DNA of 64,000 nt, taken from assembly GCA_963849325.1 (NCBI GenBank), contig CAWKHF010000012.1, forward strand, positions 320,001 through 384,000. The letters are read 5' to 3'. The position numbers and the translations under genes are program-made. Under the pieces are notes generated by a model, which ran no database searches, had not been told where the DNA came from, and saw nothing but the letters and a program-made list of their open reading frames with translations. This DNA is from an uncultured Planctomycetota bacterium (GTDB taxonomy: Bacteria > Planctomycetota > Planctomycetia > Gemmatales > Gemmataceae). Shown piece by piece: positions 1 through 64,000 of the stretch; positions within the stretch are counted from its first letter, which is position 1; each line of letters starts with the position of its first letter.

Positions 1-255
1 CTGATCGCCCAGCGGTCGCAGCGAAATCATGCGCGGCTCCGGAAATGTCCACAAGGAAACGCTGGGGAGCAGGATACGGTCAAATGTCTACGCCGGACAC
101 CATTCGCCGCGAAACACGGCCGCGCCGCTGCTCCGTTGCGGACGCTCGCGCACTTCCCGGACTGTGGTTCTGTATGGCCGCCGATTTGCTAGAATGACGG
201 TCTTCGGAGCGGTCCCGACGGTGGGGACGCCGGAGCCGGAAGCCCGATTGAGAGC

Positions 256-1043
256 ATGATGGCCCAACCGCGTACCTTCACTTTCCTCGGCACCGGCACC
301 TCGGTCGGCGTGCCCATGATCGGCTGCGACTGCGCCGTCTGCCGCTCGACCGACCCGCGCAACCACCGCTATCGCTGCGCCGTCCTCATCCGCACGCCGC
401 AGGGCAATCTGCTCATCGACACGCCGCCCGAGCTGCGCCTGCAACTGCTCCGCGAGCGCGTCGGCGTCATCCACGCCGTGCTGTTCACGCACTACCACGC
501 CGACCACCTGTTCGGCCTCGACGACCTGCGGCCCATCGCCGCGCACGCTGGGCGGCCCGGTGCCGCTGTACTGCACCGCCGAGGTCGAGGGCAAGATCCG
601 CACCGCCTTCTCCTACGCCTTCGGCCCCGAGGCCGAGTCGCTGCCGGCCGGCATGATCCCCAAGCTGGTCTTCCAGCGCATCGGCACCGAGCCGTTCCCC
701 GTCCTCGGCCAGCTGGTGACGCCCATCCCGCTCATCCACGCCCATTTCGACGTGTTCGGCTTCCGCATCGGCGACGTGGCTTATTGCACCGATGTCAGCC
801 AGATTCCGCGCGACGAGCTGGCCGCGCCTGGAAGGGCTGCGCGTGCTGGTGCTCGACGCCCTGCGCTTCAAGCCGCACCCGGCCCACTTCGGGCTGGAGC
901 AGGCGCTCGACGTCATTCGCCAGTTCCGGCCGGAGCGCGCCTACCTGACGCACATGAGCCACGAGATGGAGCACGAGACGGTCAACCGCCTGCTGCCGCC
1001 CAACGTGCAGCTGGCCTACGATGGGTTGAGCTTCGAGTTTTAG
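256..1043 (+). CDS. MBL-fold metallo-hydrolase (PhnP-like phosphodiesterase), frameshifted in this sequence
   Basis: FLGTGTSVGVPMIGCDC, THYHADH and LTHMSH motifs spread over ORFs 256, 560 and 792. Confidence 0.9.
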
Positions 1044-1064
1044 CTCTTTTCATGGGAGGTCCTC

Positions 1065-2481
1065 ATGGCGGACCCCTCGATGAACGTGCCCGACGACCTG
1101 CAGCCAAGCGTTACGGCGGCACCGGCAGGAGCACGTCCTGGCCTGGTGGGACCGCCTCGACGACGCCGGCCGCCGCGGCCTGGTCGAGCAGCTGCAGCGC
1201 CATCGACCTGGACCGCCTGGCCCAGCTCTACGCCGAGCGCGACCGCACCTACCAGGTCCCCGATCGTCGGCGCATCAAGCCGGTCGCCGATCGTGCCGGC
1301 CGACGCGCCGGACAACGCGGCCATGCGCGCGGCCGGCGAGGAGGCGCTGCGGCGCGGCGAGGTGGCCGTGCTCGTCGTGGCCGGCGGACAGGGCAGCCGG
1401 CTCGGCTTCGAGCACCCCAAGGGCATGTATCCCGTCGGCCCGGTCAGCCGCAAGAGCCTGTTCCAGATCCACGCCGAGAAGGTGCTGGCCCTGGGCCGCC
1501 GCTACGGCCAGCAGCCGCCGCTGCTGGTCATGACCAGCCCGGCCACCGACGCCGAGACGAAAGAGTTCTTCGCCGAACAGCGCTATTTCGGACTGCCGAA
1601 GGAGGAAGTATTCTTCTTCTGCCAGGGCACGATGCCGGCCCTGGACCTGGCGACGGGCAAGCTGCTGCTGGAGGCGCCGGGCCGGCTGTTCCTCAGTCCC
1701 GACGGCCACGGCGGCACGCTGACGGCCCTGGCCAAAAGCGGCCTGCTCGAACGCTTGCAGCGAGCGCGGCATCCGCCACCTGTTCTACTTCCAGGTGGAC
1801 AACCCGCTCGTGAAGGTGGCCGACCCGATCTTCCTGGGCCGCCACCTGTCGCAGCGCTCCGAGGCGTCGTCCAAGATCGTGCCCAAGCAGGGGCCGAAGG
1901 ACCGGCTGGGCAACCTCGTGCTGGTCGAGGGCCGCTGTACCATGATCGAGTATTCCGACCTGCCCGACAGCGCTGGCCCACGAGACGGACGAGAACGGCC
2001 GGCTGCGTCTGTGGGCAGGCAGCCCGGCGATCCACATCTTCGACATGGATTTCCTGGCCCGGCTGACCGAAGGGGCCGGCAAGCTGCCGTTCCACGTCGC
2101 CCGCAAGAAGGTGCCGTACCTCGACGACAACGGGCAGACCGTGCAGCCGGCGAAGGAGAACGCCCTGAAGTTCGAGCGCTTCATCTTCGACGTGCTGCCG
2201 CTGGCCGAGCGCTGGCTGGTGATGGAGACGTCGCACCGCGAGGAGTTCGCGCCGCTGAAGAACGCCGAGGGGGCCGATTCGCCGGAGGCGGTCGAGGCAG
2301 GCGCTGAGCAACCTGGCCGCCGACTGGCTGACGCGGGCCGGCGTCGAGGTGCCGCGCAGCGCCGAGCGGCGACGCCGGCGGTGCCGCTGGAGATCAGCCC
2401 GCTGTTCGCGCTGGACGCGGAGGAATTGGCCGCCCGCGTGGATCGCGGCACACGCATCGACGGGCCGACGTATTTCGATAG
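1065..2481 (+). CDS. UDP-N-acetylglucosamine/UDP-sugar pyrophosphorylase (UDPGP/UAP1 family), frameshifted; 3' end approximate
   Basis: VAGGQGSRLGFEHPKG, PDGHGG, VDNPL, IEYSDL, KFERFIFD and EFAPLKN motifs. Confidence 0.88.
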
Positions 2482-2482
2482 G

Positions 2483-2521
2483 GACGCTTCGCAGGAGCGT
2501 CTGACGCTTCTGCGAAGCGTC
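2483..2521. repeat. Intergenic REP-like palindrome
   Basis: GACGCTTCGCAG...CTGCGAAGCGTC inverted arms. Confidence 0.6.
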
Positions 2522-2554
2522 GCTAACGCTACGATTATTAGAAAGGGCAAAGGA

Positions 2555-3637
2555 ATGCTTCACGCGATGATCATGGCGGGCGGCGGCGGCACGCGGTTCT
2601 GGCCGCGCAGCCGGCAGCAGCGGCCCAAGCAGTTCCTCGCCCTGGGCGGCGACCGCACGCTGTTGCAGCAGGCCATGGACCGCATCGAGGGGCTGCTGCC
2701 TGCCGAACACGCCTGGGTCATCACCGGCCAAGCCTATCAGGCGGAGACGGCCCGGCAACTGCCGCAGCTGCCGGCCGATCACATCGTCGGCGAGCCGTGC
2801 GGCCGCGACACCGCCGCCTGCATCGGCCTGGGCGCGGCCCTGATCGCCCGCCGCGATCCGTCGGCGATCATGCTGGTGACGCCGGCCGATCACGTCATCG
2901 AGCCGGTGCACGAGTTCGAGCGCGCGGCCCACGTCGCCGCCGCGATGGCCGAGGAGCACCCCTCCGCCCTCGTCACCTTCGGCATCCCGCCGACGTTCCC
3001 GTCCACCGGCTACGGCTACATCCATCGCGGCCCGGAGGTCGGCCAGCGCCAGGGCGTCAGCGTCTTCCGCGTGCAGGCGTTCGAGGAGAAGCCGCCCGCC
3101 GACCGCGCCGAGCAGCTTCGTCGCCTCCGGCGAGTACTACTGGAACAGCGGCATCTTCGTCTGGCGGGCCGCCACGGTGCTGGAGGAACTGCGGCGACAG
3201 CAGCCGAAGCTGCACGACGGCGTGCGGCGCATCGCCGACGCCTGGGACACGCCGCAGCGCGACGCCGTGCTGCGCCAGCGAATACGAGGCGATGCCGAAG
3301 GTCAGCATCGACTACGCCGTCATGGAGCACGCCCGCGAGGTGCTGGTGGTCAAGGCGCCGTACCGCTGGGACGATGTCGGCAGCTGGCTGGCCCTGGAAC
3401 GCATGCACCCGCAGGACGCCGACGACAACACCGTGCTGGCCGACGCACTGCGGCCTGAAGACGAATCATTGCGTCATCGTCGGCGACGCCGGCCGGCTCA
3501 TCGCCACCATCGGCGTGGAGAACCTGCTCATCGTGCAGGACGGCGACGCCACGCTGGTCGCCGACCGCCGCGACGAGGGCACGGTCAAGCAGCTGGTCGA
3601 GCTGCTGAAAAAGAAAGGGCTGGAGCAATACCTGTGA
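2555..3637 (+). CDS. manC: Mannose-1-phosphate guanylyltransferase, frameshifted
   Basis: IMAGGGGTRFWPRSR..PKQFL, EPCGRDTA, TGYGYI, WNSGIF, SIDYAVME and WDDVGSW motifs. Confidence 0.9.
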   Translation: MLHAMIMAGGGGTRFWPRSRQQRPKQFLALGGDRTLLQQAMDRIEGLLPAEHAWVITGQAYQAETARQLPQLPADHIVGEPCGRDTAACIGLGAALIARRDPSAIMLVTPADHVIEPVHEFERAAHVAAAMAEEHPSALVTFGIPPTFPSTGYGYIHRGPEVGQRQGVSVFRVQAFEEKPPADRAEQLRRLRRVLLEQRHLRLAGRHGAGGTAATAAEAARRRAAHRRRLGHAAARRRAAPANTRRCRRSASTTPSWSTPARCWWSRRRTAGTMSAAGWPWNACTRRTPTTTPCWPTHCGLKTNHCVIVGDAGRLIATIGVENLLIVQDGDATLVADRRDEGTVKQLVELLKKKGLEQYL

Positions 3638-4085
3638 GCGACGCCGCACGCGTCTGCTCGGCGTGGACTACGGCACCGTCCGCGTCGGCCTGGCCGTCAG
3701 CGACCCCGACCGCCGGCTGGCCTCGCCGCTGGCCGTGTACCGAACGGCGCGGCCGCGACAGCGACGCCGCGTACTTCCGCGCCGTCGTGGCCGCGGAGGA
3801 AGTCGTCGGCCTCGTCGTCGGCCTGCCGGTCCATCTCGACGGCCGCGAGGGACAGAAGGCCGGCGAGGCGCGCGCCTTCGGCGCGTGGCTGGCCGAGACG
3901 ACCGGGTTGCCGGTGACGTTCTGGGACGAGCGCTTCAGCACGGTCGAGGCCGAGTCGGCGCTGTGGCAAGCGGGACTGACGCACAAGAAGCGCAAGGCGC
4001 GCCGCGATCGCGTGGCGGCGCAGATTCTGCTTGCAGGCGTATCTCGACGCCGGCTGTCCGGCCGAGTCCGCCGCCGGCCCGTTAG
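3634..4085 (+). CDS. ruvX: YqgF/RuvX family pre-16S rRNA nuclease, frameshifted
   Basis: GVDYGTVRVGLAVSD, VVGLP, WDERFST and RDRVAAQILL motifs. Confidence 0.88.
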
Positions 4086-4109
4086 AAGGATGATCCGCGA
4101 GAGGGACGC

Positions 4110-4256
4110 CTATCGCATGGCTCGTCTGCTCGCTGGCTGGTTCGGTGGTTCACCGGCACTATCTTTGCGGCGAGCAGGCAGCGCCCGGACCTCGGGGGCA
4201 AGCTCTGCCTTCACACGTTTCTCGTCCCAGCCGGGGGGAAATGTCTGCTTGTTCAT
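4110..4256 (-). pseudogene. Short remnant of a small hypothetical protein (FPPGWDE-type N-terminus)
   Basis: MNKQTFPPGWDEKRVK start; appears internally deleted; recognised from memory only. Confidence 0.3.
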
Positions 4257-4315
4257 TCCGCATCCGCTTGTTGGACCAACCGTTCCTCCGCGGCGATGGG
4301 TTAGGAGCTGTCGTT

Positions 4316-5041
4316 TCATCGACTCTGACGCTTCCACCAGACGGTCCACTTGTCGGGATCATCCCCGAGCCTCTGCTCGGTAAGAACTTCCAGACCTTGT
4401 TGCGCTGATTCTTTGAGGTCCGGGTCGCGCAAGAGTTCGATGAGAACGGGGACCGCCCGCCTGTCGCCCAGCGCACCTAAGGCGTAACAGGCCAGGTCAG
4501 CTGGCGAGGAACGGATGCAGTTGAGCGTCTTGCCGTTCGTATCGCCGCCCCGGCCTTCCTTGTCCTTGGTAAGGGCCACGATTTCCGCATACGCTTCTCC
4601 GGCTTTCATCTCTCCCAAAGCGGCCACGGCGATGCTTCGCACGTATGGAGACTTGTCCTTGAGAGCGTTTCGGAGGGTGGGGATCGCCCGCCGATCCTTG
4701 AGGACACGTAACGCGACCACAACATTGTCGCGGTCCCGGCCGCTGACCTGGGGAAGATCGACCATCATGACGGGGACGCCACGGAAGTCGCCCAGCTTAC
4801 CGAGAGCCAGGGCCGCTCTCCGTCGGATCTCAACCTCTGGGGACTTCAAGCATTCGTGAAGACGTTTCAGGGCCATCTCTTTTTGCTCTCCGGCCAGATC
4901 GGCAATCGACTTCGCAAAGGGATCGGTCAGAAGGACCGCCTTGGGGTCATGGAACGCATCCCAGTCAATCGCTTTGCACGTCTGGGCAAAGGCGAGCACG
5001 ACGAGTAGAGCACTCGCCATCAATACGTGTACGAATCGCAT
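4316..5041 (-). CDS. Secreted HEAT-repeat protein
   Basis: Signal peptide MRFVHVLMASALLVVLAFA, repeated VR..AA.ALG helices, SD AAGGAG upstream. Confidence 0.8.
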   Translation of the reverse strand: MRFVHVLMASALLVVLAFAQTCKAIDWDAFHDPKAVLLTDPFAKSIADLAGEQKEMALKRLHECLKSPEVEIRRRAALALGKLGDFRGVPVMMVDLPQVSGRDRDNVVVALRVLKDRRAIPTLRNALKDKSPYVRSIAVAALGEMKAGEAYAEIVALTKDKEGRGGDTNGKTLNCIRSSPADLACYALGALGDRRAVPVLIELLRDPDLKESAQQGLEVLTEQRLGDDPDKWTVWWKRQSR

Positions 5042-5220
5042 CCTCTTACTCCTTCCCTCTGGTTTGCTCACGCCTGGAGCAACCTGTCGCGGTTGCCGCG
5101 CAACCTTCACGGACTCGCGCAGCCTATCCCTATTTTCCCTTGTATCCCGTCCGAAACCATCTCGTCAAGGAAAGAATGATGTTCCGCGTTCCGTTCCGCG
5201 GAGATTGGGTGCTGCGCGGT

Positions 5221-8128
5221 TCACCAGCGTAATGGCTTCTGCCACGCTTCCTTGAGGGCCGCCAGCGGTGCCCAGATGATCCATTCGCCGCTCGCCCCGG
5301 CGATGCGCAGGCGCGGTTCCTCGCACGTCTGCCCAATTGGTGTCAACGGGGTGTCACTTCCGAAGCACGAGCGGAACGCGGCCTCCTTGTCGGGTCGCAC
5401 CTCGACGACGAAGCGCGTCGTCGATTCGCTGAACAGCAGCACGTCGTCCGGCAGGCGCGGCATCGCCCAGGCGCGTCACGTCGGCGCCGATGCCGCCGGC
5501 GAAGGCCATCTCCGCCACGGCGACGGCCAGGCCGCCCTCGCTCAGGTCGTGGCACGAACGCACCAGACCGGCCATGATCGCCTCGTGCAGCTTGCGGAAG
5601 ATGCGCGGCGCCAGTTCCAGGTCCGGCCGCGGCACCGTCCCGCCGTCGAGTCCGTGCACGAGGTGGTAGTGCGAGCCGCCCATCTCGTCCCTGCGTCGCG
5701 CCGACGAGGAACAGGAGGTTGCCCGGCTCCTTCAGGTCCATCGTCACGCAGCGGCGCACGTCCGGGACGCGGCCCAGGGCGCTGATGAGCAGCGTCGGCG
5801 GGATGACGATGTTGCCGGCCGCCGGAGTGATATTCGTTCTTGAGGCTGTCCTTGCCGCTGATGAACGGCATGCCGTAGGCCAGGGCCACGTCGCGGCACG
5901 CCTCGGCCGCGCGCACCAGCGAGCCGAGCACCTCCGGCCGGTCGGTGTTGCCCCAGCAGAAGTTGTCGAGCAGGGCGATCCGCGACGGGTCGGCGCCGAC
6001 GGCGACGACGTTGCGCACCGCCTCGTCGATGGCGGCGGCGGCCATCGCGTAGGGGTCGAGGTCGCCGTAACGCGGGTTGATGCCGCAGCCGACCGCCAGG
6101 CCGGTCCACGAGCCGAGCACCGGCATGACCACCGCCGCGTCGCCGGGGCCGTCGTCGTCGACGCCGACCAGCGGCTTGACGACGCTGCCGCCCTGGACCT
6201 CGTGGTCGTACTGGCGGATGATCCATTCCTTGCTGCACACGTTCGGCGAGGCGAGGATTTTCAGCAGGACGTCGTTGAAATTCTCGGGGCGAGCGGGGGG
6301 CGTCAGCCCCCTGTTGGGTGTCAACAGGGGGCTGACACCCCCCGCTCGCCAAGTCGCCTGGCGCACCACCGGCGGCCGGCCGTCGTGCAGGAAGTGCAGG
6401 TCGAGGTCGGCGACCTGCTGCCCCTGGTAGAACAGCCGCAACCGGCCGGTCGCCTCGAAACGGCCGAGGACCGTCGCCTCCACGTCTTCGCCGGCGCACA
6501 GTTCCTGTAACTGCGGCCACGTCTCGGGCGGCACGGCCAGGACCATGCGCTCCTGCGCCTCGCGAGATCCAGATTTCCGTGTACGACAGGCCGGCGTACT
6601 TCAGCGGCGCCTGCTCGAGCTGCACCGCCGCGCCGAGCTCCTCGCCCATCTCGCCGACGGCGGAGCTGAAGCCGCCGGCGCCGCAGTCGGTGATGGCGTG
6701 ATACAGCCCCTGGTCGCGCGCCTGCAGCAGCACGTCCAGCAGCTTCTTCTCGGCGATGGCGTTGCCGATCTGCACCGCGCCGCCGCTGACCTTCTCCGAC
6801 TCCGCGGTCAGCTCGACCGAGGAGAACGTCGCGCCGTGGATGCCGTCGCGGCCGGTGCGGCCGCCGACGGCCACGATCAGGTCGCCGTCGCGCGGCTCCT
6901 TGTGGCAGCGGTCCACCGGGAGCAGGCCGACCGTGCCGCAGTAGACGAGCGGGTTGCCGAGGTAGCGGTCGTCGAAGCAGACGGCGCCGTTGACGGTCGG
7001 GATGCCCATGCGATTGCCGTAGTCGCGCACGCCGGCGACGACGCCCTTCATCACCTTCAGCGGGTGCAGCACGCCCGGCGGCAGCGACTCCGGCGGCGTG
7101 TCCGGCGGCGCGAAGCAGAAGACGTCGGTGTTGCAGATCGGCTTGGCCCCCAGGCCGGTGCCGAGCGGGTCGCGGATGACGCCGCCCAGGCCGGTGTTGG
7201 CGCCGCCGTAGGGCTCGATGGCCGACGGATGGTTGTGCGTCTCCACCTTGAAGCAGACGTGATAGCGGTCGTCGAAGCGCACGACGCCGGCGTTGTCCTC
7301 GAAGACGCTGACGCACCAGTCGTCGGCGCCGAGCCGGCGGCGGACCTCCTGCGTGGCGGCGAAGATCGTCTCCTTGAGCAGGTTGTCGTAGCGCCGAACG
7401 CTGCCGTCCTCTCGCTGGAACTCGATGCGGCCCTTGAGCGTCTTGTGCGAGCAGTGCTCCGACCACGTCTGGGCCAGCGTCTCCAGCTCCACGTCGGTCG
7501 GGTCGCGGCCCAGCTCGCGGAAATGGGCCTGGATGGTCCGCATCTCGGCGAGGCTGAGGGACAGCTGGCCGTCGCGGCTGAGCTTCTCCAGGGCCGCGTC
7601 GTCCAGGTCGCGCAGCGGCACGGTGACGAGCCGGAAGCGAGTAATCGGAGCCGAGGCTCAGGTGATCCAGGGTCAGCGGGCCGGCGACGACCTGCTCGAT
7701 CGCCTCGTTGGCGAGCACCTTGCGGAAGAGGACGGCCCGCGCCTCGGGCGGCGCCGGCGGGCCGAAGTAGCGGCGGAAGGTGCGCACCGACGCCGACGGG
7801 GATGCCGAGGTCGCGGGCGGCCTCGACGACGCTCAGCGCGGTCGGGTCCATCACGCCAGGCTTGAGCAGGACCGTGGCCAGGTGGTCGGGCGCAGGTGTT
7901 CGTTGAGGGTGCCCAGCCGGCCGGACTCGACGAGCGGATCGACCAGCAATTCGTCGGCCAGGCGCTTCGCCTGCGGCGCGACAACTCGCCCTCGACGAGA
8001 TAGCCGCGCGCCGTGCCGGTGATCCGCTCGGCGCCGTCGCCTGTGTGCGTCAGCAGGTCGTATTCTTCACCGACGCGCCGGCGCTCCCCATCGTCGCCCC
8101 TGGGCTGAATCTCGATCTCCCAGAACAT
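5221..8128 (-). CDS. purL: Phosphoribosylformylglycinamidine synthase subunit PurL with N-terminal extension, frameshifted
   Basis: [62 protein letters not shown] and HDLSEGGL motifs. Confidence 0.95.
6288..6350. repeat. 63-bp palindromic element lying in frame inside purL
   Basis: 29-bp arms with 1 mismatch and a 5-nt loop; encodes [20 protein letters not shown]. Confidence 0.8.
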
Positions 8129-8173
8129 GCTGTCGTCTCCGTCGCACTCCGCCGCAGGCGGCTGGGTTGGATC

Positions 8174-8776
8174 TCACAAGAACCAGAGCCGGAAGACGTA
8201 GATACCGATGAAGGCGCCCACGAACAATCCGCTGATAATCAGGCCGCTGGTGGCCACGATCATGTGATGGCCGCGCGTGCGTAAGGCGGCCGCGGCCTGT
8301 CCCAGGCCGAGCACGCCCAATAGCGCGGCGCCCAGGATCAGGACCAGGGCCAGCAGGGCGACGGCAATCGTCATGCCCACGGCGGCGACGGTGATCGCCG
8401 CAATCACTTCGCCGACGACCATCAGGACCCAGGCGCCGATGCCCATTGCCAGGCCGAGGACGGCCTGGCGGAAGTGGGCACGGGCCTGCTCGGGAGCGGC
8501 CTCGCGGGATTCCAGAGCACGCTCGACGCAGGCGGCACACAGGACCTGGTCGCACCAGCGTGTGCGGCAGACTTCGCAGAAGTAATTGCCGCAACGGCCG
8601 CAGGTGCCGACCGCCTCCTGTCCGGCGTGAACGGCGCAGGCGCCCTCGCCTTCGCGGGCCGGTCGGCCGGTGCGACCCGGCGGTTCGTACAGCGGATCGC
8701 GGCAGTTAGGGCAGCGCGCACCGAGGCGCTCGCGGTCAACCGGCAAGGGATAGTCACAGGAGGGACAACGGTTCAT
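8174..8776 (-). CDS. Zn-ribbon/B-box zinc-finger membrane protein
   Basis: CPSC, CPNC, CAVH...CGRCGNYFCEVC...CAAC, then hydrophobic TM segments. Confidence 0.8.
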   Translation of the reverse strand: MNRCPSCDYPLPVDRERLGARCPNCRDPLYEPPGRTGRPAREGEGACAVHAGQEAVGTCGRCGNYFCEVCRTRWCDQVLCAACVERALESREAAPEQARAHFRQAVLGLAMGIGAWVLMVVGEVIAAITVAAVGMTIAVALLALVLILGAALLGVLGLGQAAAALRTRGHHMIVATSGLIISGLFVGAFIGIYVFRLWFL

Positions 8777-8779
8777 GGC

Positions 8780-9519
8780 CTAGCCCTGCCATTGCTTGAC
8801 GATGCTGAGCAGGGCGATCGCCGACGACCACACGACGCCGGCCAGCCCCGCCGTCACGCCGGTCATGGCCAGTCCCCTTCCGGCCAGGTGTGCCTTGCCG
8901 TCGATCTGCCGCAACGCCAGCCAACCGAGGACCAGCTCGCCGCTCGCCAGGACCAGGGCGATCAGACAAAATACCAGCGCCACGACGACCCCATTCTCCA
9001 GGGTCATGTAGACACCGATGGCCATGAAGGTCAGGAACAGGCTGACCACGGTGCTGACCAGAGCGAGGATGAAGGCGAGGAGGGCGAGCGGCGCCAGGCG
9101 GGCCGGCCGACTCAGGCCGCGGACGCGGAAGTTCTTGCACGGCCCGCACAGTGTCTGCCCTTGCAATGCGACCACACAGGCGGAGCAAAACGAGGCGTGG
9201 CAGGCGTCGCAGGTCGCTTCCCTGGGCGTCTCGTCGTGGTTGAGACAGTAAGCGGGGTTGGGACGGTGTCGGGCGCGCACGCGGCGCGGCGGCAAGGCTT
9301 CCGGCTCGGGCCAATCATCCTCGGCGGTCGGCCGGGGGTGCGCGGCCGAGACGACGGCGGCATCGGCTGGGCCTCCTCCGGTTCCGGCTCGGGGACCGTG
9401 CTCGACCACGGCACGCGATTGCCGTGGCCACATTCGCAGAAAACGAGCGTGCCGGACAGGTGCTCGGCCCGGCCGTGGCGCTTTCCGCATTGCTTGCAGG
9501 CGAACCAAATATGTCTCAT
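8780..9519 (-). CDS. Zn-ribbon/B-box zinc-finger membrane protein (DUF4190-like C-terminus); one frameshift; start codon supplied by the integrated element
   Basis: MRHIWFACKQCGK...FCECGH joined by a frameshift to CLNH...CDACHASFCSAC...CGPC and TM helices ending GRGLAMTG. Confidence 0.75.
9490..9507 (+). repeat. attL core direct repeat TTGCTTGCAGGCGAACCA
   Basis: Identical to 19116-19133. Confidence 0.9.
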
Positions 9520-9522
9520 AAT
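9494..9522 (+). promoter_or_regulatory. Putative sigma70 promoter of the integrase overlapping attL
   Basis: TTGCAG-N17-CATAAT; SD AAGGAGG at 9545-9551 before ATG 9558. Confidence 0.5.
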
Positions 9523-9557
9523 AGATCGTCCTAGCCGCTCCCGAAAGGAGGAATAGA

Positions 9558-11216
9558 ATGGGCGACATGCCAAGACGCGCGTACTCCTACCTTCGGTTTT
9601 CCCACCCCAAGCAGGCTACCGGGGACACCATCCGAAGGCAAGAAGAATGGACCGCGAGCCTGTGCCGGCGGCACAGCTGGTATCTCGATGACACCCTACG
9701 CTTTGCAGACAAGGGGAGGTCCGCGTTTCACGGCGGACTCAAGGCGCTAGGGCAGTTCCGCGACCTGGTGCGACGCGAACGCATCGCGCCCGGCTCGGTG
9801 CTCGTCGTGGAGGTGCTCGACCGCATCTCCCGCGAGGAGGTTGATGATGCTTACGACATCTTCCGAGAGATCATCCGGGCCGGCATATGGATCGCTACGC
9901 GGGAACCGGAGCGCATCTATACCCGCGAGACGTGTGCTGGGAACATGCTCAATCTGCTGGAACCGCTCTTCATCTTTGCACGTGCCCACGATGAGAGCCG
10001 TGCAAAGTCTATGCGTATCCGGGAGGCGTGGGTGCATCAGCACCGAAAAGCGAGAGAGGAAAAGCAGCCGATCCAATCGCGGCCCCCTTGGTGGCTAAGG
10101 AAGGGGCAGCACGGTTATGAGTTGATCCCAGAGCACGCCGAGGCGATACGGCAGATGCGAACGCTCTGCCTATCCGGGCACGGGTACACCCAGACCGCAG
10201 GGGAATTGGCCCGGCGGCTGTTTCGCCCGCCCGGACGGAACTGGTGTATCGAGACCATCCGAAGTACGCTGAAATCTCGTCGCACGCTCGGCGAGCACCA
10301 GCCGGGACACAAGATCAAAGGCCGGCTGGTGCCGGACGGACCACCGATCCAGGGATACTACCCGACTATCTTCACTCCGGAGGAGTGGGAGGCCATACAA
10401 GGGGCGATCCAGCGCAGACAACGCAACAAGCCGGGACGGCCAGCGAAGGAATGCGCCAACCTCTTTACCGGGTTGGTATTCGAGGCGAATTCCCGGCTAC
10501 CTATGTCAAAGGGGTCCGCACGGCCGCAGCATGGGGGGAAGAAATACAACAGCCTCAAGTGTAGGAACGCTTATTATGGGATGCCGCTCTGCCGCGTTCC
10601 CTACGAGTCGCGTAGGGGACAGCCGGGATTTGAGGGGTGCGTGTTAGACACCATCGCGATGCTACGTCCCCAGGACGTGCTTGACGACGAGCGGCGATCC
10701 GACGAGCGGGAGCACCGCATCGACGCACTGACCAAACGTGTAACGGCCCTGGCACATCGCCGGGGACAACTGCAGGCGGCGGCAGCCGACCCAGAGCAGG
10801 ACGCCGCAGACATTCTACCAGCCCTGGCGACAGTACGTCGGGAGTTGGAAACGGCGGCGAAGGAGTTGAATGCCCTCAAGCTCGAAAGCCAGACAGGCCG
10901 GGCGGAAGCGCTAGCAGAGTGCCAGACGCTACAGGAACTGCGGCAACGCGCCCAGGGCGAGGAGCGGCAGGAGTTAGACCGCCGCATCAAGGCGGCGCTA
11001 CCGTCGATCATGGAATCCATCTGGATACAGTGCCAGAGAGTATCTACCCGGCATCAGATCGTACACATCCAGATATGGCTACACAGCGGCTCCATGCGCT
11101 ATGTGCAGATGCTGCCACCGAACCTCCACGGCGTCAAGCCGTGGCAGCTGGAGGAACACGACCTACGCAAGGGGCATTATGTAGGCGACGCTACAAATAT
11201 GGCCCAACCGGCGTAG
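9558..11216 (+). CDS. Large serine recombinase (resolvase + recombinase domains + coiled coil)
   Basis: AYSYLRFSHPKQATGDTIRRQ catalytic Ser motif, DKGRSAF, LVVEVLDRISRE, ESRAKSMR, YYPTIFTPEEW, NLFTGL. Confidence 0.93.
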   Translation: MGDMPRRAYSYLRFSHPKQATGDTIRRQEEWTASLCRRHSWYLDDTLRFADKGRSAFHGGLKALGQFRDLVRRERIAPGSVLVVEVLDRISREEVDDAYDIFREIIRAGIWIATREPERIYTRETCAGNMLNLLEPLFIFARAHDESRAKSMRIREAWVHQHRKAREEKQPIQSRPPWWLRKGQHGYELIPEHAEAIRQMRTLCLSGHGYTQTAGELARRLFRPPGRNWCIETIRSTLKSRRTLGEHQPGHKIKGRLVPDGPPIQGYYPTIFTPEEWEAIQGAIQRRQRNKPGRPAKECANLFTGLVFEANSRLPMSKGSARPQHGGKKYNSLKCRNAYYGMPLCRVPYESRRGQPGFEGCVLDTIAMLRPQDVLDDERRSDEREHRIDALTKRVTALAHRRGQLQAAAADPEQDAADILPALATVRRELETAAKELNALKLESQTGRAEALAECQTLQELRQRAQGEERQELDRRIKAALPSIMESIWIQCQRVSTRHQIVHIQIWLHSGSMRYVQMLPPNLHGVKPWQLEEHDLRKGHYVGDATNMAQPA

Positions 11217-11357
11217 GCAACTGACCGCGAGCGCACAGTCGGCGTAAGCATCGGGAGGCCCGGAAAACCGCCGGGCCTTCGCCATCTCGGCGACCCAGGA
11301 ATCCCCATCCCAGAAGAAGCCGAACGAAGAGAGGACCACGAAGCAACCGCCAAGCAT
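11163..11357 (-). CDS. Small hypothetical protein, convergent with and overlapping the integrase 3' end
   Basis: SD GAGGGG before ATG 11357; FFWDGDSWV..AKARRF. Confidence 0.45.
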   Translation of the reverse strand: MLGGCFVVLSSFGFFWDGDSWVAEMAKARRFSGPPDAYADCALAVSCLRRLGHICSVAYIMPLA

Positions 11358-11628
11358 GATGCACCCCCTCGGTAGCAATCATGCACGCGCCACACCGCGT
11401 TTTCGTCACCACATCCTACCAAGCCCAACCAGATTCTCAGGACCAACGCCGGTAACTGTCAAGCAAGGGTAAGAATCCGCAACGCTGGAGCACTCAACCG
11501 CACGACACGGCCTGCCCTAACAACCGGGCTTTCCACACGCTTGTCCGCAACTATCAGTTTGCACCCGACCGGGTAGGTTGTAGTCTTGGTGAGTCCTGAA
11601 CGCTCCCTTACCCACGGCAGAGGTTGAC

Positions 11629-11865
11629 ATGAAACCAAAATTGCTGACCATCGCCGAGGCGAGCAAGAGACTAAACGTGTCCGGCACCACGCTACGGCGG
11701 ATGATCCGCACCGGCGAATTCCCGCCGCCCGTTCGGCGGAACAGCCGCTGGGTCCGTGTCCCGGCATCGGACATCGAAAACTACCTGACCAAACTGGCGG
11801 AACGCCGCCAGACCGAGCAACCCCGACACCAGGCCGACACCACCGGCCGCCAATTGGAGACATGA
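11629..11865 (+). CDS. Excisionase/AlpA-like helix-turn-helix protein (likely recombination directionality factor)
   Basis: LLTIAEASKRLNVSGTTLRRMIRTGEFPPPVR...WVRVPASDIENYL; SD GAGG. Confidence 0.85.
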   Translation: MKPKLLTIAEASKRLNVSGTTLRRMIRTGEFPPPVRRNSRWVRVPASDIENYLTKLAERRQTEQPRHQADTTGRQLET

Positions 11866-11868
11866 ACC

Positions 11869-13114
11869 ATGAAAGCCCGCGTTTTGAAAGCCTTCGACGA
11901 TTGCAAGGCCGGCGACATCATCGACGTGCCGCGAGCCACGAGCAATTTCGCCGTGCAGAGAGGCGATTTGGAGGAAATCAAGGACGCTGAAACCCTACTC
12001 GCGCAAAAGGTCCGTCGCGCGATCGAAAGGCGCACGATCAGGAAAAAAGTCAGGTCGCTGGAGAGGCCCGCGTTGAGCTTCGGCCAGTTCCTGACCCTGC
12101 TAGCCAAGAGTGGAGGCCGCGACTTCCCCGCGCTCGCCCAGAAGGCGGCGCTGAACGAAGCGTCTGGGATCGAGGGCGGTTATCTCGCGCCACAGGGCTT
12201 CGCCAAAACTATTTTCCAGGCCAGCGAGCGGGGCCGAATCCTGCGCCGGAGCTACCCTATTCCCCACGAGCCACCGTGAAGAGTTAATCCCCTTGTGGGA
12301 TATGACAACTCCACAGACGGCCGGCACAACGCCGTTCTTCGGCGGGCTGAAATTGCAGTGGTACGAGGAAGGAGTCGAACCGGCCGAAAGTGAACCGGCG
12401 ACCAAGCAGCTGGCGATGGTCCCGAACTATCTAGGCGCGCTGGTGTTGGCCTATAACGCTTGGCTCGCGGACGCCGCTCGAGGGACCGTAGAAGCGTGGC
12501 TCTTGGCCCTGTTCGGAGAAGCCGTGGCGTGGTACGAGGAATACGGCTTCCTCCAGGGCAAGGGGGCGGGCCAACCGCTCGGCATCCTCAACAGCGGCGC
12601 AACCATCAACGTCAGCCGCGCTGTCGCCGGCGACATCGAGTTCGCCGACATTGGCGGGATGCTCAACAAGCTACTTCCGGAGTCCATCAATCGCTGTTTC
12701 TGGATGTACTCGCCGACCTGTCAAAGCGCCCTGATGCAACTCAAGGACGGCGCGAATCGGGCCGTGATGCTGCAAGTCGGAGCGACGCCCGCCGGACGCG
12801 GACAGTGGACCATCGCCGGAATCCCTGCTTATCCGACCGAGAAGTTGCCAGCCCTAGGGACCAAGGGAGACCTCGTACTCATCGACCCGCGCTGGTATGC
12901 AATCAGTGACTTCATAGCCGAGGAGGGACAGCCGGCGGGCGGCGGTCGTAGCCTAGCCGTAAGTTTCTCTGGCGAGGCGAGTCAGACGGTCTTCACCAAG
13001 AACCAGACGGTCTTTATGATTTCACAGCGCCTCGACGCACGGCCGGTTATCGACAGCCCCATCACCTTGCAGGACGGCGTGACGCAGGTGTCGCCGTTCG
13101 TGGCCCTTAACTAA
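11869..13114 (+). CDS. HK97-fold phage major capsid protein (~414 aa once one extra C near 12262-12265 is removed)
   Basis: GGYLAP, WYEEG..AESEP, FLQGKGAGQPLGILN, LMQLKDG, GIPAYPTEKLPALGTKGDLVLID, FTKNQTVF..QRLDARP, SPFVAL. Confidence 0.88.
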
Positions 13115-13240
13115 GACATTTGGGCTCCGCGAACACGGCGAGGCGACGGATTGCCTAGCCGTGGAGTCGCGCCACGGTGATGCTGAACCTTTTCGTGCAA
13201 TCCACATCGAAAACTACCCGCAAGCCTTGAGGGAGAAGAC

Positions 13241-14215
13241 ATGAGCAGCCTGGCCGACGAAATCATTGCCGCGATGGAAGCGGGCGGAACCAAGAAGGAA
13301 CCCGCAACGTTCGACGAGGTAGACGCTTTCCATCTCCAAAACGAGGCCGAACAAGTGTTGAAGTACCTCCCGCTACTCGGACAAAGCGGCTACCTCGTCG
13401 AGGGCTGGTCGCACCTACTCGCCGGCTTCCCCCGCGTCGGCAAGTCCGAATTACTCTACGCCTGCATGGTCGAATGGTTACGAGCGGGCCAGACCATTCT
13501 CTACTTCACCGAGGAGGGCCGTGAGCTATGGCGGCAACGACTTCAGCGCCAACGAGTACCCGCCGAGGGATTACAACTGGTGTTCGCGCTCGGTGGCAAG
13601 TCCCTGGACCTCCTAACGCGGATGAGGAAGAGTGGGGAGCCTATCGTTGTGATCGACACCATCCGCAGCCTGCAAGTCCTGCCGGCCGACGAGAACGACA
13701 ACGCCGCCGTCGCCCGCGCCCTCGAACCCTGGGTGACTGCCGCACGCGAGATGAGCAAGACCCTGATTCTCAGCCACCATGCCCGCAAGGGAGGCGGCGA
13801 GCACGGCGAGGGCATCTCCGGCGGTCATGCCCTCTTCGGGGCCGTGGACGTGGCCCTGGAAGTCTGCCGCAGTACGACACCGGCTCGGCGGATCATCAAG
13901 GCCCATGCTCGCCTAATCCAGCCCGCCGACCTCCTCTACGAGCGGGACGAGGATGGCAGCCTGGCCGCTCTCGGCGATCCCAGCGGCGTCGGCCTGGCGG
14001 AAGTCGGCCGCCGCATCCTCGACGTGATGGATCACCAATGGGCCAAGACGGCCGACGTACACGACCGCCTGGAGGAACCCCGGCCCAGCGCGGAACAACT
14101 TCGCCTCGCTCTGGCCGCCGAGGCCCGCTGCGGCCGCCTGGAACGCGATCCGCCCATCAGCGTCGCCAACGTCCAGGGCAAGACCACTCGCTGGCGGCTC
14201 CTCGGAGGCGAGTAA
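13241..14215 (+). CDS. AAA/RecA-fold ATPase (RepA/SF4 helicase-like) with C-terminal wHTH-like region
   Basis: Walker A AGFPRVGKSEL, Walker B IVVIDTI, LILSHHARKGGG, ISGGHALFGAVD. Confidence 0.82.
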   Translation: MSSLADEIIAAMEAGGTKKEPATFDEVDAFHLQNEAEQVLKYLPLLGQSGYLVEGWSHLLAGFPRVGKSELLYACMVEWLRAGQTILYFTEEGRELWRQRLQRQRVPAEGLQLVFALGGKSLDLLTRMRKSGEPIVVIDTIRSLQVLPADENDNAAVARALEPWVTAAREMSKTLILSHHARKGGGEHGEGISGGHALFGAVDVALEVCRSTTPARRIIKAHARLIQPADLLYERDEDGSLAALGDPSGVGLAEVGRRILDVMDHQWAKTADVHDRLEEPRPSAEQLRLALAAEARCGRLERDPPISVANVQGKTTRWRLLGGE

Positions 14216-14332
14216 CTTCACTTCCCACCTATAGGAGAGACCCCCTTGTATGTGAGGTGAAGAAAAGTGAAGCGAAGCGTTTACGCTTCACTTTCTTCCC
14301 ACAGTCCCTCTCTTAAGGAGGGAAGTTCAGTT
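14214..14332. other. Large imperfect inverted repeat directly after the helicase-like gene (candidate replication origin)
   Basis: AAAGTGAAGCG/CGCTTCACTTT core; outer arms AACTTCACTTCCCACCTATAGGAGAG vs rc AACTGAACTTCCCTCCTTAAGAGAG. Confidence 0.55.
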
Positions 14333-14363
14333 CATCCAGCGCTCGACACCAACCGGAGGCATC

Positions 14364-14606
14364 ATGTCTGAACTGAAAGACGTTGTAAACAAACTGTGCA
14401 AAGAGCTTGACCGGCTCTTCCACACGCCGGACCTCTTGCACCGCGAGCAAGGTTATCCCAATCTAGCCGAACTTCTGGCTAGCATTAACGCAGGCATCCA
14501 CCGAGCCGCCGACGCTCTCGACCGGATGAACCCGCCGCCACAACCGCCGCCGTTCGTGCCGGAGGGCTTCACGGACGCGGAGTTGCTGGCCGGCAAGGTC
14601 AAGTAG
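14364..14606 (+). CDS. Hypothetical protein (80 aa, helical)
   Basis: SD GGAGG, clean ORF co-oriented with the element core. Confidence 0.65.
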   Translation: MSELKDVVNKLCKELDRLFHTPDLLHREQGYPNLAELLASINAGIHRAADALDRMNPPPQPPPFVPEGFTDAELLAGKVK

Positions 14607-15198
14607 TGTCCGTCCGCCGCACTCACGGCCCCAAGCGATGTCGTCCAGGCGTCGTTTCGGGGCCGATTCCTGCACCGCCAGCAGGCCAAGCTGCACCTTT
14701 CCTGTCGTCCCGCTGCACACCCTCGACAAAACCTCCACAACCGGCATCGCAGCCTTTTCTTGTCCATATACCGATCAAATGTTCACTAAAGCGATAAACA
14801 AGAGGAGTGAAGGTAGATCGTGTTGCCGGGATGGCCGCGTTTTCCGGGCTGGGAGGGTAGGTTGCGTCCGGCAGCTGGGAGGCGCGTGCGGGGGTGCGTG
14901 CGGCCCCTGCGCCGCCCTCCGCGTCCCGGCGGCCGTGGCCCGCACGGACGCTCTGGGCGGCTCCGGGCCTACGGTGCGCCGGGACGTATCCGCCGCCCCC
15001 TGCGGCCGTCTGTCCCGCTGCCCTCACGGCGACGGACAGACGGCCTGCGGGCGGCTCGGTGGTGCGTGTGTGTGTGTGTGTGCGGGGCTGTACGCCCCCT
15101 GGTGTCGCGCAGCGACACCGCCGTCGCTGCGCGACGGCTGCCGGCCCTTACAGGCCGGCGGGGGCTGCGGTGTGCGTGCTGCGGGACACATCGCGGTG

Positions 15199-15404
15199 AG
15201 ACCCTGCCTTGCGTGCCCGGCTGCCTGCTGCTGCCGGCCCAGGTGGTGCGCGACATCACGGCTGTTCGTGTTGATGGCCGGCAGCAGCAGGCAACTCGGG
15301 CTCGTGTGGGGCAGACCGTGCCTTGCGGGCGCACCGGCATCTGGCTGCGGCCCAGGTAGTGCGCGACATCCCGGTTGTTCGAGCTACGGCCGCAGCCAGA
15401 TGCC
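15199..15404. repeat. Two tandem 114-bp-period structured units: conserved leader and loop, different perfect stems
   Basis: Stems 15222-15239/15276-15293 (18 bp) and 15336-15352/15388-15404 (17 bp); loops 26/29 identical. Confidence 0.85.
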
Positions 15405-15543
15405 ACCACGTCTACATTCGGCAACCGCATCCATGCGGGGTTCGAGGCGGGCAGGACGCCCGCCAGCTGGCCCATGACGACGAGGATGCGGCTCCAGCAG
15501 ACCCAAGGCCACGGGTGGCCTTGGGCTGCTGAGCTTCCTACGG

Positions 15544-15757
15544 ATGCAGGGACGCAGCCTGCGGAGCATTGCCGAGGAGGAGGGGGTGAGTCAGGAACAG
15601 GTACGCAAGGATTCTCGATCCTGCTGTCAACCAGTTGACACCTGACCTACCACCCGCCCAGGTGCTCGGCAAGGACGGCAAGGCGTATCCGGCGGACAAC
15701 TCCGCACGCAAGCCCGCGCTACCCGGTCCCGTCGTGGACAACGCCGCCGCTCCGTAG
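15544..15757 (+). pseudogene. HTH fragment with GKDGKxYP motif (resembles the C-terminal part of phage ParB-like proteins); one frameshift
   Basis: MQGRSLRSIAEEEGVSQEQVRKD / LDPAVNQLTPDLPPAQVLGKDGKAYPA; absent from the ORF track. Confidence 0.6.
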
Positions 15758-16463
15758 TCGGCTCCTCAGCATTTTCTTATTTATAAGACCGCTAGCACCC
15801 GTGCTTGCCTATCTTCGTTCCGTTCCCCCACGTCATCACGCCCAGCCTTCCCGCTGTCACGCCCTCTCGTGTTCACCGCGTCGCGTCATGGGCCATCCTG
15901 GCCCATAGTCGCGTCGCGGCGGGCCATCCTGGCCCTCAAGCTGTGGGCGGGTGCCCCGCCCCTGTTTGTCTCCGCGTCACTCGCGGTCGGGTTGTGACGG
16001 TGTATCGTGACCCTACCCGTCCTGCTGCTACCGCCGTGCCCTAGCAGATGCTTACCCGGTTTCCACGGCGTCGTAAGACAGACTAGCCTATGAGGTCCGC
16101 AGAGCACACCCGGCCAGACAGAAGCATTTTGAGGTCGTTCGTGTCGTACTGGCTGACGAGTCGTCACGTCCTCCCCCGCCCGCGACAGATTCCGCCAGTG
16201 TCGCGGGCGGCCTTTTTGGCCCCCGCGACACTGGCGGCTTCCGCCCAGGGGGGCGGAAGTGCGGTAGTGCGTAACGGTGTGTCGTGCTGTGACGCTCAGC
16301 ACGTCGTCTCGCCCTCCCCCCCGCGTAAGAACGCCGCCGGAGCGCGGGTTGTCCCCGCGTCCGGCGGCGTCGCAGCCCTTGCAGGCTGCGAAGAAGCTAC
16401 CAGGCGACGTCGTGACAGCCCTATTCGATGCTGCGAGGTTGACGGGTCATCATGCGCTGCTCT

Positions 16464-16509
16464 TTTCTTTTCTTTTCTCTTTTGAGTACAAAAGAGAAAA
16501 GAAAAGAAA
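16464..16509. repeat. Perfect 21-bp pyrimidine/purine palindrome with 4-nt loop
   Basis: TTTCTTTTCTTTTCTCTTTTG-AGTA-CAAAAGAGAAAAGAAAAGAAA. Confidence 0.9.
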
Positions 16510-16587
16510 CAAAAGAAAAGAGAAAACAAAGACAGACACTCACACGCCCCAAGGGACAGGATGACGGTCAAACCCGTGAAATGATCG

Positions 16588-16760
16588 CGTTTTGTCCAAG
16601 TGCCCTAGGTGCTGTTGTAGCAGGTATGTCAAGGTAGGTTGATTAAAAGCAATTTTGCTGTCAGAGAAGTTGTACGGTCAATGAAACTAGGCAAAATTGC
16701 TTTTAATCATTCCACCTTGACTACCTGCTATTACATCATCAGGGGCACTTGAACAAAACG
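16588..16760. repeat. AT-rich ~70-bp imperfect inverted repeat with 32-bp spacer
   Basis: Arms 16588-16658 and 16691-16760, about 60/71 matched by hand, innermost 19 bp perfect. Confidence 0.9.
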
Positions 16761-17069
16761 GGTTAGACTTGCACGGGGAGGCGAGTGCGACCCGCCATTA
16801 CACGCCGGGTCGGAGAGGGAGGAGGAGGAGGAGGAGGAGTGGGGTGGGGGTGGCGCGGGCCGCAAGCGGCTCATATGTTCATGTGTTCATAGTTCATCGT
16901 GGGTCGTTGGCCGGTCTCCCCGCTGGGTGCCGCTGCGCTGGGCTGGGATGGGTGGTTACGGTCGGGGGCTGGGCGGCGGCCGCCTCCGGCGGCCGCCCGG
17001 TGTCTCCTTGTGCTCTCCGCCTTGTCCGTGTTTTTGTGCGGTTTTTGCGGGTTTTTCTGCATTTTCCTC

Positions 17070-17099
17070 TTGACAGCTACATGTCGTTTGTGGTAGAAT
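17070..17099 (+). promoter_or_regulatory. Near-consensus sigma70 promoter of the element's cargo operon
   Basis: TTGACA-N18-TAGAAT with TGn extended -10; helically phased T-tracts upstream. Confidence 0.75.
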
Positions 17100-17177
17100 C
17101 GCTGTCTGCAATGGCGATGGGGGGCGGTTGGCCCCGCCCCCCATCTAACCCGAACCCCGTGCTAGCGGAGTCGAGTC

Positions 17178-17507
17178 ATGTCTAAGGGTATCCGTTCGTC
17201 GTCGGTCTGTCTATTCCACATTACCCCCCGCCGCAATCTCCAATCGATCTACAAGTTCGGCTTGCTGCCGTGCTTCGCTCGGGGCGTGTTGCGTGCCGTC
17301 TGGCTGTGCTCGGCTTCCCGCCGCCGCTGGGCCGCCGTCCACGTCGAGGACCAAAACTGGACTTCGGACATCGTTGTCATCCGCCTCATCCTGCCGCGTG
17401 CCTGGCTCCGCCGCTTCCGTCGCGGCATCTGGCATTGCTCGCAGCCGATCCCCCCCTCGTGCATTGTGTCCGTCTCCGCCCCGTCCCCGCTGTCCCCCGC
17501 CGCCTGA
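17178..17507 (+). CDS. Small ADP-ribosyltransferase-fold protein (KptA/Tpt1 C-domain or DUF952-like)
   Basis: LFHITPRRNLQSIYKFGLLP, AVWLC, VVIRL, GIWHCSQPIPPSCI; SD GGAG. Confidence 0.6.
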   Translation: MSKGIRSSSVCLFHITPRRNLQSIYKFGLLPCFARGVLRAVWLCSASRRRWAAVHVEDQNWTSDIVVIRLILPRAWLRRFRRGIWHCSQPIPPSCIVSVSAPSPLSPAA

Positions 17508-17564
17508 ACTCTTGGCCCGCCCGATCCGCCGCCCAGCGGATCGGCCTTCTTGGAGTATTCGGAT

Positions 17565-17936
17565 ATGTCTACTCGTTCATATCGTCTGTGCTTGCGCATC
17601 GACAACGGCGTGGAACGCCACTACGCCGTCCGCCCGCTGGCAGCTGCCGACCTGGAAACGCCGTTCCTGTGCGGCTATGCCCTAACGGAACGCACGCAAA
17701 ATTCACACCCGACCTACCATGTCCGCCTTGCCGCCGATGGCATTGTCAACTGCTCGTGTCCGCAGTGGAACAAGGCCGAGACCTGCAAGCACGCCGACGC
17801 CCTCGTGGCCGCCGGCCTGCTGCCGGTGCGGCTCGTCGAAGTGCTCGCCGCCACCCGCCACTTGCTCGACCTCGCCGAAGCGAAGATCGCCGCCATGCCC
17901 AAGCCCCGATCCCGCAAGAAGAAGACGGACAACTGA
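17565..17936 (+). CDS. SWIM zinc-finger protein
   Basis: YHVRL..CSCPQWNKAETCKH (CxC...CxH); SD GGAG; basic tail. Confidence 0.8.
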   Translation: MSTRSYRLCLRIDNGVERHYAVRPLAAADLETPFLCGYALTERTQNSHPTYHVRLAADGIVNCSCPQWNKAETCKHADALVAAGLLPVRLVEVLAATRHLLDLAEAKIAAMPKPRSRKKKTDN

Positions 17937-17988
17937 TCGTCGCCACGCGGACCGGCCGCAAGGCCGGTCCCCTCGACACGGAGGAAAC

Positions 17989-18342
17989 ATGGCCCGACAC
18001 CGCAGACCGAACACCGCCGACGACCGCCGCCAGCTACTGGCCGCTGCCGCCGCCGTCCTCGGTGTCGCCGCCGACGCAGTTATTCTCGTCGCCGGCGCCG
18101 TCGAGATCGTCCGCCCCGAGCCGCAGCCGGTTCGTCCTGGCCGACTGCCCGAGGGCATGAGCGCCTACGATGCCGCCATTCTGGGGGCGCTCGCTGACAG
18201 GCCATTGTCAGCCCAGCAGATCGCCCACCGCAGCGGACACCGCCACAACAGCTACTTTCGTGGCCGTCTCGCCGCTCTTGTCGAGGCAGGCCACGTCCGA
18301 CAAACCCGCCGAGGGTACAGTCTCGGCGGGCCTGGCAGGTAG
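17989..18342 (+). CDS. Winged-helix DNA-binding protein
   Basis: AILGALADRPLSAQQIAHRSGH..SYFRGRLAALVEAGHV; SD GGAGG. Confidence 0.7.
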   Translation: MARHRRPNTADDRRQLLAAAAAVLGVAADAVILVAGAVEIVRPEPQPVRPGRLPEGMSAYDAAILGALADRPLSAQQIAHRSGHRHNSYFRGRLAALVEAGHVRQTRRGYSLGGPGR

Positions 18343-18416
18343 CAGCTGGCAATCGTCTACTTGTTCCTGCCGGCGGGGCGGGTATCCTCGCCGGCATCAC
18401 TCACAGGAGGTTTCCC

Positions 18417-18635
18417 ATGCTAACCATCGAACGCCGCGCCTTCCTCGAAGCGATCGTGCTTGCCGCCCTCATCCCCAACTGGCAGCGAACCAACCCCTTC
18501 GAGCCACCCGAGCAGACCCGGCAACGCCTTGCCGTCGAGGCGCTCAAGATTGTCGATTCGTTCCTACGCGTGACCGGCGACGCGAACTTGCCGCCCCTCG
18601 GCGTGCCGGCCAACGACCCCAGCGTTCCCTTTTGA
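18417..18635 (+). CDS. Hypothetical protein ending NDPSVPF
   Basis: SD CAGGAGG, clean ORF. Confidence 0.65.
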   Translation: MLTIERRAFLEAIVLAALIPNWQRTNPFEPPEQTRQRLAVEALKIVDSFLRVTGDANLPPLGVPANDPSVPF

Positions 18636-18708
18636 ACGATCCGCTCCGCGCCCTCGGCGACGTTCGCCCAGGGCCGGGCGCTTCCCATCGCCCACGGAGG
18701 TTTGCACC

Positions 18709-19038
18709 ATGAAGAAGCTCGTTGCCGTCGCCGTAGCCCTCGCCGCCCTGGGCGCTGGTCGCGCCGAGGACAAGACCGCCACCCAGAAGCCCGACGAGCC
18801 AGCCCCGGTCATCGTCAAGACCCAGCTGCCCCGGTACTTCAAGCAGCTCGGCTTGACCGACAAGCAGCGGAAGGAGGTCTACAGGGTCCGTGCTGGCTAC
18901 GCCGCCAAGATCGCCAAGCTCAACGAGGAGATCGCTACCTTGCGGTTGAAAGAGAAGGGCGAGGTCGAGGGCGTTCTGACCGAGGCTCAACGGAAACGCC
19001 TCCAGGAGATGCGGGCCGGCTCCGATTCCAAGAAGTGA
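18709..19038 (+). CDS. Secreted small helical protein, Spy/CpxP (LTxxQ)-like
   Basis: Signal peptide; LGLTDKQ and VLTEAQ motifs; SD GGAGG. Confidence 0.75.
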   Translation: MKKLVAVAVALAALGAGRAEDKTATQKPDEPAPVIVKTQLPRYFKQLGLTDKQRKEVYRVRAGYAAKIAKLNEEIATLRLKEKGEVEGVLTEAQRKRLQEMRAGSDSKK

Positions 19039-19115
19039 CACACCAGGCATCGACCGGCCGGGGCAACTCGGCCGGTCCCCATAAGAGGGCAATGATGAGA
19101 ACAAAGTCCCAAACC

Positions 19116-19133
19116 TTGCTTGCAGGCGAACCA
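19116..19133 (+). repeat. attR core direct repeat TTGCTTGCAGGCGAACCA
   Basis: Identical to 9490-9507. Confidence 0.9.
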
Positions 19134-19135
19134 GA

Positions 19136-19924
19136 TCATGATGTTTTCTCGCTCGAACGCACGGCGTCACCGGGACGTTCGCCGAGGACCGCCGCCATTT
19201 GCAGCACGAACTTCTCGGCGCTCTCGTACTCGCCCGGCGTCAGGTCGAGGCGCTTCTCGAAGAACTGGGCGGCGGCCTGGAACAGCCGGGCGCGTTCGAG
19301 GACGCGCAGCTGATCGCGGCGCAAGCACAAGTCGAGCAACGTCTGCTTCTGCTCGCGGTCGAGCTGGACGAGGCGTTGACGGAGCAGCGCCAACCGCTGA
19401 CGGTCGGCCTCGCTGCGCGCGTCGGGCAGGGCCAGGATCGGCTGGACGTTGCGCTCGACGTGAACCACGAGGGTATCCGCGGCCAGGTCGCCGAGGCGGC
19501 GCTGCTCGCGATTGCCGGCGGCGACGGCGAAGCCGAGCAGTCCCGGACCCAGAGGCAGCGGCACGGGCAAGCTGTCGGCGACGCGCAGCAGATTGCGAAC
19601 CGCCGACTGAAAGAAGGTGATGGACGTGCCGCGCCACTGGATGACGCGAATGCCGAGCAGGTACTTGCCCGGTGTTTGTCCGTGCCAGAGCCATTCAAAA
19701 AAGATGAAATAACCCCACAGGACCACGAACTGTCCGATCACGATCACCGCCATGCCCAGGCCGGGCCGGCCGAGCGTGAGGACGCCACCGACGACGGCGC
19801 CCATGACGATCAGCAGCAGCACCGCCAGCGCATCGATCAGCCAGGCCAGGAAGCGCGAACCCAGCCCGGCGACGCGGTAGCGGAACGGCACTTTCTCGGT
19901 GGTGAGCACCTCATGGCGGATCAC
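19136..19924 (-). CDS. RDD family membrane protein
   Basis: AGLGSRFLAWLID, GQTPGK..GIRV, RRLGDLAADT; GTG start overlaps the SpoIIM stop. Confidence 0.9.
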   Translation of the reverse strand: MIRHEVLTTEKVPFRYRVAGLGSRFLAWLIDALAVLLLIVMGAVVGGVLTLGRPGLGMAVIVIGQFVVLWGYFIFFEWLWHGQTPGKYLLGIRVIQWRGTSITFFQSAVRNLLRVADSLPVPLPLGPGLLGFAVAAGNREQRRLGDLAADTLVVHVERNVQPILALPDARSEADRQRLALLRQRLVQLDREQKQTLLDLCLRRDQLRVLERARLFQAAAQFFEKRLDLTPGEYESAEKFVLQMAAVLGERPGDAVRSSEKTS

Positions 19925-20919
19925 GCCTGGTCCTCCCGCGCCGCCGCTCGGCCCCAGCCGAGCAACAGAATGTAGGCCAGAAACAGCAGGGCGAAGACGG
20001 CGGCGACGGCCAACTTCAATCCCTTGCCGAGAAACCAGTCCGGCGCCCGCGCCACGCCAGCCTCCAGACACGCAGCCACGGCCAGAAGCGGCACACAGCC
20101 GAATAGCATCAGCACCGACTGCTTGCCTAGGCGAGCCAACTCCTCGCGCCGCGGCCACGGCCGCGCTCGCAGGAAGCCCTGCGCCAGCACGAAGCCGGCC
20201 GCTCCGCCGATGAGGCAAGCCGGGATCTCCAGCACGCCATGCGGCAGGATGCCGGTGGCGTAGGCCGTCAGCTGATGGGCCTCGGCGAAGACGGAGCCGA
20301 GAGCGCCCAGAAGAACGCCATTATAGAACATCAGCCAGGCCGTGCCGAGTCCGAGCGTGATGCCCAGGGCGAAGGCGACCAGGCTGACGCTGACGTTGTG
20401 CGTGAACAAAAAGCTCGAAAACGCGGTCAGGTCATCCGTCGTGTACATGGGCGCGGCCTGCTCCTCGCCCTCGGCCGGCGGCTGGATGGTCGGCATGTCC
20501 GTGGGCAGCAGGTAGGCGCGGGCAACCTCCTTGTCGTAGGTGCAGGCCAGGTAGCCGAAGACGGCGCCCGCCGCGAACAGCAGCGTGGCCAACAGGAAGT
20601 GCGGCAGGTAACGACGAAAGACGGCCGGGTAGCCCCAGAAGAGATAACGCAGCAAGCCCCGCACCTCGACGCGCGTTTTGCCATAAATGGCGAGGTAAGC
20701 GCGGGCAACCAAATCATTCAAATAGCGCTCGGTGGCCTCGCCGCTGACGAAGGTCTGGGCCTGGTTTAAGTCCGAGGCGGCGCGGCGATAGAGGCGGCCG
20801 AACTCGACGGCTTGCTCGTCGTCCAGTGAGGCCAGACCGCTGCCCTCGACACGCTGAAGGATTGCTTCGAGGCGTTTCCAGTCGGGGCGGCGCTGCCGGA
20901 GAAACGTCGCCAAATCCAT
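19921..20919 (-). CDS. Stage II sporulation protein M family membrane protein
   Basis: LYRRAASDL, FTHNVSV, NGVLLG, ILPHGVLEIPA. Confidence 0.9.
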   Translation of the reverse strand: MDLATFLRQRRPDWKRLEAILQRVEGSGLASLDDEQAVEFGRLYRRAASDLNQAQTFVSGEATERYLNDLVARAYLAIYGKTRVEVRGLLRYLFWGYPAVFRRYLPHFLLATLLFAAGAVFGYLACTYDKEVARAYLLPTDMPTIQPPAEGEEQAAPMYTTDDLTAFSSFLFTHNVSVSLVAFALGITLGLGTAWLMFYNGVLLGALGSVFAEAHQLTAYATGILPHGVLEIPACLIGGAAGFVLAQGFLRARPWPRREELARLGKQSVLMLFGCVPLLAVAACLEAGVARAPDWFLGKGLKLAVAAVFALLFLAYILLLGWGRAAAREDQA

Positions 20920-20955
20920 ACCAGTCACCTCATCGCGGACCACGAAGACAATTCA

Positions 20956-21098
20956 TTCACCACGGAAAACACGGAAAGCACGGAAAAAAGACAAAAAGAG
21001 AGGAAAAGAATAAAAAGTGCCGCCTCTCCTTTGACTCTTAAGTCTTCCCAGTTCTTCTTTGTCTTTTTTCCGTGTTTTCCGTGCTTCCCGTGGCGGAA
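20956..21098. repeat. MITE/REP-like element with (CACGGAAAA)-type terminal inverted triplets, copy 1
   Basis: CACCACGGAAAACACGGAAAGCACGGAAAA ... TTCCGTGTTTTCCGTGCTTCCCGTGG. Confidence 0.75.
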
Positions 21099-21107
21099 AG
21101 GTTTTTC

Positions 21108-22462
21108 TTACATCCGTACCCCTGTTTTCAGAGCCAGGTAGCGATTCACGGCGTCAATCGTCAATCGATCCGGCACGGTATCGAGCACCAGGACGCCCTG
21201 TCGTTCGAGGCTACGTAACAATTCGGTGCGTCCATCGAGCAGGTCGCGGGCCACGAGGACGTCATACAGTTCGTCGGCGTCTTCGGGCTGACGAGCGGCC
21301 AATTCCTGCAGAGCCACGTCGGCCACGGCCAGCGTCAGCGGGAGGTGAAAGCGGCGCAGCAGTGCCGCCGCGTCGAGATACTCGCGCGATACTACATCGT
21401 CGAGCATGTCCGTGAAAACCATCGTCAGGGCGCGCTTGGGGTGCTGGGCGATGAGATGGCCGAACGCCTCGCGGTAGTTGACGTAGCACAGCTCCGGCTT
21501 GATGCTGTACAGCGCTTGCAGGAAGCGAGCGTGCTGGCGCGGCCCTTGGCCGGCGGTAAATACAGATGGACCGTGTGCGAGAACACCAGCAGACCGAGAT
21601 TGTCCTGGAACGTCTGGCTGACGTGCGCCAGCATGAGGACGGCGTTGATGGCGTGGTCGAGCTTGGTCAGCGTGCCGACGCGGGCCGCCATCATGCGGCC
21701 AACGTCCAGGCAGAAAAGGATGTCCTGGCTGTGCTCGCTCTCGAAGACGCTGGTGATCGGCTTGTTGTGGCGGGCCGTCGCCTTCCAGCTGACGTGGCGA
21801 TAATCGTCGTCTGGCGTGTAATCGCGGTAATGGCTGAACTCGCGGCCGGTGCCCGGCAGACGCTTGGCTCGATAGCCGCCAGCGCGGACAAGGGTGGTGC
21901 GCACCAGAGCTTCATAGCGGCGCACCTCGAACAGGTTGGGATAGACCTGAACGCCCTCCGCGGCGGGCAGAAGGCGATCGACGCAAGCCAGGCCAAGCGG
22001 ACCCCGGCAGCGCACGGCCACGTCGCCGAAGGCGAAGTTGCCGCGCTCGGTCGGCAAGAGCCGATAGCGAAGGCGAGCCCAGCCGTGGGCCGGCACGTCC
22101 GCGTCCAGGAGCGGCGGCTCGGCCCGGAAGCTCGGCGGCGGCTGATCGCGCAACCGCAGCCGCAAGCGCCGCCGGCCGTGATTTTCGACGACGATCATCA
22201 CGTCGTTGTCCACGCCCAGCGACAGGCGGGCCGGCCGTTCTCGCCGCACGCGCAAACACGCCGGCCGGCTCCTTCGCCGGGCCAACAAAGCATCCAGACC
22301 GAGGAGCAGAAAGATGCCGGCGTCGAAGCCGAACACCAGCCCGCGGACACCCCCGGCGAACTCTCCGGCGTGAGCCAGCGGAAGCAGCGGGAGGACGTAC
22401 CCGGTCAGCCACAGCACCAGGCCGAACAGGAGTAACCAGACCGTCGCGCGCGTCGGGACCAT
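21108..22462 (-). CDS. DUF58 domain protein (vWA-like), frameshifted
   Basis: RGNFAFG, EFSHYRDYTPDDDYRHVSWKATAR, LDVGRMM, VFTD. Confidence 0.88.
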
Positions 22463-22706
22463 CGGCGAAATACTTCCGAAGGAGCATCGAGCTTCCGGGT
22501 ACTTTGTACTTCTCTCGCGCTGGTTTGTCCGTCCGCCAACGTGGCTCGTTCGCTGGCCGCCCCCATCCCCGAACGCCTCCCCCTACCTCCTCGTCCTATC
22601 CTTGATTGTGCCGGCGAACCGTCTACAAAGGATAGGAGGTACAACCAAGGTCCGGCCGAGGACTCGGCTCGCCGCCGCGAGATTATGCCAGGGAGGATTG
22701 CTGGGC

Positions 22707-23336
22707 ATGCCTGATTCCGCCGCTCGTCCCCGACGATCCGGATCGTCCGCGCGCAACGGCGCGGCGGCGAAGACGGTCGATGCCGCGCGCATCGAGGCGG
22801 CCGTCCGCGAAATCCTGCTGGCCGTCGGCGAGGATCCCGACCGCGAGGGTTTGCAAGAGACGCCCGCCCGCGTCGCCCGCATGTACGCCGAAATCTTCTC
22901 CGGCCTGCATGCCGACCCCCGCCTGCTGCTGGCCAAGACGTTCACCCAGAAGTACGACGAAATGGTGCTGGTGCGCGACATCGAGTTCGCTTCGACGTGT
23001 GAGCATCATTTGCTGCCGTTTCTGGGCAAGGCCCACATCGCCTACCTGCCCGCCGGCAAGATCGTCGGCCTGAGCAAGCTGCCGCGCGTCGTCGAGGTGC
23101 TGGCCCATCGGCCGCAGGTCCAGGAACGCATGACGGAAGAGCTGGCCGACCTGCTCATGGAGGAACTCAAGCCGCGCGGCGTCGGCGTCGTGCTCGAGGC
23201 CACGCACACCTGCATGACTATCCGCGGCGTGCGCAAGCCCGGCAGCGTCTGCACCACCAGCGCCATGCGCGGCGTCTTCCGCGAGAACCAGGCCACGCGC
23301 AACGAGCTGATGGCGCTGATCTACGGCCCGCGGTGA
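22707..23336 (+). CDS. folE: GTP cyclohydrolase I
   Basis: GEDPDREGLQETPARVA, CEHHLLPF, GLSKLPR, QVQERMT, HTCMTIRG. Confidence 0.96.
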   Translation: MPDSAARPRRSGSSARNGAAAKTVDAARIEAAVREILLAVGEDPDREGLQETPARVARMYAEIFSGLHADPRLLLAKTFTQKYDEMVLVRDIEFASTCEHHLLPFLGKAHIAYLPAGKIVGLSKLPRVVEVLAHRPQVQERMTEELADLLMEELKPRGVGVVLEATHTCMTIRGVRKPGSVCTTSAMRGVFRENQATRNELMALIYGPR

Positions 23337-23340
23337 TGCC

Positions 23341-24084
23341 ATGCTCGCCGTCTTCTGCCTCCGCCTCGCCGCCGGCATGATCGCCTGTCTGTTGCTGCTG
23401 CCCTCCGCCGTCGTCAACCCGCGCTTCTTCCGCACTCACTTCCTGACGGCCCTGGCCCTCGCGGGCGTGGCCTTCGTCAGCATGCCGCGAGATCGCTCCC
23501 GAAGCCGTTCTGCTTCTGCTCGGCGGGGCGATGGTCCTGGCGTTCGTCGGCTCGCTGGTCTGGGGACTGGAGGGAGCGCCCGGCGGACGCACGATCGCGT
23601 GCTGACGGCACTGGCGTTGGCGGCGGCGCTGGGCTGGCTGGAAGCGGCCAACTCCGAGCGGCCGGCGCTGGCCGTGGTGCTGCTGGGCGACCTGACTTCC
23701 GCCGCCGTGCTCGGCTCGGCGCTGACGGCGATGCTGCTGGGCCACTCCTACCTGATCGCGCCGACGATGTCGCTGACGCCGCTGATGCGTCTACTGGCCG
23801 CACTGGCCGTCGCCACGCTGGCCCGCCTGGGCGCGGATGCCTACGCCCTGGGGTGCTGGACCTCGACGCATTCCCTCGTTAGTCTGAATGATGCGGCCTT
23901 GTGGCTGCCGTTGCGCTGGCTGCTGGGCTTCCTCGCCCCTCTGGGATTGGACTGGATGGCCTGGCAGACGGCCCGCATCCGTTCGACGCAGTCGGCCACC
24001 GGCATTCTGTACGTCGTCGTGATCTTCTGCTTCCTCGGCGAGCTGACCAGTCAGCTACTGCGCAAGGACGGAATGACGCTGTGA
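23341..24084 (+). CDS. Multi-pass membrane protein
   Basis: Hydrophobic helices; AMLLGHSYL and STQSATGILY motifs. Confidence 0.75.
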   Translation: MLAVFCLRLAAGMIACLLLLPSAVVNPRFFRTHFLTALALAGVAFVSMPRDRSRSRSASARRGDGPGVRRLAGLGTGGSARRTHDRVLTALALAAALGWLEAANSERPALAVVLLGDLTSAAVLGSALTAMLLGHSYLIAPTMSLTPLMRLLAALAVATLARLGADAYALGCWTSTHSLVSLNDAALWLPLRWLLGFLAPLGLDWMAWQTARIRSTQSATGILYVVVIFCFLGELTSQLLRKDGMTL

Positions 24085-24123
24085 CCATTACTTCCCCCTG
24101 TGCTGGGGATTATCGAGGTATCC

Positions 24124-24580
24124 GTGAACATTCGCTTTGACTGTCCCGTGTGCGAGCAGCCCGGCCGCCTCGACGTGCCGGGGCGTCCACAATGGCAGTG
24201 TCCGCATTGCGATCACCTGCTCCACCTGCCGGCGGTACGCGGATGCCGCTCTGCCCGTTTGCACCGTCTGCGGCAACCACGAGTTATACAAAAAAAAGGA
24301 CTTCCCGCATGGCCTGGGCATGGGCCTTCTCGTGCTGGCCTGCCTGGCCTCGACGGTGACGTATTGGCTCTATGACAAGTGGCTGACGTGGGCCATCCTT
24401 CTCGGCTCCGCCGCGTTCGATGGTCTCTTGTATCTGTGGGTCAAGGACGTCATTGTCTGTTATCGCTGTCACGCGCATTTCCGCGGTGTCCTCGACAATC
24501 CCGAGCACAAGCCCTTCGAGTTGACCATTCACGAGCGTTACCGGCAGGAACGACTGCGCCGCGAACAGTTGAAAAGGTGA
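24124..24580 (+). CDS. Zn-ribbon membrane protein, frameshifted
   Basis: CPVC/CPHC, CTVCGN..LYKKKDFP, two TM helices, CYRC. Confidence 0.7.
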
Positions 24581-27528
24581 TGGCCGTGGACCCGCCGCAG
24601 GACGAACGCATCCGCGACGACCTCAAAGGCATCGTCAAGGGCGAACTGCTGTTCGATGACTTGTCGCGGATTCTGTACAGCACCGACGCCTCGATCTTCG
24701 AGGTCCGGCCGGCCGGCGTGGTCGTGCCGCGCGACGAAGAGGACGTGCAGGCGCTGGTCCGCTACGCCGGCGAACATCAGCTGCCGCTGATCGCCCGCGG
24801 GGCCGGTACGGGCGTGGCCGGCGAGTCGCTCGGCGCCGGGCTGATCGTCGATCTGAGCAAGCACTTCCGCGCCATTCTCGACGTGGGCGCCGATACGGTA
24901 CGGGTCCAGCCGGGCGTGGTCTATCGGGACCTGGCCCGCGAGTTGGCGCGTGTGGGCCGGCGCTTCGCGCCGGACCCGGCCAGCCTCGAATGCACCGTCG
25001 GCGGCATGTTGGCCACCAATGCCTCGGGCGGCCGCGCTTTCCGCCACGGCTTCACACGCGATCACGTCGTCCGCCTCCGCGCCGTGCTCGACAACGGCGA
25101 CGCCGCCGACGTCGGCCGGCAGCTCCCGCTGGCCCACCGCCGAAGCCGGTCATGGCCGACTCGGAGGACATCGTCTCCTCGGTCGTGACACTGCTGGAAC
25201 AGCACGCCGGGACCATCGCGGCGTGCCGGCCGCGCACGCGCTTCAATCGCTGCGGCTACCTGCTGCACGACGTGCTCGACGCCGAACAGCTCGACCTGGC
25301 GCGTCTGCTGGTCGGCTCGGAGGGCACGCTGGCGCTGTTCACCGAGGCGACGCTGCGGACCATCCCGCTGCCGGGCGGTCGAGGCGGTGGTCCTGCTCGG
25401 CTTCGCCAGCCTGGACGCGGCCCTGCGCGCGCTCGCAACTCTTGCTGCCGACGGGACCGGCGGCCTGCGAGTTGATCGACCGCCGTTTGCTGCGGCTGGC
25501 GCGCGGCAGTGACGCCGCGCTGGCCGAGTTGGTTCCGGCCGCGGTCGAGGCCGTGCTGCTCGTCGAGTACGAGGCCGACACTCCCCGCGAGGCGTTCGGC
25601 CTGGCCCACGACCTGGCCGATCGCCTTCACCGCGACGAACGTCTGGCGCTGTTCGCCCGCGTCGCGGACGATGAGGAGCATCGAGCGCTTCTGGCAGGTG
25701 CGCGAGGCCGCCCTGCCCAGCCTGTACGGCCTGCGCGGCACGGCCCAGCCGCTGGCGTTCGTCGAGGACGTGGGCGTGCCGCCCGAATTGCTGCCGGGCT
25801 ACCTGCACCGCGTCCAGGAGATCCTGCAACGGCACGAGACGACAGCGTCCTACCTCGTCCATGCCGCCACCGGCCAGGTCCACATGCGGCCCTTCCTCGA
25901 CTGGCGTCGCCCCGAGGACGTCTCGCGCCTGTGGGCCTTGGCCGACGACGTGTACCGCATCGTCCTCGACCTCGGCGGCACCATCAGCGCCCAGCACGGC
26001 ACCGGCCTGGCCCGCACTCCCTGGGTTGCCCGGCAGGCAGGATCTCTCTTCCCGGTCTTCCGCGAGCTGAAGGCCATATTCGATCCGCGTCATCTGTTCA
26101 ATCCCGGCAAGATCGTCGGCCCGACGCCGGACCCGTCGGCCTGGCCTCTGCGCCGCCGTCAGACGCGGGGCGAAGAGACGACCAACGGCGCCTCCTCGCC
26201 GGTGCTGCTGCGCTGGCCCTCGGACGGCGTGGCGGCCGAGAGTCATAGCTGCAACGGCTGCGGCCAGTGCCGCACCGAGTCGCCCGGCCGGCGCATGTGC
26301 CCGATCTTCCGCGCCAGCGCACGACGAGGCGGCCACGCCGCGCGCCAAGGCCAACCTGATGCGCCATCTGCTCCAGCCGGACACCGACCCGCGGCTGCTG
26401 CCCTCCGACGAGGTCCGCGCCGTGGCCGACCTGTGCGTCAACTGCAAGATGTGCGCGATCGAGTGCCCCGCCCAGGTGAACGTGCCCAAGATGATGCTGG
26501 AGGCCAAGGCGGCCAACGTGGCCGAGCACGGCCTGGACCGCACCGACTGGGCCATGGCGCGGACGGAGGCGTTCGCCCGTCTGGGCAGCGCCCTGGCGCC
26601 GCTGGCCAACGTCATGCTGGCCAACCCACCGGCCCGCTGGCTGCTGGAGAAGCTGTTCGGTCTATCGCGCCGCCGTCGTCTGCCGGCCTTCGCCGCTCGC
26701 AGCTTTCTGCGGCAGGCGCATCGGCGCGGCTGGACGCGAAGGCCGCGCTCGGCCCGGCCGCGCGTCGCCTACTTCGTGGACGTTTTCGCCAACTACAACG
26801 ACCCGCTCATCGCCGAGGCCGTCGTCGCCGTGCTGCATCACAACGGCATCGAGGTATACGTGCCGCCGCGCCAGGGCGGCTGCGGCATGGCGCCGTTGGC
26901 CTACGGCGACCTGGAGACGGCCCGCGAGGCCGTGCAGAACAACCTGCTTGTCCTGGCCGACCTGGCCCGCGAGGGCTACCCGATCCTCTGCTCGGAGCCG
27001 ACCGCCGCCCTCATGCTCCGCCACGACGCCCTCGATCTACTCGACGACGCCGACGCTCGCCTGGTGGCGGCGCAGACGGTCGAGTGCACCGCCTTCCTGT
27101 GGGACCTGCACCAGCAAGGGCACCTGCGCACCGACTTCCTACCGTTACCGTTGGGCGTCGGCCATCATGTCCCCTGTCATCTCAAGGCGCTGGGCCGACC
27201 GCCGGTAGGCCCGGCCCTGCTGTCCATGATCCCGCAATTGCGCGTACATACGATCGACGTGAGCTGTTCGGGCATGGCCGGCACGTTCGGGCTGAAGGCG
27301 GCGAACTACGCCGCGTCCCTGGCGGCCGGCCGGCCGATGCTGGAGGAGATGGGCCGGCCGCGCGTGCTGTTCGGCTCGACCGAGTGCAGCACGTGCCGGA
27401 TGCAGATGGAGGACGGCGCCGGCAAGCGCACGCTGCACCCGGCCCAGTATCTCGCCCTGGCCTACGGCTATCTGCCCGAGCTGCGCGAACGTCTGCGTCA
27501 ACCCATCGGCAAACTGGTGCTGCGATGA
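24580..27528 (+). CDS. FAD-binding and (Fe-S)-binding oxidoreductase (GlcD/GlcF-like fusion), frameshifted
   Basis: YSTDASIF, RGAGTGVAG, GSEGTL, NPGKI, CNGCGQC, CVNCKMCAIECP, CSGMAGTFG. Confidence 0.9.
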
Positions 27529-27770
27529 TTCTCCACGTCCGCCTGTTCGCCCGCGCCCGCGACCTCGCCGGCGCCGACACCGTCCGCGTCGAGCTTCCCG
27601 AGGGCGCGAACGTGGCCGATCTGCGCCGCCGCCTCGCCGCCGACTGTCCGGCGCTGGCGTCGCTGCTGGAGCGCTCCGCGCTCGCGGTCGAGAACGAATT
27701 CGCCGCCGATTGCCGGGTGCTGTCCGCGAATGCGGAGATTGCTCTGCTGCCGCCCGTCAGCGGCGGATAG
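27525..27770 (+). CDS. moaD: Molybdopterin converting factor small subunit (MoaD/ThiS family)
   Basis: VRLFARARD...IALLPPVSGG C-terminus. Confidence 0.9.
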   Translation: MILHVRLFARARDLAGADTVRVELPEGANVADLRRRLAADCPALASLLERSALAVENEFAADCRVLSANAEIALLPPVSGG

Positions 27771-27786
27771 ACGGACGCCGTCCCGG

Positions 27787-28611
27787 TCAGGGGAGTTTCA
27801 GTTCACCTTCGGCCACTTCGACCGAGAGGCCGTCTTTTGGGATCGGCTGTTTCAGCGTCCAAAGGATGCCTTGCGCGACCAGTCGGCGATACGCGGACAA
27901 ACGCCAATTATCGTGGAAGTGCAGACCGCTGAAACCAAACGATCGGCCGCCATCGGGGCGCTCCCAGCACCAGGCCACGGTCTCCGGCTGACCCTCGATG
28001 GTCACGCGCAGAAGCGGATGGATCCTCTTCTCGTCCTTGACAAACTTGAGTCGATAGTAGAATTCATCGCGGACGTGGAAATTCGTGATGCCGGTGGCGA
28101 TCGGATGTTTGCGATCCGCGAGGACGGCATCGGTTTCAAGAATCTTGTACTTGCGATCGGGACCACCGTGACAGCCGCCCAGCAGCTGGAGACAGCTCTC
28201 GATATTCTTGGCATCCTTTGTCCCTATCGCCCAGTGCAGGGCGACGATGCCGCCGCCGCGGGCCGCCAGTTTCGTCAAGGCCGCGCGGCGTTTCGCATCG
28301 TGATTCATCCAGCGCGCACCCTCGGAGAGAAACAACACCACGCCATCGGCACGGTCGAGCAGTTCCGGGCCTTCTTTCCACGGCCCTTCGGCGCGAACAG
28401 TATGGACCTCCAGACCGGGTACGTCCTGGAGGCATTTCGCCACAATCTTCAGGCCGGCCATGTATTCGTGCGTCTGAGGAGGATGACCGTCCGGTCCCGA
28501 GCCGACGAGCAGGAGCTTGGTAGACACGGCAGAGGGTGGGGCGCTGTCCGCCCGCTGTCGTGGTCCCAGCAGGACGGCAGAGAGCAGAAGCGCGAGAACG
28601 ACACGTTTCAT
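27787..28611 (-). CDS. Secreted ThuA-like (glutamine amidotransferase fold) protein
   Basis: Signal peptide, HPPQTHEY, GGGIVALH, DEFYY, GRSFGFSGLH. Confidence 0.82.
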   Translation of the reverse strand: MKRVVLALLLSAVLLGPRQRADSAPPSAVSTKLLLVGSGPDGHPPQTHEYMAGLKIVAKCLQDVPGLEVHTVRAEGPWKEGPELLDRADGVVLFLSEGARWMNHDAKRRAALTKLAARGGGIVALHWAIGTKDAKNIESCLQLLGGCHGGPDRKYKILETDAVLADRKHPIATGITNFHVRDEFYYRLKFVKDEKRIHPLLRVTIEGQPETVAWCWERPDGGRSFGFSGLHFHDNWRLSAYRRLVAQGILWTLKQPIPKDGLSVEVAEGELKLP

Positions 28612-28697
28612 GATGGACTCCGGAGTCAAACCCGCAGCGGTCCTCGCCGAGCAAACGATCCGCCCATAGATTATGAAGTCGTAAGAGTTAAAACGAA

Positions 28698-28725
28698 GAT
28701 AGCTTCGGATTCCTCCGAAGCTATC
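28698..28725 (-). terminator. Intrinsic terminator after tRNA-Glu
   Basis: GATAGCTTCGGA/TCCGAAGCTATC hairpin followed by TTCGTTTT on the minus strand. Confidence 0.7.
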
Positions 28726-28731
28726 GGGCAT

Positions 28732-28804
28732 TACCCCCAAGGGGACTCGAACCCCTGTCTTAGCCGTGAGAGGGCTACGTCCTAGGCCACTAGACGATGG
28801 GGGC
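28732..28804 (-). tRNA. tRNA-Glu(CTC); CCA not encoded
   Basis: GCCCCCA/TGGGGGT acceptor, TAGCC-CTCTCAC-GGCTA anticodon arm, GGTTCGAGTCC T arm. Confidence 0.96.
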
Positions 28805-28818
28805 CTGCATTCCCTTCT

Positions 28819-28847
28819 TTCTTAGTCCCTCCACGCGGGGCTGTCAA
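28819..28847 (-). promoter_or_regulatory. sigma70 promoter of tRNA-Glu
   Basis: TTGACA-N17-TAAGAA just upstream of the tRNA. Confidence 0.55.
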
Positions 28848-29052
28848 GAAGACTCGAAACCATCACGGGCCAATCCCTCCGCGGAGACCAGCGCAGCCGT
28901 AGAAGCCCCACGCTCTCTCCTTCGCGAGCGGCGCGCTGGCCGTGTCGCCGGGCGCTGTTATAATGTGCGGCATCAATCGCCCACTCCAGGATTCGGGGGA
29001 TGGCATGATCTGCCGCCGCACTCCGTCTCGATGCCGCGCCACCGACCTGCGA

Positions 29053-32000
29053 ATGACCCTCCTGCTGGTGGGACTGACCCTTGCCGGGGCGACGCACGCC
29101 GACGAACCGTCCGCGGTGGTCCTCAGCGGCGAGAGCAAAGCGACGGCCCTCCGACTCGCCGACGCCCGCAAACGACTCGACGAGCAGAAATGGTCCGAGG
29201 CCATCGAAGCACTGCAAGCGATCCTCAACACCGCCGGCAACGACCTGGTTGCCCTCACGCCCACGCACAGCGTCCAGGCCCGGCACCTGTGCCAAATTCA
29301 TCTCGCCTCGCTACCTCCGGAGGCGCTGCGGCTGTATCGGCAGCGCTACGAGACGCCCGCGCGCAAAAAGCTGGAGCCGGCGGAGGCTGGCCAAGACAGA
29401 CAGCAGCTGCGCAAGGTCGTGGACGAGGCGTTCGTGACGCGGACGGCGGAGAAGGCCATCGACCGCCTCGGCGATCTCGCCTTCGAGCGCGGTCGCTTTG
29501 ACGAAGCCGAGGAGTGGTGGCGGCTGCTGTCGCCCTTGCCGGACGCTCACCGCGAGGAGGCGACGCGCGGACTCGCCCTCGTTTACCCCGATCTGAGTCT
29601 CGACCCGGCCCGCATCCAGGCCAAGCAACTGCTGGCTCGCCTCTACCGCGATCCCGAAAGCGGCTGGGCGACGGAACTCGACGGCTTCCGCGCCCGTCAC
29701 GGCAAGACGGAAGGATCCCTGGCTGGCCGCAAAGGGCGTTACGCCGATTTGCTGCAGGCGCTCGCCAATGAAAAGTCGAAGACAGCAAGGGCCGCCGATT
29801 CGGACTGGCCGACCTTCGGCGGCTCGCCGGGCGCGGCCGGGTGGTCCCGGCCCCGGACGACATCCTCGATGGTCTCAGCGACCTGTGCCGCGCCGGCCCG
29901 ACCTGGCGCTTCAACCTGGAGGAACGTGGCCGGCAGGACGGACCTCCGCCGACACCTGCCGTCAACGCCACGCAGGCGCGCACGCTCGCTTTTCATCCGG
30001 TCCTTGTCGGCCATCAAGTCCTGGTGGCCGATGCCCGGTACGTGACGGCTTACGATCTGCGCACCGGCCAGAGCAGCCAGTGGTACGACCTCATCGAGGT
30101 TGGCCGTAACGGCGGGGTGAATCCGAACCTGACACTGCCGGCCCCGCCGGACCTGCGCTACACGTTGACCGTCGCCGGCGACCATGCCTACGTGCGGCTC
30201 GGTGCCCAGGACATTGGCGCCGAGGCAGCGCCAATGCCGCCCCTGATTGGACAGGTGCCCAAGGCCCGCCGCGACAACGAAACGTTCCTGGCCTGCCTGG
30301 GTCTGCATCCCAACGGCGCGAACAACCATTTCCGCTGGCGCATCCGCGGCATCGTCCAGGACAACGCCGTTTTCGAGGGCGCCCCGCTTGTCTCCGCCGG
30401 ACAGATCTGGATCGCTTCCACCCGCTACAATGGCGGGCGCTGCCTCACATCCATCGATTGTTACCCGACCGACGATACGAGCGAACCGCCGCTGCGCTGG
30501 CGGCGCGAAGTGTGCGCGCGCGACGTCAAGCTCGGCGAGCCACGCTACCGCCATCATTTGTTGACGTTGGACGGCACCCAACTCGTCTACTGCTCGCACA
30601 GCGGGGTGGTCGTCGCGGTCGATGCCCTGACGGGGCGGACCAACTGGGGCGTCCGTTACCCGCGCCGCGCCGTCGACAAAGACGTCGTGGCGCAACCGGA
30701 CACGAATACCGTGGAGGGATCTGGCGCCGGTGCTGTTCGCGGCCGGCCGGCTGTACGTCGCGCCGGCCGACTCGGATCGTCTGCTGTGCCTGGATCCCGC
30801 CACGGGACGGACACTCTGGGAACGCGAGGCGATGAAAGTCGTGGACCTGCTCGGCGTCGGCCAGGGACGCCTGATTTTCAGCACCGCCCGGGGACTGCGT
30901 GCGGTGGGTGCGGCCGATGGCAGCGATGCGGAAGGCTGGATCGTCCCCGATGACAGCGACGGGCAGACGGCGGGAGGCGGTTTGACGCCGGCGGGTCGTG
31001 GACTGCTGATCGGCGATCTAGTGCTGTTCCCGACCACCCAGCACGACGGCTTTTCGCCGTCGATTCAGACGAAGGTTTACGCGATCCGTCAGCGCGACGG
31101 CCGGCCGGCGGGCGATCCGGCCCTGCTGCGCGGTCTGCCGGCCGGCAATCTCGCCTATGCCAACGGCTGTCTCGCCGTGGCCGACCGGCATACGCTATCG
31201 GTTTTCGTCGCCCCCCGGCTACAACTGCCTCAGCGCGAGGCTGAGGCGCGGCGTCATCCCGAATCGGCCTCGGTCCTGCTGGAACTGGCCCACGCCCAGG
31301 CGGACGCTGGGCAGACGACTGGGCCCTGCGGACGTTTGCGCAAGCGGAAGCGAAGGCGCGAGACCTGCCGGACTCACGCCGCCGGCGGCATCTGCTGCAA
31401 CAGGCACGCACGGGGCGGCAACAAACTCTGCTGGGAACCGCCCGGCACGCCGCCGAAGCGGAAGAGTGGGGGCGAGTGGATGCGGCACTTCGACAGGCTG
31501 CCGCGGTGCCGTTGCCCGCCCGAGGTCGTCTCCACGCACTCACGCGGGCGGCGCAGATCTGGCAAGCGGCGGGGCAGCTCGATCGCGCATGCGCCGTGTG
31601 GGAAAGCATTCGCGCCGACGAGGCGCTGCGGCAGGTCCAGGGGATCGACCGCAAGGGCACGCCCGCCTCGGCCGGCGATTACGCGGCCGCTATCCTCGCT
31701 CGCTTGGGCGGCGAGCGGCAGATGGGCCTCGTCCGTTCGGAACTGCGTCAACAGGCGCGCGAGCACGAGCAAGCCAAACGCCACGGCGCCGCCGCATACG
31801 CGTACCGCCGCTTGCTGGCGGCCGGCATCGAAGACGAGGGGCAGGCTACCGTTCTGGTCGCTCTGGCTCGGGTGTACGAGCGCGAACCATGCTGGCGTGC
31901 GGCCCGCGAAGTTTGGGAGCGGTTGGCTCACGACCACGGCGACCGTGTCCTCGCCGACCTCGACGCCCATCGACCCGTGCGCAACGTCGTGGCCGATCGC

Positions 32001-33473
32001 CTTCGTGCGCCTCCCTACACTGCCGCCGCCGTACTCACCAAGGAATCTCTGCCTCTGTTCCGCACCTGGCACGTGACGCTCGGGAGTGACGAGTGGGTGC
32101 TGGCCGGCGGGCAGGGGGCGGACTCGGAATTGTTGCTCAGTGGCGGTCCTGCGCCGGAGGCGGTCTCCTCACGGCCAGGTATCGTCTTCTGCCGGAACAC
32201 GCTCAGCGGAGAGACACACTGGCGGCATCTGCTGCCGTTCGTGCCCCGCTGGGCCGGCTGTCACGCCGACACGATCCTGGCCGGCGGCGAACGGGGCATC
32301 GCCTGCCTCCGCCGCGATGACGGCGAACTCCTGTGGCACTTCCCGGCCCCCGCCTCGGGCCGCTACCCCATCGCCCCCCTAGAGGGCGTACGCGTCGTTG
32401 TCCATCCGCGGACACCGGAGCCGTTGACCGACTTCCAGGCGGTTTCCGGCCGGCTCTTTTTCCTTCAGGGACAGCGCCGTCTGTTCGCGCTCGACGCCGA
32501 CACCGGCCGCGTCCTCTGGGACCGCTGGGCACCCGATGGCGGCTTCCATCTGCCTTATCCGCAGGGCTGTTACTCTCCCTGCTACCACGCCGGCGCGGCA
32601 ACCGTGCTCATCCAGACGCCGGGACGATGCTGGCTCCTCGACGCCGCCAGCGGACGGCCCATCCATCAGGAGCCGGACGGCCGGGAACTCTGGCAACGGC
32701 CGCCCCTGGAGCTGGATGACCATACCCTGTGCATCGTCACTGGGAAACAGCGCGTCCTTCGGCTCGATGCCCGTAACGGGCAACGTCTCTGGACGCATAC
32801 GCCGACCGGAGGAACGACGCGGAGCGGCGAAGCCCCGCACGTCGCCAGCCGAGGCGACATACTGCTGATGGTGACGCCGGCGAATGTCGGTTATTTCGTG
32901 CAGCGACTCGACCGCGCCACCGGCAAGCCGGTCTGGCCCCGATCCTTCCTCCTGACCATGCCTAGGGTGGATATCTCCGCCTGGGCGTTCGATCCGGAAG
33001 CGCTCTACATCGCGGAGGATCGTTCGCTGACCGCTCGCTCTCTCGCGGACGGCCGACTCTTGTGGACGCGGCCGCTGGATGGAGGCGGCGATTGGCAGGT
33101 CCGGCGCGTGGGCGACTACCTGGCGGTCTACCCCGGAGCGTCCGCCGCCGAGGCCCGATTCTCATTTCGCTCTCCGCTGGGGTCGGTACAATGGAACCTG
33201 GGACCGTTGCTGACGCCCGAAGCCGTCTTCGCGCTGCACGGCTGCGATCCGAAGACGGGACGACTGGTGCAGCGGCTCAACTTTCGCATCGAGTCGCCGG
33301 CAAGAACGACGTGCGAAAGACGAACAACGAGAGGAGATCGCGGTCGATTTCTCTTGCTGCAAACCTCTCCTCTCCTGGCCAGCGCCGAGGGTCCGGTTGT
33401 CCGGCTGGACTCGCCCCAGCCGTTCGTGGCGGCCGGCGGCGAAGTCTGGGGACTAACACGAATGAACCATTGA
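29053..33473 (+). CDS. Large secreted TPR + PQQ/BamB-like beta-propeller protein, frameshifted
   Basis: Signal peptide, DWPTFGG, repeated DxxTGxxxW motifs, TPR-like helices. Confidence 0.8.
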
Positions 33474-33488
33474 GGATAGACACCGACG

Positions 33489-34800
33489 ATGCCGAACATT
33501 CGTTGCAAGAACTGCGGCTTGATGGTGCAGGTGCCGGCCGGTGGCCGCCGCTTGTGCGGTTGCGGAGCCTGGCTGTCGGGCGAGGAGGCTGCGGCGCCGG
33601 TCGCCGAGTCGATGGTGGAGGAAGACTTGGTGCTGGCCGAAGCCACGCCCGCCGAAGCGTGGCCGCGCATCGAAGGCGATCTGTCGGCCATCGAGCGCCT
33701 CAACAGCGGCTATCGCCGCATCCGTAAGGAGATGAGCAAGGCCATCGTCGGTCAGGAAAAAGTGCTCGAAGAATTGCTCATCGCCATCTTCGCTCGCGGC
33801 CACTGCCTGCTCGTCGGCGTGCCCGGTCTGGCCAAGACGCTCATGATCCGCACCCTGGCCGACTCGCTCAGCCTCAGTTTCAGCCGCATCCAGTTCACGC
33901 CCGACCTGATGCCGTCGGACATCACCGGCACCGAGGTATTGCAGGAAGACAAGACCACCGGGCAGCGCCTGTTCAAGTTCCTGCACGGCCCGCTGTTCGC
34001 CAACGTCGTTCTCGCCGACGAGATCAACCGCACGCCGCCGAAAACGCAGGCCGCCCTGCTCGAAGCCATGCAGGAACGGCAAGTCACCGTCGGCGGCACC
34101 CGCCACAAGCTGCCCGATCCGTTCTTCGTCCTGGCCACGCAAAACCCGATCGAGCAGGAGGGCACCTATCCCTTGCCCGAGGCGCAGCAAGATCGCTTCA
34201 TGTTCAACATCCTCGTCGATTACCCCGAGGAAGAAGAAGAGTTCCGCATCGTCGAACAGACCACCACGACGCACGTGCCGCAGATCGAGCGTGTGCTGTC
34301 GGCGACGGACATCCTGGAAATGCAGGACATCGTTCGCAAGGTTCCGGTGGCGCCCTACGTCATCCGCTATGCCATGAAGTTCACGCGCCTGACGCGCAAG
34401 GGCAGCCGGGTCGCGGCGGACAAGGCGCCGGGCGGGACGAAGATGAAGGATGTGGACGTGCCCGACTTCATCCGCGATTACGTCACCTGGGGGGCCGGGC
34501 CGCGCGCGACGCAGTTCCTCATCCTGGCGGCCAAGGCCCGCGCCGTGCTGCACGGTCGTTATTATGTCTCCTGCGAGGACGTACGTGCGGTAGCCCCGGC
34601 AGTGTTGCGTCATCGCATCATCACCAACTTCAACGCCGAGGCCGAGGGCATCAAGCCGGACGAGATTGTTCGCCGCCTCATCGAGCGCATTCCCGCGATC
34701 CCAATGAACAAGCCGCCGTCGGCGCGGCACAAACCGGAAGTTAGAGATACGACCCCGTTGTTCGGCGTACGGCGCGGCAGCCTGGATGAATGGACCTTGA
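33489..34800 (+). CDS. MoxR family AAA+ ATPase with N-terminal Zn-ribbon; 3' end approximate
   Basis: [60 protein letters not shown]. Confidence 0.92.
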
Positions 34801-34812
34801 GGGAGGTTTTTC

Positions 34813-35320
34813 ATGTCCAGCCGCATTCTCCTTTGTCTCTTTGCTCTTTCGGCTGTGGTTTTCTTGTCCGGCAGCATCGTGGTCAGTTCGGTCAGTCTGG
34901 ACGCACTGGAAGTCGGAGGCGTGAAGATGCCTGGGCGGTGGAAGGCCAGTTCTCCCACGGTGCAGTCGGACGCCGGTGAGTACCTGTCCTACGATGTCGC
35001 CGGCAAGTCGCCCCGGGTGTACTTCACCAAGGAGAAGGGACCGCACACCGCCTGGTCATTCGTCAATATGAAGAGGTTCTCGGAGCACAAGGGGTTGGTG
35101 CATGAGCAAGGGAGGGCGGGTTGGTTGGCGGTGGAGGAACGTGGCTTCACCCTGCGGCGTGCGCCACGGAAGGCCCGTTTCGAGGCTGGTACCTGTCGCG
35201 GACAAAAAAAGGAGAGTTGGTGCTGGAAAAGGAAGCCGATCACGCCGCAGAAGTGAAATTCCGACTGAAACGGACGAAGTCTCGGTGACGCGACCAGGAA
35301 AGGTAGCAAAGGTCTTTTAA
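34813..35320 (+). CDS. Hypothetical exported protein, probably frameshifted
   Basis: SD GGAGG and signal-like N-terminus. Confidence 0.45.
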
Positions 35321-35389
35321 TAATGTTGCCGTCCAATCAAGGTTGAAAAGCCTTTCGACCGTGTAGATAGGGGCAATCGGGAGAAGGCT

Positions 35390-35584
35390 ATGAAATTCAA
35401 GGTGGCACTCTACCCATCGGAAGAAGGTTACAGCGTCAATGTTCCGGGTTTGCCGGGTTGCTGGTCGCAAGGGGCCACGGAAGCAGAAGCCCTGGCCAAT
35501 ATCGCCGAGGCGATTCGTGAGTACCTGGATGCCGAGATCGACACAACCGAGGGGGCTACTATTCATGAAGTCGAGGTGGCTTAG
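35390..35584 (+). CDS. hicB: HicB-family antitoxin (short form)
   Basis: VPGLPGCWSQGATEAEALANIAEAIREYL. Confidence 0.9.
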   Translation: MKFKVALYPSEEGYSVNVPGLPGCWSQGATEAEALANIAEAIREYLDAEIDTTEGATIHEVEVA

Positions 35585-35586
35585 CT

Positions 35587-35799
35587 GTGCCCAGGCCCCC
35601 TGGCGTCAACCATCTGGATGCGGTGCGCACCTTGGAGAAGTCGGGCTTCTGGATTCTCCGGCAGGGCAAACATATCGTCATGACAGACGGTACGCGCAAG
35701 CTGATGGTCCCTCGGCACAATCCGGTGAATGCTTTCACTATGGGCGGGATCGTTCGAGCAGCCGGTTTGACGGAGGAAGAATTCCGGAAGCTGTTATGA
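35587..35799 (+). CDS. hicA: HicA-family mRNA interferase toxin
   Basis: LEKSGFWILRQGKHIVM..VPRH..TMGGIVRAAGLTEEEFRKLL. Confidence 0.88.
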   Translation: MPRPPGVNHLDAVRTLEKSGFWILRQGKHIVMTDGTRKLMVPRHNPVNAFTMGGIVRAAGLTEEEFRKLL

Positions 35800-35885
35800 A
35801 CGGAGGAGGGAAGAAGGCGATAGGGATCTTTTCTAGTCCCTTTTATACTTAAAAGGACTTCCAACGGATGGTTGGGAGAACCATC

Positions 35886-36621
35886 ATGCCATTACTCGAT
35901 CACTTTCATCCTCCGTTGAGTACCGAGCGACGCTGGGAATCGTTTCATTCCAGCTGGGCCACCCGGCTGGCGGATGCTCTCACGGAGCGCTGGCTGCCTC
36001 CGAACTACATCGCCGAAGAACACGCTCATCTCGGCCCCTCGGTCGAAATTGACGTGGGCACATTCGAGCGGGAAACGGCGGCGACCTCGGTGGAAGGAGG
36101 GGCGGTAGCGACCGTGGGACGGAAGGTATGGACTCCGCCCGTTGCCGACGGGAGCCTTGCCGCCGTCTTCCCGGATACGTTCGAGATCCGGGTGCTGGGT
36201 ACGGACACCGGACCCAAATTGGTAGCGGCCATCGAGCTGATCAGTCCCGGCAACAAAGACCGGGCGGGGGAGAGAAGGGCCTTCGCCATCAAGTGCGCCA
36301 GTTATCTGTACCAGGGAATCAGCGTTATCATCGTGGACATCGTGACCAATCGCCGGGCCAACCTGCACAATGAGATCCTGGCGCTCGTGGACGGAGCCGA
36401 CAGCCTCCAATTGCCGCCAGAGTCGAGCCTGTACGCCGTGGCCTATCGGCCGCTGCGGCGCGGCAAGGAGGATGTGATCGATGTCTGGCGCATCCCCTCT
36501 GGCACTGGGTGGGGCACTGCCCACGCTGCCTCTGGGACTGCGGGCCGACTTGGTGATTCCTGTGGACTTCGAGCAGACCTACGCCGAGGCCTGCCTCCGA
36601 AAACGGCTTACCGGATCGTGA
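35886..36621 (+). CDS. DUF4058 family protein (PD-(D/E)xK-like), frameshifted near 36495
   Basis: MPLLDHFHPP, WESFH, VAAIELISPGNKDR, LPTLPL. Confidence 0.8.
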
Positions 36622-36665
36622 AGGCCGAGAACGCCTTTCTGGAATGCTTTCCTGATGGTATCCTG

Positions 36666-37594
36666 ATGCAAGACACCCACCAATACCTCGACCCAATCGC
36701 GCTGGCCAAGGTCCGCAACCTCGAAATGCAGGCGCGGCTCATCGTCGAGGGCTACCTGTCCGGCATGCACAAAAGTCCCTACCACGGCTTTTCGGTCGAG
36801 TTCGCCCAGCACCGCGAATACGTGCCCGGCGACGACCTGAAGCACCTCGACTGGAAAGTCTACAGCCGCACCGGACGTTTCTACCTCAAGCAGTACGAGG
36901 AGGAAACGAACCTGGCCTGCTGGCTGCTGGTGGACGCCAGCGAATCGATGCGCTACGGCTCGGGCCTGACGAGCGATGACGGCAAGCCGCTGGTGAGTAA
37001 ATATGACTACGCTTGCATGGGCGCCGCCGCCCTGGCGTACCTGATCCTGCATCAGCAGGACGCCGCCGGACTGGTGACTTACGACAACCAGGTTCGCCAA
37101 CTCCTCAAGCCGACGAGCCAGCCGTCGCACCTCAAACAGATCATCGCCTGTCTGAACAAGGGCGCCGGCCGCGAACGCACCAGCCTGGCGCCGATCTTCC
37201 ACGACCTCGCCGAGCGCATCCCGCGCCGCGGCATCGTCGTCGTCTTCAGCGACTTCTTCGATGATTTGCCGGACATCCTCAACGGCCTGAAACACCTGCG
37301 GCACAAGCGGCACGAAGTCATCGTCCTGCACGTCCTGGACCGGGCCGAGCTGGAGTTTCCCTTCCAGGAAGCCACGCTCTTTCGCGGTCTGGAACAGTAT
37401 CCGGAATTACTGACCGATCCGCGCTCATTGCGCGACGGCTACCTGGAACAGATTCAAAACTTCGTCGCCGAGTTGCAGCGCGGCTGTCTGTCGCAGAACA
37501 TCGATTACGTGACCATGCGCACGGACATGCAGCTGGGCATCGTGCTATCGAGTTACCTGGCGCATCGGTTGCGCACAGCAGTCGTCATTCGTGA
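36666..37594 (+). CDS. DUF58 domain protein; 3' end approximate
   Basis: GMHKSPYHGFSVEFAQHREYVPGDD..DWK, LVDASESM, VFSDF. Confidence 0.9.
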
Positions 37595-37657
37595 CGTTCC
37601 ATTTCGCGGCGGCTCCGCGAGTCGCCGCGAAACCTTTTCGGACGGGAGATCGCAATC

Positions 37658-40600
37658 GTGCTCTGGCTCCCCCTCGCTTTCCTGGAGGCGCCGCTCACCG
37701 CCGCGGCCGTGGCCGGCGGTGCCGTCTCCATCCCCATCATCATCCACCTGCTCAACCGCCGTCGCTTCAAGGTCGTCACCTGGGCGGCCATGCGCTTCCT
37801 GCTGGCGGCGCAGAAAAAGAACTCGCGGCGCATGCGCCTGGAACAGCTCCTGTTGCTCGTCCTTCGCTGCGTCATGGTGCTGCTGCTTGTCCTGGCGATG
37901 GCCAGCGTGACGAACTGGGCCGAGGCGGTGTGGCGCTGGTTCGCGCCCAACGGTGCCCTGGCCCTGACCAGCGGCAGCCAACGCACGCACAAGATCCTGG
38001 TCTTCGATAGTTCGTTCAGCATGGGCCTGAAAAACGGCGATGGCACCTGCTTCGAGCGCGCTCGCGCCCTGGCCGCGCGCATCGTGCGCGAGTCCAGCGG
38101 CGGCGACGGCTTCAGCGTCGTACTCATGGCCGCGCCGCCGCGGCGCATCGTGCCGGAGCCGTCCGAGGACGCCCGCAAGGTCGTCGCCGAGATCGAGAAC
38201 CTGCGCCTGACGCACGGCAACGCCGACCTCGCCGCCACGCTCAACACCGTCGAAAGCCTGGTGCGGGCCTCGCCGGGCAAATATCCGGCCCGCGAGGTCT
38301 ACTTCCTCACCGACTTGCAGCAGTCCACCTGGATCGCCCGCCAGCCGGCGCTGTTATCGGCCACATTGCAAAAGATCAAGGAGCGAGCGCAGACGATCTT
38401 CGTGGACGTCGGTCGCGACGGCGTCGGCAACCTGGCCGTGACGAACCTCGTGCTGGACGACTCGATGGCCGCCACCGGCCGCGAGACGCCGATCATCGCC
38501 ACGCTGACCAACTACGGCGAGACGCGCACCGATGTCAGCGTGCGTCTGTTCGTCGGCAAGGCCCGCGCCGCGGCGGCCGACAAGCCCTACGATCTGCACG
38601 AGGTCAAGGAATCGATCGTCAAGCAGGTCAAGCGCGGCGAGGCGACGCCGGTTGCTTTCACCTACAAATTCCCCGCGCCCGGCGATTACGTCCTGGTCGT
38701 CCAGGTGGCCCACGACGACCTCGAGCTGGACGACATGCGCAGCGCCGTGGTCACGGTCAAGAACACGGTGCCGGTCATGCTGGTCAACGGCAAGCCGGCC
38801 GTCGAGGCGTTCGACCGTGCCAGCGAATGGCTGCGCGTCGCTCTCAACCCGTTCGACCAGGGCGCGACGCCGATCTCGGTTGCCGCCCGGCCGAAGGTGC
38901 TGTCGCAATCGCAGTTCGCCGACGAGGGACTGGGCGACCTGACGCCCTACGACTGCGTTTTCCTGTGCGACGTGCCGCGCTTCAGCCTGGCCGAGGTGCG
39001 CCGCCTGGAGAACCACGTCCGCCGCGGCGGCAGCGTTGTCTTCTGCCTGGGCTCGCAGGTGGACATCGGCTCGTACAACGACATGCTCTACCGCGAAGGC
39101 AAGGGTCTGCTGCCCGCGCGCCTGACCGAGCGCGTCAAGGCCAACGCGGGTTACAATTTCCAGTTGGCGATGGAACCCGACGCCGACCGCGAAGACCCGC
39201 TCAAGCCGTTCCGCACGGAGTCCGCCCGCGAGTACCTGCTCGCCTCGCGCTTCCAGGAATACATTCAGACCGAGCCGGTCTTGCGGCCGGGCCGCGCCGC
39301 ATCCTGTCGTTCGCCCCGGTCGCCATCCCCGGCGCGCCGAAGGCGACGCTGCTGCCCGGCGGAGCGGCCATCCTCGATTGGCGACCGCCGGCTCCCACCC
39401 CGCCTCTGCCTGGCACGGGGGGACGAGCCGGCTGCGCGGCCGGGTCGTGCTCATCACCACTACGGTCAACTCGGACTGGAACAACTGGCCGACCTCGCCG
39501 AGCTTCCCGCCGCTGATGCAGGAATTGCTCTACTACGCCTCCGCCGCTCGTCTGCGCGAGCAGGTCGTGCAGGTCGGCGAGCCGATCGAATTGTATCTGC
39601 CCAACACTGGCGGCAACGTCGAGGCGACCGTCAGCACTCCCGACGGCCGGACGGAGACGACCCGCACCCAGAACCAGGATGAGGCCAGCGTGCTGCGCTG
39701 GACCGATACCGACATCAGCGGCATCTACAGCGTCGTCATCGGTTCGCATCCCCGCCAGCACCTATTCGCCGTCAACGTGCCGGCCCTCAACGAGGCCCAG
39801 CAGCTCAGCGAGAGCGACCTGACCCGCACCAACCGCGAGGATCTGCTGAAGGTGTATCCCGAATGGGAAGTGCAGGTCGTCACCGAACCCGGCCAGGTGA
39901 AACACGCTCCTCCCGCGGAGGGCGAGCCGGAGCGCGTCATGCAGCCGCTGGGCGACGTCGTGGCTCGCTGGCTGTTCCTCGTCCTGCTCGGCCTGGTCCT
40001 GGCCGAGGTCGTGCTGGCCTGGCAGTTCGGCCACTACAGCGCCGGCGTCACGCCCCTGGAAGAGAACGCCCAGCCCCGGCCGCGCACGACGAGCCAATGG
40101 GCGCTGCTCGTTCTGCCGTGGTTGCTGTTCGTATGCGTCCTGGGCATTGCCGGCGTCCTGGCCCATGACGCCTGGACCGGCGATTTCCTCGCCTTCCTGC
40201 CCGACTGGGGACGGCGCTTCCTCGAGCGCGTCGCCGACATCCCTCCGCCGGCCCCCGGCGAGGGCAGCCATTGGCGCCTCGAATATCGGAGCTACTTCTG
40301 GGACAACCGGGCCGATCCCTGGCTGGCGGCGACCCTGGCTCTCGGCGCTGCCTTCCTCGTTTACGCCATCTCCTTCCGCGAAGGCAGTCCGGCCCTGCGC
40401 CGACAGGACAGGGGCGGCCGGCTCGTCCGCCTCGGCCTGCGCCTGGGACTGCTGTTCCTCCTGCTCGCCGTGCTCCTGCCGCGCAACCGCGTCTGGTTCG
40501 AGCGCCAGAGCTGGCCCGACATCGTCATCCTGATCGACGATTCGCAGAGCATGTCCACGGTCGATACCTACAAGGACACGCGCCTCAAGACCGTGGCCGA

Positions 40601-42713
40601 GCGCCTCGCCCAGCACGATGGCTTGACGAAAGCCGACCGTCTCTCCCTGGCCCAGGCCCTCGTCACGCGCGGCGAGACGGACTGGCTGACCGGCATGTTG
40701 ACGCAACGCAAGGTGCGCGTCCACGTCTACCACTGCTCCGGCCGCGCTCACCGCCTCAAGGACGTGACCGCGCCGGACGAGGTCGCCCCGGCCCTGGAAG
40801 CCATCAACGCCTTGCAGGCCGAAGCGACGAACGATTCCAGCCAGCTCGGCGTGGCCGTGCGTCAGGTGCTCAACGACTTCCGCGGCTCGTCGCTGGCCGC
40901 CGTCGTCATGCTCACCGACGGCGTGACCACCGAGGGCGAAGACCTGGTCAAGGTCTCCAAGTATGCGCAGCAGATGGGCGTGCCGCTGTTCTTCGTCGGC
41001 ATCGGCGACGCCCAGGAAGTACACGACCTCTATCTGCACGACCTGAAGGCCGCCGACAGCGCCTACGTCAACGACCGCCTCGTCTTCACCGTCAACGTCA
41101 CCGCCCAGGGGTACAACCGCCTGTCCGTGCCGGTCCTCCTGCGCGAAAAGGGCAAGGACCGGGTGCTCGACCGGAAGACCGTCACGTTTGACGGCACGAA
41201 CCGGACGGTGAAAGTGATCCTGACGCACCAGCCGACGGAGCCGGGCGAGAAGATCTACGAGATCGAGGTGCCCGGCCAGGAGGACGAGGTGACGGTGGAG
41301 AACAACCGCCTCCAGCGGGCGGTGTTCGTCCACGAGGCCCGGCAGATCAAGGTGCTATACGTCGAGGGCTATCGTCGTTAGGAGTATCACTACCTCAAGA
41401 CTCTGCTGGAGCGCGAGAGCAACCGCATCAAGGGCAACAAGAGCATCGACCTGAAAGTGTTGCTCCTGGACGCCGACGCCGATTTCGCCGGCCAGGATCG
41501 CAGCGCCATCGCCGAGTTTCCAAGTAGGGCCGAGTTGAACACCTTCGACGTGGTTATCCTCGGCGACGTCGATCCGCAGTCGAAGTTCGACGCGAAGATG
41601 ACGGAGCATCTGAAGGACCTGGCCGACTTCGTGCGCGAGCGCGGCGGCGGTCTGCTGATGATCGCCGGCGAGCGCTACGCGCCGTTCGCCTACAAGGATT
41701 CGCCACTCAAGGACGTGCTGCCCATCGACGTGACGACCGACAAGGCGCCAGACGACGCCGACATCAGCGAATCCTATCGGCCGATGCTGACGCCGACCGG
41801 CCGGGCGCACCCGATCTTCCAGTTCAGCCCCGGCAACGACGCGGAGAACGACGCGATCTGGAACCGCCTGAAGGAGATGTACTGGCACGCCGACGGCTAT
41901 CAACTCAAGCGAGCCGCCGAAGTGCTGGCCGTACATCCGAAGAAGGGACGGCGCGGCAAGGGGGGCGAGCGGGCGGACAAGGAGCAGCCGGCGCTGAACG
42001 GCCAGCCGCTGGTGGTGCAGCAGTTCGTCGGCGCCGGCCGCTGCATGTTCTTCGGCTTCAACGAGACGTGGCGCTGGAACTTCCGCGAGGACCAGGCGCA
42101 CTACAACCAGTTCTGGATTCAGACAGTGCGTTACCTGGCGCGCAGCCGCCTCGGCCGCATCGAACTGCGGCTGGACCGGCAGACGCCGTACCGCCGCGGC
42201 GAGCCGATCAAGGTGACGGTGCGTTTCCCCGACGACGCGCCGCCGCCGTCGCCGGACCTGGAGGTCAAGGTCACGGTCGAGCGCCGCAATCCCGCCAAGG
42301 CCGGCGACACCGAGGTACGCACAGTGCAGCTGTCCAAGGTCGAAGGCAGCCGGGCGACCTACGAGGCCCTGCTGACGCAGACGCCGGAGGGCGATTACAG
42401 GTTCTGGCTGACGCAGCCGACGGCTAACCCCAAGCCGCGCGCCGAGGCCAAGGTGGTGCGTCCGCCCGGCGAGATGGAGCGTCTGCGCATGAACCAGGCC
42501 GACATGGAGCGCGCCGCCGACGAATCGCACGGCCGCTTCTACACGCTCGCCGACGCCGAGCATTTGCTGGACGATCTGCCGACCGGCACGCGCGTCACGG
42601 TCAATGCTCCCGGCCCGCCGTACCGGATGTGGGACCATTTCGTGCTGTTCCTCTTGGCCCTGATGCTGCTGACGACGGAATGGCTGCTGCGCAAGCAGAA
42701 GAATTTGCTGTAA
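37658..42713 (+). CDS. Large BatA/vWA/glutamine-amidotransferase-like membrane protein; frameshifts plus an in-frame TAG at 41379
   Basis: PIIIHLLNRRRFK..WAAMRFL, two DxSxSM MIDAS motifs, MLTDG, GGGLLMIAG, EWLLRK. Confidence 0.82.
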
Positions 42714-42960
42714 GGCGGACTACAGGGATGTGCTTCGGATCCTTGGGTGGAAAATTGGTCCTCTTGTCCTCGTTCCCACGCCGAGCGCGGGAACGAGACC
42801 AGAGGACAATTCATTGATGGAGAGGAGCTGGGCATGACAGCGGAAGATGTCCTGGAAAGTCTGGTCGAGGAATGCCACGAGGATCATGTCGGACTGTGGG
42901 GCATCGTCAACGCCGTCCGGGTTTGTTGACAGACGCGGGATAGCGGTGTACCGTGCGATC

Positions 42961-43188
42961 ATGGACTACACGAAGTTGATTACGATTGAAGCGGACAAAC
43001 GAAGCGGGCAACCGTGCATCCGGGGATTGCGCCTGACCGTTCAGGATGTTCTGGAATACCTGGCCTCCGGGATGTCGGCGGAGGAGATCCTCGCCGACTT
43101 TCCGGACCTGACCGCGGAGGACATTCGGGCCTGTCTCGCGTTCGCCGCGGATCGTGAACGGCGGTTGCGCGTGATGCCGCCGGCATGA
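42961..43188 (+). CDS. DUF433 antitoxin
   Basis: SGQPCIRGLRLTV..LASGMSAEEILADFPDLTAEDIRACLAFA. Confidence 0.9.
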   Translation: MDYTKLITIEADKRSGQPCIRGLRLTVQDVLEYLASGMSAEEILADFPDLTAEDIRACLAFAADRERRLRVMPPA

Positions 43189-43517
43189 GACTCCTTTTTG
43201 ACGAGAACCTCTCGCCTCGGTTGGTCGGTCTGCTCGCCGTCGAGTTTCCCGGCTCCGAGCATGTCCGGAATGTGGGACTGGCTGCTGCTTCTGATCCGAC
43301 GATCTGGTCCTTTGCAGCCGCTCAGAATCTGGCCATCGTGTCGAAGGACAGCGATTTCCAGCATCGCGCCCTGTTGTTGGGACAGCCGCCCAAGGTGGTC
43401 TGGGTGCGCTTGGGGAACTGCTCGACGGCTGCCGTCGCCGCCCTGTTGCGTGTCCGACAGGGCGACCTGCTGGCCTTCGAGGCCGATCCGATCAGCTCGT
43501 TGTTGGCGTTGTCATAA
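43185..43517 (+). CDS. DUF5615 PIN-like toxin
   Basis: MRLLFDENLS, SD..IW, VSKDSDF, PPKVVWVRLGN; ATGA overlap with DUF433. Confidence 0.88.
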   Translation: MRLLFDENLSPRLVGLLAVEFPGSEHVRNVGLAAASDPTIWSFAAAQNLAIVSKDSDFQHRALLLGQPPKVVWVRLGNCSTAAVAALLRVRQGDLLAFEADPISSLLALS

Positions 43518-43634
43518 AGTTCCGCCGAACTAGAGCATTGGGAATCGCTTTTGCGCCGGCCCAGCAACCTGCTATAGTAGGACTGTTGATCGATAGCCGA
43601 TCTCTCCGCAGGCGACGGCCCCGAGGCGATAGCG

Positions 43635-46600
43635 ATGCCCCACGCCATGCCATCCAGCAAACGTCCGGTCCTGGATGGCACGATGCTCCGGCAACGACTG
43701 GCCGCCTTGCGGCGACGCATGCGGCTGGTGGCGACCGTCCGCGGAGCCGGCTTGCTGCTCACGGTCTGGCTGGCCACGGCCGCCGTCGCCGGACTGATCG
43801 ACTGGCGCTGGCACCTGCCGGCCCTGGTGCGGGCCGTCGTCCTCGTCGGCACTCTCGTCGGCGGTATTATCGTCGCCTATCGCTATCTCTTCCGTCCCCT
43901 GAGCGGTCCCAGCGACGATCTGAGCCTGGCCCTGCGCGTCGAGGAGGAGTACCCCGCGCTCAACGACGCCCTGGCCAGTACGGTGCAGTTCCTCGAACGC
44001 GGCACGGCTACGGAATCGTCCTCCGCCGCCCTGGAGCGCGAAGCGGTCAAACGCGCCCTCGCCCGTGCTTCCGGCTGCGATTTCGGCAAGGTTGTCAACC
44101 AGCGCGGACTGGTGTGGGCCGGCGTCTCGGGCGGCGTCTCCACGGTGTTCGCCCTGGTGCTGGTCCTGCTCGCGCCGACCCTGGCCATGACGGCCCTGCT
44201 GCGCCTCGCCAATCCGTTCGGCGAACACGATTGGCCGAAGAAGACGCAACTGGAGATCGAGCCGCCGCGCCTGCGCATCGGCCGCAACGAGGCGTTTGAG
44301 GTGCGCGGCCGGGTCCACGGCGTTATCCCGCCGCAGGCGACCATCGTCTTCCGCTTCGAGGGCTTCCCCAACCTCGAACATCACAGCGACATCAAGACCG
44401 ACGAATCCGGTGGCGGCCGTCTGGCCACACGCCTCGAAGCGGGCCGGGTGCAGCGCAACTTCCGCTTCCAGGTGCGGGCCAACGATGCCGTCAGCCCGGA
44501 ATATCACGTCGAGGTGCTGCCGCCGCCCACGCTCGTCGCGCTGGACAGCAAGCCCTCGCCGCAGCTGCAGCTTTCTTATCCCGCCTATACCGGCCTGCCG
44601 TCGCCGGACACGCTCTCGCCGGGCACCGGCAACATCGACGCGGTGGCCGGCACCGTCGCACGACTCCGCGCTCGCGCCGATCGGCCGCTGAAACAAGCCT
44701 GGATCGAGTATCAGCCGGAAGATCCCAGCGCCGTGCTGGCCGTGGACCTCGCTCCGCTGGGCGGAGCGGATGCTCTCACGACGGCCGCCCTGTACGCCGG
44801 CCGCGGGGCCTGGCCGCGCGTGGACGCCGTACTCGACGCGGATCGCTGTACCTTCACGCTCGACTTCACGCCGGCCATCAATGGCATGTACGCGCTGCAC
44901 TTCGAGGACGAGAGCGGCCTGCGCAATAGCCGCCTGTTCGAGCTGCGTCTGCACCCCGACCCGGCGCCGACGGTAGATCTCGAACGGCCCTCGCCGAGCC
45001 GCGACATCCTCAGCGTGCTGCCCACCGCCGAGTTGACGCTGGAAGTGCTGGCCGACGATCCGCAATATGCCGTTCGCTCGGTGTTCCTCGAATACCGCAC
45101 CCAGCACGACGAACAACCGCGGCGCCTGTACCTCTACGATCCCGCGACCGGGCCGGCGCCGCTGCTGTCGCCGTGGACCGGACCGGCGATGCTGGCCGCG
45201 CCGGCGATGCCGCTGCGGCCGCGGCGACTGGAGTTCCAGCGAAAGCTGCCCTTGCAGTCGCTCCGCCATGCCGACGGCAGCAGCCTCAAGGAAGACGACG
45301 TCGTCTTCCTCCGCGCCTGCGCCGATGACTTCGACGACGTCACGCGTCAACAAGGAACCCGGCCGCAGTCACGAGGTCGAAATCCGCATCGTCGGCCGCA
45401 ATGCGCTCGACCTCGCCCTCAACCAGGAGCAGGCCAACGTCCAGCAAGAGCTTCTGCGTCTGCGCGAGAAGGAACGCGAGGCGATCCAGAAAGTGACCGA
45501 GGTTGAGAACCGGCTCAAAAAGGGCGAGAAGCTCGGTGCCGAGGACCAGGAGAAATTGCTGCAAGCCGAGCAGACTTCAGCAGCAGATCCGCGAGCACGT
45601 CGGCGACGAAAAGGACGGTCTGCGCGGCGAATTGAAGCGCATCCTGGAGGCGCTCAAGCAAAACGGCATGGAGAAGACCGCCGTCCAGGAACGCATGACG
45701 CGACGTTTCCCGCGAGATGAACCGCCTGGCCGAAAATGAGCTGCAACAGATCGAGCCGCGCCTGACCAACGCCCGCAAGCTCGCCGAGCTGCTGGAAGAG
45801 AAGGCCCGCGAGGAACGCAAGGCCCAGCTCGAAGCGCGGGCCAAGGAGGCCGAGCAGGAAGCGCGGGCGTCCGAGGAGGCGGCCGACAAGAAAGAACGCG
45901 AGGCCGCCAAGGCCGAGAAGAAGGCCGAGCAGAGCACCAGCGCCGCCGACAAGGTGCGCCATCGCCAGGAAGCCAAACGACAGCGCGAACGGGCCGAGGA
46001 ACTGCGCCAGCAGGCCCGCGAGCGGCGACAGCAGGCCGAGCGCGACCGCCGCGACGCCGACCAGACGCCGGATCCGACTCAGCCGCGCAGGGCACTCGCC
46101 GAGGCCCGCAAGGCGCAAGAGGAAGTCGAAAAGACCCTCAACGACCTGCTCACGCGCCGCCTGGAGCCGTGGGCCAGTTCCCACGAGATCAAGGGCGAGG
46201 CCAACCGTCTGCTGGCAGGAGCAGAAACGCTTGCAGGCCGAGCTGGAAAACAGCAGGAACAGGAAGACGAGGACTTCTCCGGCAAGAAACTGGAAGAGTT
46301 GAACCCGCGACAGCGGGCCGAGCTGGAGAACCTCAGGGAAGCTCAGCAGAAGTTGGAGGAACGCACCCGGCAACTGCTGGACAAGATGGACCGTGTCGCC
46401 AAGGAGCGCGAGGAGAAGGATCCGGAGACCGCCCGCGAGCTGCGCGATGCCCTCGAGCAGGCCCAGCAGGACAACATCGGCGACAAGATGAAGGAGGCCC
46501 GCGAGCAGATCGAGCAGAACAATCTGAACGGTGCCCAGGACAGCCAGAAGGAGAGCATCCGGGACCTGAAAAAGCTGGTCAAGAACCTCGAAGACCGCCG

Positions 46601-47719
46601 CGAGGCCGAGCTGGATCGGCTGGCCAAGAAGCTGCGCGAGAAGGAGAAGGAGTTGGCCGAACTCATCAAGGAGCAGGAGGAACTGCAGAAAAAGGTCAAG
46701 GAGGCCGGCAAGATCGGCGATAAGGCCGAGCGGGAGGAGGAACTGAAACGGCTGGCCGGCAAGCAGAAGGAATTGAAGAAGAAAACGGAAGACATGGTGC
46801 GGCAGTTGACGCGCATGCGTGCCTCGCGGGCCGGCCAGACGCTGACCAAAGCCGGCGAGCAGATGGAAGGTGCCCACCAGCAGATGACGGACGGACAGCA
46901 GGGCGAGGACGAACAAGAGGAAGCACTCGACCGGCTCAACGAGGCAAAGAGAGAGCTGGAACGTGCCCGCAAGGAAGCCGAGGAAGAACTGGGCCGCGAA
47001 CAACTTGGCCGTCTCGCCGACCTCATCAAGCGCGTGAAGGAACGTCAGGAAGCCCTCAACGCCGAGACCCGCGCCTTCAGGATGACCTGCAGCGAACGGC
47101 TAGGTGGACGCGCGGGATGAAAGGGAGTTTATCGGCCAACAGCCGGGCGCAGAAGGCGCTGGGTGCGGAGACAGAGGAGGTCGCATCCAAGCGGTTGACC
47201 GGCGCCCCGGTGTTCGCTCGTCTCGTGCGCCGCGCCGCCGAGGCCATGACCGATGCCAGCCAGCGGATGGATGACATCTTTCAGGAAGTAAAGGGAGAGG
47301 AGTCCGACCCCAAGAAGTTGCCCGACGCGGAACTCGGCCGCCAGCAGCAACTCGCTCTCCGCCGTCTCAACCAGGTGGTCGATGCGCTCAAGGAAGCCGC
47401 CGAGAAAATGCAGCAGGCCAAAGGCGGCGGCGGCAGAAGTGGCGGCGAGGGAGGCGGGAGCGGGGGCGGAGGAAGCGGCGCTCCCGGCGACAGCATTCCG
47501 CCGCTGGCCCAGCTGAAGCTGCTGCGCGATCTGCAGAAGGACATCAACCAGCGCACCGAGGCGTTCAAGAAACAGCACCCGGACCTGAAAAAACTCGAAG
47601 ACAAGGACAAGGCCGAACTGCAAGCGATCCGCAAGGATCAGCAGGATGTGGCCGAGTTGATCGACGAACTGAACCGCCCCGCCGGGGAGCCGGGCGCCGC
47701 GGAAGGAGAGAAGAAATGA
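43635..47719 (+). CDS. Very large membrane-anchored coiled-coil protein (DUF4175-like), frameshifted
   Basis: N-terminal TMs, YPAYTG motif, long Q/E/K-rich coiled coil, QLKLLRDLQKDINQRT. Confidence 0.75.
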
Positions 47720-48689
47720 CGAAGCGTTTGCTGCCCGTGCTGCTCGCCGGCTTGGTCTGCCTCGCCGGAATGGTCCTGGCCGATGAACCCGCCGGGCCGG
47801 ACGAACCGCCGGTGCGACTCAAAAAGAAGAAACCGCGCGGCGAGGACAAGCCGAAGACCGAGCCAAACAAGCCCGACGAGAAGAAAAAGGACGACAACAA
47901 GAAGGAACAACCCAAGGCGGAACCCCGCGAGGCGGAACCGGTGACGCCGCAGGAGGAAGACAAGGAAGTCTTGCAGCGGGTCGTCAAGAACGCTCAAACC
48001 GTCGAGGATCGATTGGCGAAGAACGACCTCGGCGAAGGCACCCTGCAGACGCAGCGCGACATGCTCAAGGACATCGAATCGCTCATCCACCGGAGCGAGA
48101 ACCCTCCTCCGCAGAGCGGCGGACAGCAGGAGCCGAATAACGGCGGAGGCGGAGGTGATGACCAGGAGCCGATGGACAACAAGGACCAGCAAGCCGGGGA
48201 GGAGGCGGTCAACAGCCCAAGAATCAGCAGGGCGTTGGGCGCAGGCCACAGCCGCGGAGGGGCACGGGCAACAGCGGAAAGACTCGTGGTCAACAGAGCC
48301 AGGGCCGCTCCGGCAGCGGAAAGGCCGAGACTCGTCCGGGTAAGGACGAGAAGCCCGGCGGCCAGCAAGGCGGCAAGAAACCCGGTGGTCCCCAACCCGG
48401 CGGCGACAAGCCCGGTGAGAAAGGCGACTCCGGCCAGGGCGACGGCGGCAAGAAGCCGGGTGGCCGCAACGGCAAGGGCGGCAACGGCGGCGGAGGCGGC
48501 GACCGCGACGACCACGTCCGCAACCGCAACGCCGACCTGTACAAGGACGTCTGGGGCCATCTGCCCGAAACGCTCCGCGCCCGGATGGACGCCTACTCGA
48601 ACCCGCAACCGTTCCTGCCGAAGTATGATGATCTGATCAAGCGTTATTATCGCACCATCGCCGAGCAGGGCCGCCGTAAGGGAGAGTGA
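47716..48689 (+). CDS. Secreted low-complexity protein with C-terminal WGHLP...YY motif, frameshifted
   Basis: Signal peptide, G/Q-rich linker, VWGHLPETLR..LIKRYYRTIA. Confidence 0.7.
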
Positions 48690-48691
48690 AG

Positions 48692-49809
48692 ATGTGGACG
48701 CGCCGTCAGTTTTTGTCGCGCGGCGGACTGGCCGCCCTGGGCACGGCCGGCACCTGTTTCGCCCTGCCCGGCGACGACCGCGACGCCGGCGACGGCCGCG
48801 AGGCCGTGCCGGACGGCTCGGCCTCCAAGGGCATGATTACGCCCAAGACCGATGAGGCCATCGACCGCGGCCTGGCCTTCCTCAATGCGCACGCCAACCG
48901 CGAAGGTTACTTCGGCACCGGCGGCTACACCGGCAATGTGGCCGTGACGAGTCTGGCGGCGATGGCCTTCATGGCCGCCGGCAACCTGCCCAACCGCGGC
49001 CCCTACGGCCGCCTCGTCACCAACGCCCTGAAGTTCGTCCTGCTCCAGGAAAACCGCGACCGCTCCCACCCCGGCTTTCTGCACAACCCCAGCGCCTCGC
49101 CGCACGGCCCGATGTACGGCCACGGCTTCGCCACTCTGTTTCTGGCCGAGGCGTCCGGCATGGTCCACGACAAGGCCCTGCGCGAGGACGTCAACAAGAA
49201 ACTGCACGCGGCCGTCAAGCTGATCCTCGACAGCCAGAACTTCGAGGGCGGCTGGCGTTACATGCCGGGAAGCAAGGACGCCGACCTGTCGGTGACAATT
49301 TGTCAGATCATGGCCTTGCGCGCTGCTCGCAACGCCGGCATCGCCGTGCCGCGTTCCAAGGTCGATAAGTGCGTCGAGTACGTCAAGGGCTGCCAGGACC
49401 GTCGCGAGGGCTGGTTCCGCTACATGAAGCAGGGCGGCGGAGGCGGCGGCGCCCAGGGTTTCGCTCGCACCGCCGCCGGCGTCTGCGCCCTGTACAGCGC
49501 CGGCATCTACAAGGGGCGAGGAGATCGAAGGCGGGCCTGGATTTCCTGCGCCGTTCGCGGCCGATGATCGGCGGTTTCGGCCGGCCCGACATGCACTATT
49601 TCTACGGCCATTACTACGCCGTGCAGGCCATGTGGACGGCCGGCGGACGCTACTGGTCCGAGTGGTATCCCGCCATCCGCGACGAGCTGCTCAGCCGGCA
49701 GGGGCTGGACGGTTCGTGGATGGACCAGATTTGCAGCCACTACGCCACGGCCATGGCCTGCATCATCTTGCAAGTGCCCAACAACTATTTGCCGATCTTG
49801 CAGAAGTAA
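48692..49809 (+). CDS. Prenyltransferase/squalene oxidase repeat protein (Tat-like signal), frameshifted
   Basis: RRQFL, MYGHGFATLFL, GGWRY..DADLSVT, YFYGHYYA, LPILQK. Confidence 0.85.
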
Positions 49810-49897
49810 CGAGGGGCTTTCAGGGAAGGAGGGGCGTCCCGCCCGAGGACGCCACGGGTCCAAGGGAACGGACGGTATTGCTCGGGGGAGGATACCC

Positions 49898-50242
49898 GTG
49901 GCGAACCCCGCTGGCTCCCCTGTTCCCCATCTGACCCCGGGACCGCCGCGGCAAATGCTCGACGAGGCGATTCAGCAAGTCAAGCAGTTGCCGAGTGACG
50001 CCGCGCAGCGGGCCGATGCCTTTGAAGCTCTCGCCGGGCAGATCGCGCGGCATTCGGGAGGCGCGTGGGATGCCGCTCGTGGCCTCGGCACCGATGGCTC
50101 TATCATCTTCCTGGGCCGGCAAGGCGAAGGACTCGTGGTCAGGCCCGATGAGCAGATCTTTCGAGGAGCGCTGGGCAGAGGTATTGACGTAACGCCGGAC
50201 GGGTTGCTTCCCAACTTCCATCTACTGAAACCCCTCGATTAA
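49898..50242 (+). CDS. Hypothetical protein
   Basis: SD GGAGG before GTG, clean ORF. Confidence 0.55.
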   Translation: MANPAGSPVPHLTPGPPRQMLDEAIQQVKQLPSDAAQRADAFEALAGQIARHSGGAWDAARGLGTDGSIIFLGRQGEGLVVRPDEQIFRGALGRGIDVTPDGLLPNFHLLKPLD

Positions 50243-50255
50243 CTCGGAGGCAACG

Positions 50256-50519
50256 ATGACCAAACAAGGCACTCTTGTTCATGCTGAGGAAGCGTTTCGA
50301 TTTATTGAACAAATAGACGATCCGGTAACCAGATGTTTGACCAACATGACTTTGGTGCATCTGGTGAAGAAAGTCCACTTCGACCGGCGTGACCTGCCGT
50401 GCTCGGATGTCGATATGTTGTTTTTGGCAACCGCTCTCAAGGACTTTTTTGCCGAACACGACGTACTCGCCCGCACACTCGCCGGAGAAAAGGTCGGCGC
50501 CTGGTTCGACGAGGCGTAA
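50256..50519 (+). CDS. Hypothetical protein
   Basis: SD GGAGG; AT-richer than the host genes. Confidence 0.55.
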   Translation: MTKQGTLVHAEEAFRFIEQIDDPVTRCLTNMTLVHLVKKVHFDRRDLPCSDVDMLFLATALKDFFAEHDVLARTLAGEKVGAWFDEA

Positions 50520-50547
50520 CGGTAGAGGAGACGTCGGCCGGTCGCCC

Positions 50548-52624
<2,077 letters not shown>

Positions 52625-52967
52625 AGTTTGCCCAGTTCGTGCCGAGACGGAAGCGAAACGATTGCCTGTCCGAACATGATCGATTCCATGATGCCAGCGG
52701 CGTATCAGGGTGTAAGCGACGACCCGTTCCTACCGAGTTGTTATCGGAAATCGGGACCGTATTCCGCCTCCCAGGCGACGACTTTCTTGCCAACGGCGCA
52801 CCCGCCTAGTTGGGATACTTAGCAAATTGAGTTCCGAGAATGAGCGAATGGTGGGAGACCTCTTAAGGCCGTGAGGTGCGATCGCGCAGCTCATATGGAA
52901 GAAAGGAACGCGAATTGCGACAGGAAGAAAGGCGCCCGCCCTATGACCTTCCCGAAAAGGAGAAAGT

Positions 52968-53171
52968 ATGAATTGGGACTATCTCAAGGGAAACTGGAAG
53001 CAGATGACCGGCAAGGTCAAACAGAAATGGGGCAAGCTGACCGACGACGACCTCACCGTCGTCGCCGGTAAGCGCGATGAACTCCTGGGTAAGATCCAGG
53101 AGCGTTACGGTCTGGGCAAAGACGAGGCGGAGAAGCAACTCGATGAGTTCACGCGCTCTCTGAGTTCGTAA
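52968..53171 (+). CDS. csbD: CsbD family stress protein
   Basis: GNWKQMTGKVKQKWGKLTDDD..LLGKIQERYG. Confidence 0.92.
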   Translation: MNWDYLKGNWKQMTGKVKQKWGKLTDDDLTVVAGKRDELLGKIQERYGLGKDEAEKQLDEFTRSLSS

Positions 53172-53186
53172 CGGCGGAAGCTTTGG

Positions 53187-53271
53187 CGAGCGGCCCCAAC
53201 CGAGCCGCGACCGTTAGAGAGCGGGAGAAAGCACCGCTCTCTAACGGTCGCGGCTCGGTTGGGGCCGCTCG
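53187..53271. repeat. REP-like perfect palindrome (38-bp arms) between convergent genes
   Basis: CCGAGCCGCGACCGTTAG core; related copy at 61617-61670. Confidence 0.85.
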
Positions 53272-53274
53272 TCC

Positions 53275-54869
53275 TTACTCCGAGGCGAACAACTGATAAT
53301 CCAGCTTGGGGAACAACGCATCCATGTATTCCAGCGCCTGCAAGCGTGCCGGATCGATCTCCCGGCGATCGAGGCGGGACAGCAGGTCGTGGAAGCGGTG
53401 CATGTGGTCGTGGAAGCGGCGGCGGGCGTACTGCTCGGTGGTGCCGTTGGTGATGATGAAGGGCCAGTCGGAGGCCTGGGCGAGCATCAATTCGCGGCCG
53501 GCCTGTCGCAGCGCGCGGTCCTCCAGGCTTCCCAGCGATGGGCAGGGATGTGCCCGCACCGTCTGCCGCATCCGCGCCGCCGCCTCGTGCAGCGGCCGCC
53601 ACATCCATTCGGTCTTCGGGATTGACCCAGTGCTCGCTGTAGCCGTTGCGGCCCCAGCTGCTCGCCGCCGGCATGCCGCGCTGCTGCACCGGATAGGCGG
53701 CCAGGTAGTCGCCCGGCGTGGACAGCTCCAGGTCGCCGCCGCTGCGACAGCTCGCGCAGGACGTGGTAGATCCACTGCGGTCCCTCGAACCACCAGTGGC
53801 CGAACAGCTCCGCGTCGTAGGGCGAGACGATGGTGCAGGGGAACGGCATGCCGCCGCCGGCGCGGCGGGCCTGCTCGCGGCAGCGGTTGGCGAAGTCGTG
53901 GGCGTGCCGCACCGCGGCCTCGCGCGCCCCAATCCGGATTATACAGAGCTTTATGGTCCGTCTTGCCGGTGATGCGATGATACTTGATGCCCGTGTTCTG
54001 ACGGACGCCCTCGGCGTACTGGTACGGTTCGAGATAGTCCGCGTCCAGGTCGAAGCCGATGTCGCGGTAGTATTCGCGGTAGTTGGGATCGGCGGGGTAG
54101 CCGACGCTGGTACTCCAGACCAGTTTGGAGGTCATCGGATGCCGGCCGAAGGCGGCCACGCCGGAGGGACAGTAGACGCGGGGCGTGAACGCCGAACAGC
54201 GGCGCCGGCTCGGCGTGCTCGATGCCGTGGCCGTCCACCAGGAAATAGCGGATGCCGGCCTCGGCCAGCACCTCATCCAGGCCCGGATAGAAGGCGCATT
54301 CCGGCACCCACATGCCCTTGGGCTTGCTGCCGAAGATGCGCGCGTGCTCGTCCACGGCGGTGAAGACCTGGGCGCGCACCGTACCCGGCTCGGAACTTGA
54401 GCAGCGGCAGATAGCCGTGCGTGCCGGCGCAGGTGATCAGCTCCAGGTTGCCCGACTCGGCGTACTGCTGGAAGGCCGTCACCAGGCGCGTGCCGCAGCG
54501 CTCCACGAAGGTCGTCCGCGCCTCCTCGAACAGCCGGCGATACATCCGGGCCAGCGGATTGACGTCCGGCCAATCCTTGGTCCGCTCGCACTCCTTCTCG
54601 GCCAGGCTCAGCGACAGATCGAGGTGGCGCACGCAGCGCTGACGCAGCAGCGGATCTTCCATCATGTTCGCCAGCGTCGGCGAGATGGACAGCGTCAGCT
54701 TGAACGGGACGCCCTCGGCCTGCAGGCGGTCGAAGAACTTGATGAGCGGGATGTAGGTCTCGGTGACCGCCTCGAAGAACCAGCGTTCTTCCAGGAAGCG
54801 GTCGTACTCGGGATGGCGGACGTAGGGCAGATGGGCGTGCAGAACCAGCAGCAAATATCCCTTCGGCAT
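53275..54869 (-). CDS. GH57 1,4-alpha-glucan branching enzyme (DUF1957), frameshifted
   Basis: LVLHAHLPYVRHPE, ETYIPL, GMWVPEC, YREYYRD, PYDAELFGHWWFEG, ELMLAQASDWPFI. Confidence 0.92.
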
Positions 54870-54890
54870 GATGATCCTCAAAGAAGAGAA

Positions 54891-55025
54891 CACCACGGAA
54901 AACACGGAACACACGGAAAAAAAGAGAAGGGGATGAGAGAGTATCCGCTTATGGGCGACGAAAGCGATTCTTCTGTCTTCTTATCTCTTTTGTCTTTTTC
55001 CGTGTTTTCCGTGTTTTCCGTGGTG
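54891..55025. repeat. MITE/REP-like element with (CACGGAAAA)-type terminal inverted triplets, copy 2
   Basis: CACCACGGAAAACACGGAACACACGGAAAA ... TTCCGTGTTTTCCGTGTTTTCCGTGGTG. Confidence 0.75.
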
Positions 55026-55033
55026 AATGTATG

Positions 55034-56477
55034 TTATCCTTTTACGGCGACGCCCATCAATTCTTCGATCTGCTCGGCGACGTTGTTCCAGCCGAAGCGT
55101 TCCTCCAGCTTGTCGCGGCCTTTCTGTCCGAGGGTTGCGCCCAGGTTCGGCGTCGTACAGGATGCGTTCGATGCCCCAGACGAAGCTCTGCTCGACGGGG
55201 TAGACGAGCACGCTGTCGCGTTCGTGTTCGAGCAGTCCCGGGGCGGCCTGGTGCGTGGCGACCACGGGACGGCGAGCGGCCCAGCCGGCCTGGATCGGCC
55301 ACCACGGCGTCGATTCGCGGCTCGGCACCGCGAGGATGTCGGCGGCCTGCGATCAATTCGTGCAGCGCCTGATCGACGACGCTGCCGGGAAAGCGGATGG
55401 CGTGGTCCAGCAGCAGGTAGCGCGCGTACACGCGCAGCGTCCAGTACAGCGGGCCGTCGCCGACGAGGATGAGACGCGCCTGTGGATGGTTCTTGAGGAT
55501 CGGCCGGCATGGCCTTGACGAGCAGGTCCGGGCCGTAGCGCTCGCTCAGGTCGCCGACGTAGAGGATGGTGGGATCGATCGGGCCGACCTGGTAGCGGGC
55601 CTTGACCTGGCCGGGATCGAGTCTTGCTGTTGAACTGCGGCGACGGGGAACGGCTGGCGAGCGGCGACGAGACGTGCGGCGCAATCGGGCACCCAGAAGC
55701 TGGCCGCCTCGGAGGCGGCTGGCTGCTGGCTGAGAACCACCTGCGACTCGCGCAGGGTCGTCTGCTCCAGCTCGTCGATGCGCTTGCTGATCTCCGCGGT
55801 CATGTCGCTGCGCTGGCGCTCCAGCGAATTGAACGAGAAGATCGTGCGGTTGTTCTTGAGGCCGCGCAGCAGGCCAAGCGGGCCGGCGCCGGACCACTCG
55901 TAACCCATGAGGGTGACGTGCGGACTGCCGCCGGGGAACTCGTGCAGGAAGGCGTTGGCCGCCCGGCTGGTGAACTCCTGCACCTGCTCGAACAGGTCCG
56001 TCGCCCTCGCACGTCGCCGACCGCGATGCTCGTGGACGGCCGGGGAGGTTCGAGCCCGAAGGGTTGGCGCGAAAACAGATGGACGACCGTCTGTCGCCGG
56101 GCCAGGGCGGCGACCGTGTGGGCCACGGACTGGCCGAACGGGCGTGTCCGGGTTTTCCCAGCAGAACACCGCCAGCGCCGGGCGAGAATCGTCCGCCGAC
56201 TTCACGGCGGGAGGTTGATCCGCGACGAGGGAGAGGATCCTCGTCATCCGCATTCTCCCGTTTCCGCTGCTTGCCGCGGCGGCGTTCGCCGGGACCGTTC
56301 GCCGTCGCGTGTCCGTTCGGGGTGTCGGCCCTTCTCCGTGGCGTAGACCTTTTCGGTGGCGTGCCCGTTCTCCGTCGCCTTGTCGTTACCCGGCATGTGG
56401 CCGTTCTCCTTGGCCTCGACGCTGTCGCCGGGGGAGGGGGCCGCGTCTCCGTTTCGGCTCAGGGCAGTGGTACTCAT
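55034..56477 (-). CDS. GT4-like glycosyltransferase with degenerate motifs, frameshifted
   Basis: DPGQVKARYQVGPIDPTILYVG, VPSRE, FGWNNVAEQIEELM; paralogous to the 58442-59607 gene. Confidence 0.75.
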
Positions 56478-56520
56478 CAAGCGATCTCCTCTCCCGGCCA
56501 GGCGGCCGATCGTTGCAGCT

Positions 56521-58316
56521 TCAACGTGTCACAGGTCCGTAGCTGTCAGTTCGGGGAAGCAGGTGGGCGCACAGTTCCAGATAGTGGCGCGTCACGTCGC
56601 TCCAGCTCTGCGTCGAGCCGTCGCCGCGTTTGCCGTTGCGCCCCATCCGTTCGGCATGGGCGGGATCGCCGAGGATGCGATCCAGCGCCCAGACCATCGA
56701 GCCGGGGTTGTCGTAGGTGAGCAGGCCGTTCTCCTCGTGGCGAACCAGGTGGGCCGGGCCGCCGTGCGTGGTGACGACCGGCCGGCCGGCCTTGCGCGCC
56801 AGGTCCACCACGGCGTCATCGAAGGGCACGCGGCAGCGCGAGGGCAGGACCAGCGCCTCGGCGGCGCGGACCAGGCGCGTGACCTGCGGCCCCTCGCGGT
56901 GGCCGAGCACGCGCACGGCGTGGGCCACGCCGAGTTGGTGCGCCCGGTGCTCGAGAGTGGCCGTGCATGTTGCCGGAGCCGATGAAGGCCAGCCGCAGGT
57001 TGCCGGCACGGCGCAGCAGCGTCGGCAGGGCCTCCACCAGCAGATCGACGCCGGCGGAGTGCTCCAGCGGCCCGACGTACAGGATGAGGCGGTCGAGCGG
57101 GCCGACGCCGATTTCCCCCTTGACGTGTCCGTAATCGAGCGGGCACTCCCACTCGTTGGCGCAGGCGGCCCTCCATCGGGAAGGCGTGGACGCGCGACGC
57201 CGTCCACGCCCAGTTCGGTGATGGCGGTTCGACGCAGCCAGTCCGGCGTCAGCACGCAGCCGGCGGCGCGGGCGACCGCGCGCTCGGCCTCCTGGATGGC
57301 CCGCGACAGCGCGGTGGCCGGCCCGCCGTTGCGGCGCGTCGCCTCCAGCGAGGTCAGCGACAGGACGCGCGGCCGACGCAGCCGCGCCGCCGCCAGCGCC
57401 CGTCAGCCATTCGTGATGATGCAGCAGGTCGAACGGCGGGGCATCGCGCAGACGCTCCTCGGCGGCGCGGGCGAACGCCTGGGCCGCCTCCAGCGGCGAG
57501 CCGTCGCTCGCCAACGGGCAACGGATGATAGCGAACGCCGTCCACCTCGCGCGGCTCGTCGGTGGGGTCGGCCGCGGGGAGGAAAACGTGGACCTCATGG
57601 CCCAAGGTACGCTGGTGGATGGCCAGCTCGCGGACGAACGGAGCGGGCTTGGTCGTCGCCGTCCGCCGCGAACGTGAAGGCGGCGATGCGCAGGGCTGGA
57701 CGCAGCTTCGGCCGGCGCAGCTCGCGCAGGAAGTTCTCCTGCTCCCAGACGTTGCCGACGTGCTCGATGCGGCCGCTGTCGTCCACGTACAGGGCCGTCT
57801 GATCGCGGTTGGGCGACCCGGTGGTCCCGAGCGAACGGCACGCTGATGCGAGCGGGCGGCGGGGAGGAACTCGCCGCTGCGCAGGACGAAGCCGACCTCG
57901 GCCAGCTGCGACGTTCCCGGACGGGGCAGATGGAAGAAGCGCTGCCCGCACAGGCCCGGCAGCGGCTCGTCCTGGATGCGATGGGCGTTCAGGCCGTTAA
58001 AGTGGATACAAGAGACATCATAAATACGCAGAACCAGGCGGCAGTTGTGCCAGGCGCCGCCGCGCCGCCGCGCCGTCTCGTCCACCCATTCCGGCCGAAT
58101 GCGCCAGTGGGCGAAGCCCTGCGTGGGCGTCACGGCGGCCAGGCCGACGTGGTTTTCCGCCGGCACGTAGGCGTCGGCGGGCCGCGCCTCGGCGATCTCC
58201 CAGCCGACGCGGCGCAGCAATTCCGCATCGAGGGGGACCGGCTCCGGCAGACGATATTCGATCCGGGGACAAGCGAGTTCGGTCTTCCAGGCCAGCGCCT
58301 CCGCTTCGACCGACAT
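56521..58316 (-). CDS. DUF4912-domain + GT4-like glycosyltransferase fusion, frameshifted
   Basis: FAHW..LVLRIYDVS..AEVG..FLPAARS (DUF4912-like), then HHHEWLT, ILYVG, LVLPSR. Confidence 0.7.
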
Positions 58317-58441
58317 CGAGCAGAGCGATACTGGGAGTATCCATGAGATTCAGACATCCATTCTGCAAAATGAGGATTGATGAGCGAAGGAAGGTGGAGG
58401 GGCCATCCAGCCCTCGTTCGCTCATCCATCATCAATCCGTT

Positions 58442-59607
58442 TCAGGCGACGCTGGCGTAGACGGCTTCGGTTTGCTTCGGCGATGCGGTCCCAGCTGAAG
58501 GCGGCATCGACGGCGGCGCGGCCGTTGCCGCCCATCCAGCGGCAGCGGCCGTGGTCGGACAGCAGCGTGCCCAGACCCCAGGCGACCGAGTCGGGCGTGT
58601 CGTCCACCTGCAGGCCGTTGACGCCGTGCCAGACGAACTCGGCCGGGCCGCCGCGTTTGGTGCTGACGACCGGCTTGTGGGCCGACCAACCTTCGAGGAT
58701 GACGATGCCGAACGGCTCATTGCGGCTGGGCACCGCCACGACGTCGCAGGCCTTGAACAGGTCGTGCAGTTCGCGGCCGCGGCGATCGCCCAGCATGCGC
58801 AGGGCGTGGCCCACGCCCAGCTGGTGGGCGATGCCGCAGACGTCGTTGCGCATGTGGCCGTCGCCGGCGAAGACGAACTTGGCGTGCGGATAGTAGCGGA
58901 GGACGGACGGCATGGCGCGGACGAGGATGTCCGGCCCCTTCTGCACGACCATGCGGCCGACGAACAGGACGGTCGGGTCGAGCGGGCCGATGGCGTAGCG
59001 GCGCTTGACCTCGCCGGCATCGACGGGGTAGTCGAAGGTGCTGGGCGTTGACGCCGTTGTAGATGACTTCCGTCTTGTGGTCGGGGCACTGGTAGAGCCA
59101 GCCGACCTCGCTCTTGAGCTGGTTGGAGACGGTGATGACGCGATCGGCGCAGTAGGTGCCGTGCCGCTCGTGGTCCTGGACGCGGTGCGATTGCCCGCCG
59201 AAGAAGCGATTGCCGTTGCGGCCGTACTCCGTCGAGTGCATGGTCAGGACGCCCTTGCGGCCGCGGCCTTCCTTGATCCAGACCAGGGCGTTGGAGGCCA
59301 GCCAGTCGTGGGCGTGAACGATGTCGAAGCGGCCGACGTGGTCCTCGACCGCGAAGAACTCGTGGACGAAGGCCCGGCACATGTTGTTGATTTCATCGAC
59401 GAAATTGGCGTTGAGCACGAAGTTGCAGCGGTGATAGTGAACGCCGTGGATGCGGTCGTAGTGCGGCTGCTGAGGGCCGCGGCGGGTGAACACGTGGACT
59501 TCGTGACCGCGACGGTCGAGAGCGGCGGCCAGCTCCGTGACGTGGACGCCGACGCCGCCCACGGCGATGCTGTGCAGCGTCTCCCATGAGAACAAGGCAA
59601 TCTTCAC
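58442..59607 (-). CDS. GT4 glycosyltransferase (glycogen synthase-like), frameshifted
   Basis: VGGVGVHVTELA, HAHDWL, HSTEYGRNG, VPSRNEPFGIVILEGW. Confidence 0.88.
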
Positions 59608-59885
59608 GTTTTACCTCCAGGGTGCTCTGCTTCCGTGCAGCGAAGGCTTCCAGCCCGTTACGTTGTTTGGTCTGCGTGTGCCCGCCTTCCCCGGGCCGGG
59701 GAGGGACGGCACACCGTCCAAACGGAAAAAGGTCGAGTCCATTTCGGGACAGGCCGATGGGGGACCACATCAGCCCGAGTGTCGCTCTGGTTGACACTCG
59801 TATTACCCAGCGTCGTCGGCCGACGGGGGCGTGACGCCGGATCCCGTGCCTAATGCGAGGGCGTTTCGCCGTGCCCGCGTATGGG

Positions 59886-59900
59886 GCAATAACGATGCCA
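59886..59900 (-). promoter_or_regulatory. Putative sigma54 (-24/-12) promoter upstream of the glycosyltransferase/GH57 operon
   Basis: TGGCATCGTTATTGC fits TGGCA-N6-TTGC with exact GG/GC spacing. Confidence 0.6.
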
Positions 59901-60376
59901 AAGGTGCGCTTTGTCGCCTGCCTCCAGTAAACCTATAAATAACCAAGCTATCGATCCGGCGTCGTTCGTCAAGGGGAATAATTCGCGTTGTCCTCGCCTG
60001 CTTGTTGGGCATTTCTGCTGGAATTCCGGGCACGAAACGGCGGCCAGAAACGCTGGCTCCCCGATCCCTCGCATCTCGATGAATGAGGAGCGCGAAACAA
60101 AAGGGACACGAGTGGACACCCCGGTCGCTGGGACAGGGATTTCCGGTCCTTGCTGCGGTCCCCTGCGATCCATAGCATGAGCATGGTGGGGTTGGGCCTA
60201 CCTCCGTGTTAGCCGTCAGGCGAAGGCAACCGTGGCGAAGCAATCGGTTCGCCGCCGGAGAGTTCGCCCCCCGACGAAAAGGTGGGGCCAAAGGCCCCCG
60301 TTCCTCTGCCAACATTTTCCATTTATCAAAGATGATGGTTTTGGCGTCATCTGTCAAGTGTTTACTGTCACGAAAA

Positions 60377-61611
60377 TGGCAGTATGGTTGTCCGGTGGTT
60401 TTCGCCATCCTGCTGAGCGCCGGCCCGGCGACGGCGGACGAGACGGCGAAACCGCCGACCTTCGCCGTGCGGACGGCCGGCGGGACGCGGGTGCGCGGCG
60501 TCTGTCGGGAACTGAAAACCGACTGGTCGGTGCGCCTGGGGGAAGGCGACGGCACCCTGGTTTCCGGCGACAACCTGCTGACGATGCGACGCGCCGACGT
60601 TGCTCTGCCGCCGATGCCCGTGGACGAGCACCTCCTCCTCGCCAACGGCGACCGCATTCCCTACACCCGTCTGCGCCTGGTCGGCGAAACGATGCACCTC
60701 CACCATCCGAACCTGGCGGGAGGCAAAGAAGCGTCCCTGCCGTTGGCCGCGGTTGCGGTGCTGTGGCGCATCGCTCCCGACAAGGCTCTCGACGCGGAGA
60801 AACTGCGCCGCCGTCTCGCCGCCGGCACGAGGACGCGCAACATCGTTGGCCTGCGCAACGGCGACGTCGTCGCCGGTGTGTTGACCGGCCTGGACAAGGA
60901 CAAGGTCGAGGTGGAGGTCGGAAAAAAGCGGACGACGGTACGGATGGCGCAGGTGGCGTACATCGCTTTCAACACCGAGTTGGCCGACGCCTTGCGGCCC
61001 AAGAGCGTGTACGCCCGGCTCATCCTGGCCGGGACCGGGCCGGGCAAGGGCGGCCGACTGTCCCTGACCTCGGCCGCCTGCGCCGACGGCGCTACCCTCA
61101 CCGGCACCACCGCCTTCGGCGCGCGCCTGAGCGTCCCGCTGCGAGACGTCGTCGCCCTCGATCTGCACCAGGGACGCGCCGTCTATTTATCCGATCTCCA
61201 ATCGATTAAATACGAATACTTCCCCTTCCTCGATACCACGTGGTCGTTCACCGCGGACGGCAACGTCGCCGGGCACGACCTGCTCCTGGGCGGTTCGACC
61301 TACGACAAAGGCGTCAGCCTGCACAGCCACGGCCGGCTGACCTACCGCCTGGCCGGCGCCTATCGACGCTTCGAGGCGCTGGTGGGATTGGACGATCGGG
61401 ATGGCCGCAACGGCAGCGTGCGCGTCCGCGTGCTGGCGGACGGCGCGGCGCTCGATGTCGGCGCCGGCCGCGAGCTGACGGCCGGGAGCGGTCCTCTGCG
61501 GATCGGCGTCTCCGTCGCGGGGGTGCGCGAGCTGACGCTGGAAGTCGAGTTCGGCGCGGCGCCGACGTGCAAGACGTGGTGGACTGGGTCGATGCCCGCC
61601 TGGTCAAGTGA
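60377..61611 (+). CDS. Secreted NPCBM/NEW2 domain protein, frameshifted; start approximate
   Basis: LANGD/LRNGD repeats, VYLSDL, YDKGVSLHS..FEALVGLDD..DWVDARL. Confidence 0.8.
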
Positions 61612-61616
61612 GCTAT

Positions 61617-61670
61617 CCGAGCCGCGACCGTTAGCGGGGGCGTTTCCGCTCCCTCACGGTCGCGGCTCGG
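61617..61670. repeat. REP-like palindrome related to 53187-53271
   Basis: CCGAGCCGCGACCGT / ACGGTCGCGGCTCGG arms. Confidence 0.75.
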
Positions 61671-61929
61671 TATCTGTCACGATGCGCGACTCCGTAGCTC
61701 GAAATCGCCCCGTCTCCTTCTTTTCCGCCGTCGTTGCCCCGATGGGGTAAACGGGGCGCTCTGCCCCGCTGGCCACTCCGGCGGTTGTGCCGAAAGTTTC
61801 AAGAAGGCGGGTTATGCCGGTCGATCCCACTAGGGATAGGAGAGCGCATCAGGCGACGGCTGCCGCGCTCGAGAGGACTGGCGCCGAGGTCCGCATCGGG
61901 GTCGCGGCGTGCTGTTGGGGGACGCGATC

Positions 61930-63211
61930 ATGCGCAGAGGCTGGATGGGCGTGGCACTGGTGGCGGCGTGCTTGTGCCTGAACGTGCCGGCCCAGGCCCA
62001 AAACGCGACCTATCCCAGTGCCGTGGGAGCGGCCCGCATGCCCGAACCGATCCCCTGCGGCCCGTCCGCCGGCGGGCCTCCCGGCCCGCCTCCACCCAAT
62101 CTCATCCCCGGTCCCATCAGCCCGCAAGCGGCGCCAATGGGGCCGCCGAACGACCTCAGTCTGCCCTACAATCACTCCAGCGCCTTCCAGTGCGAGAACT
62201 ACGTCGATGGCGGCGGCATGTTCTTCCACATCGGCCCGATGGCCCTGCAGCGCAACAAACTCGGCGCCGGCGACATCGCCGTCTTCAACGCCCAGGCCCT
62301 GGGACAGCCCATCGGTCCCGTCACGCCCAATCAGTTCATGCCGGCGCCGGCCGGCACCGACGCCGCCCTGGGTTTCAACGGTTTCACGCCGCCCATGTCG
62401 CTGGGCATCCGCGGTGAGGTCGGCTACCTGTGGGGCGACAACCAGAGCATCGAGTACAGCAGTTTTTACATCTGGGAGAACGACATCCAGGCCATGGTGC
62501 GTCGCCCGGCCAGCTGGACACGCTGTTCTACAACCCGCCGCGCGGCTTCCGGGCCGACGGTCTGTGGCGGCGAACCGATCAGGTGGACACCAACTTCGGC
62601 TCCAGCCTGTGGAACAACGAGGTGAACTATCGCCGTTGGGCCGCGGGCTTCGCCGGCCTGGAACTGATCGCCGGACTGCGCTACGTGCGCCAGAACGACA
62701 TCCTGAGCATCACCACGCAGGGCAGCGCCATCGCGCAAAACAACGTCGGCCTGCCCACGCCCGGTCTGACGTCCGCGGTCTACCAGTCGATTGCTCACAA
62801 CAACATCTTCGCTCCCCAGATCGGCGCCGAATACAATCTGCCGATCTTCCGCTGGCTGACGCTGTCCGCCATGGGCAAGGCGGCCTTGGGCGCCAACTAC
62901 ATCACCACCGACGTCAGCCTGACGCGCAGGACGGCCTGCTCGGTTTCGACTCGCACCGCTACGCCTGGAACCTCGGGGAGATTTACGAACTGGGCGGGTT
63001 TGCTTACATCAACTTCCTGGAGAAGTTGCGTCTGCGGCTGGGCTTCAACGCCATCTGGCTGGTCGGCGTGGCCGCCAGCAATGACCAGGTGGACTTCAAC
63101 CTGCACGGCACCGACACCGTCAACCCGCAGTCCGTCCCGCACGGACACAGCAGCAACAACGGCAGCATGTTGTACTTCGGCCCGCAGATCGAGATGCAAT
63201 TCTTCTTCTAG
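61930..63211 (+). CDS. Planctomycete outer-membrane beta-barrel (BBP7-like), frameshifted
   Basis: Signal peptide, Pro-rich N-terminus, AGLRY, HNNIFAPQIG, C-terminal aromatic ..MQFFF. Confidence 0.7.
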
Positions 63212-63230
63212 AGGAAGTCAGCCGGGCGGA

Positions 63231-63316
63231 ATCAATCCGCGTTTAGCCGCGACGCGCAGCGGAGCGCGGGAGTGCTCTCGCGCTCCGCTGCGCGTCGCGG
63301 CTAAACGCGGATTGAT
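63231..63316. repeat. Long REP-like palindrome between convergent genes
   Basis: 38-bp inverted arms ATCAATCCGCGTTTAGCCGCGACGCGCAGCGGAGCGCG. Confidence 0.8.
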
Positions 63317-63327
63317 CGCGGCATGAA

Positions 63328-63627
63328 TTAGAACTTCGCGCCGACGCACCAGTTGCCGTCGGCGGCCTGCAGCGACCAGACGACCTCGGCGGACAGTTTC
63401 AGGGGCCGGCTATAGCCGATCCCTTCCAGGTCCACCTCGATCTTCTGTCCGGTCCCCAGCGGCGACTTGACGATCAAGCGGATACCGTCGGCCGACAGGT
63501 CCAGCACGGACACGGCCAAGTTGGGGCCGACAATCACCGTGTCGGGACGACAGGCAACATCGACGTTGGCTTGCGGACGTTTGCGCTGCGACCGACGACG
63601 ATCCGAGCTGGCGGTTGGTTCGTGCAT
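63328..63627 (-). CDS. PilZ domain protein
   Basis: DRRRSQR (RxxxR), DLSADG (DxSxxG), VVW..CVGAKF. Confidence 0.85.
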   Translation of the reverse strand: MHEPTASSDRRRSQRKRPQANVDVACRPDTVIVGPNLAVSVLDLSADGIRLIVKSPLGTGQKIEVDLEGIGYSRPLKLSAEVVWSLQAADGNWCVGAKF

Positions 63628-63695
63628 GGTTGCCCTCCGGCAAGAGCATAGGTCACGAATCGCCGTCGAGCAACCATGCGGTCCGGGCCGGGCCC

Positions 63696-63908
63696 TTACT
63701 TGGCGAGAGGCTGGCCGTTGGCATCCGGGAGCTTGTTCATGATGATCATGATGAGATCGACCAACGACCAGATGCCGCAGCCGCCGCCTGTGATCAGCTT
63801 GGCGATCCCCAACCCGATGTAACCCAGGTAGAAACGATCAGCGCCAAGGAAGCCCAGGAAAAGCGAAAGCAGCAGGGCCACCATCCAACTCTTCGGTTCG
63901 TCTGCCAT
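63696..63908 (-). CDS. TM2 domain protein
   Basis: [32 protein letters not shown]. Confidence 0.88.
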
Positions 63909-64000
63909 GTGGGCATCTCCTTCCAGGTGCATTAACCGTGACGTCAGTGCCCAGCCCACGGTTGGGACCGAGCGAATCGACCCAGAATATAAAGCAACCT

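Follow-up and report, generated by a model that had tools for sequence, protein, structure and literature searches.

What kind of element carries a gene for the shell of a virus and none of the other virus-building genes, and how would it spread? This question is raised by a locus in an uncultured Planctomycetota bacterium (Gemmatales; Gemmataceae; GCA_963849325.1). The window, meaning the whole 64,000-nt stretch of DNA that was analyzed (CAWKHF010000012.1, positions 320,001 to 384,000), had been predicted to hold a 9.6-kb, capsid-only satellite island between direct repeats.

Ends and gene content of the island

Comparison of the two ends revealed 21-nt direct repeats with a single mismatch, which falls after the first 18 positions (Table 1). 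The RDD gene in the right flank is held by seven congeneric loci, and six of these (G102, G103, G104, G106, G108, and G109) have an empty site, in which the 21-nt core is single and the left flank up to 9510 is joined directly to the right flank from 19116. In the seventh (G107), the left neighbor differs. The empty sites demonstrate that the repeats are the real ends and that 9490-19136 is a precise insertion of exactly 9,626 bp, bearing out the predicted repeat-bounded unit. Site-specific recombination placed the element at an attB of 21 nt, the core of which overlaps the start codon of a minus-strand host zinc-ribbon/DUF4190 gene; as read from the sequences, a replacement start for this gene is provided by the island. 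With both ends intact and the site empty in relatives, this is, as had been proposed, an intact, site-specifically integrated element and no truncated prophage.

Table 1. Features of the island and its right flank (window positions)
Feature	Position	Strand	Evidence or remark
attL core, 21 nt, left repeat copy (family D19)	9490..9510	.	Single copy at empty sites
Large serine recombinase, 552 aa	9558..11216	+	Pfam Resolvase 2e-11, Recombinase 1.5e-10; PHROG phrog_95 integrase 6e-54
HTH_17/excisionase-family DNA-binding protein, 78 aa	11629..11865	+	Pfam HTH_17 1e-11; phrog_66
HK97-type major capsid protein gene, two frames (11869-12279, N part; 12293-13114, C part)	11869..13114	+	Pfam Phage_capsid
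AAA_25 (RepA/DnaB/RecA-like) ATPase	13241..14215	+	Pfam AAA_25 9.4e-15; weak PHROG primase/helicase matches
Long hairpin, terminator-like core (14274-14289), CTTCAC repeats	14205..14345	.	RNA fold
Small ORF, 80 aa, no family	14364..14606	+	Codon periodicity
About 2.5 kb without coding signal; GC-rich hairpins, G-rich tracts, AT-rich palindromes	14607..17069	.	No periodicity
Sigma-70-like promoter, TTGACA-18-TAGAAT with TG, 5' of five-gene operon	17070..17099	+	11/12 consensus positions; consensus match only
orf109, ADP-ribosyltransferase-fold protein of about 100 aa (Tpt1/KptA/DarT-like)	17178..17507	+	Model pLDDT 89.4
SWIM-type zinc-finger protein, invariant CxCPQ...CKH	17550..17936	+	Alignment A4: invariant C81, C83, C92, H94
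Small protein, hydrophobic segment and C-terminal winged-helix-like (wHTH) part	17989..18342	+	Weak Pfam HVO_A0261_N 0.0056; inferred start, inside ORF 17719-18342
orf72, no family	18417..18635	+	Codon periodicity; homologs in G104 and G107 elements
Secreted LTXXQ/Spy-like protein, 109 aa	18709..19038	+	Pfam LTXXQ 1.5e-4, NCBIfam Spy 2.3e-5, each below cut-off
attR core, right repeat copy	19116..19136	.	Abuts stop of host RDD gene
Host RDD gene	19136-20218	minus	Right flank

The predicted gene order, running from serine recombinase, HTH excisionase, HK97 capsid, and AAA ATPase through a hairpin, a small ORF, and a noncoding stretch to five further genes, was confirmed. A homolog of the recombinase (49% identity) is present in a related element (G215:C36). 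The HTH_17 protein, which scored 34.3 bits against NCBIfam TIGR01764 (cut-off, 28.8), is likely a directionality factor or regulator, and the AAA_25 ATPase, with homologs 53 to 65% identical in five other integrative elements, is likely a replication protein. Searches with Pfam, PHROG, and six-frame segments detected no terminase, portal, protease, adaptor, tail, or lysis gene in the element, in agreement with the absence of terminase, portal, prohead protease, tail, and lysis genes noted originally. We likewise found no small terminase in it, no mimic of pac or cos, and no factor for capsid size.

The hairpin folds at -54.7 kcal/mol (z = -5.08; none of 200 shuffles was equally stable) and has terminator-like sites on each strand, and its 13-nt CTTCACTTCCCAC is identical at the matching place in G104. 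The 80-aa ORF had no match in Pfam, PHROG, NCBIfam, or PADLOC; at the corresponding position, G104 and G107 have a 94-aa ORF without BLAST similarity to it. From about 14.7 to 17.1 kb, we observed no codon periodicity, no Pfam match in any of 49 six-frame segments, no Rfam family at gathering score, and no head-gene remnant in the six-frame segments. This noncoding stretch contains AT-rich palindromes (16464-16509 and 16588-16760) and inverted repeats (I2, I4, and I14). Short collinear blocks of it are conserved in G104, which has about 2.9 kb of noncoding DNA at the matching position, and other blocks are conserved in G107. Of the structured DNA predicted here, what stands is scattered conserved hairpins, one with a compensatory pair change relative to G104 (15139-15159); no conserved long structure was found.

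Five small genes occupy positions 17178-19038. A Foldseek search of the PDB with the orf109 model returned Tpt1/KptA (E about 1e-4; TMq, 0.55 to 0.62), and the BFVD matches were small phage proteins annotated as DarT, PARP, or RNA 2'-phosphotransferase. Members of the orf109 family occur in 22 of 267 genomes, frequently as multiple copies. The SWIM protein gave no Pfam match and no convincing fold match. Homologs of the wHTH protein lie after the SWIM gene in seven other elements, and homologs of the LTXXQ protein lie inside the G104, G107, G212, and G215:C36 elements. PADLOC identified no defense family in the operon. The label of cargo operon did not survive this analysis; the five genes are the most conserved core of the family, not cargo.

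The capsid gene and the related elements

The capsid gene matched Pfam Phage_capsid (PF05065) at 7.5e-23 over profile positions 48-276, and its product has an N-terminal coiled-coil part. A one-base shift near 12247-12250 breaks the frame, and tblastn with intact relatives moved from frame 1 to frame 2. The break is probably an assembly indel, because frameshifts abound in the assembly: of 14 informative G104 orthologs, 7 are split between frames when aligned to this genome. The capsid genes of the short-read assemblies G104 (417 aa) and G212 (433 aa) are intact, with full-length PF05065 matches, and they match TIGR01554 at 4e-37 despite only 37 to 47% identity. Alignment of island and module capsids revealed 62 invariant columns and conserved motifs (alignment A3), which together with the intact frames suggests that the gene has been maintained. 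These frames and motifs are an indirect gauge of purifying selection on the capsid, the lack of which would have told against the original prediction, and they did not point to such a lack. The lone capsid gene itself is present and recurs in relatives, with its frame broken in this assembly. The protein is of the phage HK97 type (PF05065, TIGR01554), not an encapsulin, and groups with capsid proteins from TerL-portal modules; no encapsulin family among the Pfam and NCBIfam profiles matched it at E <= 0.01. The island branches in the capsid tree are very long (2.37 and 1.9; median, 0.1), possibly through relaxed constraint; the two island capsids form no clade, and the placement of the window copy is unsupported (28/23).

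Contig C6 of the same genome carries a TerS-TerL-portal-protease-capsid-adaptor module, which accounts for the genome's only PF04860 portal match and whose capsid is 44% identical to that of the island. Of 251 genomes of the family, 113 carry related modules. We recognized neither a tail tube gene nor a tape measure or lysis gene in the C6 module, and noncoding similarity between it and the island was no higher than that of 30 control regions. A C6-type module is a plausible helper for the element. Among 80 IMG/VR capsid loci, 64 have a portal and none has an island-type context. At IMG/VR locus L216, a recombinase and an Xis 44% and 36% identical to those of the island lie upstream of TerL-portal-protease-capsid. 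Of 38 metagenome loci holding AAA_25, only a twin of G104 has an island-type context.

Eight Gemmataceae elements, that of the window included, have a backbone of AAA_25 and orf109-SWIM-wHTH. A lone capsid gene lies directly upstream of AAA_25 in four of them (G000, G104, G212:C99, and G216:C20), two have a small-terminase homolog (46 to 51% identical to that of the module) in the morphogenesis role, and two have neither piece. None of the eight had a tblastn match to TerL or portal, which goes against the concern that relatives always carry portal, terminase, or tail genes. The integrases identified are serine recombinases in three elements (two unrelated lineages) and tyrosine recombinases in three. 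This is a small modular family in the Gemmataceae, in which the backbone is kept and the morphogenesis piece varies (lone capsid, small terminase, or neither). The G104 relative has an identical circular gene order, with its att site elsewhere, beside an unrelated large serine recombinase, as integration of a circle predicts. The element is 9.63 kb here and roughly 9.0 to 9.5 kb in G104, G212:C99, and G215:C36, as estimated from flanking genes.

Comparison with known systems

SaPIbov5 encodes Ccm, a capsid-protein homolog that makes small heads; Ccm is the sole head protein of this satellite and acts together with head parts of the helper. SaPIbov5 has further packaging-related functions and is packaged by the cos route. 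By gene content alone, the island is similar in encoding an HK97 capsid homolog as its only head protein. Besides the genes compared below, the cfPICI core includes portal and protease, and phiRv1 carries a prohead protease and terminase. In the excerpts of de Sousa et al. (NAR 2023, PMC10085698) used here, PICIs and cfPICIs share with the island the order integrase, AlpA/MerR-type regulator, replicase, and morphogenesis piece, and PICIs likewise differ in the helper function copied (a capsid-related gene or small terminase). The PICI core described there includes a small terminase, which was not found in the island, and TerL, head-tail adaptor, and connector, none of which the island has, belong to the cfPICI core. 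Unlike the usual PICI integrase, which is a tyrosine recombinase, that of the island is a serine recombinase, and its AAA_25 protein lacks the primase domain of the PICI replicase.

Islands with integrase, capsid, and replicase and without portal or terminase are already published, as excerpts of two reports make clear (PMC10654092; PMC13669383). The mycobacterial PICI-like elements, including phiRv1 and phiRv2, are small islands with an integrase (tyrosine or serine) and a capsid gene, some with replication proteins, and those with a serine integrase integrate outside tRNA genes; unlike the island, some carry terminase and scaffold genes (PMC10654092). They belong to a different phylum and are likened by gene content, not sequence. 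The "mini" HK97-fold viral genomes of 5 to 11.6 kb from metagenomes (Aguilar et al., Nat Commun 2026, PMC13669383) match the island in size class, in encoding an integrase, sometimes an excisionase, and RepA or a helicase, and in having the capsid protein as the only structural gene besides a scaffold, with no terminase, portal, connector, or tail. A satellite lifestyle is one hypothesis for them. In the sections compared, their dominant group comes from the human gut and has encapsulin-type capsid domains, whereas the island has phage-type PF05065 only, and they are free contigs, whereas the island is integrated, its att and empty sites are defined, and the genome around it contains a candidate helper. 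An ART/SWIM/wHTH operon is not described for them in sections 8, 9, and 14, and their main text has no occurrence of "Planctomycet". The EPIPs of Mycolicibacterium (preprint PMC12822802), of about 11 kb with a serine integrase, HTH protein, capsid protein, and scaffold, depend on a helper prophage; they also encode a small terminase, head-tail adaptor, stopper, and tape measure protein and were isolated as particles.

A satellite-like element and the alternatives

Since it has a shell gene and no other virus-building genes, the element probably depends for its spread on parts borrowed from another virus-like element. We rate at about an even chance that it is a phage-satellite-like integrative element, PICI-like in its logic. 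On induction, the recombinase and HTH protein would excise a 9.6-kb circle, which the AAA_25 protein would replicate, with an origin that probably lies within the hairpin or the AT-rich palindrome region. The island's own capsid protein would build or co-build heads with a small capacity matched to the element, and portal, protease, terminase, and adaptor would be supplied by a helper of the C6 module family, of which this genome has one copy, on C6. This reading is favored by the empty sites and intact ends, the recurrent architecture, the maintained capsid gene, the plausible helper, the similar element sizes, and the probable artifact behind the frameshift. Counting against it are the negative searches of the element for a small terminase, a pac or cos mimic, and a factor for capsid size, the control-level noncoding similarity to the C6 module, the capsid frame broken as assembled, the long capsid branches with their unsupported placement, the rarity of island-type contexts, and the failure to recognize tail tube, tape measure, or lysis genes in the C6 module.

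Four of the eight elements have the AAA_25 and trio backbone without a capsid gene, so this gene is dispensable for the family. This would suit an integrative plasmid-like element whose capsid homolog is unused for its own transfer and serves, as a poison or decoy subunit, to interfere with related phages or defend against them; the ART-fold/SWIM/wHTH operon may add an addiction or defense module. The resemblance of the orf109 fold to DarT and Tpt1, the multiple copies of its family in several genomes, and the only 44% identity between island and resident module capsids point the same way. We nevertheless regard this explanation as unlikely: the operon has no PADLOC defense family, and a small-terminase homolog among the alternative pieces at the capsid position points to packaging, not interference alone. 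Self-packaging and interference are, moreover, compatible in known satellites, as in PICIs, where the two can coexist. A small temperate phage of the L216 type in decay, with its head genes lost and its capsid gene now a true pseudogene, would account for the broken frame and the 2.5 kb without coding signal, and a deletion in the L216 layout, with recombinase and Xis directly upstream of the head genes, could yield recombinase-Xis-capsid. That history is decidedly improbable given the adjacency of capsid and AAA_25 in four elements, identified integrases of different lineages (serine, tyrosine), capsid genes intact in two accurate assemblies, and intact att ends with a restored target gene start. 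The noncoding DNA has its counterpart in G104 and holds no head-gene remnant, and the assembly frameshift rate is high enough for one chance break.

The gene set (integrase, excisionase, RepA-like ATPase, capsid with a scaffold-like N terminus, and no portal, terminase, or tail) and a size within the published 5- to 11.6-kb class would also fit a minimal HK97 virus that is autonomous and able to package its 9.6 kb of DNA without those parts. To our knowledge, no mechanism exists for HK97 packaging without portal, terminase, or tail; AAA_25 is not an HUH rolling-circle initiator, the capsid is an ordinary PF05065/TIGR01554 protein whose closest relatives adjoin portals and terminases, and half of the family has no capsid gene. 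We give such a virus slightly less credence than a phage remnant. A portal-free autonomous alternative has been raised for the "mini" HK97 genomes in an excerpt of their report (PMC13669383). An encapsulin-like compartment shell carried as cargo, with which a lone HK97-fold gene lacking portal and terminase would agree, is disfavored as extremely improbable: only the two phage capsid profiles matched, the sequence groups with module capsids, and no cargo enzyme gene adjoins.

Of the proposed satellite family, the intact mobile element and the recurrent lone capsid without TerL or portal held up, while the operon proved not to be cargo and similar islands were already published; the suggested remodeling, poisoning, or replacement of helper heads by the capsid protein is conjecture. 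A satellite lifestyle of this sort has recently been described in other bacteria. The kind of element is already in print, as mycobacterial PICI-like elements and "mini" HK97 genomes; what is new is its presence in this phylum.

Boundaries and gene content of the island

The island (9490-19136), which carries a serine recombinase, an excisionase-family protein (Xis), a capsid gene, an AAA_25 ATPase and five small genes, lies in a genome (G000) of 8.16 Mb in 14 contigs with ~70% GC; the window is C12:320001-384000. The island is bounded by a 21-nt direct repeat, the two copies of which agree at 20 positions, including all of the first 18. As two-copy repeats of short length abound here, the ends were checked against sister genomes. 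The RDD gene of the right flank was present in 7 of the 10 other genomes of the genus. The site was empty at six of these seven congeneric loci (G102, G103, G104, G106, G108 and G109): the left flank up to 9510 joined the right flank from 19116, the flank alignments overlapped by exactly the 21-nt core, and the core was single copy. In G107, the RDD gene had a different left neighbor. Since the flanks abut with one core copy at six of the seven loci, the island is a precise 9,626-bp insertion that is site-specifically integrated. Overlapping the core is the start of a zinc-ribbon/DUF4190 gene encoded on the minus strand. This gene begins Met-Ile-Trp-Phe-Ala-Cys-Lys-Gln at empty sites and, with the start supplied by the island end, Met-Arg-His-Ile-Trp-Phe-Ala-Cys-Lys-Gln in G000. 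The sole core mismatch is at position 19, which places the crossover inside the first 18 bases.

The gene anatomy described in the original prediction was borne out by Pfam, PHROG and NCBIfam searches. The recombinase has the N-terminal resolvase domain, the recombinase domain and the length (~500 aa or more) of large serine recombinases. A Pfam search at E 0.01 found no zinc-ribbon domain in it; the recombinase of a related element in the congener G104 carries PF13408. Xis gave a weak HTH-level match to phrog_57 (3.5e-5), and the AAA_25 ATPase has no primase domain, with weak PHROG primase/helicase matches (3e-4 to 7e-3). No ORF of the island matched terminase, portal, prohead protease, adaptor, tail or lysis families in Pfam, PHROGs or NCBIfam. 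Pfam and PHROG searches of all ORFs, six-frame segments and tblastn with the proteins of a head module elsewhere in this genome found no TerL, adaptor, connector, portal or protease in the island. Likewise, no island ORF matched a TerS family, and tblastn with the module TerS found nothing there.

Features of the island, its surroundings and the candidate helper module (window positions unless a contig is named)
Feature	Position	Description
GC dip	4000-5500	0.62; background ~0.70
Left core copy	9490-9510	21-nt direct repeat
Large serine recombinase	9558-11216	552 aa; Pfam Resolvase PF00239 and Recombinase PF07508; phrog_95
HTH_17/excisionase-family protein (Xis)	11629-11865	Pfam HTH_17; TIGR01764 above cut-off
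HK97-type capsid gene	11869-13114	two frames
AAA_25 ATPase	13241-14215	Pfam
Long hairpin	14205-14345	z = -5.08; terminator-like core
80-aa ORF (orf80)	14364-14606	no family
Conserved hairpin	15139-15159	compensatory G-C to C-G change relative to G104
AT-rich palindromes	16464-16509, 16588-16760	
Near-consensus promoter-like site	17070-17099	precedes the five small genes
Five small genes	17178-19038	
Right core copy	19116-19136	21-nt direct repeat
Inverted repeat	20960-21093	36-nt arms, 92% complementary, 62-nt spacer, CACGGAAA-like units; between a SpoIIM-like gene and the next; only a sub-threshold Rfam match
GC drop	27500-29000	~0.61; contains a tRNA-Glu(CTC) gene (28732-28804); could mark another island boundary
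Head module	C6:24900-39200	in G000, outside the window

The five small genes encode orf109, a SWIM protein and a wHTH protein (the trio), orf72 and an LTXXQ protein. The high-confidence orf109 model (pLDDT 89.4, from a 13-sequence alignment) has an ADP-ribosyltransferase-type fold. The closest PDB structures were those of Tpt1/KptA, matched at their NAD lobe (E about 1e-4, TMq 0.55-0.62), and the closest viral ones were phage proteins of ~100 aa annotated as DarT, PARP catalytic domain or RNA 2'-phosphotransferase. The fold of orf109 is thus Tpt1/KptA/DarT-like ART, and its enzyme activity is putative. In orf109, H14, S23 and H55 are invariant and R19 and R74 near-invariant. The product of the next gene has an invariant CxCPQ...CKH motif, which we take to be a SWIM zinc finger; this protein had no convincing fold match (the best Foldseek E was 0.28, and VIA-align wide reached a Z of 5.5 at most, a noise-range value). 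PADLOC found no defense system among 12 element proteins, matching only the Xis HTH (mad1). A paralogue of the secreted LTXXQ/Spy-like protein (49% identity) is encoded at G000:C7:590735-591046.

Noncoding DNA of 2.5 kb separates orf80 from the small genes. No codon periodicity and no Rfam family at gathering score were found at 14.7-17.1 kb, and Rfam over 8-22 kb gave only sub-threshold microRNA-like matches, on palindromes. Comparison with G104 revealed a few short collinear blocks, three of which are GC-rich hairpins; besides the one with the compensatory change, another differs in its tetraloop only. Other blocks, G-rich tracts among them, are conserved relative to G107. We take this locally structured stretch, the least explained part of the island, to serve regulation or to contain an origin.

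The capsid gene and the candidate helper module

The C-terminal ORF of the island capsid gene matched PF05065 positions 48-276 (81.7 bits), with the N-terminal positions in another frame; intact relatives match positions 1-277 and also TIGR01554. By these matches, the product is an HK97-type phage major capsid protein. It is at most 30% identical to the capsids of cultured phages, and the island capsids share only 37-47% identity with one another.

The original prediction overlooked both a one-base shift in this gene near 12247-12250, located by alignment with intact relatives, and the quality of the assembly. The N-terminal 136 codons are read in one frame; the C-terminal 273 continue in the next. 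We aligned 24 long ORFs of the accurate short-read assembly of G104 to G000. Sixteen had matches at >=60% identity, and two of these were dropped (one with short spurious matches only, the other lying antisense to a genuine gene), leaving 14 informative. Half of the 14 were split, their alignments consisting of two or three neighboring segments that differ in frame. Frameshifted places in G000 include C7:644668-646577, C7:67714-68384, C4:414926-415796 and C6:25478-26540. The host gene at the left end of the island is also split over two frames. About one frameshift per 2 kb, as seen here, is typical of unpolished long-read assemblies. Because 7 of 14 orthologues are split and this rate suffices for one break in a 1.2-kb gene, the capsid break is probably an assembly artifact, though the gene may be a real pseudogene. 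Pseudogene calls anywhere in G000 need reads, given these frameshifts. The low completeness of G000 (84.7%) for only 14 contigs is also consistent with widespread frameshifts.

The only other capsid gene of G000, on contig C6, is intact and 44% identical to that of the island over 204 residues (C-terminal ORF). It adjoins a protease-like ORF, TerL and a portal gene, the only PF04860 portal match in G000, and belongs to a TerS-TerL-portal-protease-capsid-adaptor module that we consider the candidate helper. In G104, where frames are accurate, the module (L069) comprises a TerS-like gene, a phrog_11143 ATPase/acetyltransferase, a ParB-like gene and three unknowns, followed by a head-tail adaptor, two unknowns, capsid, portal and TerL; no match to tail tube, tape measure or lysis was found in it. 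Of 251 other Gemmataceae genomes, 113 had capsid relatives. Most of the 16 places fetched lie within the module, with 86-90% identity within the genus. IMG/VR contributed 157 capsid relatives, and the 80 loci kept carry portal (64), protease (68), TerL (35) and adaptor (50) genes; orf109, SWIM, wHTH and LTXXQ genes were found in none of the 80. The module may represent a family of small temperate phages or else a particle system that was domesticated and resembles a gene transfer agent (GTA). In G215:C18, an LTXXQ-like gene lies ~3.6 kb downstream of the head module.

One IMG/VR locus (L216), a mobile version of the module, encodes a serine recombinase (44% identical to that of the island) and an Xis (36%) directly upstream of TerL-portal-protease-capsid, which indicates that the island shares its integration genes as well as its capsid gene with small TerL-portal elements. 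Between the island and C6:22000-40500, similarity beyond the best control scores (30.1-39.2 bits, from 30 regions) was confined to capsid-coding sequence (61.7 and 42.8 bits), and no common pac- or cos-like DNA emerged.

A capsid tree was built from the C-terminal 300 residues of 33 sequences, after removal of two short fragments and four duplicate places. Module branches were short (median, 0.1), and the genus formed a 100/100 clade. The two island capsids sat on very long branches (2.37 and 1.9) and did not group together. The placement of the window copy was unsupported, and its branch length may stem partly from assembly errors. G215 carries at least four lone capsid genes (424-454 aa) that are nearly identical; they lie on four contigs (L067, L068, L071 and L072), adjoining transposase-like genes, a TerS-like 164-aa gene and a phrog_11143-like ATPase, with no portal or TerL nearby; they group with the G104 island capsid (91/89).

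A family of elements with an exchangeable position

The closest AAA_25 homologue (65% identity) is encoded in G104, within an element ordered Xis, intact 417-aa capsid gene, AAA_25, 94-aa ORF and homologues of all five small genes. As in the island, a long stretch (~2.9 kb, the 94-aa ORF included) separates AAA_25 from the orf109 homologue. A large serine recombinase (Resolvase plus Zn_ribbon_recom) follows the last gene instead of preceding Xis and has no BLAST similarity to that of the island. The circular gene order of the two elements is nevertheless identical and only the att position differs, as expected of two integrated circle copies with different integrases. G104 holds an empty site for the island, and the corresponding locus on contig C7 of G000 is without the stretch that carries the G104 element. 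A 1629-aa Ser/Thr kinase-WD40 gene adjoins the G104 element (L052:12933-17822) and is absent from the corresponding G000 site.

Matches to orf109 were found in 22 of 267 genomes of the order, often in multiple copies. Of 16 places fetched, six have the trio together and ten show orf109 in other contexts; with the island and the G104 element, the six make a family of eight.

Integrase and gene at the capsid position in the eight elements
Element	Integrase	Capsid position
G000 (island)	serine	lone capsid gene upstream of AAA_25
G104	serine, unrelated lineage	lone capsid gene upstream of AAA_25
G212:C99	tyrosine	lone capsid gene upstream of AAA_25; 433 aa, intact, full PF05065
G216:C20		lone capsid gene upstream of AAA_25; capsid and AAA_25 genes in split frames
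G214:C2	tyrosine	homologue of module small terminase, 51%
G216:C23		homologue of module small terminase, 46%
G107	tyrosine	small ORFs
G215:C36	serine, 49% identical to that of the island	small ORFs

No TerL or portal match was found in any of the eight elements, in keeping with the capsid-only island originally proposed and not with relatives that always carry portal, terminase or tail genes. The five-gene block had been described as a cargo operon. This description fails: the trio is present in all eight elements and the LTXXQ gene in five, so the block is the conserved core of the family. By tblastn, orf80 had no homologue in the G104 or G107 elements. An apparent resemblance of a 130-aa G107 protein to the capsid N terminus was not supported by BLASTP (E, 0.35) and was dropped.

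Outside the family, AAA_25 relatives were found at 11 loci in genomes, 1 in IMG/VR and 38 in metagenomes, among which only L096, a 100% twin of G104, has an adjoining capsid gene. AAA_25 homologues with 53-62% identity lie in small tyrosine-integrase elements at L055 (G038:C4), L058 (G107:C301) and L056/L057 (G158); the G038 protein has a fused N-terminal extension of ~200 aa and is followed by a ParB-like protein and a phrog_11143-type ATPase. The gap between DUF1015-like and YggS-like genes is filled by integrative elements in L152 (G215:C36) and L057 (G158:C98), one with a serine and one with a tyrosine integrase, and may be an integration hotspot.

Relation to known satellites and possible mode of life

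Most PICIs have tyrosine integrases, and capsid-forming PICIs have a portal and a protease besides their other head genes. According to de Sousa et al. (2023, PMC10085698), the PICI core consists of an integrase, an AlpA/MerR/Stl-type regulator, a primase-replicase and a small terminase, and capsid-forming PICIs add their own TerL, head-tail adaptor and connector to the capsid gene. The island shares the integrase, of the serine type, and a regulator beside it (HTH_17 and MerR matches). In contrast, the small terminase was not found in it, although two relatives carry a homologue of the module TerS, and TerL, adaptor, connector, portal and protease are absent. By analogy, the island would work like a PICI-type satellite but, lacking these genes, it falls outside both PICIs and capsid-forming PICIs.

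Closer published kinds exist. Mycobacterial PICI-like islands are defined by an integrase and a capsid gene (PMC10654092), as found here. The main text on mini HK97 genomes describes 5- to 11.6-kb genomes with a capsid protein, lysogeny genes and RepA-type genes but no terminase, portal or tail (PMC13669383), a size class and gene logic that the island shares. According to the same text, those genomes exist as free contigs in metagenomes, lacking both known hosts and candidate helpers. The island, by contrast, is integrated in a host chromosome with exact att sites and empty sites in sister species, its sister elements separate the core from exchangeable parts, and a candidate helper module lies in the same genome. 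Main-text and full-text searches, including the main texts of PMC10085698 and PMC13669383, found no report of phage satellites in Planctomycetota, in agreement with the original prediction. The novelty was overstated there, since capsid-only mini-elements are already published. The island is a real, well-delimited mobile element, a variant of a published kind in a new phylum. The family context and the candidate helper make the question of whether capsid-only mini-elements are satellites or autonomous testable in culturable Gemmataceae. Planctomycete genetics might also profit from the serine recombinase, whose 21-nt core is defined.

We put the chance that the island is a phage-satellite-like element at about even. 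It would be excised by the recombinase and the HTH protein and replicated by AAA_25; small heads would then be assembled from the island capsid protein and the portal, protease, terminase and adaptor of a helper, and the packaged island would be transferred. The four sized elements measure ~9.0 to 9.6 kb, three of the sizes being estimated from flanking genes. This narrow range and the presence, in relatives, of a small-terminase homologue in place of the capsid gene are expected of satellites under packaging constraint. A phage-type capsid gene is maintained in half of the family, and a related full head module is present in G000. The satellite reading is weakened in that no packaging signal shared with the module and no TerS in the island were found. 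Less probably, the capsid homologue has an interference-only role.

The island is unlikely to be a decaying phage remnant, which a true break in the capsid frame would support. Site-specific integration, intact ends, a conserved backbone and the absence of other head and tail genes are established for the island, and a search of 14.2-17.6 kb for remnant head genes gave Pfam matches in 0 of 49 six-frame segments and only tiny tblastx matches to G104. The dominant published group of mini HK97 genomes, from gut samples, has encapsulin-type capsid domains (PMC13669383). An encapsulin is very unlikely here: the island protein matched only PF05065 at E <= 0.01, with no match to the encapsulin family, and its neighbors are Xis and AAA_25, with no cargo enzyme. 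Finally, an autonomous, portal-less mini-virus would be in line with the gene logic of the mini HK97 genomes but is unlikely.

A wider proposal, which we think improbable, is that Gemmataceae harbor modular satellites with a RepA-like/ART-fold/SWIM/wHTH backbone that swap their hijacking piece and parasitize the widespread, apparently tail-less and maybe GTA-like module. The pieces swapped could be an own capsid protein, a small-terminase mimic or small coiled-coil proteins. Within the genus, module proteins show good conservation (about 86-90% identity), and the module may be domesticated and GTA-like. If it is GTA-like, the family would be satellites of such an element and not of a lytic phage. 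In a still bolder variant, the capsid-bearing members would be self-sufficient, portal-less mini-viruses.

Follow-up and report, generated by a model that had tools for sequence, protein, structure and literature searches.

A 9.6-kb integrative element in the 5′ end of a Gemmataceae zinc-ribbon gene that brings a substitute in-frame start codon

The locus, the borders of the element and its gene content

The window analysed here is a stretch of 64,000 nucleotides from the genome of an uncultured Gemmataceae bacterium (GCA_963849325.1, contig CAWKHF010000012.1, positions 320,001 to 384,000), and all coordinates are those of the window. The host target gene, which is conserved in Gemmataceae, is located on the minus strand (8780–9519); as assembled, it falls into two frames owing to a 1-nt indel somewhere in 9326–9348. 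The domains of its product are an N-terminal zinc ribbon, a Pro-rich linker, a B-box-like Cys cluster and a DUF4190-like membrane tail, with all Pfam matches below the curated cut-offs. The co-oriented host genes downstream (5220–8776, minus strand) are a zinc-ribbon paralogue (8174–8776), a 151-aa ORF (7673–8128) and purL, which reaches to 7621 and is split by assembly indels. Going downstream from the target gene, the successive gaps are 3 nt before the paralogue, 45 nt before the small ORF and 51 nt before purL. The RDD-family host gene that lies upstream on the same strand (19136–20218) runs directly into the zinc-ribbon gene in element-free relatives.

The sequence TTGCTTGCAGGCGAACCA is present on the plus strand at 9490–9507 and again at 19116–19133, forming a direct repeat with 18 of 18 positions identical. 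The first copy, the attL core, covers codons 3–8 (W F A C K Q) of the host gene in the minus-strand reading, and the second copy represents the attR core. The identity reaches 9510 and 19136, respectively, giving 21 bp with one mismatch (20/21), and this mismatch, A/G on the plus strand, corresponds to ATT/ATC in the sense of the gene. The 18-mer was counted twice in the window even when two mismatches were allowed (expected 0.00 in 100 dinucleotide-preserving shuffles), and these are its only two places in the whole 8.16-Mb genome. The GC content falls from about 0.69 to 0.60 at position 9500, on entering the element.

The minus strand at attL reads ATG AGA CAT ATT TGG TTC GCC TGC AAG CAA TGC GGA AAG, which corresponds to MRHIWFACKQCGK. 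The substitute ATG from the left arm of the element (9517–9519, minus strand) thus gives MRHIWF in place of the native MIWF; it is preceded by AGGA, a weak Shine-Dalgarno-like 4-mer on the same strand (9529–9532), 9 nt upstream. The Ile codon derived from the element (9508–9510, minus strand) is ATT, the native one being ATC; several relatives, among them genome G006, have ATT natively at this place. At attR, the minus strand reads ACA TCA TGA overlapping ATG ATC TGG TTC GCC TGC AAG CAA, with the ATGA at 19136–19139. The native start is left there as an orphan, heading a 50-codon remnant ORF (18987–19139, minus strand) that encodes MIWFACKQ followed by element sequence and still overlaps the RDD stop codon by ATGA. 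The 18-bp repeat, both minus-strand readings and the ATGA junction had been described in an earlier note on this DNA, made from the sequence alone, and all of these statements proved to be right.

The gene adjoining attL encodes a large serine recombinase of 552 aa in an intact frame (9558–11216, plus strand), divergent from the host gene; its start is 39 nt from the new ATG. Large serine recombinases are about 450–700 aa long, with a PF07508 domain after the catalytic domain, and a PF13408 zinc ribbon with an embedded coiled coil is typical of them. The catalytic domain was recognized at residues 8–163 (Resolvase, PF00239, E 2e-11) and PF07508 (Recombinase) at residues 191–287 (E 1.5e-10). 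The protein contains the motif YLRFSHPKQ, in which the nucleophile Ser was assigned by eye. No PF13408 zinc ribbon was reported for this protein even at E ≤ 10; scattered Cys residues and weak coiled-coil-type matches at residues 381–499 were found. The match to the phage integrase family PHROG 95 extends over residues 3–511 (6e-54), and the nearest phage homologues are those of the Burkholderia phages JC1, Bcep176 and Bcep22, with 32–36% identity over the N-terminal 55–67% of the protein.

Farther into the element, on the plus strand, lie the genes for an HTH_17 or excisionase-like protein of 78 aa (11629–11865), for an HK97-type major capsid protein (12155–13114; Phage_capsid, 1e-22) which shares about 30% identity with its counterparts in Streptomyces and Caulobacter phages, and for an AAA_25 ATPase (13241–14215), possibly a replication helicase or a primase-associated protein. 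Ten further element ORFs had no family match, and no portal, terminase or protease was recognized among the element ORFs. Beyond the last element ORF lies a GC-rich hairpin with an 11-bp stem (19052–19077, z −4.0), possibly a terminator, although it has no U-run behind it and was not called by the terminator scan. Phage satellites (PICI and capsid-forming PICI-like elements) are about 10–15 kb in size and carry an integrase, regulatory or excision and replication modules and some capsid genes, with an incomplete virion set. By its size of 9.6 kb and its capsid gene, the element resembles either such a satellite or a prophage that has undergone strong reduction.

The direct repeat flanking the insert could in principle be a target-site duplication made by a transposase instead of a recombinase core. 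We find this scarcely credible: no transposase is encoded among the element ORFs, the serine recombinase gene abuts the end of the element, and the identity goes 3 bp past the 18 bp with a synonymous change, unlike in a duplication. Usual target duplications are moreover much shorter than 18 bp. The att sites of large serine recombinases are short (about 40–50 bp), with partial dyad symmetry around a 2-bp crossover; the best dyad symmetry of the rebuilt attP (11/24 at the AG 9498–9499) was weak, at about the 95th percentile of the background.

We infer that the recombinase made the insertion. The 9.6-kb integrative element consists of 9508–19115 and one copy of the core, and its own large serine recombinase would have inserted it into an attB covering host codons 3–8, attP and target sharing 18 bp (21 bp with one mismatch). 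The crossover probably took place inside the 18 bp. Such recombination would strand the native start and the RDD-coupled junction at attR as the 50-codon remnant, and at attL it would join the gene body in frame to the ATG-AGA-CAT-ATT of the element, a formal repair of the frame that lengthens the N-terminus by two residues.

The native N-terminus and the integrity of the target gene

When the left flank was used as the query of a DNA search, an orthologue of the gene was recovered from eight of the ten other genomes of the genus, and seven same-genus loci (L002, L003, L004, L005, L006, L007 and L008) cover the gene. Both window flanks were found side by side, without the element, in six of these seven loci (L002, L004, L005, L006, L007 and L008). 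In L002, the RDD stop codon abuts the ATG directly, in L006 and L007 there are about 27–30 nt between the RDD gene and the zinc-ribbon gene, and in L005 the RDD gene is followed by a repeat spacer of about 85 nt; in L003, another gene than RDD lies upstream. All seven loci begin with [A/G]TG AT(C/T) TGG TTC GC., and the same-genus junction follows the pattern [A/G]TG AT(C/T) TGG TTC GC. TG. AA. CA. TGC, which encodes MIWFACKQC. The empty site predicted in the earlier note, in which the RDD gene runs straight into MIWFACKQCGK, was thus recovered in element-free relatives.

The comparison was extended to the family by means of a degenerate site pattern, which was matched by 24 of 252 family genomes including that of the window. 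Among the 23 other matches, 22 were true orthologues and one was spurious. In all 22 orthologues, [A/G]TG is followed by a single codon (ATC, ATT and once CTT), which stands before TGG or, in one orthologue, before GGG (Gly). ATT is the native second codon in nine of them, and with a site of the G006 type the identity would be 21/21. The succession ATG AGA CAT ATT before the Trp codon occurred only in the window among the 252 family genomes. A similar picture was obtained with protein homologues, of which the best 120 of 529 with E ≤ 1e-10 were inspected (a few carry Gemmataceae source names): 116 begin with MI-W, one with VI-W and one with MV-W, so that 118 of the best 120 have two residues before Trp. 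The two remaining sequences of this set have no N-terminus, and one of them is the window's own gene call of 171 aa.

These comparisons establish the insertion with its exact borders and the native N-terminus of the target gene. Since MRHIWF is unique to the window and the native form is MIW, the ATG at 9517–9519 and the ATT codon are element DNA. The earlier note had placed the element in codons 3–8 of a host gene to which it supplies a replacement start, and the borders and the element-free relatives agree in this respect; its suggestion that Ile is kept by a synonymous change also holds, as the arm codon is ATT and the native one ATC. The same note had named orthologues beginning with MRHIWF and not adjacent to RDD as the observation that would speak against it: no orthologue begins in this way, and RDD adjoins the gene in six of the seven same-genus loci.

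The integrity of the gene body is a separate matter. In relatives, the target protein has 240–246 aa in one frame. In the window, the frame starting from 9519 ends after 135 codons and the remainder is found in another frame (8780–9586), the 1-nt indel being placed by alignment in the linker. One explanation would be that the host gene is a true pseudogene with a real frameshift, i.e. that the gene harbouring the element is decaying and that the rebuilt start serves no purpose at present. The assembled sequence does need two frames, and the public gene call here is the mentioned C-terminal fragment. On the other hand, when compared with three relatives, purL carries three single-base insertions (at 5693, 5814 and 6562) within 2.4 kb of this window, in every case a G added in front of a C, and its domains are spread over at least three frames. 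The gene of a GT4 glycosyltransferase (58425–59610) is likewise split. The assembly consists of 14 contigs with 84.7% completeness; the target gene is whole in six of seven relatives, and the only other broken orthologue (in G007) also comes from a few-contig assembly, which is 78% complete. As purL in the same window carries three similar indels, the frameshift at 9326–9348 is probably an assembly error, and we consider a true pseudogene very unlikely. Whether the host gene stays intact, as stated in the earlier note, is nevertheless uncertain, the gene being frameshifted as assembled.

Relatives of the recombinase, expression of the operon tail and selection of the new start

Homologues of the recombinase were found at E ≤ 1e-30 in 50 of 201 family genomes, the best ones (51% identity) in G135 and in G109, where the gene is broken into two parts. 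The 201 family genomes yielded no close relative either of the recombinase or of the junction. In the species-level genome collection, the search gave one locus with 28% identity at best and no close relative, and no relatives of the recombinase were found in the viral contigs or in the metagenome contigs. An exact 20-mer of arm and core had no match in the metagenome contigs. Similarly, when the first 50 residues of the target protein were searched by tblastn against 30 family recombinase loci, the window alone scored below E 0.05. The element is a singleton in every collection searched (family genomes, species-level genomes, viral and metagenome contigs).

The recombinase genes of G135 and G109 are not located at the zinc-ribbon gene; each of them adjoins the 5′ border of a host gene pointing away from it. 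In G135, the homology to four congeners lacking the element sets in about 50 nt before the start codon of a DUF1015 gene, and the native upstream region has therefore been replaced by element DNA. In G109, the recombinase gene is about 90 nt from the 5′ end of the tRNA-Trp gene, the first one in a Trp-Thr-Arg cluster. That three of three elements are found at 5′ borders is suggestive of a habit of the lineage. No direct repeats longer than 12 bp were detected around the G135 and G109 elements, whose far ends were not found. A 9-mer shared by the arm of the window and that of G135 (ATGAGACAT / ATGTCTCAT) was judged to be a coincidence, its orientation and its distance to the recombinase gene being different in the two arms. 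A further clade, with 33–37% identity to the recombinase, adjoins a C-terminal DUF3362 fragment of a Radical_SAM_N/DUF3362 gene. The idea that this DUF3362 clade carries a replacement 3′ end was dropped, as no second DUF3362 fragment was present within about 16 kb of the recombinase gene of G148.

A broader reading can be built on these loci, in which the recombinase and its two 51% relatives form a lineage specialised for 5′ borders of host genes and the attP arm next to the integrase gene acts as a two-way expression module, serving the recombinase in one direction and providing a promoter, RBS or start codon for the severed host gene in the other. We regard it as rather unlikely. If it were true, a planctomycete phage satellite would reversibly regulate an operon tail including purL.

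The insertion separates the target gene and the downstream tail including purL from the RDD promoter by 9.6 kb. The distance from RDD to the target gene in relatives is generally 0–30 nt (apart from the spacer of L005), and the element genes mostly converge on the transcription coming from upstream, i.e. from the RDD side. No promoter-like site facing the host gene was found in 9300–9900 by a consensus scan with a 9/12 threshold, nor in 9400–9900 at a looser 8/12, although scans of this type may miss promoters of planctomycetes. The two junctions were also scanned for consensus promoters and terminators, with no sites at the thresholds used. Because of the short RDD gap in relatives and the lack of a facing promoter-like site, the rebuilt frame may be untranscribed. 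The statement of the earlier note that purL belongs to the downstream co-oriented genes is in agreement with our data: it has the same orientation, and all four relatives checked share the gene order between the zinc-ribbon gene and purL. purL is normally indispensable. A reason for selection based on purL is, however, speculation.

The separation of the tail from its promoter also allows the element to be viewed as a reversible switch (‘active lysogeny’), integration uncoupling the zinc-ribbon genes and purL from the RDD promoter and excision restoring the ATGA-coupled operon. The recombinase frame is intact, the cores are identical and the genes are tightly packed on one strand. Precisely excising, gene-interrupting serine-recombinase elements are known, as described for SPbeta/spsM and skin/sigK, and SpyCI in the 5′ end of mutL acts in this way according to the passage on it in a streptococcal survey (PMC4701971). 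Nonetheless, neither an attP nor an attB form was found in this genome or in the metagenome contigs, promoters inside the operon tail are possible, and a switch has no need of a rebuilt start. We thus give the switch only a small chance.

The question remains of how the start codon in the left arm came to be in frame. An in-frame ATG within three codons and before any stop occurs by chance at 2.8–3.7% of positions (in the element or in the window), a post hoc figure, and the frequency falls to 0.2–0.5% of positions, likewise post hoc, if a Shine-Dalgarno-like 4-mer at the right distance is included. When any start codon before a stop within 20 codons is allowed, about 40% of positions qualify. 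The left arm may serve another purpose as well. A weak promoter-like site, TTGCAG-17 nt-CATAAT (9494–9522, plus strand, 8/12), ends 36 nt before the start codon of the recombinase gene; read on the opposite strand, its CAT is the new ATG. It may be the recombinase's own promoter, with CATAAT as a −10 box, and it is possible that the same bases serve both uses, start codon and −10 box.

In the resulting alternative, the in-frame ATG is a by-product: the arm is fixed by the −10 box of the recombinase promoter and/or by the attP half-site, the match of the frame is luck, and the gene together with the operon tail is silenced by a polar insertion. The position of the new start within the promoter-like site fits this view, as do the promoter-like sites scoring at least 9/12 (9–10) in the equivalent place of the arm in four of six DUF3362-clade elements and in both 51%-identity relatives (L015 and L029). 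Five of the six DUF3362-clade arms read through an in-frame ATG that is unable to restore a whole gene, no promoter-like site faces the host gene in the window, and some start before a stop is easily found, as the 40% figure indicates. Yet the site in the window itself scores 8/12 only, and the density of matches of this quality is 1.4 per kb for the window and 3.0 per kb for the element. Moreover, an ATG within three codons, the kept Ile codon and AGGA 9 nt upstream are found together where 0.2–0.5% of positions would be expected, and with 118 of the best 120 homologues having two residues before Trp, a near-native rebuild is a specific outcome. We therefore hold the by-product explanation to be possible but doubtful.

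We infer, from the sequence, that translation starts at 9519. The kept Ile codon and the almost invariant N-terminal length among homologues support selection, and the chance that the in-frame start has been kept by selection in order to limit the damage to the host is, in our view, slightly better than even, on the evidence of a single instance. The whole of the best explanation (an insertion made by the recombinase, a frame rebuilt by the arm of the element and an in-frame start kept by selection) appears fairly probable to us.

Comparison with known systems

To our knowledge, few genetic tools and almost no described mobile elements are available for Gemmataceae. The locus provides this family with a small element that encodes a capsid protein and with a defined attB/attP pair. 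The element-free relatives serve as a direct control, and compared with them the locus shows that the 5′ end of a target can be rebuilt, and not merely split, by an element of the serine-recombinase type. For annotation, it is a warning that the called start of the target gene is foreign DNA and that assembly indels break real genes.

Preservation of a target gene by an attP look-alike of its end is well known from phage 21 and e14 at the 3′ end of icd and from integration into tRNA genes. In these cases it is the 3′ end that is copied, and there is no start codon or expression signal to replace, in contrast to the 5′ end rebuilt here.

Large serine recombinases with an attB in a coding sequence and precise excision restoring the gene are described for SPbeta/spsM (PMC5499854) and skin/sigK (PMC5025042). 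As described there, these elements interrupt the reading frame in its middle, so that the gene does not function until they excise, and they bring no replacement end, unlike the element described here. SpyCI is a satellite prophage whose integration into the 5′ end of mutL, the first of several co-transcribed genes, controls their expression (PMC4701971). The likeness consists in a small satellite-like element at the 5′ end of a gene that heads co-oriented genes; the difference is that SpyCI silences mutL and relies on growth-phase excision, and the passage describing it in PMC4701971 includes no rebuilt start.

Among streptococcal ICEs, rebuilding of 5′ ends is reported for those that have ftsK, ebfC and rbgA as targets and insert at the 5′ end of the gene (Ambroset et al. 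2016, PMC4701971). The passage on 5′ ends itself names no integrase type; we take these ICEs to be tyrosine-integrase elements, since according to the same survey all insertions of its 29 serine-integrase ICEs disrupt genes. In comparison with the streptococcal cases as they are presented in that passage, the N-terminus is altered here by two residues and the gene is not the first one in its operon. A non-exhaustive keyword search in open-access text found no paper on a serine-recombinase element that rebuilds a 5′ end or supplies a start codon, nor one on a mobile element of comparable kind in Gemmataceae.

A close parallel is offered by the islands and prophages with dusA-specific integrases, which, in the words of the paper, ‘characteristically’ replace the 5′ end of dusA, the new N-terminus being argued there to keep the protein functional (Farrugia et al. 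2015, PMC4482086). These islands likewise supply the 5′ end of their target. They use a tyrosine-type integrase, are found in Proteobacteria and make up a large family known from more than 200 genomes (PMC4482086), whereas a large serine recombinase, Gemmataceae and a single instance are concerned here, and the target is not dusA but a gene of unknown function. The element is a clean example of the known 5′-end-rebuilding strategy and not a new kind of system.

Insertion sites of related recombinases

The two closest relatives of the window's recombinase, each with 51% identity to it, both border a host gene on its 5′ side. In G135 (C36; L015/L069), the recombinase locus lies approximately 50 nt upstream of the ATG of a DUF1015 gene, which is where the homology to element-free congeners stops. 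In G109 (C11; L029/L070), the neighbour is a cluster of three tRNA genes that opens with tRNA-Trp, and approximately 90 nt separate the recombinase from the 5′ end of this tRNA gene.

Six further recombinases (L016, L017, L019, L021, L022 and L025) from six genomes of different genera, which are 33–37% identical to the window's recombinase, were found next to another gene. The same DUF3362 fragment (..PFDIATCMYYTG..) adjoins the recombinase at all six loci (at about 1100–1500 in each); the six have an insertion site in common, which lies within the DUF3362 gene. A promoter-like site matching at 9 or 10 of 12 positions is present in four of their six arms.

Two DUF3362 copies were also found in the window's own genome (L074, G000:C8:53000-68000), at about 3131–3560 and 9571–9947 of the locus, on one strand. 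Both correspond to the C-terminal part of a Radical_SAM_N/DUF3362 gene and are separated by 6.3 kb; the gene body is contiguous with one of them. This arrangement has the look of a further insertion in which the 3′ end was duplicated. At E ≤ 1e-30, the contig contains no homologue of the serine recombinase.

Neighbourhood of the zinc-ribbon target gene

The target gene is followed directly downstream by a paralogue-like gene (8174–8776, minus strand), which starts 3 nt after the target gene's stop codon. Its product has a hydrophobic tail, matches the B-box weakly and contains two zinc-ribbon motifs of the CxxC type. In a single relative (G009:C8, L005, about 1410–1494), the spacer between the RDD gene and the zinc-ribbon gene is filled by two copies of a tandem repeat of approximately 26 nt, GCCAGCCCGCAGCGCCAGCAAGGGAG.

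Indels and a palindromic repeat in purL

Compared with three relatives, purL contains one-base insertions at 5693, 5814 and 6562, each an extra G before C, which leave its coding sequence spread over three or more frames. A GT4 glycosyltransferase gene (58425–59610) is likewise split into two overlapping frames. Together, these sequence features suggest that the assembly carries systematic indel errors.

The purL reading frame stays open across a near-perfect palindrome of approximately 64 nt (6287–6354; stem 29 bp, −75 kcal/mol, z −9), which is flanked by the first AIRS_C domain on one side and the second AIRS domain on the other. The palindrome unit has dozens of matches on both strands in four relatives, all of which carry palindromic inserts of variable length at the same purL spot. 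The palindrome has the appearance of a REP/MITE-like repeat that is spread across the genome and that the coding gene accommodates in frame. It may resemble the Rickettsia palindromic elements.

Follow-up and report, generated by a model that had tools for sequence, protein, structure and literature searches.

The window, by which we mean the whole 64-kb stretch of DNA that was analysed, carries an integrated element with the following bounds, genes and neighbouring features:

9511–19649: outer island bounds, from flank homology against empty sites in six same-genus genomes
9558–11216, + strand: large serine recombinase, the island integrase (Pfam Resolvase and Recombinase; PHROG integrase, 6e-54)
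11869–13114, + strand: HK97-type major capsid gene (Pfam Phage_capsid, 7.5e-23)
13241–14215, + strand: AAA_25 (RepA/DnaB-like) helicase gene (Pfam AAA_25, 9.4e-15; weak PHROG primase/helicase matches)
14264–14294: 11-bp terminator-like hairpin past the helicase gene, with T-rich tails on both strands
17178–18342, + strand: operon served by the region studied here
17178–17507, + strand: Tpt1/KptA-like minimal ART fold (AF2 pLDDT 88; Foldseek top match 8tg4_A at 1e-4)
17550–17936, + strand: SWIM zinc-finger protein (SWIM in seven of eight members)
17719–18342, + strand: protein with a weak C-terminal HTH (wHTH)

The island is absent from the same site in six genomes of the genus (G177, G107, G136, G038, G224 and G185). 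Left-flank homology stops at position 9510 and right-flank homology runs from 19650–19665, a coarse estimate of the right edge as this is where the query began. At the empty sites of these six genomes the two flanks lie 500–582 bp apart, and since 500–580 bp of 9511–19649 is host spacer that is also present there, the insertion itself measures about 9.6 kb. The capsid gene is split here into two frames (11869–12279 and 12293–13114), suggesting that this copy of the island is decaying; its counterpart in the G107 island is a single 417-aa ORF with 27–30% identity to siphophage capsid proteins. The helicase gene is the immediate left neighbour of our region. It has homologues at 53–65% identity in five other loci, and its profile gave no match to solved structures. 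Pfam and PHROG matched no terminase, portal or tail family and no RepA_N among the island ORFs, and none of 28 ORFs scanned across the island and its flanks matched a HUH Rep or relaxase family. The combination of integrase, replication gene and capsid gene, with no full virion module, is that of phage satellites in the PICI, cf-PICI or PLE sense, and we consider the ~9.6-kb element a probable satellite-like integrative island of Gemmataceae, its satellite status being judged from gene content.

A hairpin-dense, non-coding stretch

Between the helicase gene and the operon lie 2,571 bp (14,607–17,177) with the following features:

14765–14790, + strand: block TACCGATCAAATGTnCACTAAA, conserved with the G107 island (blastn 92% over 26 nt) and collinear with four other blocks
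14900–15404: GC-rich (75–79%) hairpin cluster (15004–15045, 15104–15135, 15141–15160, 15222–15293 and 15336–15404, plus (GT)n)
15541–15712, + strand: relic of a ParB-N + HTH_23 gene (tblastn 6e-08 against an intact 238-aa G193 protein)
16030–16140, + strand: ~80-nt block common to all three genus-g1 islands
16176–16259, + strand: overlapping hairpins on three copies of the CCCGCGACA motif
16331–16391, + strand: nested hairpin followed by a 6-bp hairpin, conserved with the G107 island (blastn 97% over 32 nt)
16464–16509, + strand: 21-bp perfect polypyrimidine/polypurine hairpin with apex G-AGTA-C
16569–16775, + strand: long hairpin "type A", ~200 nt, AT-rich in this window, homologous in loci L071, L072 and L075
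16812–16893, + strand: G-rich tract ((GGA)n and G-runs) and three TGTTCA repeats, conserved with the G193 island
16972–16997: palindrome GGCGGCCGCC-TCC-GGCGGCCGCC, conserved in the window's island and G107, degenerate in G193
17026–17099, + strand: phased T-tracts, then promoter TTGACA-18-TAGAAT with an upstream TG (11/12 matches)
17116–17145, + strand: 5′-leader hairpin with a 12-bp stem and a 6-nt loop

An earlier note on this DNA, made from the sequence alone, had listed ten strong stems and two simple repeats in the region, and all of them were recovered. Perfect stems lie at 15004–15045 (12 bp), 15104–15135 (13 bp), 15222–15293 (18 bp), 15336–15404 (17 bp), 15502–15525 (10 bp), 16331–16370 (11 bp), 16464–16509 (21 bp) and 17116–17145 (12 bp); the complex at 16176–16259 is likewise perfect and the palindrome at 16588–16760 imperfect, and the repeats are (GT)n at 15064–15082 and (GGA)n at 16817–16839. 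Counting stems of at least 10 bp with a loop of at most 60 nt, 18 of the 39 perfect stems of the 64-kb window fall in 14,922–17,145; they make up 12–13 distinct loci in 3.5% of the window. The genome (8.16 Mb) holds 2,260 distinct perfect-stem loci of at least 11 bp, or 0.28 per kb, and its richest 2.5-kb segment is the one starting at 15,001, with 9 such loci against 5 in the next best.

Folding energies compared with dinucleotide shuffles placed this structure far above chance, which disposes of the possibility that the hairpin density is no greater than in shuffled sequence. In a scan of 150-nt windows with 25 shuffles each, 19 of the 30 windows starting at 14,900–17,075 had z ≤ -2 (mean -2.7), against 4 of 43 in the left and 5 of 52 in the right coding flank. 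With 200 shuffles, z was -3.6 on the + strand and -6.2 on the - strand for 14990–15289, -7.5 and -9.2 for 16160–16400, and -13.3 and -15.6 on the two strands for 16580–16770; with DNA parameters 16440–16739 gave -9.6.

The description of the stretch as nearly gene-free also held. Codon-position GC is flat over ~14,720–17,150 and strongly periodic on either side, and none of the seven ORFs of 87–279 aa inside the stretch matched Pfam or PHROG. The ORFs 14820–15359 (179 aa, Arg/Pro/Gly-rich, no periodicity) and 16090–16485 were considered as genes and rejected, as was a 774-codon stop-free frame upstream of the operon in locus L077, which is Ala/Arg/Pro-rich with flat codon GC and is not conserved in strand among islands. 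Alignment to decayed coding genes, which would have been another origin for the stretch, was found only at 15541–15712, the ParB-HTH relic. Likewise 16 related loci, compared as 2,826 stop-to-stop frames, yielded only this relic and short matches at nucleotide-conserved blocks. The share of the island that had been put at a quarter comes to 27% of the ~9.6-kb insertion.

A known RNA family does not account for the region: a scan of 8,000–26,000 on both strands against Rfam 15 (E ≤ 1) came nowhere near any gathering score. Its matches were microRNA-precursor-type look-alikes only, the best of which scored 37.9 bits where the family's gathering score is 211. No tRNA or tmRNA was found in the region. 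Nor are most of its hairpins canonical intrinsic terminators, since among the strong stems a GC-rich stem followed by a T-run occurs only at 16176–16210; a weaker T-rich tail follows 15945–15961.

All of the 11 related islands, from two Gemmataceae genera, carry an ORF-poor, hairpin-bearing stretch of low periodicity, 0.8–2.8 kb long, upstream of the same operon. The structure exists, exceeds chance by a wide margin, does not code for protein and has partly been maintained in evolution.

In the left half, the hairpins 15222–15293 and 15336–15404 form a tandem ~114-nt duplicate whose loops are 91% identical and whose stems are unlike yet both perfect. At the syntenic position, the G193 island carries a GC-rich group of hairpins comparable to the 14900–15404 cluster. 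Most left-half hairpins have no aligned counterpart in other islands, so any selection on them is conjectural. The ParB-HTH relic keeps residues 119–142 and 168–193 of the G193 protein, in two frames, and has lost the N-terminal half; the intact gene in G193 (L044:10953–11669) lies in the opposite orientation. Within the shared ~80-nt block, TTTCCA-18-TAGCCT (16060–16089) may be a promoter-like element, a candidate that matches at 7 of 12 positions and was missed by the consensus scan. A candidate 14-codon micro-ORF on the minus strand of 16,080–16,140, traced by eye, has its stop at one shared TAG in three islands but lacks an ATG in G193.

Conserved hairpins, promoter and leader of the right half

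The first stem of the 16176–16259 complex is followed by T5 and is terminator-like on the + strand; a related GCCCGCGAC hairpin is present twice in G193. The apex G-AGTA-C of the hairpin at 16464–16509 recurs on differing stems in 13 hairpins, all 13 on the + strand, in 9 of the 11 islands. The TGTTCA triplet further right may resemble the octamers of the P4 origin.

In the long type A hairpin the GTCAAGGTAG and CCACCTTGAC arms are conserved, as is an asymmetric internal loop. A covariation check on four related islands, with controls that ignore the kinship of the sequences, supported its pairing: 29 of 64 pairs show compensatory change, against only 4–9 in slid controls, and 92.6% of alignment cells are paired; none of 500 shuffles equalled either figure. 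Within this one element and its four related sequences, + strand wobbles were G·T in 12 cases and A·C in 1. A covariance model of type A matches the window at 147 bits, and model R1, run over 151 family genomes, found the window, one training member (G111) and only three weak matches, in G051 and G028. Template switching can keep palindromes symmetric without any RNA function. The G·T excess, and a G-AGTA-C apex that always faces the same way, point to a function as a single + strand, which would fit a structured RNA or an ssDNA signal.

At the right end, the T-tracts recur with a period of 10–11 nt and are replaced by A-tracts in G107. TTGAC is invariant across the aligned islands, and the promoter at 17,070 is the only + strand promoter inside the region to pass the consensus scan. 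Downstream come the leader hairpin, the conserved motif CCCGAAACC, a ribosome site GGAG and the start codon ATG (17178). The promoter is conserved in all 11 islands. In each of these the leader hairpin forms at a matching position (-27 to -33 kcal/mol), on at least six different stem sequences in all, a result of per-sequence folds, as MAFFT/RNAalifold alignments mis-registered the stems and under-called the hairpin. The last ~110 bp of the stretch is, as far as its motifs go, an ordinary sigma-70-type promoter with a predicted 5′ UTR. Between the first two genes of the operon, hairpins with U-rich tails occur in all eight islands examined, an arrangement that fits a possible control by attenuation. 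At least two hairpins of the region are conserved structures, and the functions that we discuss for them are proposals.

A proposed control region and its alternatives

The region is a composite, with a promoter and leader on the right, the long and apex hairpins in the middle, and island-specific hairpins and a dead ParB-HTH gene on the left. The reading that we tentatively prefer, with slightly less than even confidence, is that the stretch is a non-coding control region, with structures that function on the + strand and most likely in the form of RNA. The phased T-tracts should bend the DNA ahead of the sigma-70-type promoter, which would drive the ART-fold/SWIM/wHTH operon, and the operon transcript would begin with the conserved RNA hairpin ~30 nt before the start codon. 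The long and G-AGTA-C hairpins, 400–700 nt upstream, would work as a folded + strand, since they show compensatory change, lie in one direction only and admit G·T wobbles while avoiding A·C. We further suppose that the + strand from ~16.06 kb rightwards may be transcribed into a highly structured leader or ncRNA, whose hairpins would terminate, insulate or process transcripts and keep the ART-like operon silent while the island is integrated, with read-through only once a helper or island factor acts on the hairpins. The replication origin of the island may share the region. Against an RNA function, nine stems are perfect and most fold about equally on either strand, which is the look of DNA-level palindromes, and z is better on the - strand for 16160–16400 and 14990–15289. 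The earlier note had proposed a large structured ncRNA or an ssDNA signal region. It is supported in part, by the real and partly maintained structure and the apparent + strand function; no known RNA family was matched and, among the island ORFs, no ssDNA-making enzyme, and the ParB-HTH relic (~170 bp, 15541–15712) and the promoter/5′ UTR end (~110 bp) are parts that fall outside it.

One alternative, somewhat unlikely in our view, is a double-stranded DNA replication origin, a packaging region or both, in which the palindromes would serve as cruciforms or as sites for dimeric proteins; the winged helix of the helicase, the ParB-HTH protein and the wHTH protein are candidate binders and the AT-rich 350 bp a candidate unwinding element. 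The region begins 390 bp past the AAA_25 helicase gene, and origins adjoin rep genes in staphylococcal islands. The segment 16,430–16,790 has 44–46% GC in a genome of 66% GC and about 11 AAAAG/CTTTT pentamers that are near-absent elsewhere in the window. However, both segment and pentamers occur only in the window's island, the AT-poorest spot in the other 10 islands is usually the promoter T-tract zone or another, non-syntenic place, and the islands have no iteron set in common. A DNA-level role would also agree with the many perfect stems that fold on both strands and with the phased A/T tracts kept regardless of strand in G107; a symmetric duplex site would not be expected to show a 12:1 excess of G·T or an apex that keeps one orientation. 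Linkage to the helicase does not hold across the family, as tblastn with the window's helicase found none in eight genus-g50 loci (one has an AAA_24 gene instead), where the stretch persists, linked to the operon and not to a helicase. By analogy, the non-coding region of PLE is required for replication and carries iterons (PMC7145576).

Some of the same observations could be read as ssDNA signals, the long hairpin being an sso primed by the RNA polymerase of the host, or a packaging or transfer signal, on an element with a + strand ssDNA stage; we consider this quite improbable. The hairpin, ~200 nt long, keeps to one orientation and admits G·T pairs, and its apex and a mid-stem motif are conserved. 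The ssoA of rolling-circle plasmids is a comparably large (~160-nt) fold of ssDNA whose action depends on orientation; RNA polymerase primes it, and it bears the conserved RSB motif (PMC5703833). Both would be imperfect, oriented hairpins of ~160–200 nt with conserved motifs in a variable stem. The motifs here are instead the GAGTAC apex and the GTCAAGGTAG arms, and the RSB and CS-6 motifs, the latter being the sso apex motif TAGCGT, are absent from the region sequence. No HUH Rep, relaxase or other ssDNA-producing enzyme, and so no rolling-circle Rep, was matched among the island ORFs, the capsid gene is HK97-type, like those of double-stranded DNA phages, and a conserved leader RNA hairpin lies just 400 nt away.

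The G-AGTA-C apex also tops a REP-like host repeat family of 47 copies, which often stand as inverted pairs with ~81 bp between them, and a single Y1-transposase-like (Y1_Tnp-like) gene is present in the genome; Y1-type transposases act on ssDNA hairpins. These features, which would also suit the ssDNA reading, resemble REP/BIME repeats with their RAYT transposases, and the common apex hints at a hairpin-recognising factor shared with the host family. One could then see the whole stretch as a pile-up of host REP/MITE-type repeats inserted into the island. The genome does hold at least two palindromic repeat families, the second being an AT-rich ~150-bp palindrome with 78 matches and one copy at 20,945–21,105, and the hairpin at 16464–16509 has the REP apex. 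This explanation is nonetheless hardly credible and largely refuted, because the 2,571 bp match nothing else in their own genome save their own palindromes on the opposite strand; the hairpins of the region are single-copy, on stems unlike the REP stem.

It is improbable, too, that the stretch is a mostly functionless spacer of gene decay whose palindromes arose by template-switch mutation, with only the promoter and leader functional. A dead ParB-HTH gene does lie mid-region in a decaying copy with its capsid gene in two frames, most left-half hairpins lack an aligned homologue in other islands, and perfect stems suggest a recent origin. Yet a similar-sized stretch is found in 11 of 11 islands of two genera, it retains collinear conserved blocks and two families of hairpins, comparison with the 2,826 frames from the family loci turned up no further protein remnant, and its hairpin density is unmatched in other intergenic DNA of the genome. 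As further sources of the palindromes, a serine-recombinase attP was rejected on finding the same architecture in islands with tyrosine integrases, and a centromere (parS array) on finding that the palindromes all differ in sequence.

We also speculate on a new class of large, highly structured non-coding nucleic acid that only planctomycete phage satellites would possess. Each island would have a type A or type B long hairpin and a G-AGTA-C-capped hairpin. A hairpin-binding factor of the host or of a helper would recognise the folded + strand, as RNA or as ssDNA from a hypothetical single-stranded stage, and so set off replication, packaging or expression of the ART-like operon, whose products would modify nucleic acids. 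We hold this proposal to be rather unlikely as a whole.

Relation to known systems

Such a region had been thought unusual for a compact satellite. The 18-kb Vibrio PLE provides a precedent, with a 2.7-kb non-coding region that contains its origin and four direct-repeat families serving as iterons for a RepA_N initiator (PMC7145576). An abundant small RNA, SviR, is reported from an ORF-free PLE intergenic region (bioRxiv 10.1101/2022.04.08.487710). The region studied here and that of the Vibrio cholerae element are alike in being ORF-free over ~2.5–2.7 kb, repeat-rich and inside a small integrative satellite. They differ in that here we found no RepA_N and no common iterons, and many unique inverted repeats, two with covariation; the sequences have no similarity and the host phylum is another.

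Leader and attenuator hairpins are known from phage and satellite operons, as in lambda nut/boxB and the CI RNA immunity of P4. The present operon shares with these systems a conserved 5′-leader hairpin and terminator-like hairpins between genes, but neither an N, Q or Psu-like protein nor an RNA family that fits was identified, and its loops are unrelated.

To our knowledge, hardly any work exists on the phages and mobile elements of Planctomycetota. A full-text search found no paper joining "phage satellite" with "Planctomycetes", and Gemmataceae was unmentioned among the full-text matches listed on prophages or integrative elements. The analysis delineates a family of small islands with a capsid gene, present in two genera of Gemmataceae, with a maintained non-coding region that makes up a quarter of each island and two structured elements outside Rfam, the leader hairpin and the ~200-nt long hairpin, that are both testable. 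If the hairpins were indeed helper-phage sensors or origins, they would offer a way to track down the helper and a basis for genetic tools in bacteria that are hard to manipulate. A metagenome scan with the protein encoded at 17178 retrieved a single locus, which agrees with the G107 island at every one of 1,734 nt and so adds no new member.

Coding content and hairpin density

The stretch at 14607..17177 lies in a block that we read as an insertion of about 9.6 kb (right edge bracketed only), since its flanks are only 500-582 bp apart in six same-genus genomes. It makes up 27% of this island, in line with the quarter estimated in an earlier note. Gene calls around it are ORF and GC3 heuristics:

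9558-11216, left of the region: large serine recombinase
11869-13114, left of the region: HK97-type capsid gene, here in two frames (136 aa and 273 aa)
13241-14215, left of the region: AAA_25 helicase
left of the region, with these three genes: 80-aa ORF
from 17178, + strand: operon gene 1, minimal ADP-ribosyltransferase (ART) fold of about 100 aa
within 17178-17936, + strand: operon gene 2, SWIM zinc-finger protein (7/8 members)
+ strand: operon gene 3, weak C-terminal HTH

The capsid gene of G107, another genome of the window's genus, is a single 417-aa ORF; the two frames here are either a frameshift in the window's copy or a separate scaffold-like gene. The island ORFs gave no match to terminase, portal or tail families, and from gene content we infer that the island is satellite-like. 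The product of operon gene 1 yields a confident model (pLDDT 88) with a fold nearest to the NAD lobe of Tpt1/KptA RNA 2'-phosphotransferases (Foldseek 1e-4; weak profile match).

Codon-position GC is flat over about 14,720-17,150 and periodic to either side, and ORFs inside the region have no Pfam or PHROG match, in agreement with the nearly gene-free character described earlier. The "HTH fragment" at 15541-15712 matches, in two frames, residues 119-142 and 168-193 of an intact 238-aa ParB-N + HTH_23 protein of G193 (also of the window's genus), whose gene is oriented opposite to the window's relic. A search of 2,826 stop-to-stop frames of at least 50 aa from 16 related loci against 14,216-17,177 found no protein remnants beyond this relic, short matches falling at nucleotide-conserved blocks only. 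In these comparisons alignment to a decayed gene is confined to 15541-15712, which indicates that the rest of the region is not decayed genes.

All ten stems and both simple repeats listed in the earlier note were found in the sequence. The 64-kb window contains 39 perfect stems of at least 10 bp with loops of at most 60 nt, 18 of them (12-13 distinct loci) within 14,922-17,145. Genome-wide (8.16 Mb), distinct loci with a perfect stem of at least 11 bp number 2,260 (0.28 per kb), and the 2.5-kb window from position 15,001 holds the genome maximum of 9 such loci, the next best having 5. In a coarse scan against dinucleotide shuffles z was at or below -2 in 19 of 30 150-nt windows of the region, versus 4/43 and 5/52 in the flanks. 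With 200 shuffles, three sub-stretches gave z of -3.6 to -15.6 on either strand, so that the folding energies lie far below those of shuffled sequence, as the proposal of a structured region had implied.

Conserved structures in related islands

Operon genes 1 and 2 have homologues in G107 and G193, two islands of the same genus, and in eight islands of a second Gemmataceae genus, g50 (L071-L078), all relatives being MAG contigs. Upstream of the operon 11/11 islands carry 0.8-2.8 kb with low codon periodicity and perfect stems, the window's copy being the richest in the latter; the stretch is a conserved feature of the island family. DNA of the window, G107 and G193 is mostly unalignable yet retains five to six short collinear blocks; among the g50 islands 1-2.5 kb align at 70-86% identity, in a mosaic. 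The closest partner of the L071, L073, L075 and L077 upstream regions switches block by block (L071 is nearest to L077 in some blocks, to L073 in others), which points to recombination among g50 copies; four of the copies sit in one genome, G167. Five of the eight g50 loci have a Phage_integrase match, and in several islands of this genus the operon extends to a tyrosine integrase gene, preceded, where seen, by a wHTH gene. The G193 assembly is broken inside the homologous non-coding region, the helicase gene standing at one contig end (end of L044, G193:C297) and the remainder on another (start of L048, G193:C301); repeats may be the cause. The structures of the region are as follows:

14900-15404: GC-rich cluster (75-79% GC) of five hairpins
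16030-16140: block conserved in three islands of the window's genus
16176-16259: hairpin complex 3' of that block, first stem with a T5 tail
16331-16370: hairpin after this complex, conserved with G107
16464-16509, + strand: hairpin with 21-bp stem and apex G-AGTA-C
16569-16775, + strand: type A long hairpin, about 200 nt, with homologous hairpins at equal relative place in L071, L072 and L075
16812-16893: G-rich tract and TGTTCA repeats, common to G193
16972-16997: conserved palindrome
17070-17099, + strand: promoter TTGACA-18-TAGAAT with TG upstream, 11/12 positions matching
17116-17145, + strand: leader hairpin, 12-bp stem, in the 5' leader

Two hairpins of the 14900-15404 cluster are a tandem duplicate, with loops 91% identical and stems different yet perfect. 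The 16030-16140 block includes a possible promoter, TTTCCA-18-TAGCCT.

The covariation looked for across homologous islands is present in the type A hairpin, where it rests on four sequences: 29 of 64 pairs show a compensatory double change (RNAalifold) and 92.6% of cells are paired, values reached by 0/500 shuffles, while shifted partners in a sliding control yield 4-9 double-change pairs. Wobbles on the + strand are G·T 12 versus A·C 1, and, in an alignment read by eye, the internal loop beside the GTCAAGGT/ACCTTGAC helix is asymmetric, AG facing CTCC or TCC, and has one constant orientation. The G-AGTA-C apex tops the long hairpin itself in L071, L072 and L075 and a separate hairpin in L073, L076, L077 and L078, with five such in L074; in total 13 hairpins in 9/11 islands bear it, on the + strand without exception, and none was found in the G107 and G193 islands. 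The G·T excess, together with an apex and an internal loop that each keep one orientation, speaks for a long hairpin functioning as a folded + strand and not as a symmetric duplex site. Such a strand could be RNA or ssDNA.

In the seven islands without type A (G107, G193, L073, L074, L076, L077, L078) this position is taken by a different giant palindrome. An arm of CCAACCATCGCCGTCGCC type is common to six of them (type B, near-perfect, arms 26-45 bp), and the G193 palindrome is loosely similar. Type B palindromes lie at the following places, each in an island that lacks type A:

L049:11202-11322
L073:10904-11024
L076:5821-5941
L078:6390-6510
L074:11500-11620
L077:11560-11680

The leader hairpin folds in 11/11 islands, equally far from the start codon in each and with an energy of -27 to -33 kcal/mol; its stem occurs in at least six different sequences, set between conserved flanks (AATGG or AGTGG 5'; CTGGTCCCAAACCT and GGAGG 3'). 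These are per-island folds, as MAFFT mis-registers the stems and hence permits no formal covariation count. TTGAC of the promoter is invariant across aligned islands, and the position of the hairpin downstream of this conserved promoter leads us to read it as acting as RNA. T-tracts phased by 10-11 nt precede the promoter; since G107 has A-tracts instead, the property conserved there would be DNA curvature and not a transcript. Terminator-like hairpins with U-rich tails lie between operon genes 1 and 2 in 8/8 islands examined, suggesting that RNA hairpins are a habit of the element family.

Candidate functions of the region

We tentatively favor a non-coding control region with structures acting in the + strand transcript, where leader, insulator or attenuator hairpins would gate the ART-like operon. 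The leader hairpin 3' of its promoter and the U-tailed intercistronic hairpins speak for such a role; against it, the + strand shows no consensus promoter upstream of 17,070, the perfect stems can fold from either strand, and in two sub-stretches the minus strand folds better. A double-stranded origin or packaging region would have a precedent in PLE, an 18-kb Vibrio satellite with a 2.7-kb non-coding region that holds the origin (PMC7145576), and a helicase gene adjoins the region here. We nevertheless consider it rather unlikely: the AT-rich pentamer segment is found in the window's island alone, no iterons are common to the islands, and the window's helicase has no tblastn match in the eight g50 loci. 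PLE also makes an abundant sRNA from an ORF-free intergenic region (bioRxiv 10.1101/2022.04.08.487710), and an origin could likewise lie beside a regulatory RNA here; the candidate functions do not exclude one another. PLE is the nearest precedent and shows that a compact satellite can have a long non-coding region, contrary to the earlier note, which called it unusual. PLE has iterons, whereas the region here has unique inverted repeats, a giant hairpin in either of two forms, and a leader with covariation. A full-text search found no literature on phage satellites in Planctomycetes.

Of the structured ncRNA or ssDNA signal first proposed, a folded + strand is favored, for the long hairpin, by the 12:1 wobbles; the region has no Rfam family match, which leaves a known ncRNA family unsupported. 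Signals of the sso type appear quite improbable: the folded + strand of the long hairpin is as compatible with ssDNA as with RNA, but no ssDNA-producing enzyme was found among the ORFs scanned. CS-6 is the apex motif of sso-type origins. The likeness to ssoA draws on PMC5703833. Largely functionless decay, with the ParB-HTH relic on one side and the compensatory changes on the other, seems improbable. Host repeats we find hardly credible for a stretch that is single-copy in its own genome and has no copies of the REP-like family inside it.

Repeat families elsewhere in the genome

That family emerged from the genome's 381 perfect hairpins of one kind (loop 4 nt, stem at least 9 bp), 49 of which have the apex G-AGTA-C; 47 of these 49 share the stem CCCCTCTCCCCCG plus flanks. 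Copies are often inverted pairs about 81 bp apart (e.g. G000:C12:266139 and 266219 in the window's own genome). A search with the core pattern gave 95 matches in G107, from 1 to 5 in three g50 genomes, and none in G193. The window's genome has one Y1_Tnp-like gene, at G000:C2:573643-573867. An AT-rich palindrome of about 160 nt at window 20945-21105 (z = -7.7), upstream of a SpoIIM gene, belongs to a high-copy family; matches number 78 in its own genome and 72-76 in two others of the genus. Two 38-bp perfect hairpins (53187-53271, 63231-63316) and one of 15 bp (61617-61670), with CCGAGCCGCGACCGT common to the first and third, may be another repeat family.

Follow-up and report, generated by a model that had tools for sequence, protein, structure and literature searches.

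A 9.6-kb integrated island in a planctomycete genome carries two head-to-tail units (15199-15425 of the window, the whole 64,000-nt stretch of DNA analysed here) that are diverged tandem copies of one ~113-nt module, with a GC-rich stem of 17-18 bp and a largely unstructured loop of ~35 nt. The units are non-coding, are found nowhere else in the genome and sit in a hairpin-dense spacer that separates the island's replication module from its downstream operon (Table 1). No known family fits them, and in general kind they are a hairpin module belonging to a mobile element's control region; as two copies in one genome, they cannot be called a new class. We tentatively favour a reading in which they belong to a structured transcript and the stem would display the loop.

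Table 1. Coordinates of the two units, their parts and the surrounding island features in the window
Feature	Position	Strand	Basis or remark
Left 18-bp direct repeat (attachment core)	9490-9507		Longest word common to both ends
Large serine integrase	9558-11216	+	Pfam Resolvase + Recombinase; PHROG 95, E 6e-54
HTH_17 excisionase-family DNA-binding protein	11593-11865	+	Pfam, PHROGs; TIGR01764, E 3.1e-08
HK97-type major capsid gene, two frames	11869-13114 (11869-12279, 12293-13114)	+	Pfam PF05065, E 7.5e-23
Rep-like AAA_25 ATPase, 324 aa	13241-14215	+	Pfam PF13481, E 9.4e-15
Iteron-like inverted repeats CTTCAC/GTGAAG	14216-14296		Directly 3′ of the rep stop; probable origin
Small ORF after rep	14364-14606	+	
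Non-coding hairpin-dense spacer, ~2.5 kb	14607-17177		Between rep module and downstream operon; contains the units
Upstream flanking hairpins	15104-15163		15120-15163 88.6% identical to G104 (blastn)
Unit 1	15199-15312	+	114 nt; repeat comparison; covariance model R1 score 135.8 bits
Unit 1 leader	15199-15216	+	
Unit 1 spacer	15217-15221	+	5 nt
Unit 1 5′ arm	15222-15239	+	18 nt
Unit 1 loop	15240-15275	+	36 nt; conserved core 15240-15268
Unit 1 3′ arm	15276-15293	+	18 nt
Unit 1 tail	15294-15312	+	
Unit 2	15313-15425	+	113 nt; repeat comparison; covariance model R1 score 119.1 bits
Unit 2 leader	15313-15330	+	
Unit 2 spacer	15331-15335	+	5 nt
Unit 2 5′ arm	15336-15352	+	17 nt
Unit 2 loop	15353-15387	+	35 nt; conserved core 15353-15381
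Unit 2 3′ arm	15388-15404	+	17 nt
Unit 2 tail	15405-15425	+	
Downstream flanking hairpin, bulged A	15497-15530 (15502-15512 with 15515-15525)		Repeat search
Near-consensus sigma-70-type promoter	17070-17099	+	11/12 hexamer positions, TG before second hexamer
Right 18-bp direct repeat	19116-19133		Two copies only in window

Repeat searches found the arms of unit 1 to be 100% complementary over 18 nt at a distance of 36 nt and those of unit 2 over 17 nt at a distance of 35 nt, which bears out a preliminary description of two tandem units with perfect but exchanged stems. As direct repeats, the leader recurs after 114 nt and the loop after 113 nt. When the units are compared segment by segment, identity reaches 16/18 in the leader and 26/29 in the loop core, so that 5 of these 47 positions differ; the 5-nt spacer, the lower stem, the last 6-7 bases of the loop and the tail share little similarity. 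The whole 35-36-nt loop had been described as conserved, which holds for the 29-nt core and fails for its last 6-7 bases. In the best alignment the two 5′ arms are separated by two substitutions and three indels, and every one of these differences is mirrored in the 3′ arm, leaving both stems perfect; all 35 pairs of the two stems are Watson-Crick and none is G-U. Pairing has thus been kept despite at least five arm changes, all of them mirrored, in agreement with the earlier proposal of either selection on structure or copying of one arm onto the other. Pairing is the only property common to the arms of both units, and since the arms differ between units, no protein could read both as duplex half-sites. 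The uneven conservation suggests that the leader and loop core are constrained, and these may be read by sequence.

Each unit, on either strand, adopts a more stable fold than 200 of 200 shuffled sequences. Fold energies are similar on both strands (-72.4 for unit 1 and -61.2 for unit 2 on the plus strand, -67.9 and -58.8 on the minus strand) and indicate no strand preference. The 571-nt region around the units is likewise strongly folded (z of -9.19 relative to shuffles). The isolated loops, by comparison with shuffles, fold like random sequence, with z scores of +1.29 and -0.38 (188 of 200 and 63 of 200 shuffles folding equally well); because the loops alone do no better than shuffles, the inner helix that the preliminary description had drawn within the loop is unsupported. 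Pairing between leader and tail is at most weakly above chance, being equalled by 12 and 68 of 300 shuffles on the plus strand and by 18 and 100 of 300 on the minus strand.

Perfect stems of at least 15 bp with loops of at most 80 nt occur at 1,513 loci of the 8.16-Mb genome (185 per Mb), and a perfect stem alone is unremarkable in this organism. The arms of 1,278 of these hairpins are repeated at least ten times (REP-like), those of 139 are repeated three to nine times and those of 96 are unique. Only 16 loci genome-wide combine a perfect stem of at least 15 bp with unique arms and a loop of 25-45 nt, and two of them lie in the island, one being unit 2 and the other a hairpin at 16640-16709; unit 1 is left out of this count only because its arm matches a host gene family. 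Among eight pairs of neighbouring hairpins in the genome, units 1 and 2 form the only pair with similar loops. In many of the repeat-family hairpins the arms are inverted arrays of repeated heptamers, such as AGTTCTG, AGGGAAT and CACGGATAA, that enclose loops of 25-45 nt, and examples lie in the window at 53187-53271, 63231-63316 and 61617-61670. The window also contains two 38-bp perfect palindromes.

The island has 18-bp direct repeats at its ends and is flanked by two minus-strand genes, an RDD-family gene whose stop codon faces it and a DUF4190 gene whose start does, whereas all of its own genes are on the plus strand. From its gene content it looks like a phage satellite, combining an integrase, an excisionase-like HTH protein, a split capsid gene, a Rep with iterons and the end repeats; phage satellites of the PICI or P4-like kind are small integrated elements that encode an integrase, replicate from an origin in their own replication module, carry a partial set of capsid or packaging genes and lack tail and lysis genes. 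The two pieces of the capsid gene match positions 46-129 and 156-380 of the TIGR01554 profile, and their counterpart in the related genome G104 is a single 417-aa ORF, so that the split reflects either a genuine frameshift, and with it decay of the island, or a fault in the assembly. The 17070 promoter heads an operon of o109, o128, o207 and o155, and matches of the four downstream ORFs are weak (SWIM, E 0.015; winged helix, E 0.006-0.02; small terminase, E 0.076). Small proteins of the island are encoded at 17178-17507, 17550-17936, 17719-18342 and 18574-19038. Looking for a helper phage or a shared cos site, we found nothing island-like elsewhere in the assembly at E <1e-3, the assembly being 84.7% complete. 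PADLOC gave no match to any of 24 ORFs and indicated no effector-like gene, and a blastn search of 14600-15900 against a phage database returned no match. Neither an HUH Rep nor a relaxase nor a primase was recognized among the island ORFs by Pfam, PHROGs or NCBIfam, with small ORFs of unknown family remaining.

No ORF in the spacer shows a coding GC pattern, and 15 of the 23 perfect hairpins of the 64-kb window fall within 14-18 kb. An AT-rich, 173-bp imperfect palindrome with a 19-bp perfect core and a 32-nt loop was seen by self-match at 16588-16760; beside it, upstream of the 17070 promoter, lies a 21-bp polypyrimidine/polypurine palindrome (16461-16509). The two palindromes are probably a regulatory or operator region of the island. 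A (GT)n microsatellite occupies 15066-15083 of the spacer, just upstream of the flanking hairpins.

Of 267 genomes of the order, five, the own genome counted, encode homologues of the island Rep (E ≤1e-40), the other carriers being G104 (65% identical), G107, G038 and G158, the last with two loci. Among viral contigs, a search with Rep alone gave no match, and a search with an alignment of six Reps found one distant phage. In this IMG/VR relative (L053, 2861-4930 of the contig piece), Prim-Pol, PriCT_1 and AAA_25 domains are fused in a protein of 620 aa, and the gene is followed by five iteron hairpins with a conserved stem and a variable loop and then by terminase genes. The island Rep corresponds to the helicase part alone of this protein, the iteron word is common to both, and positions 14214-14258 of the window are 78% identical to the L053 iteron hairpins. 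Inverted or tandem repeats of their own sequence follow rep in every relative. In the window, CTTCAC/GTGAAG occurs at 14216, 14262, 14272, 14286 and 14812 and is absent from 15199-15425. Because the iterons follow rep and are common to relatives, the origin probably lies at about 14216-14296, as judged by this comparison. The units themselves are ruled out as the replication origin, with the iterons ~1 kb away and no iteron word in either unit. An island in G158:C1 with the same Rep family has a tandem pair of its own (L038, 10580-10810), made of ~101-126-nt units that each contain a short terminator-like hairpin and a conserved 59-nt block, with a sequence unrelated to units 1 and 2.

The closest relative of the island, in G104, is syntenic for the HTH gene, the capsid gene, rep and the four downstream ORFs, and its rep is 70% identical in DNA and 65% in protein. 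The hairpins flanking the units are closer to G104 (88.6% and 96.9% DNA identity, the latter by blastn at 16335-16366) than rep is. Reading by eye, we find one stem pair in 15120-15163 that is changed on both sides in G104; the position, base and bulged A of the 15497-15530 hairpin are retained there, with a different sequence in the upper stem; and the gap between the flanking landmarks measures ~57 nt in G104 versus ~330 nt in the window. Both units are absent from the G104 island, in which the covariance model described below has no match, and on this comparison they are presumably either a lineage-specific addition or a loss in G104. The G104 spacer contains a histidine-rich ORF of 239 aa on repeated GTTCAYGC words (L036, G104:C23 10105-10824, minus strand), a candidate gene.

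We built a covariance model (R1) from units 1 and 2, which it aligns correctly, and looked for further instances, as had been proposed at the outset; none was found beyond the two units, and such an absence is one half of what the preliminary description had named as speaking against it. In the own genome R1 exceeds 21 bits at the two units only. Its matches in the genomes of four relatives stay at or below 28 bits with many non-standard pairs and are attributed to chance, and the scan, which covered 151 of the 252 genomes of the family, gave none at E ≤0.001 in the 150 other genomes under stricter filters. A search of all 252 family genomes for the loop pattern with up to three mismatches returned only the own genome and one chance match, which lies in a WD40-type coding region of G186 and has no hairpin. 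Larger collections were scanned with an exact degenerate pattern of 21 fixed bases, which misses diverged loops: viral contigs gave no match, and the single GTDB match (an Acidimicrobiia genome) and the single JGI metagenome contig match are both rejected as chance, each lying in coding DNA and forming no hairpin. Since no other instance was found, there is no independent covariation.

A coding repeat is ruled out by a non-coding GC pattern, arginine-rich ORFs and a lack of homologues. GC at the second codon position is 0.71-0.74 in ORFs that cross the units, versus 0.37-0.57 in the island genes; in the ORF at 15323-15532 it is 0.56, with a third-position value of 0.67 below the first-position value of 0.83. 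One ORF over the units would contain 22% arginine, and none of these ORFs has a match in Pfam, in PADLOC or, by tblastn, in the G104 island. With the loops 113 nt apart, a single frame is unable to read both.

Known classes of non-coding repeat and RNA fare no better. Rfam 15 at gathering thresholds finds a single match in the whole window, a tRNA at 28732-28804, and nothing on the units; at permissive E the best match over the units, to microRNA models, scores 26.5 bits against a threshold of 90 and is attributed to chance. REP, BIME and REPIN elements share with the units the form of non-coding perfect hairpins, and the host genome has ~1,280 such repeated-family loci, but REP-type elements have conserved arms and dispersed copies, whereas the units have variable arms, a conserved loop and only two adjacent copies. 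The loop motif occurs twice in 8.16 Mb, both times in the units, and the arm of unit 2 is single-copy, which rules this class out, including the scattered host REP family that the preliminary description had named as a counter-case. Integron attC sites are imperfect hairpins with extrahelical bases and conserved R and L boxes next to a tyrosine integron integrase; attC is ruled out for stems that have no bulges and lie 4 kb from the only recombinase, a large serine integrase. An intrinsic terminator is ruled out by the 35-36-nt loops and the lack of a following T run, and the units are not among eight predicted terminator-like sites; a sequence scan detected neither a promoter nor a terminator specific to the units.

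In type III toxin-antitoxin systems the gene of an endoribonuclease toxin is immediately preceded by tandem repeats of a short RNA. A ToxI-like array is ruled out here by the unit length of 113-114 nt and the lack of a ToxN-like gene, neither PADLOC nor Pfam detecting anything in 14.2-17.2 kb. The suggestion of a guide-like array is not supported either. Guide arrays of the CRISPR or TIGR type alternate constant repeats with spacers of unrelated sequence and come with an effector gene; here there are two units only, their variable parts are mutually complementary, and PADLOC matched 0 of 24 ORFs, which rules out a CRISPR or TIGR-type guide array. Nothing specific speaks for any of the earlier proposals of aptamer, recombination hairpin and guide array, and they are not supported; the one point for a guide-like reading is the host likeness of the unit 1 arm described next.

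One arm has a likeness in the host genome. A 17-nt stretch of the unit 1 arm recurs exactly in nine host genes (for example G000:C2:108445), at the GLLLPA codons of a prepilin-type N-terminus, within a family of at least 53 paralogs. Extended to 15223-15253, that is, the arm and the next 14 loop bases, the similarity to four paralogs reaches 31/34 with a one-codon gap, a score of 43 that is unreached by 300 shuffles (maximum 34), 524 other windows of the spacer (maximum 32) or 14,769 random genome windows (maximum 41). An nhmmer search of 22 kb with a profile of the paralogs, however, gives unit 1 an E of only 0.028, with an equal-or-better chance match inside rep, and the unit 1 arm is of low complexity (CTG repeats). 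Unit 2 scores 24 against the host, within the null range, its best match being a single 19/20 (E 0.07) in an unrelated gene, and the islands of the relatives contain no comparable prepilin-like segment. A decayed prepilin-type gene is ruled out, tblastn of the 53 paralogs against 14.2-17.2 kb yielding noise (best E 2e-4, low complexity). The idea of comparing the variable arms with the host therefore bore fruit for unit 1, whose arm and loop start resemble a host gene family, and not for unit 2; the likeness is suggestive only, a lead rather than a finding. Within the island, an ungapped search of both strands for complements to the loop core or the leader gave none above shuffles.

The main rival reading, possible though rather less likely than not, is that the units have no function and are a young duplication in a decaying island, their stems kept perfect by template switching (quasipalindrome correction); a few multi-base events would have altered the lower stem, the tail and the end of the loop, and the conserved blocks would only reflect the youth of the duplication. 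Template switching is documented (PMC8794818) both to create perfect stems and to repair existing ones, and the hairpins it makes resemble the units in their multi-base changes mirrored on both arms and in stems with Watson-Crick pairs only. The 35/35 Watson-Crick pairs of the units fit such a source, as do a host genome extremely rich in perfect hairpins, the absence of the units from the syntenic G104 island and of any copy from the collections searched, and the split capsid gene. Yet the divergence of 5/47 predicts ~3 uncorrected stem mismatches, and as none is seen, some force keeps the pairing. The differences are also sharply partitioned between conserved and diverged blocks, the flanking hairpins are conserved across islands, and only 96 of the 1,513 hairpins of the genome have unique arms, yet several of these lie within the 9.6-kb island. 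Template switching is moreover a mutational mechanism and not a function, and it leaves the conservation of leader and loop core unexplained. We consider it unlikely that the units are instead a single-stranded DNA signal like sso or ssi, in which hairpins on the displaced or lagging strand would present the loop to primase or RNA polymerase. RSF1010 has ssiA and ssiB on opposite strands, whereas the units are two copies on the same strand. The island Rep has an AAA_25 domain and lacks the primase domain of its phage relative, so that priming must come from elsewhere, and the spacer is dense in perfect hairpins. Origins of the ssoA type, as described in PMC5703833, have a conserved RSB within a folded, orientation-dependent element of ~160 nt; the likeness lies in a long folded single-strand element whose conservation is limited to short unpaired segments, the same pattern of conserved unpaired and variable paired parts as in the units. 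The island, however, has no rolling-circle initiator, nor an HUH protein, relaxase or primase among its recognized ORFs, and the units are two tandem copies, ~1 kb away from the iterons of the origin, that the G104 island lacks although it has the same Rep family.

Two further readings are much less probable. We think it very doubtful that the units are antisense or guide-like RNAs in which the arm and adjoining loop bases pair with the conserved 5′ coding segment of the expanded host prepilin-type family, the loop serving as seed or handle. P4 and P1 use loop-initiated antisense RNAs for mobile-element immunity, and IS10 RNA-OUT and the P4 CI and P1 c4 immunity RNAs resemble the units in having a stable stem that presents an exposed recognition sequence; the units differ in that the search for a complementary target in the island found none and in a candidate family that matches unit 1 alone. 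The exact 17-nt match in nine host genes and its 31/34 extension, unreached by the null sets, speak for such pairing, but nhmmer gives the unit 1 match only E 0.028, with an equally good chance match in rep, unit 2 has no significant match, perfect intramolecular pairing ties up the low-complexity arm, the islands of relatives contain nothing similar, and no effector gene was found. The corresponding picture of a two-member hairpin-RNA array, in which the constant loop would be the seed, the variable arm would specify the host target and unit 1 would silence ~50 prepilin-type paralogs, is just as improbable; if it were true, an entire family of proteins, possibly surface or receptor proteins, would be silenced together by unit 1. 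No more credible is a role as protein-binding repeats of duplex DNA like the crr of P4, in which Rep or a regulator would bind the leader and loop core and the inverted repeats would be incidental. The crr of P4 consists of two direct repeats of ~120 bp, and two direct repeats of ~115-120 bp away from the origin of a small satellite-type replicon are indeed what the two elements have in common, the units being ~114-bp repeats in a satellite-like island whose origin is ~1 kb away. The crr repeats, however, carry the iterons of the origin and are not defined by hairpins, whereas the units contain no CTTCAC/GTGAAG. The perfect complementarity of differing arms would go unexplained, and the units are absent from G104 despite the same Rep family.

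We return to the structured transcript, to which we give somewhat less than even credence. A gap of 35-36 nt between the arms makes cruciform extrusion from duplex DNA unlikely, and loops of this length would thus leave the structure in need of a single strand, either RNA or DNA during replication or packaging. The structure would form in such a strand, most likely a plus-strand read-through or non-coding transcript, given that every island gene lies on the plus strand; the stem would then hold out the conserved loop to a sequence-specific partner, which might be another nucleic acid or a protein encoded by the island or by its helper. Paired changes would keep the stems complementary, and template switching in replication could produce these in one step. 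A transcript module is favoured by the plus-strand orientation of the genes, the strongly structured spacer and stretches that are better conserved than rep; the units may act as RNA, with the loop as a recognition site and a role in the control of the island. Against a transcript module stand the lack of strand preference and of a promoter or terminator specific to the units, their dispensability in G104 and their uniqueness in the collections searched, the possible decay of the island and the fact that no partner of the loop was found, and stems without wobble pairs fit copying at the DNA level at least as well as selection on RNA.

In a genome of ~1,500 hairpins, mirrored changes in two copies cannot separate selection on structure from template switching. 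Should the units indeed work as signals in RNA or single-stranded DNA, they would offer a rare and clean example of a recognition loop borne by a stem that is free to evolve. Of more lasting value, probably, is the island itself, with a helicase-only Rep derived from a phage primase-helicase and an iteron origin common to both; a full-text literature search for phage satellites and Planctomycetes indicates that such an island type has not been described for planctomycetes.
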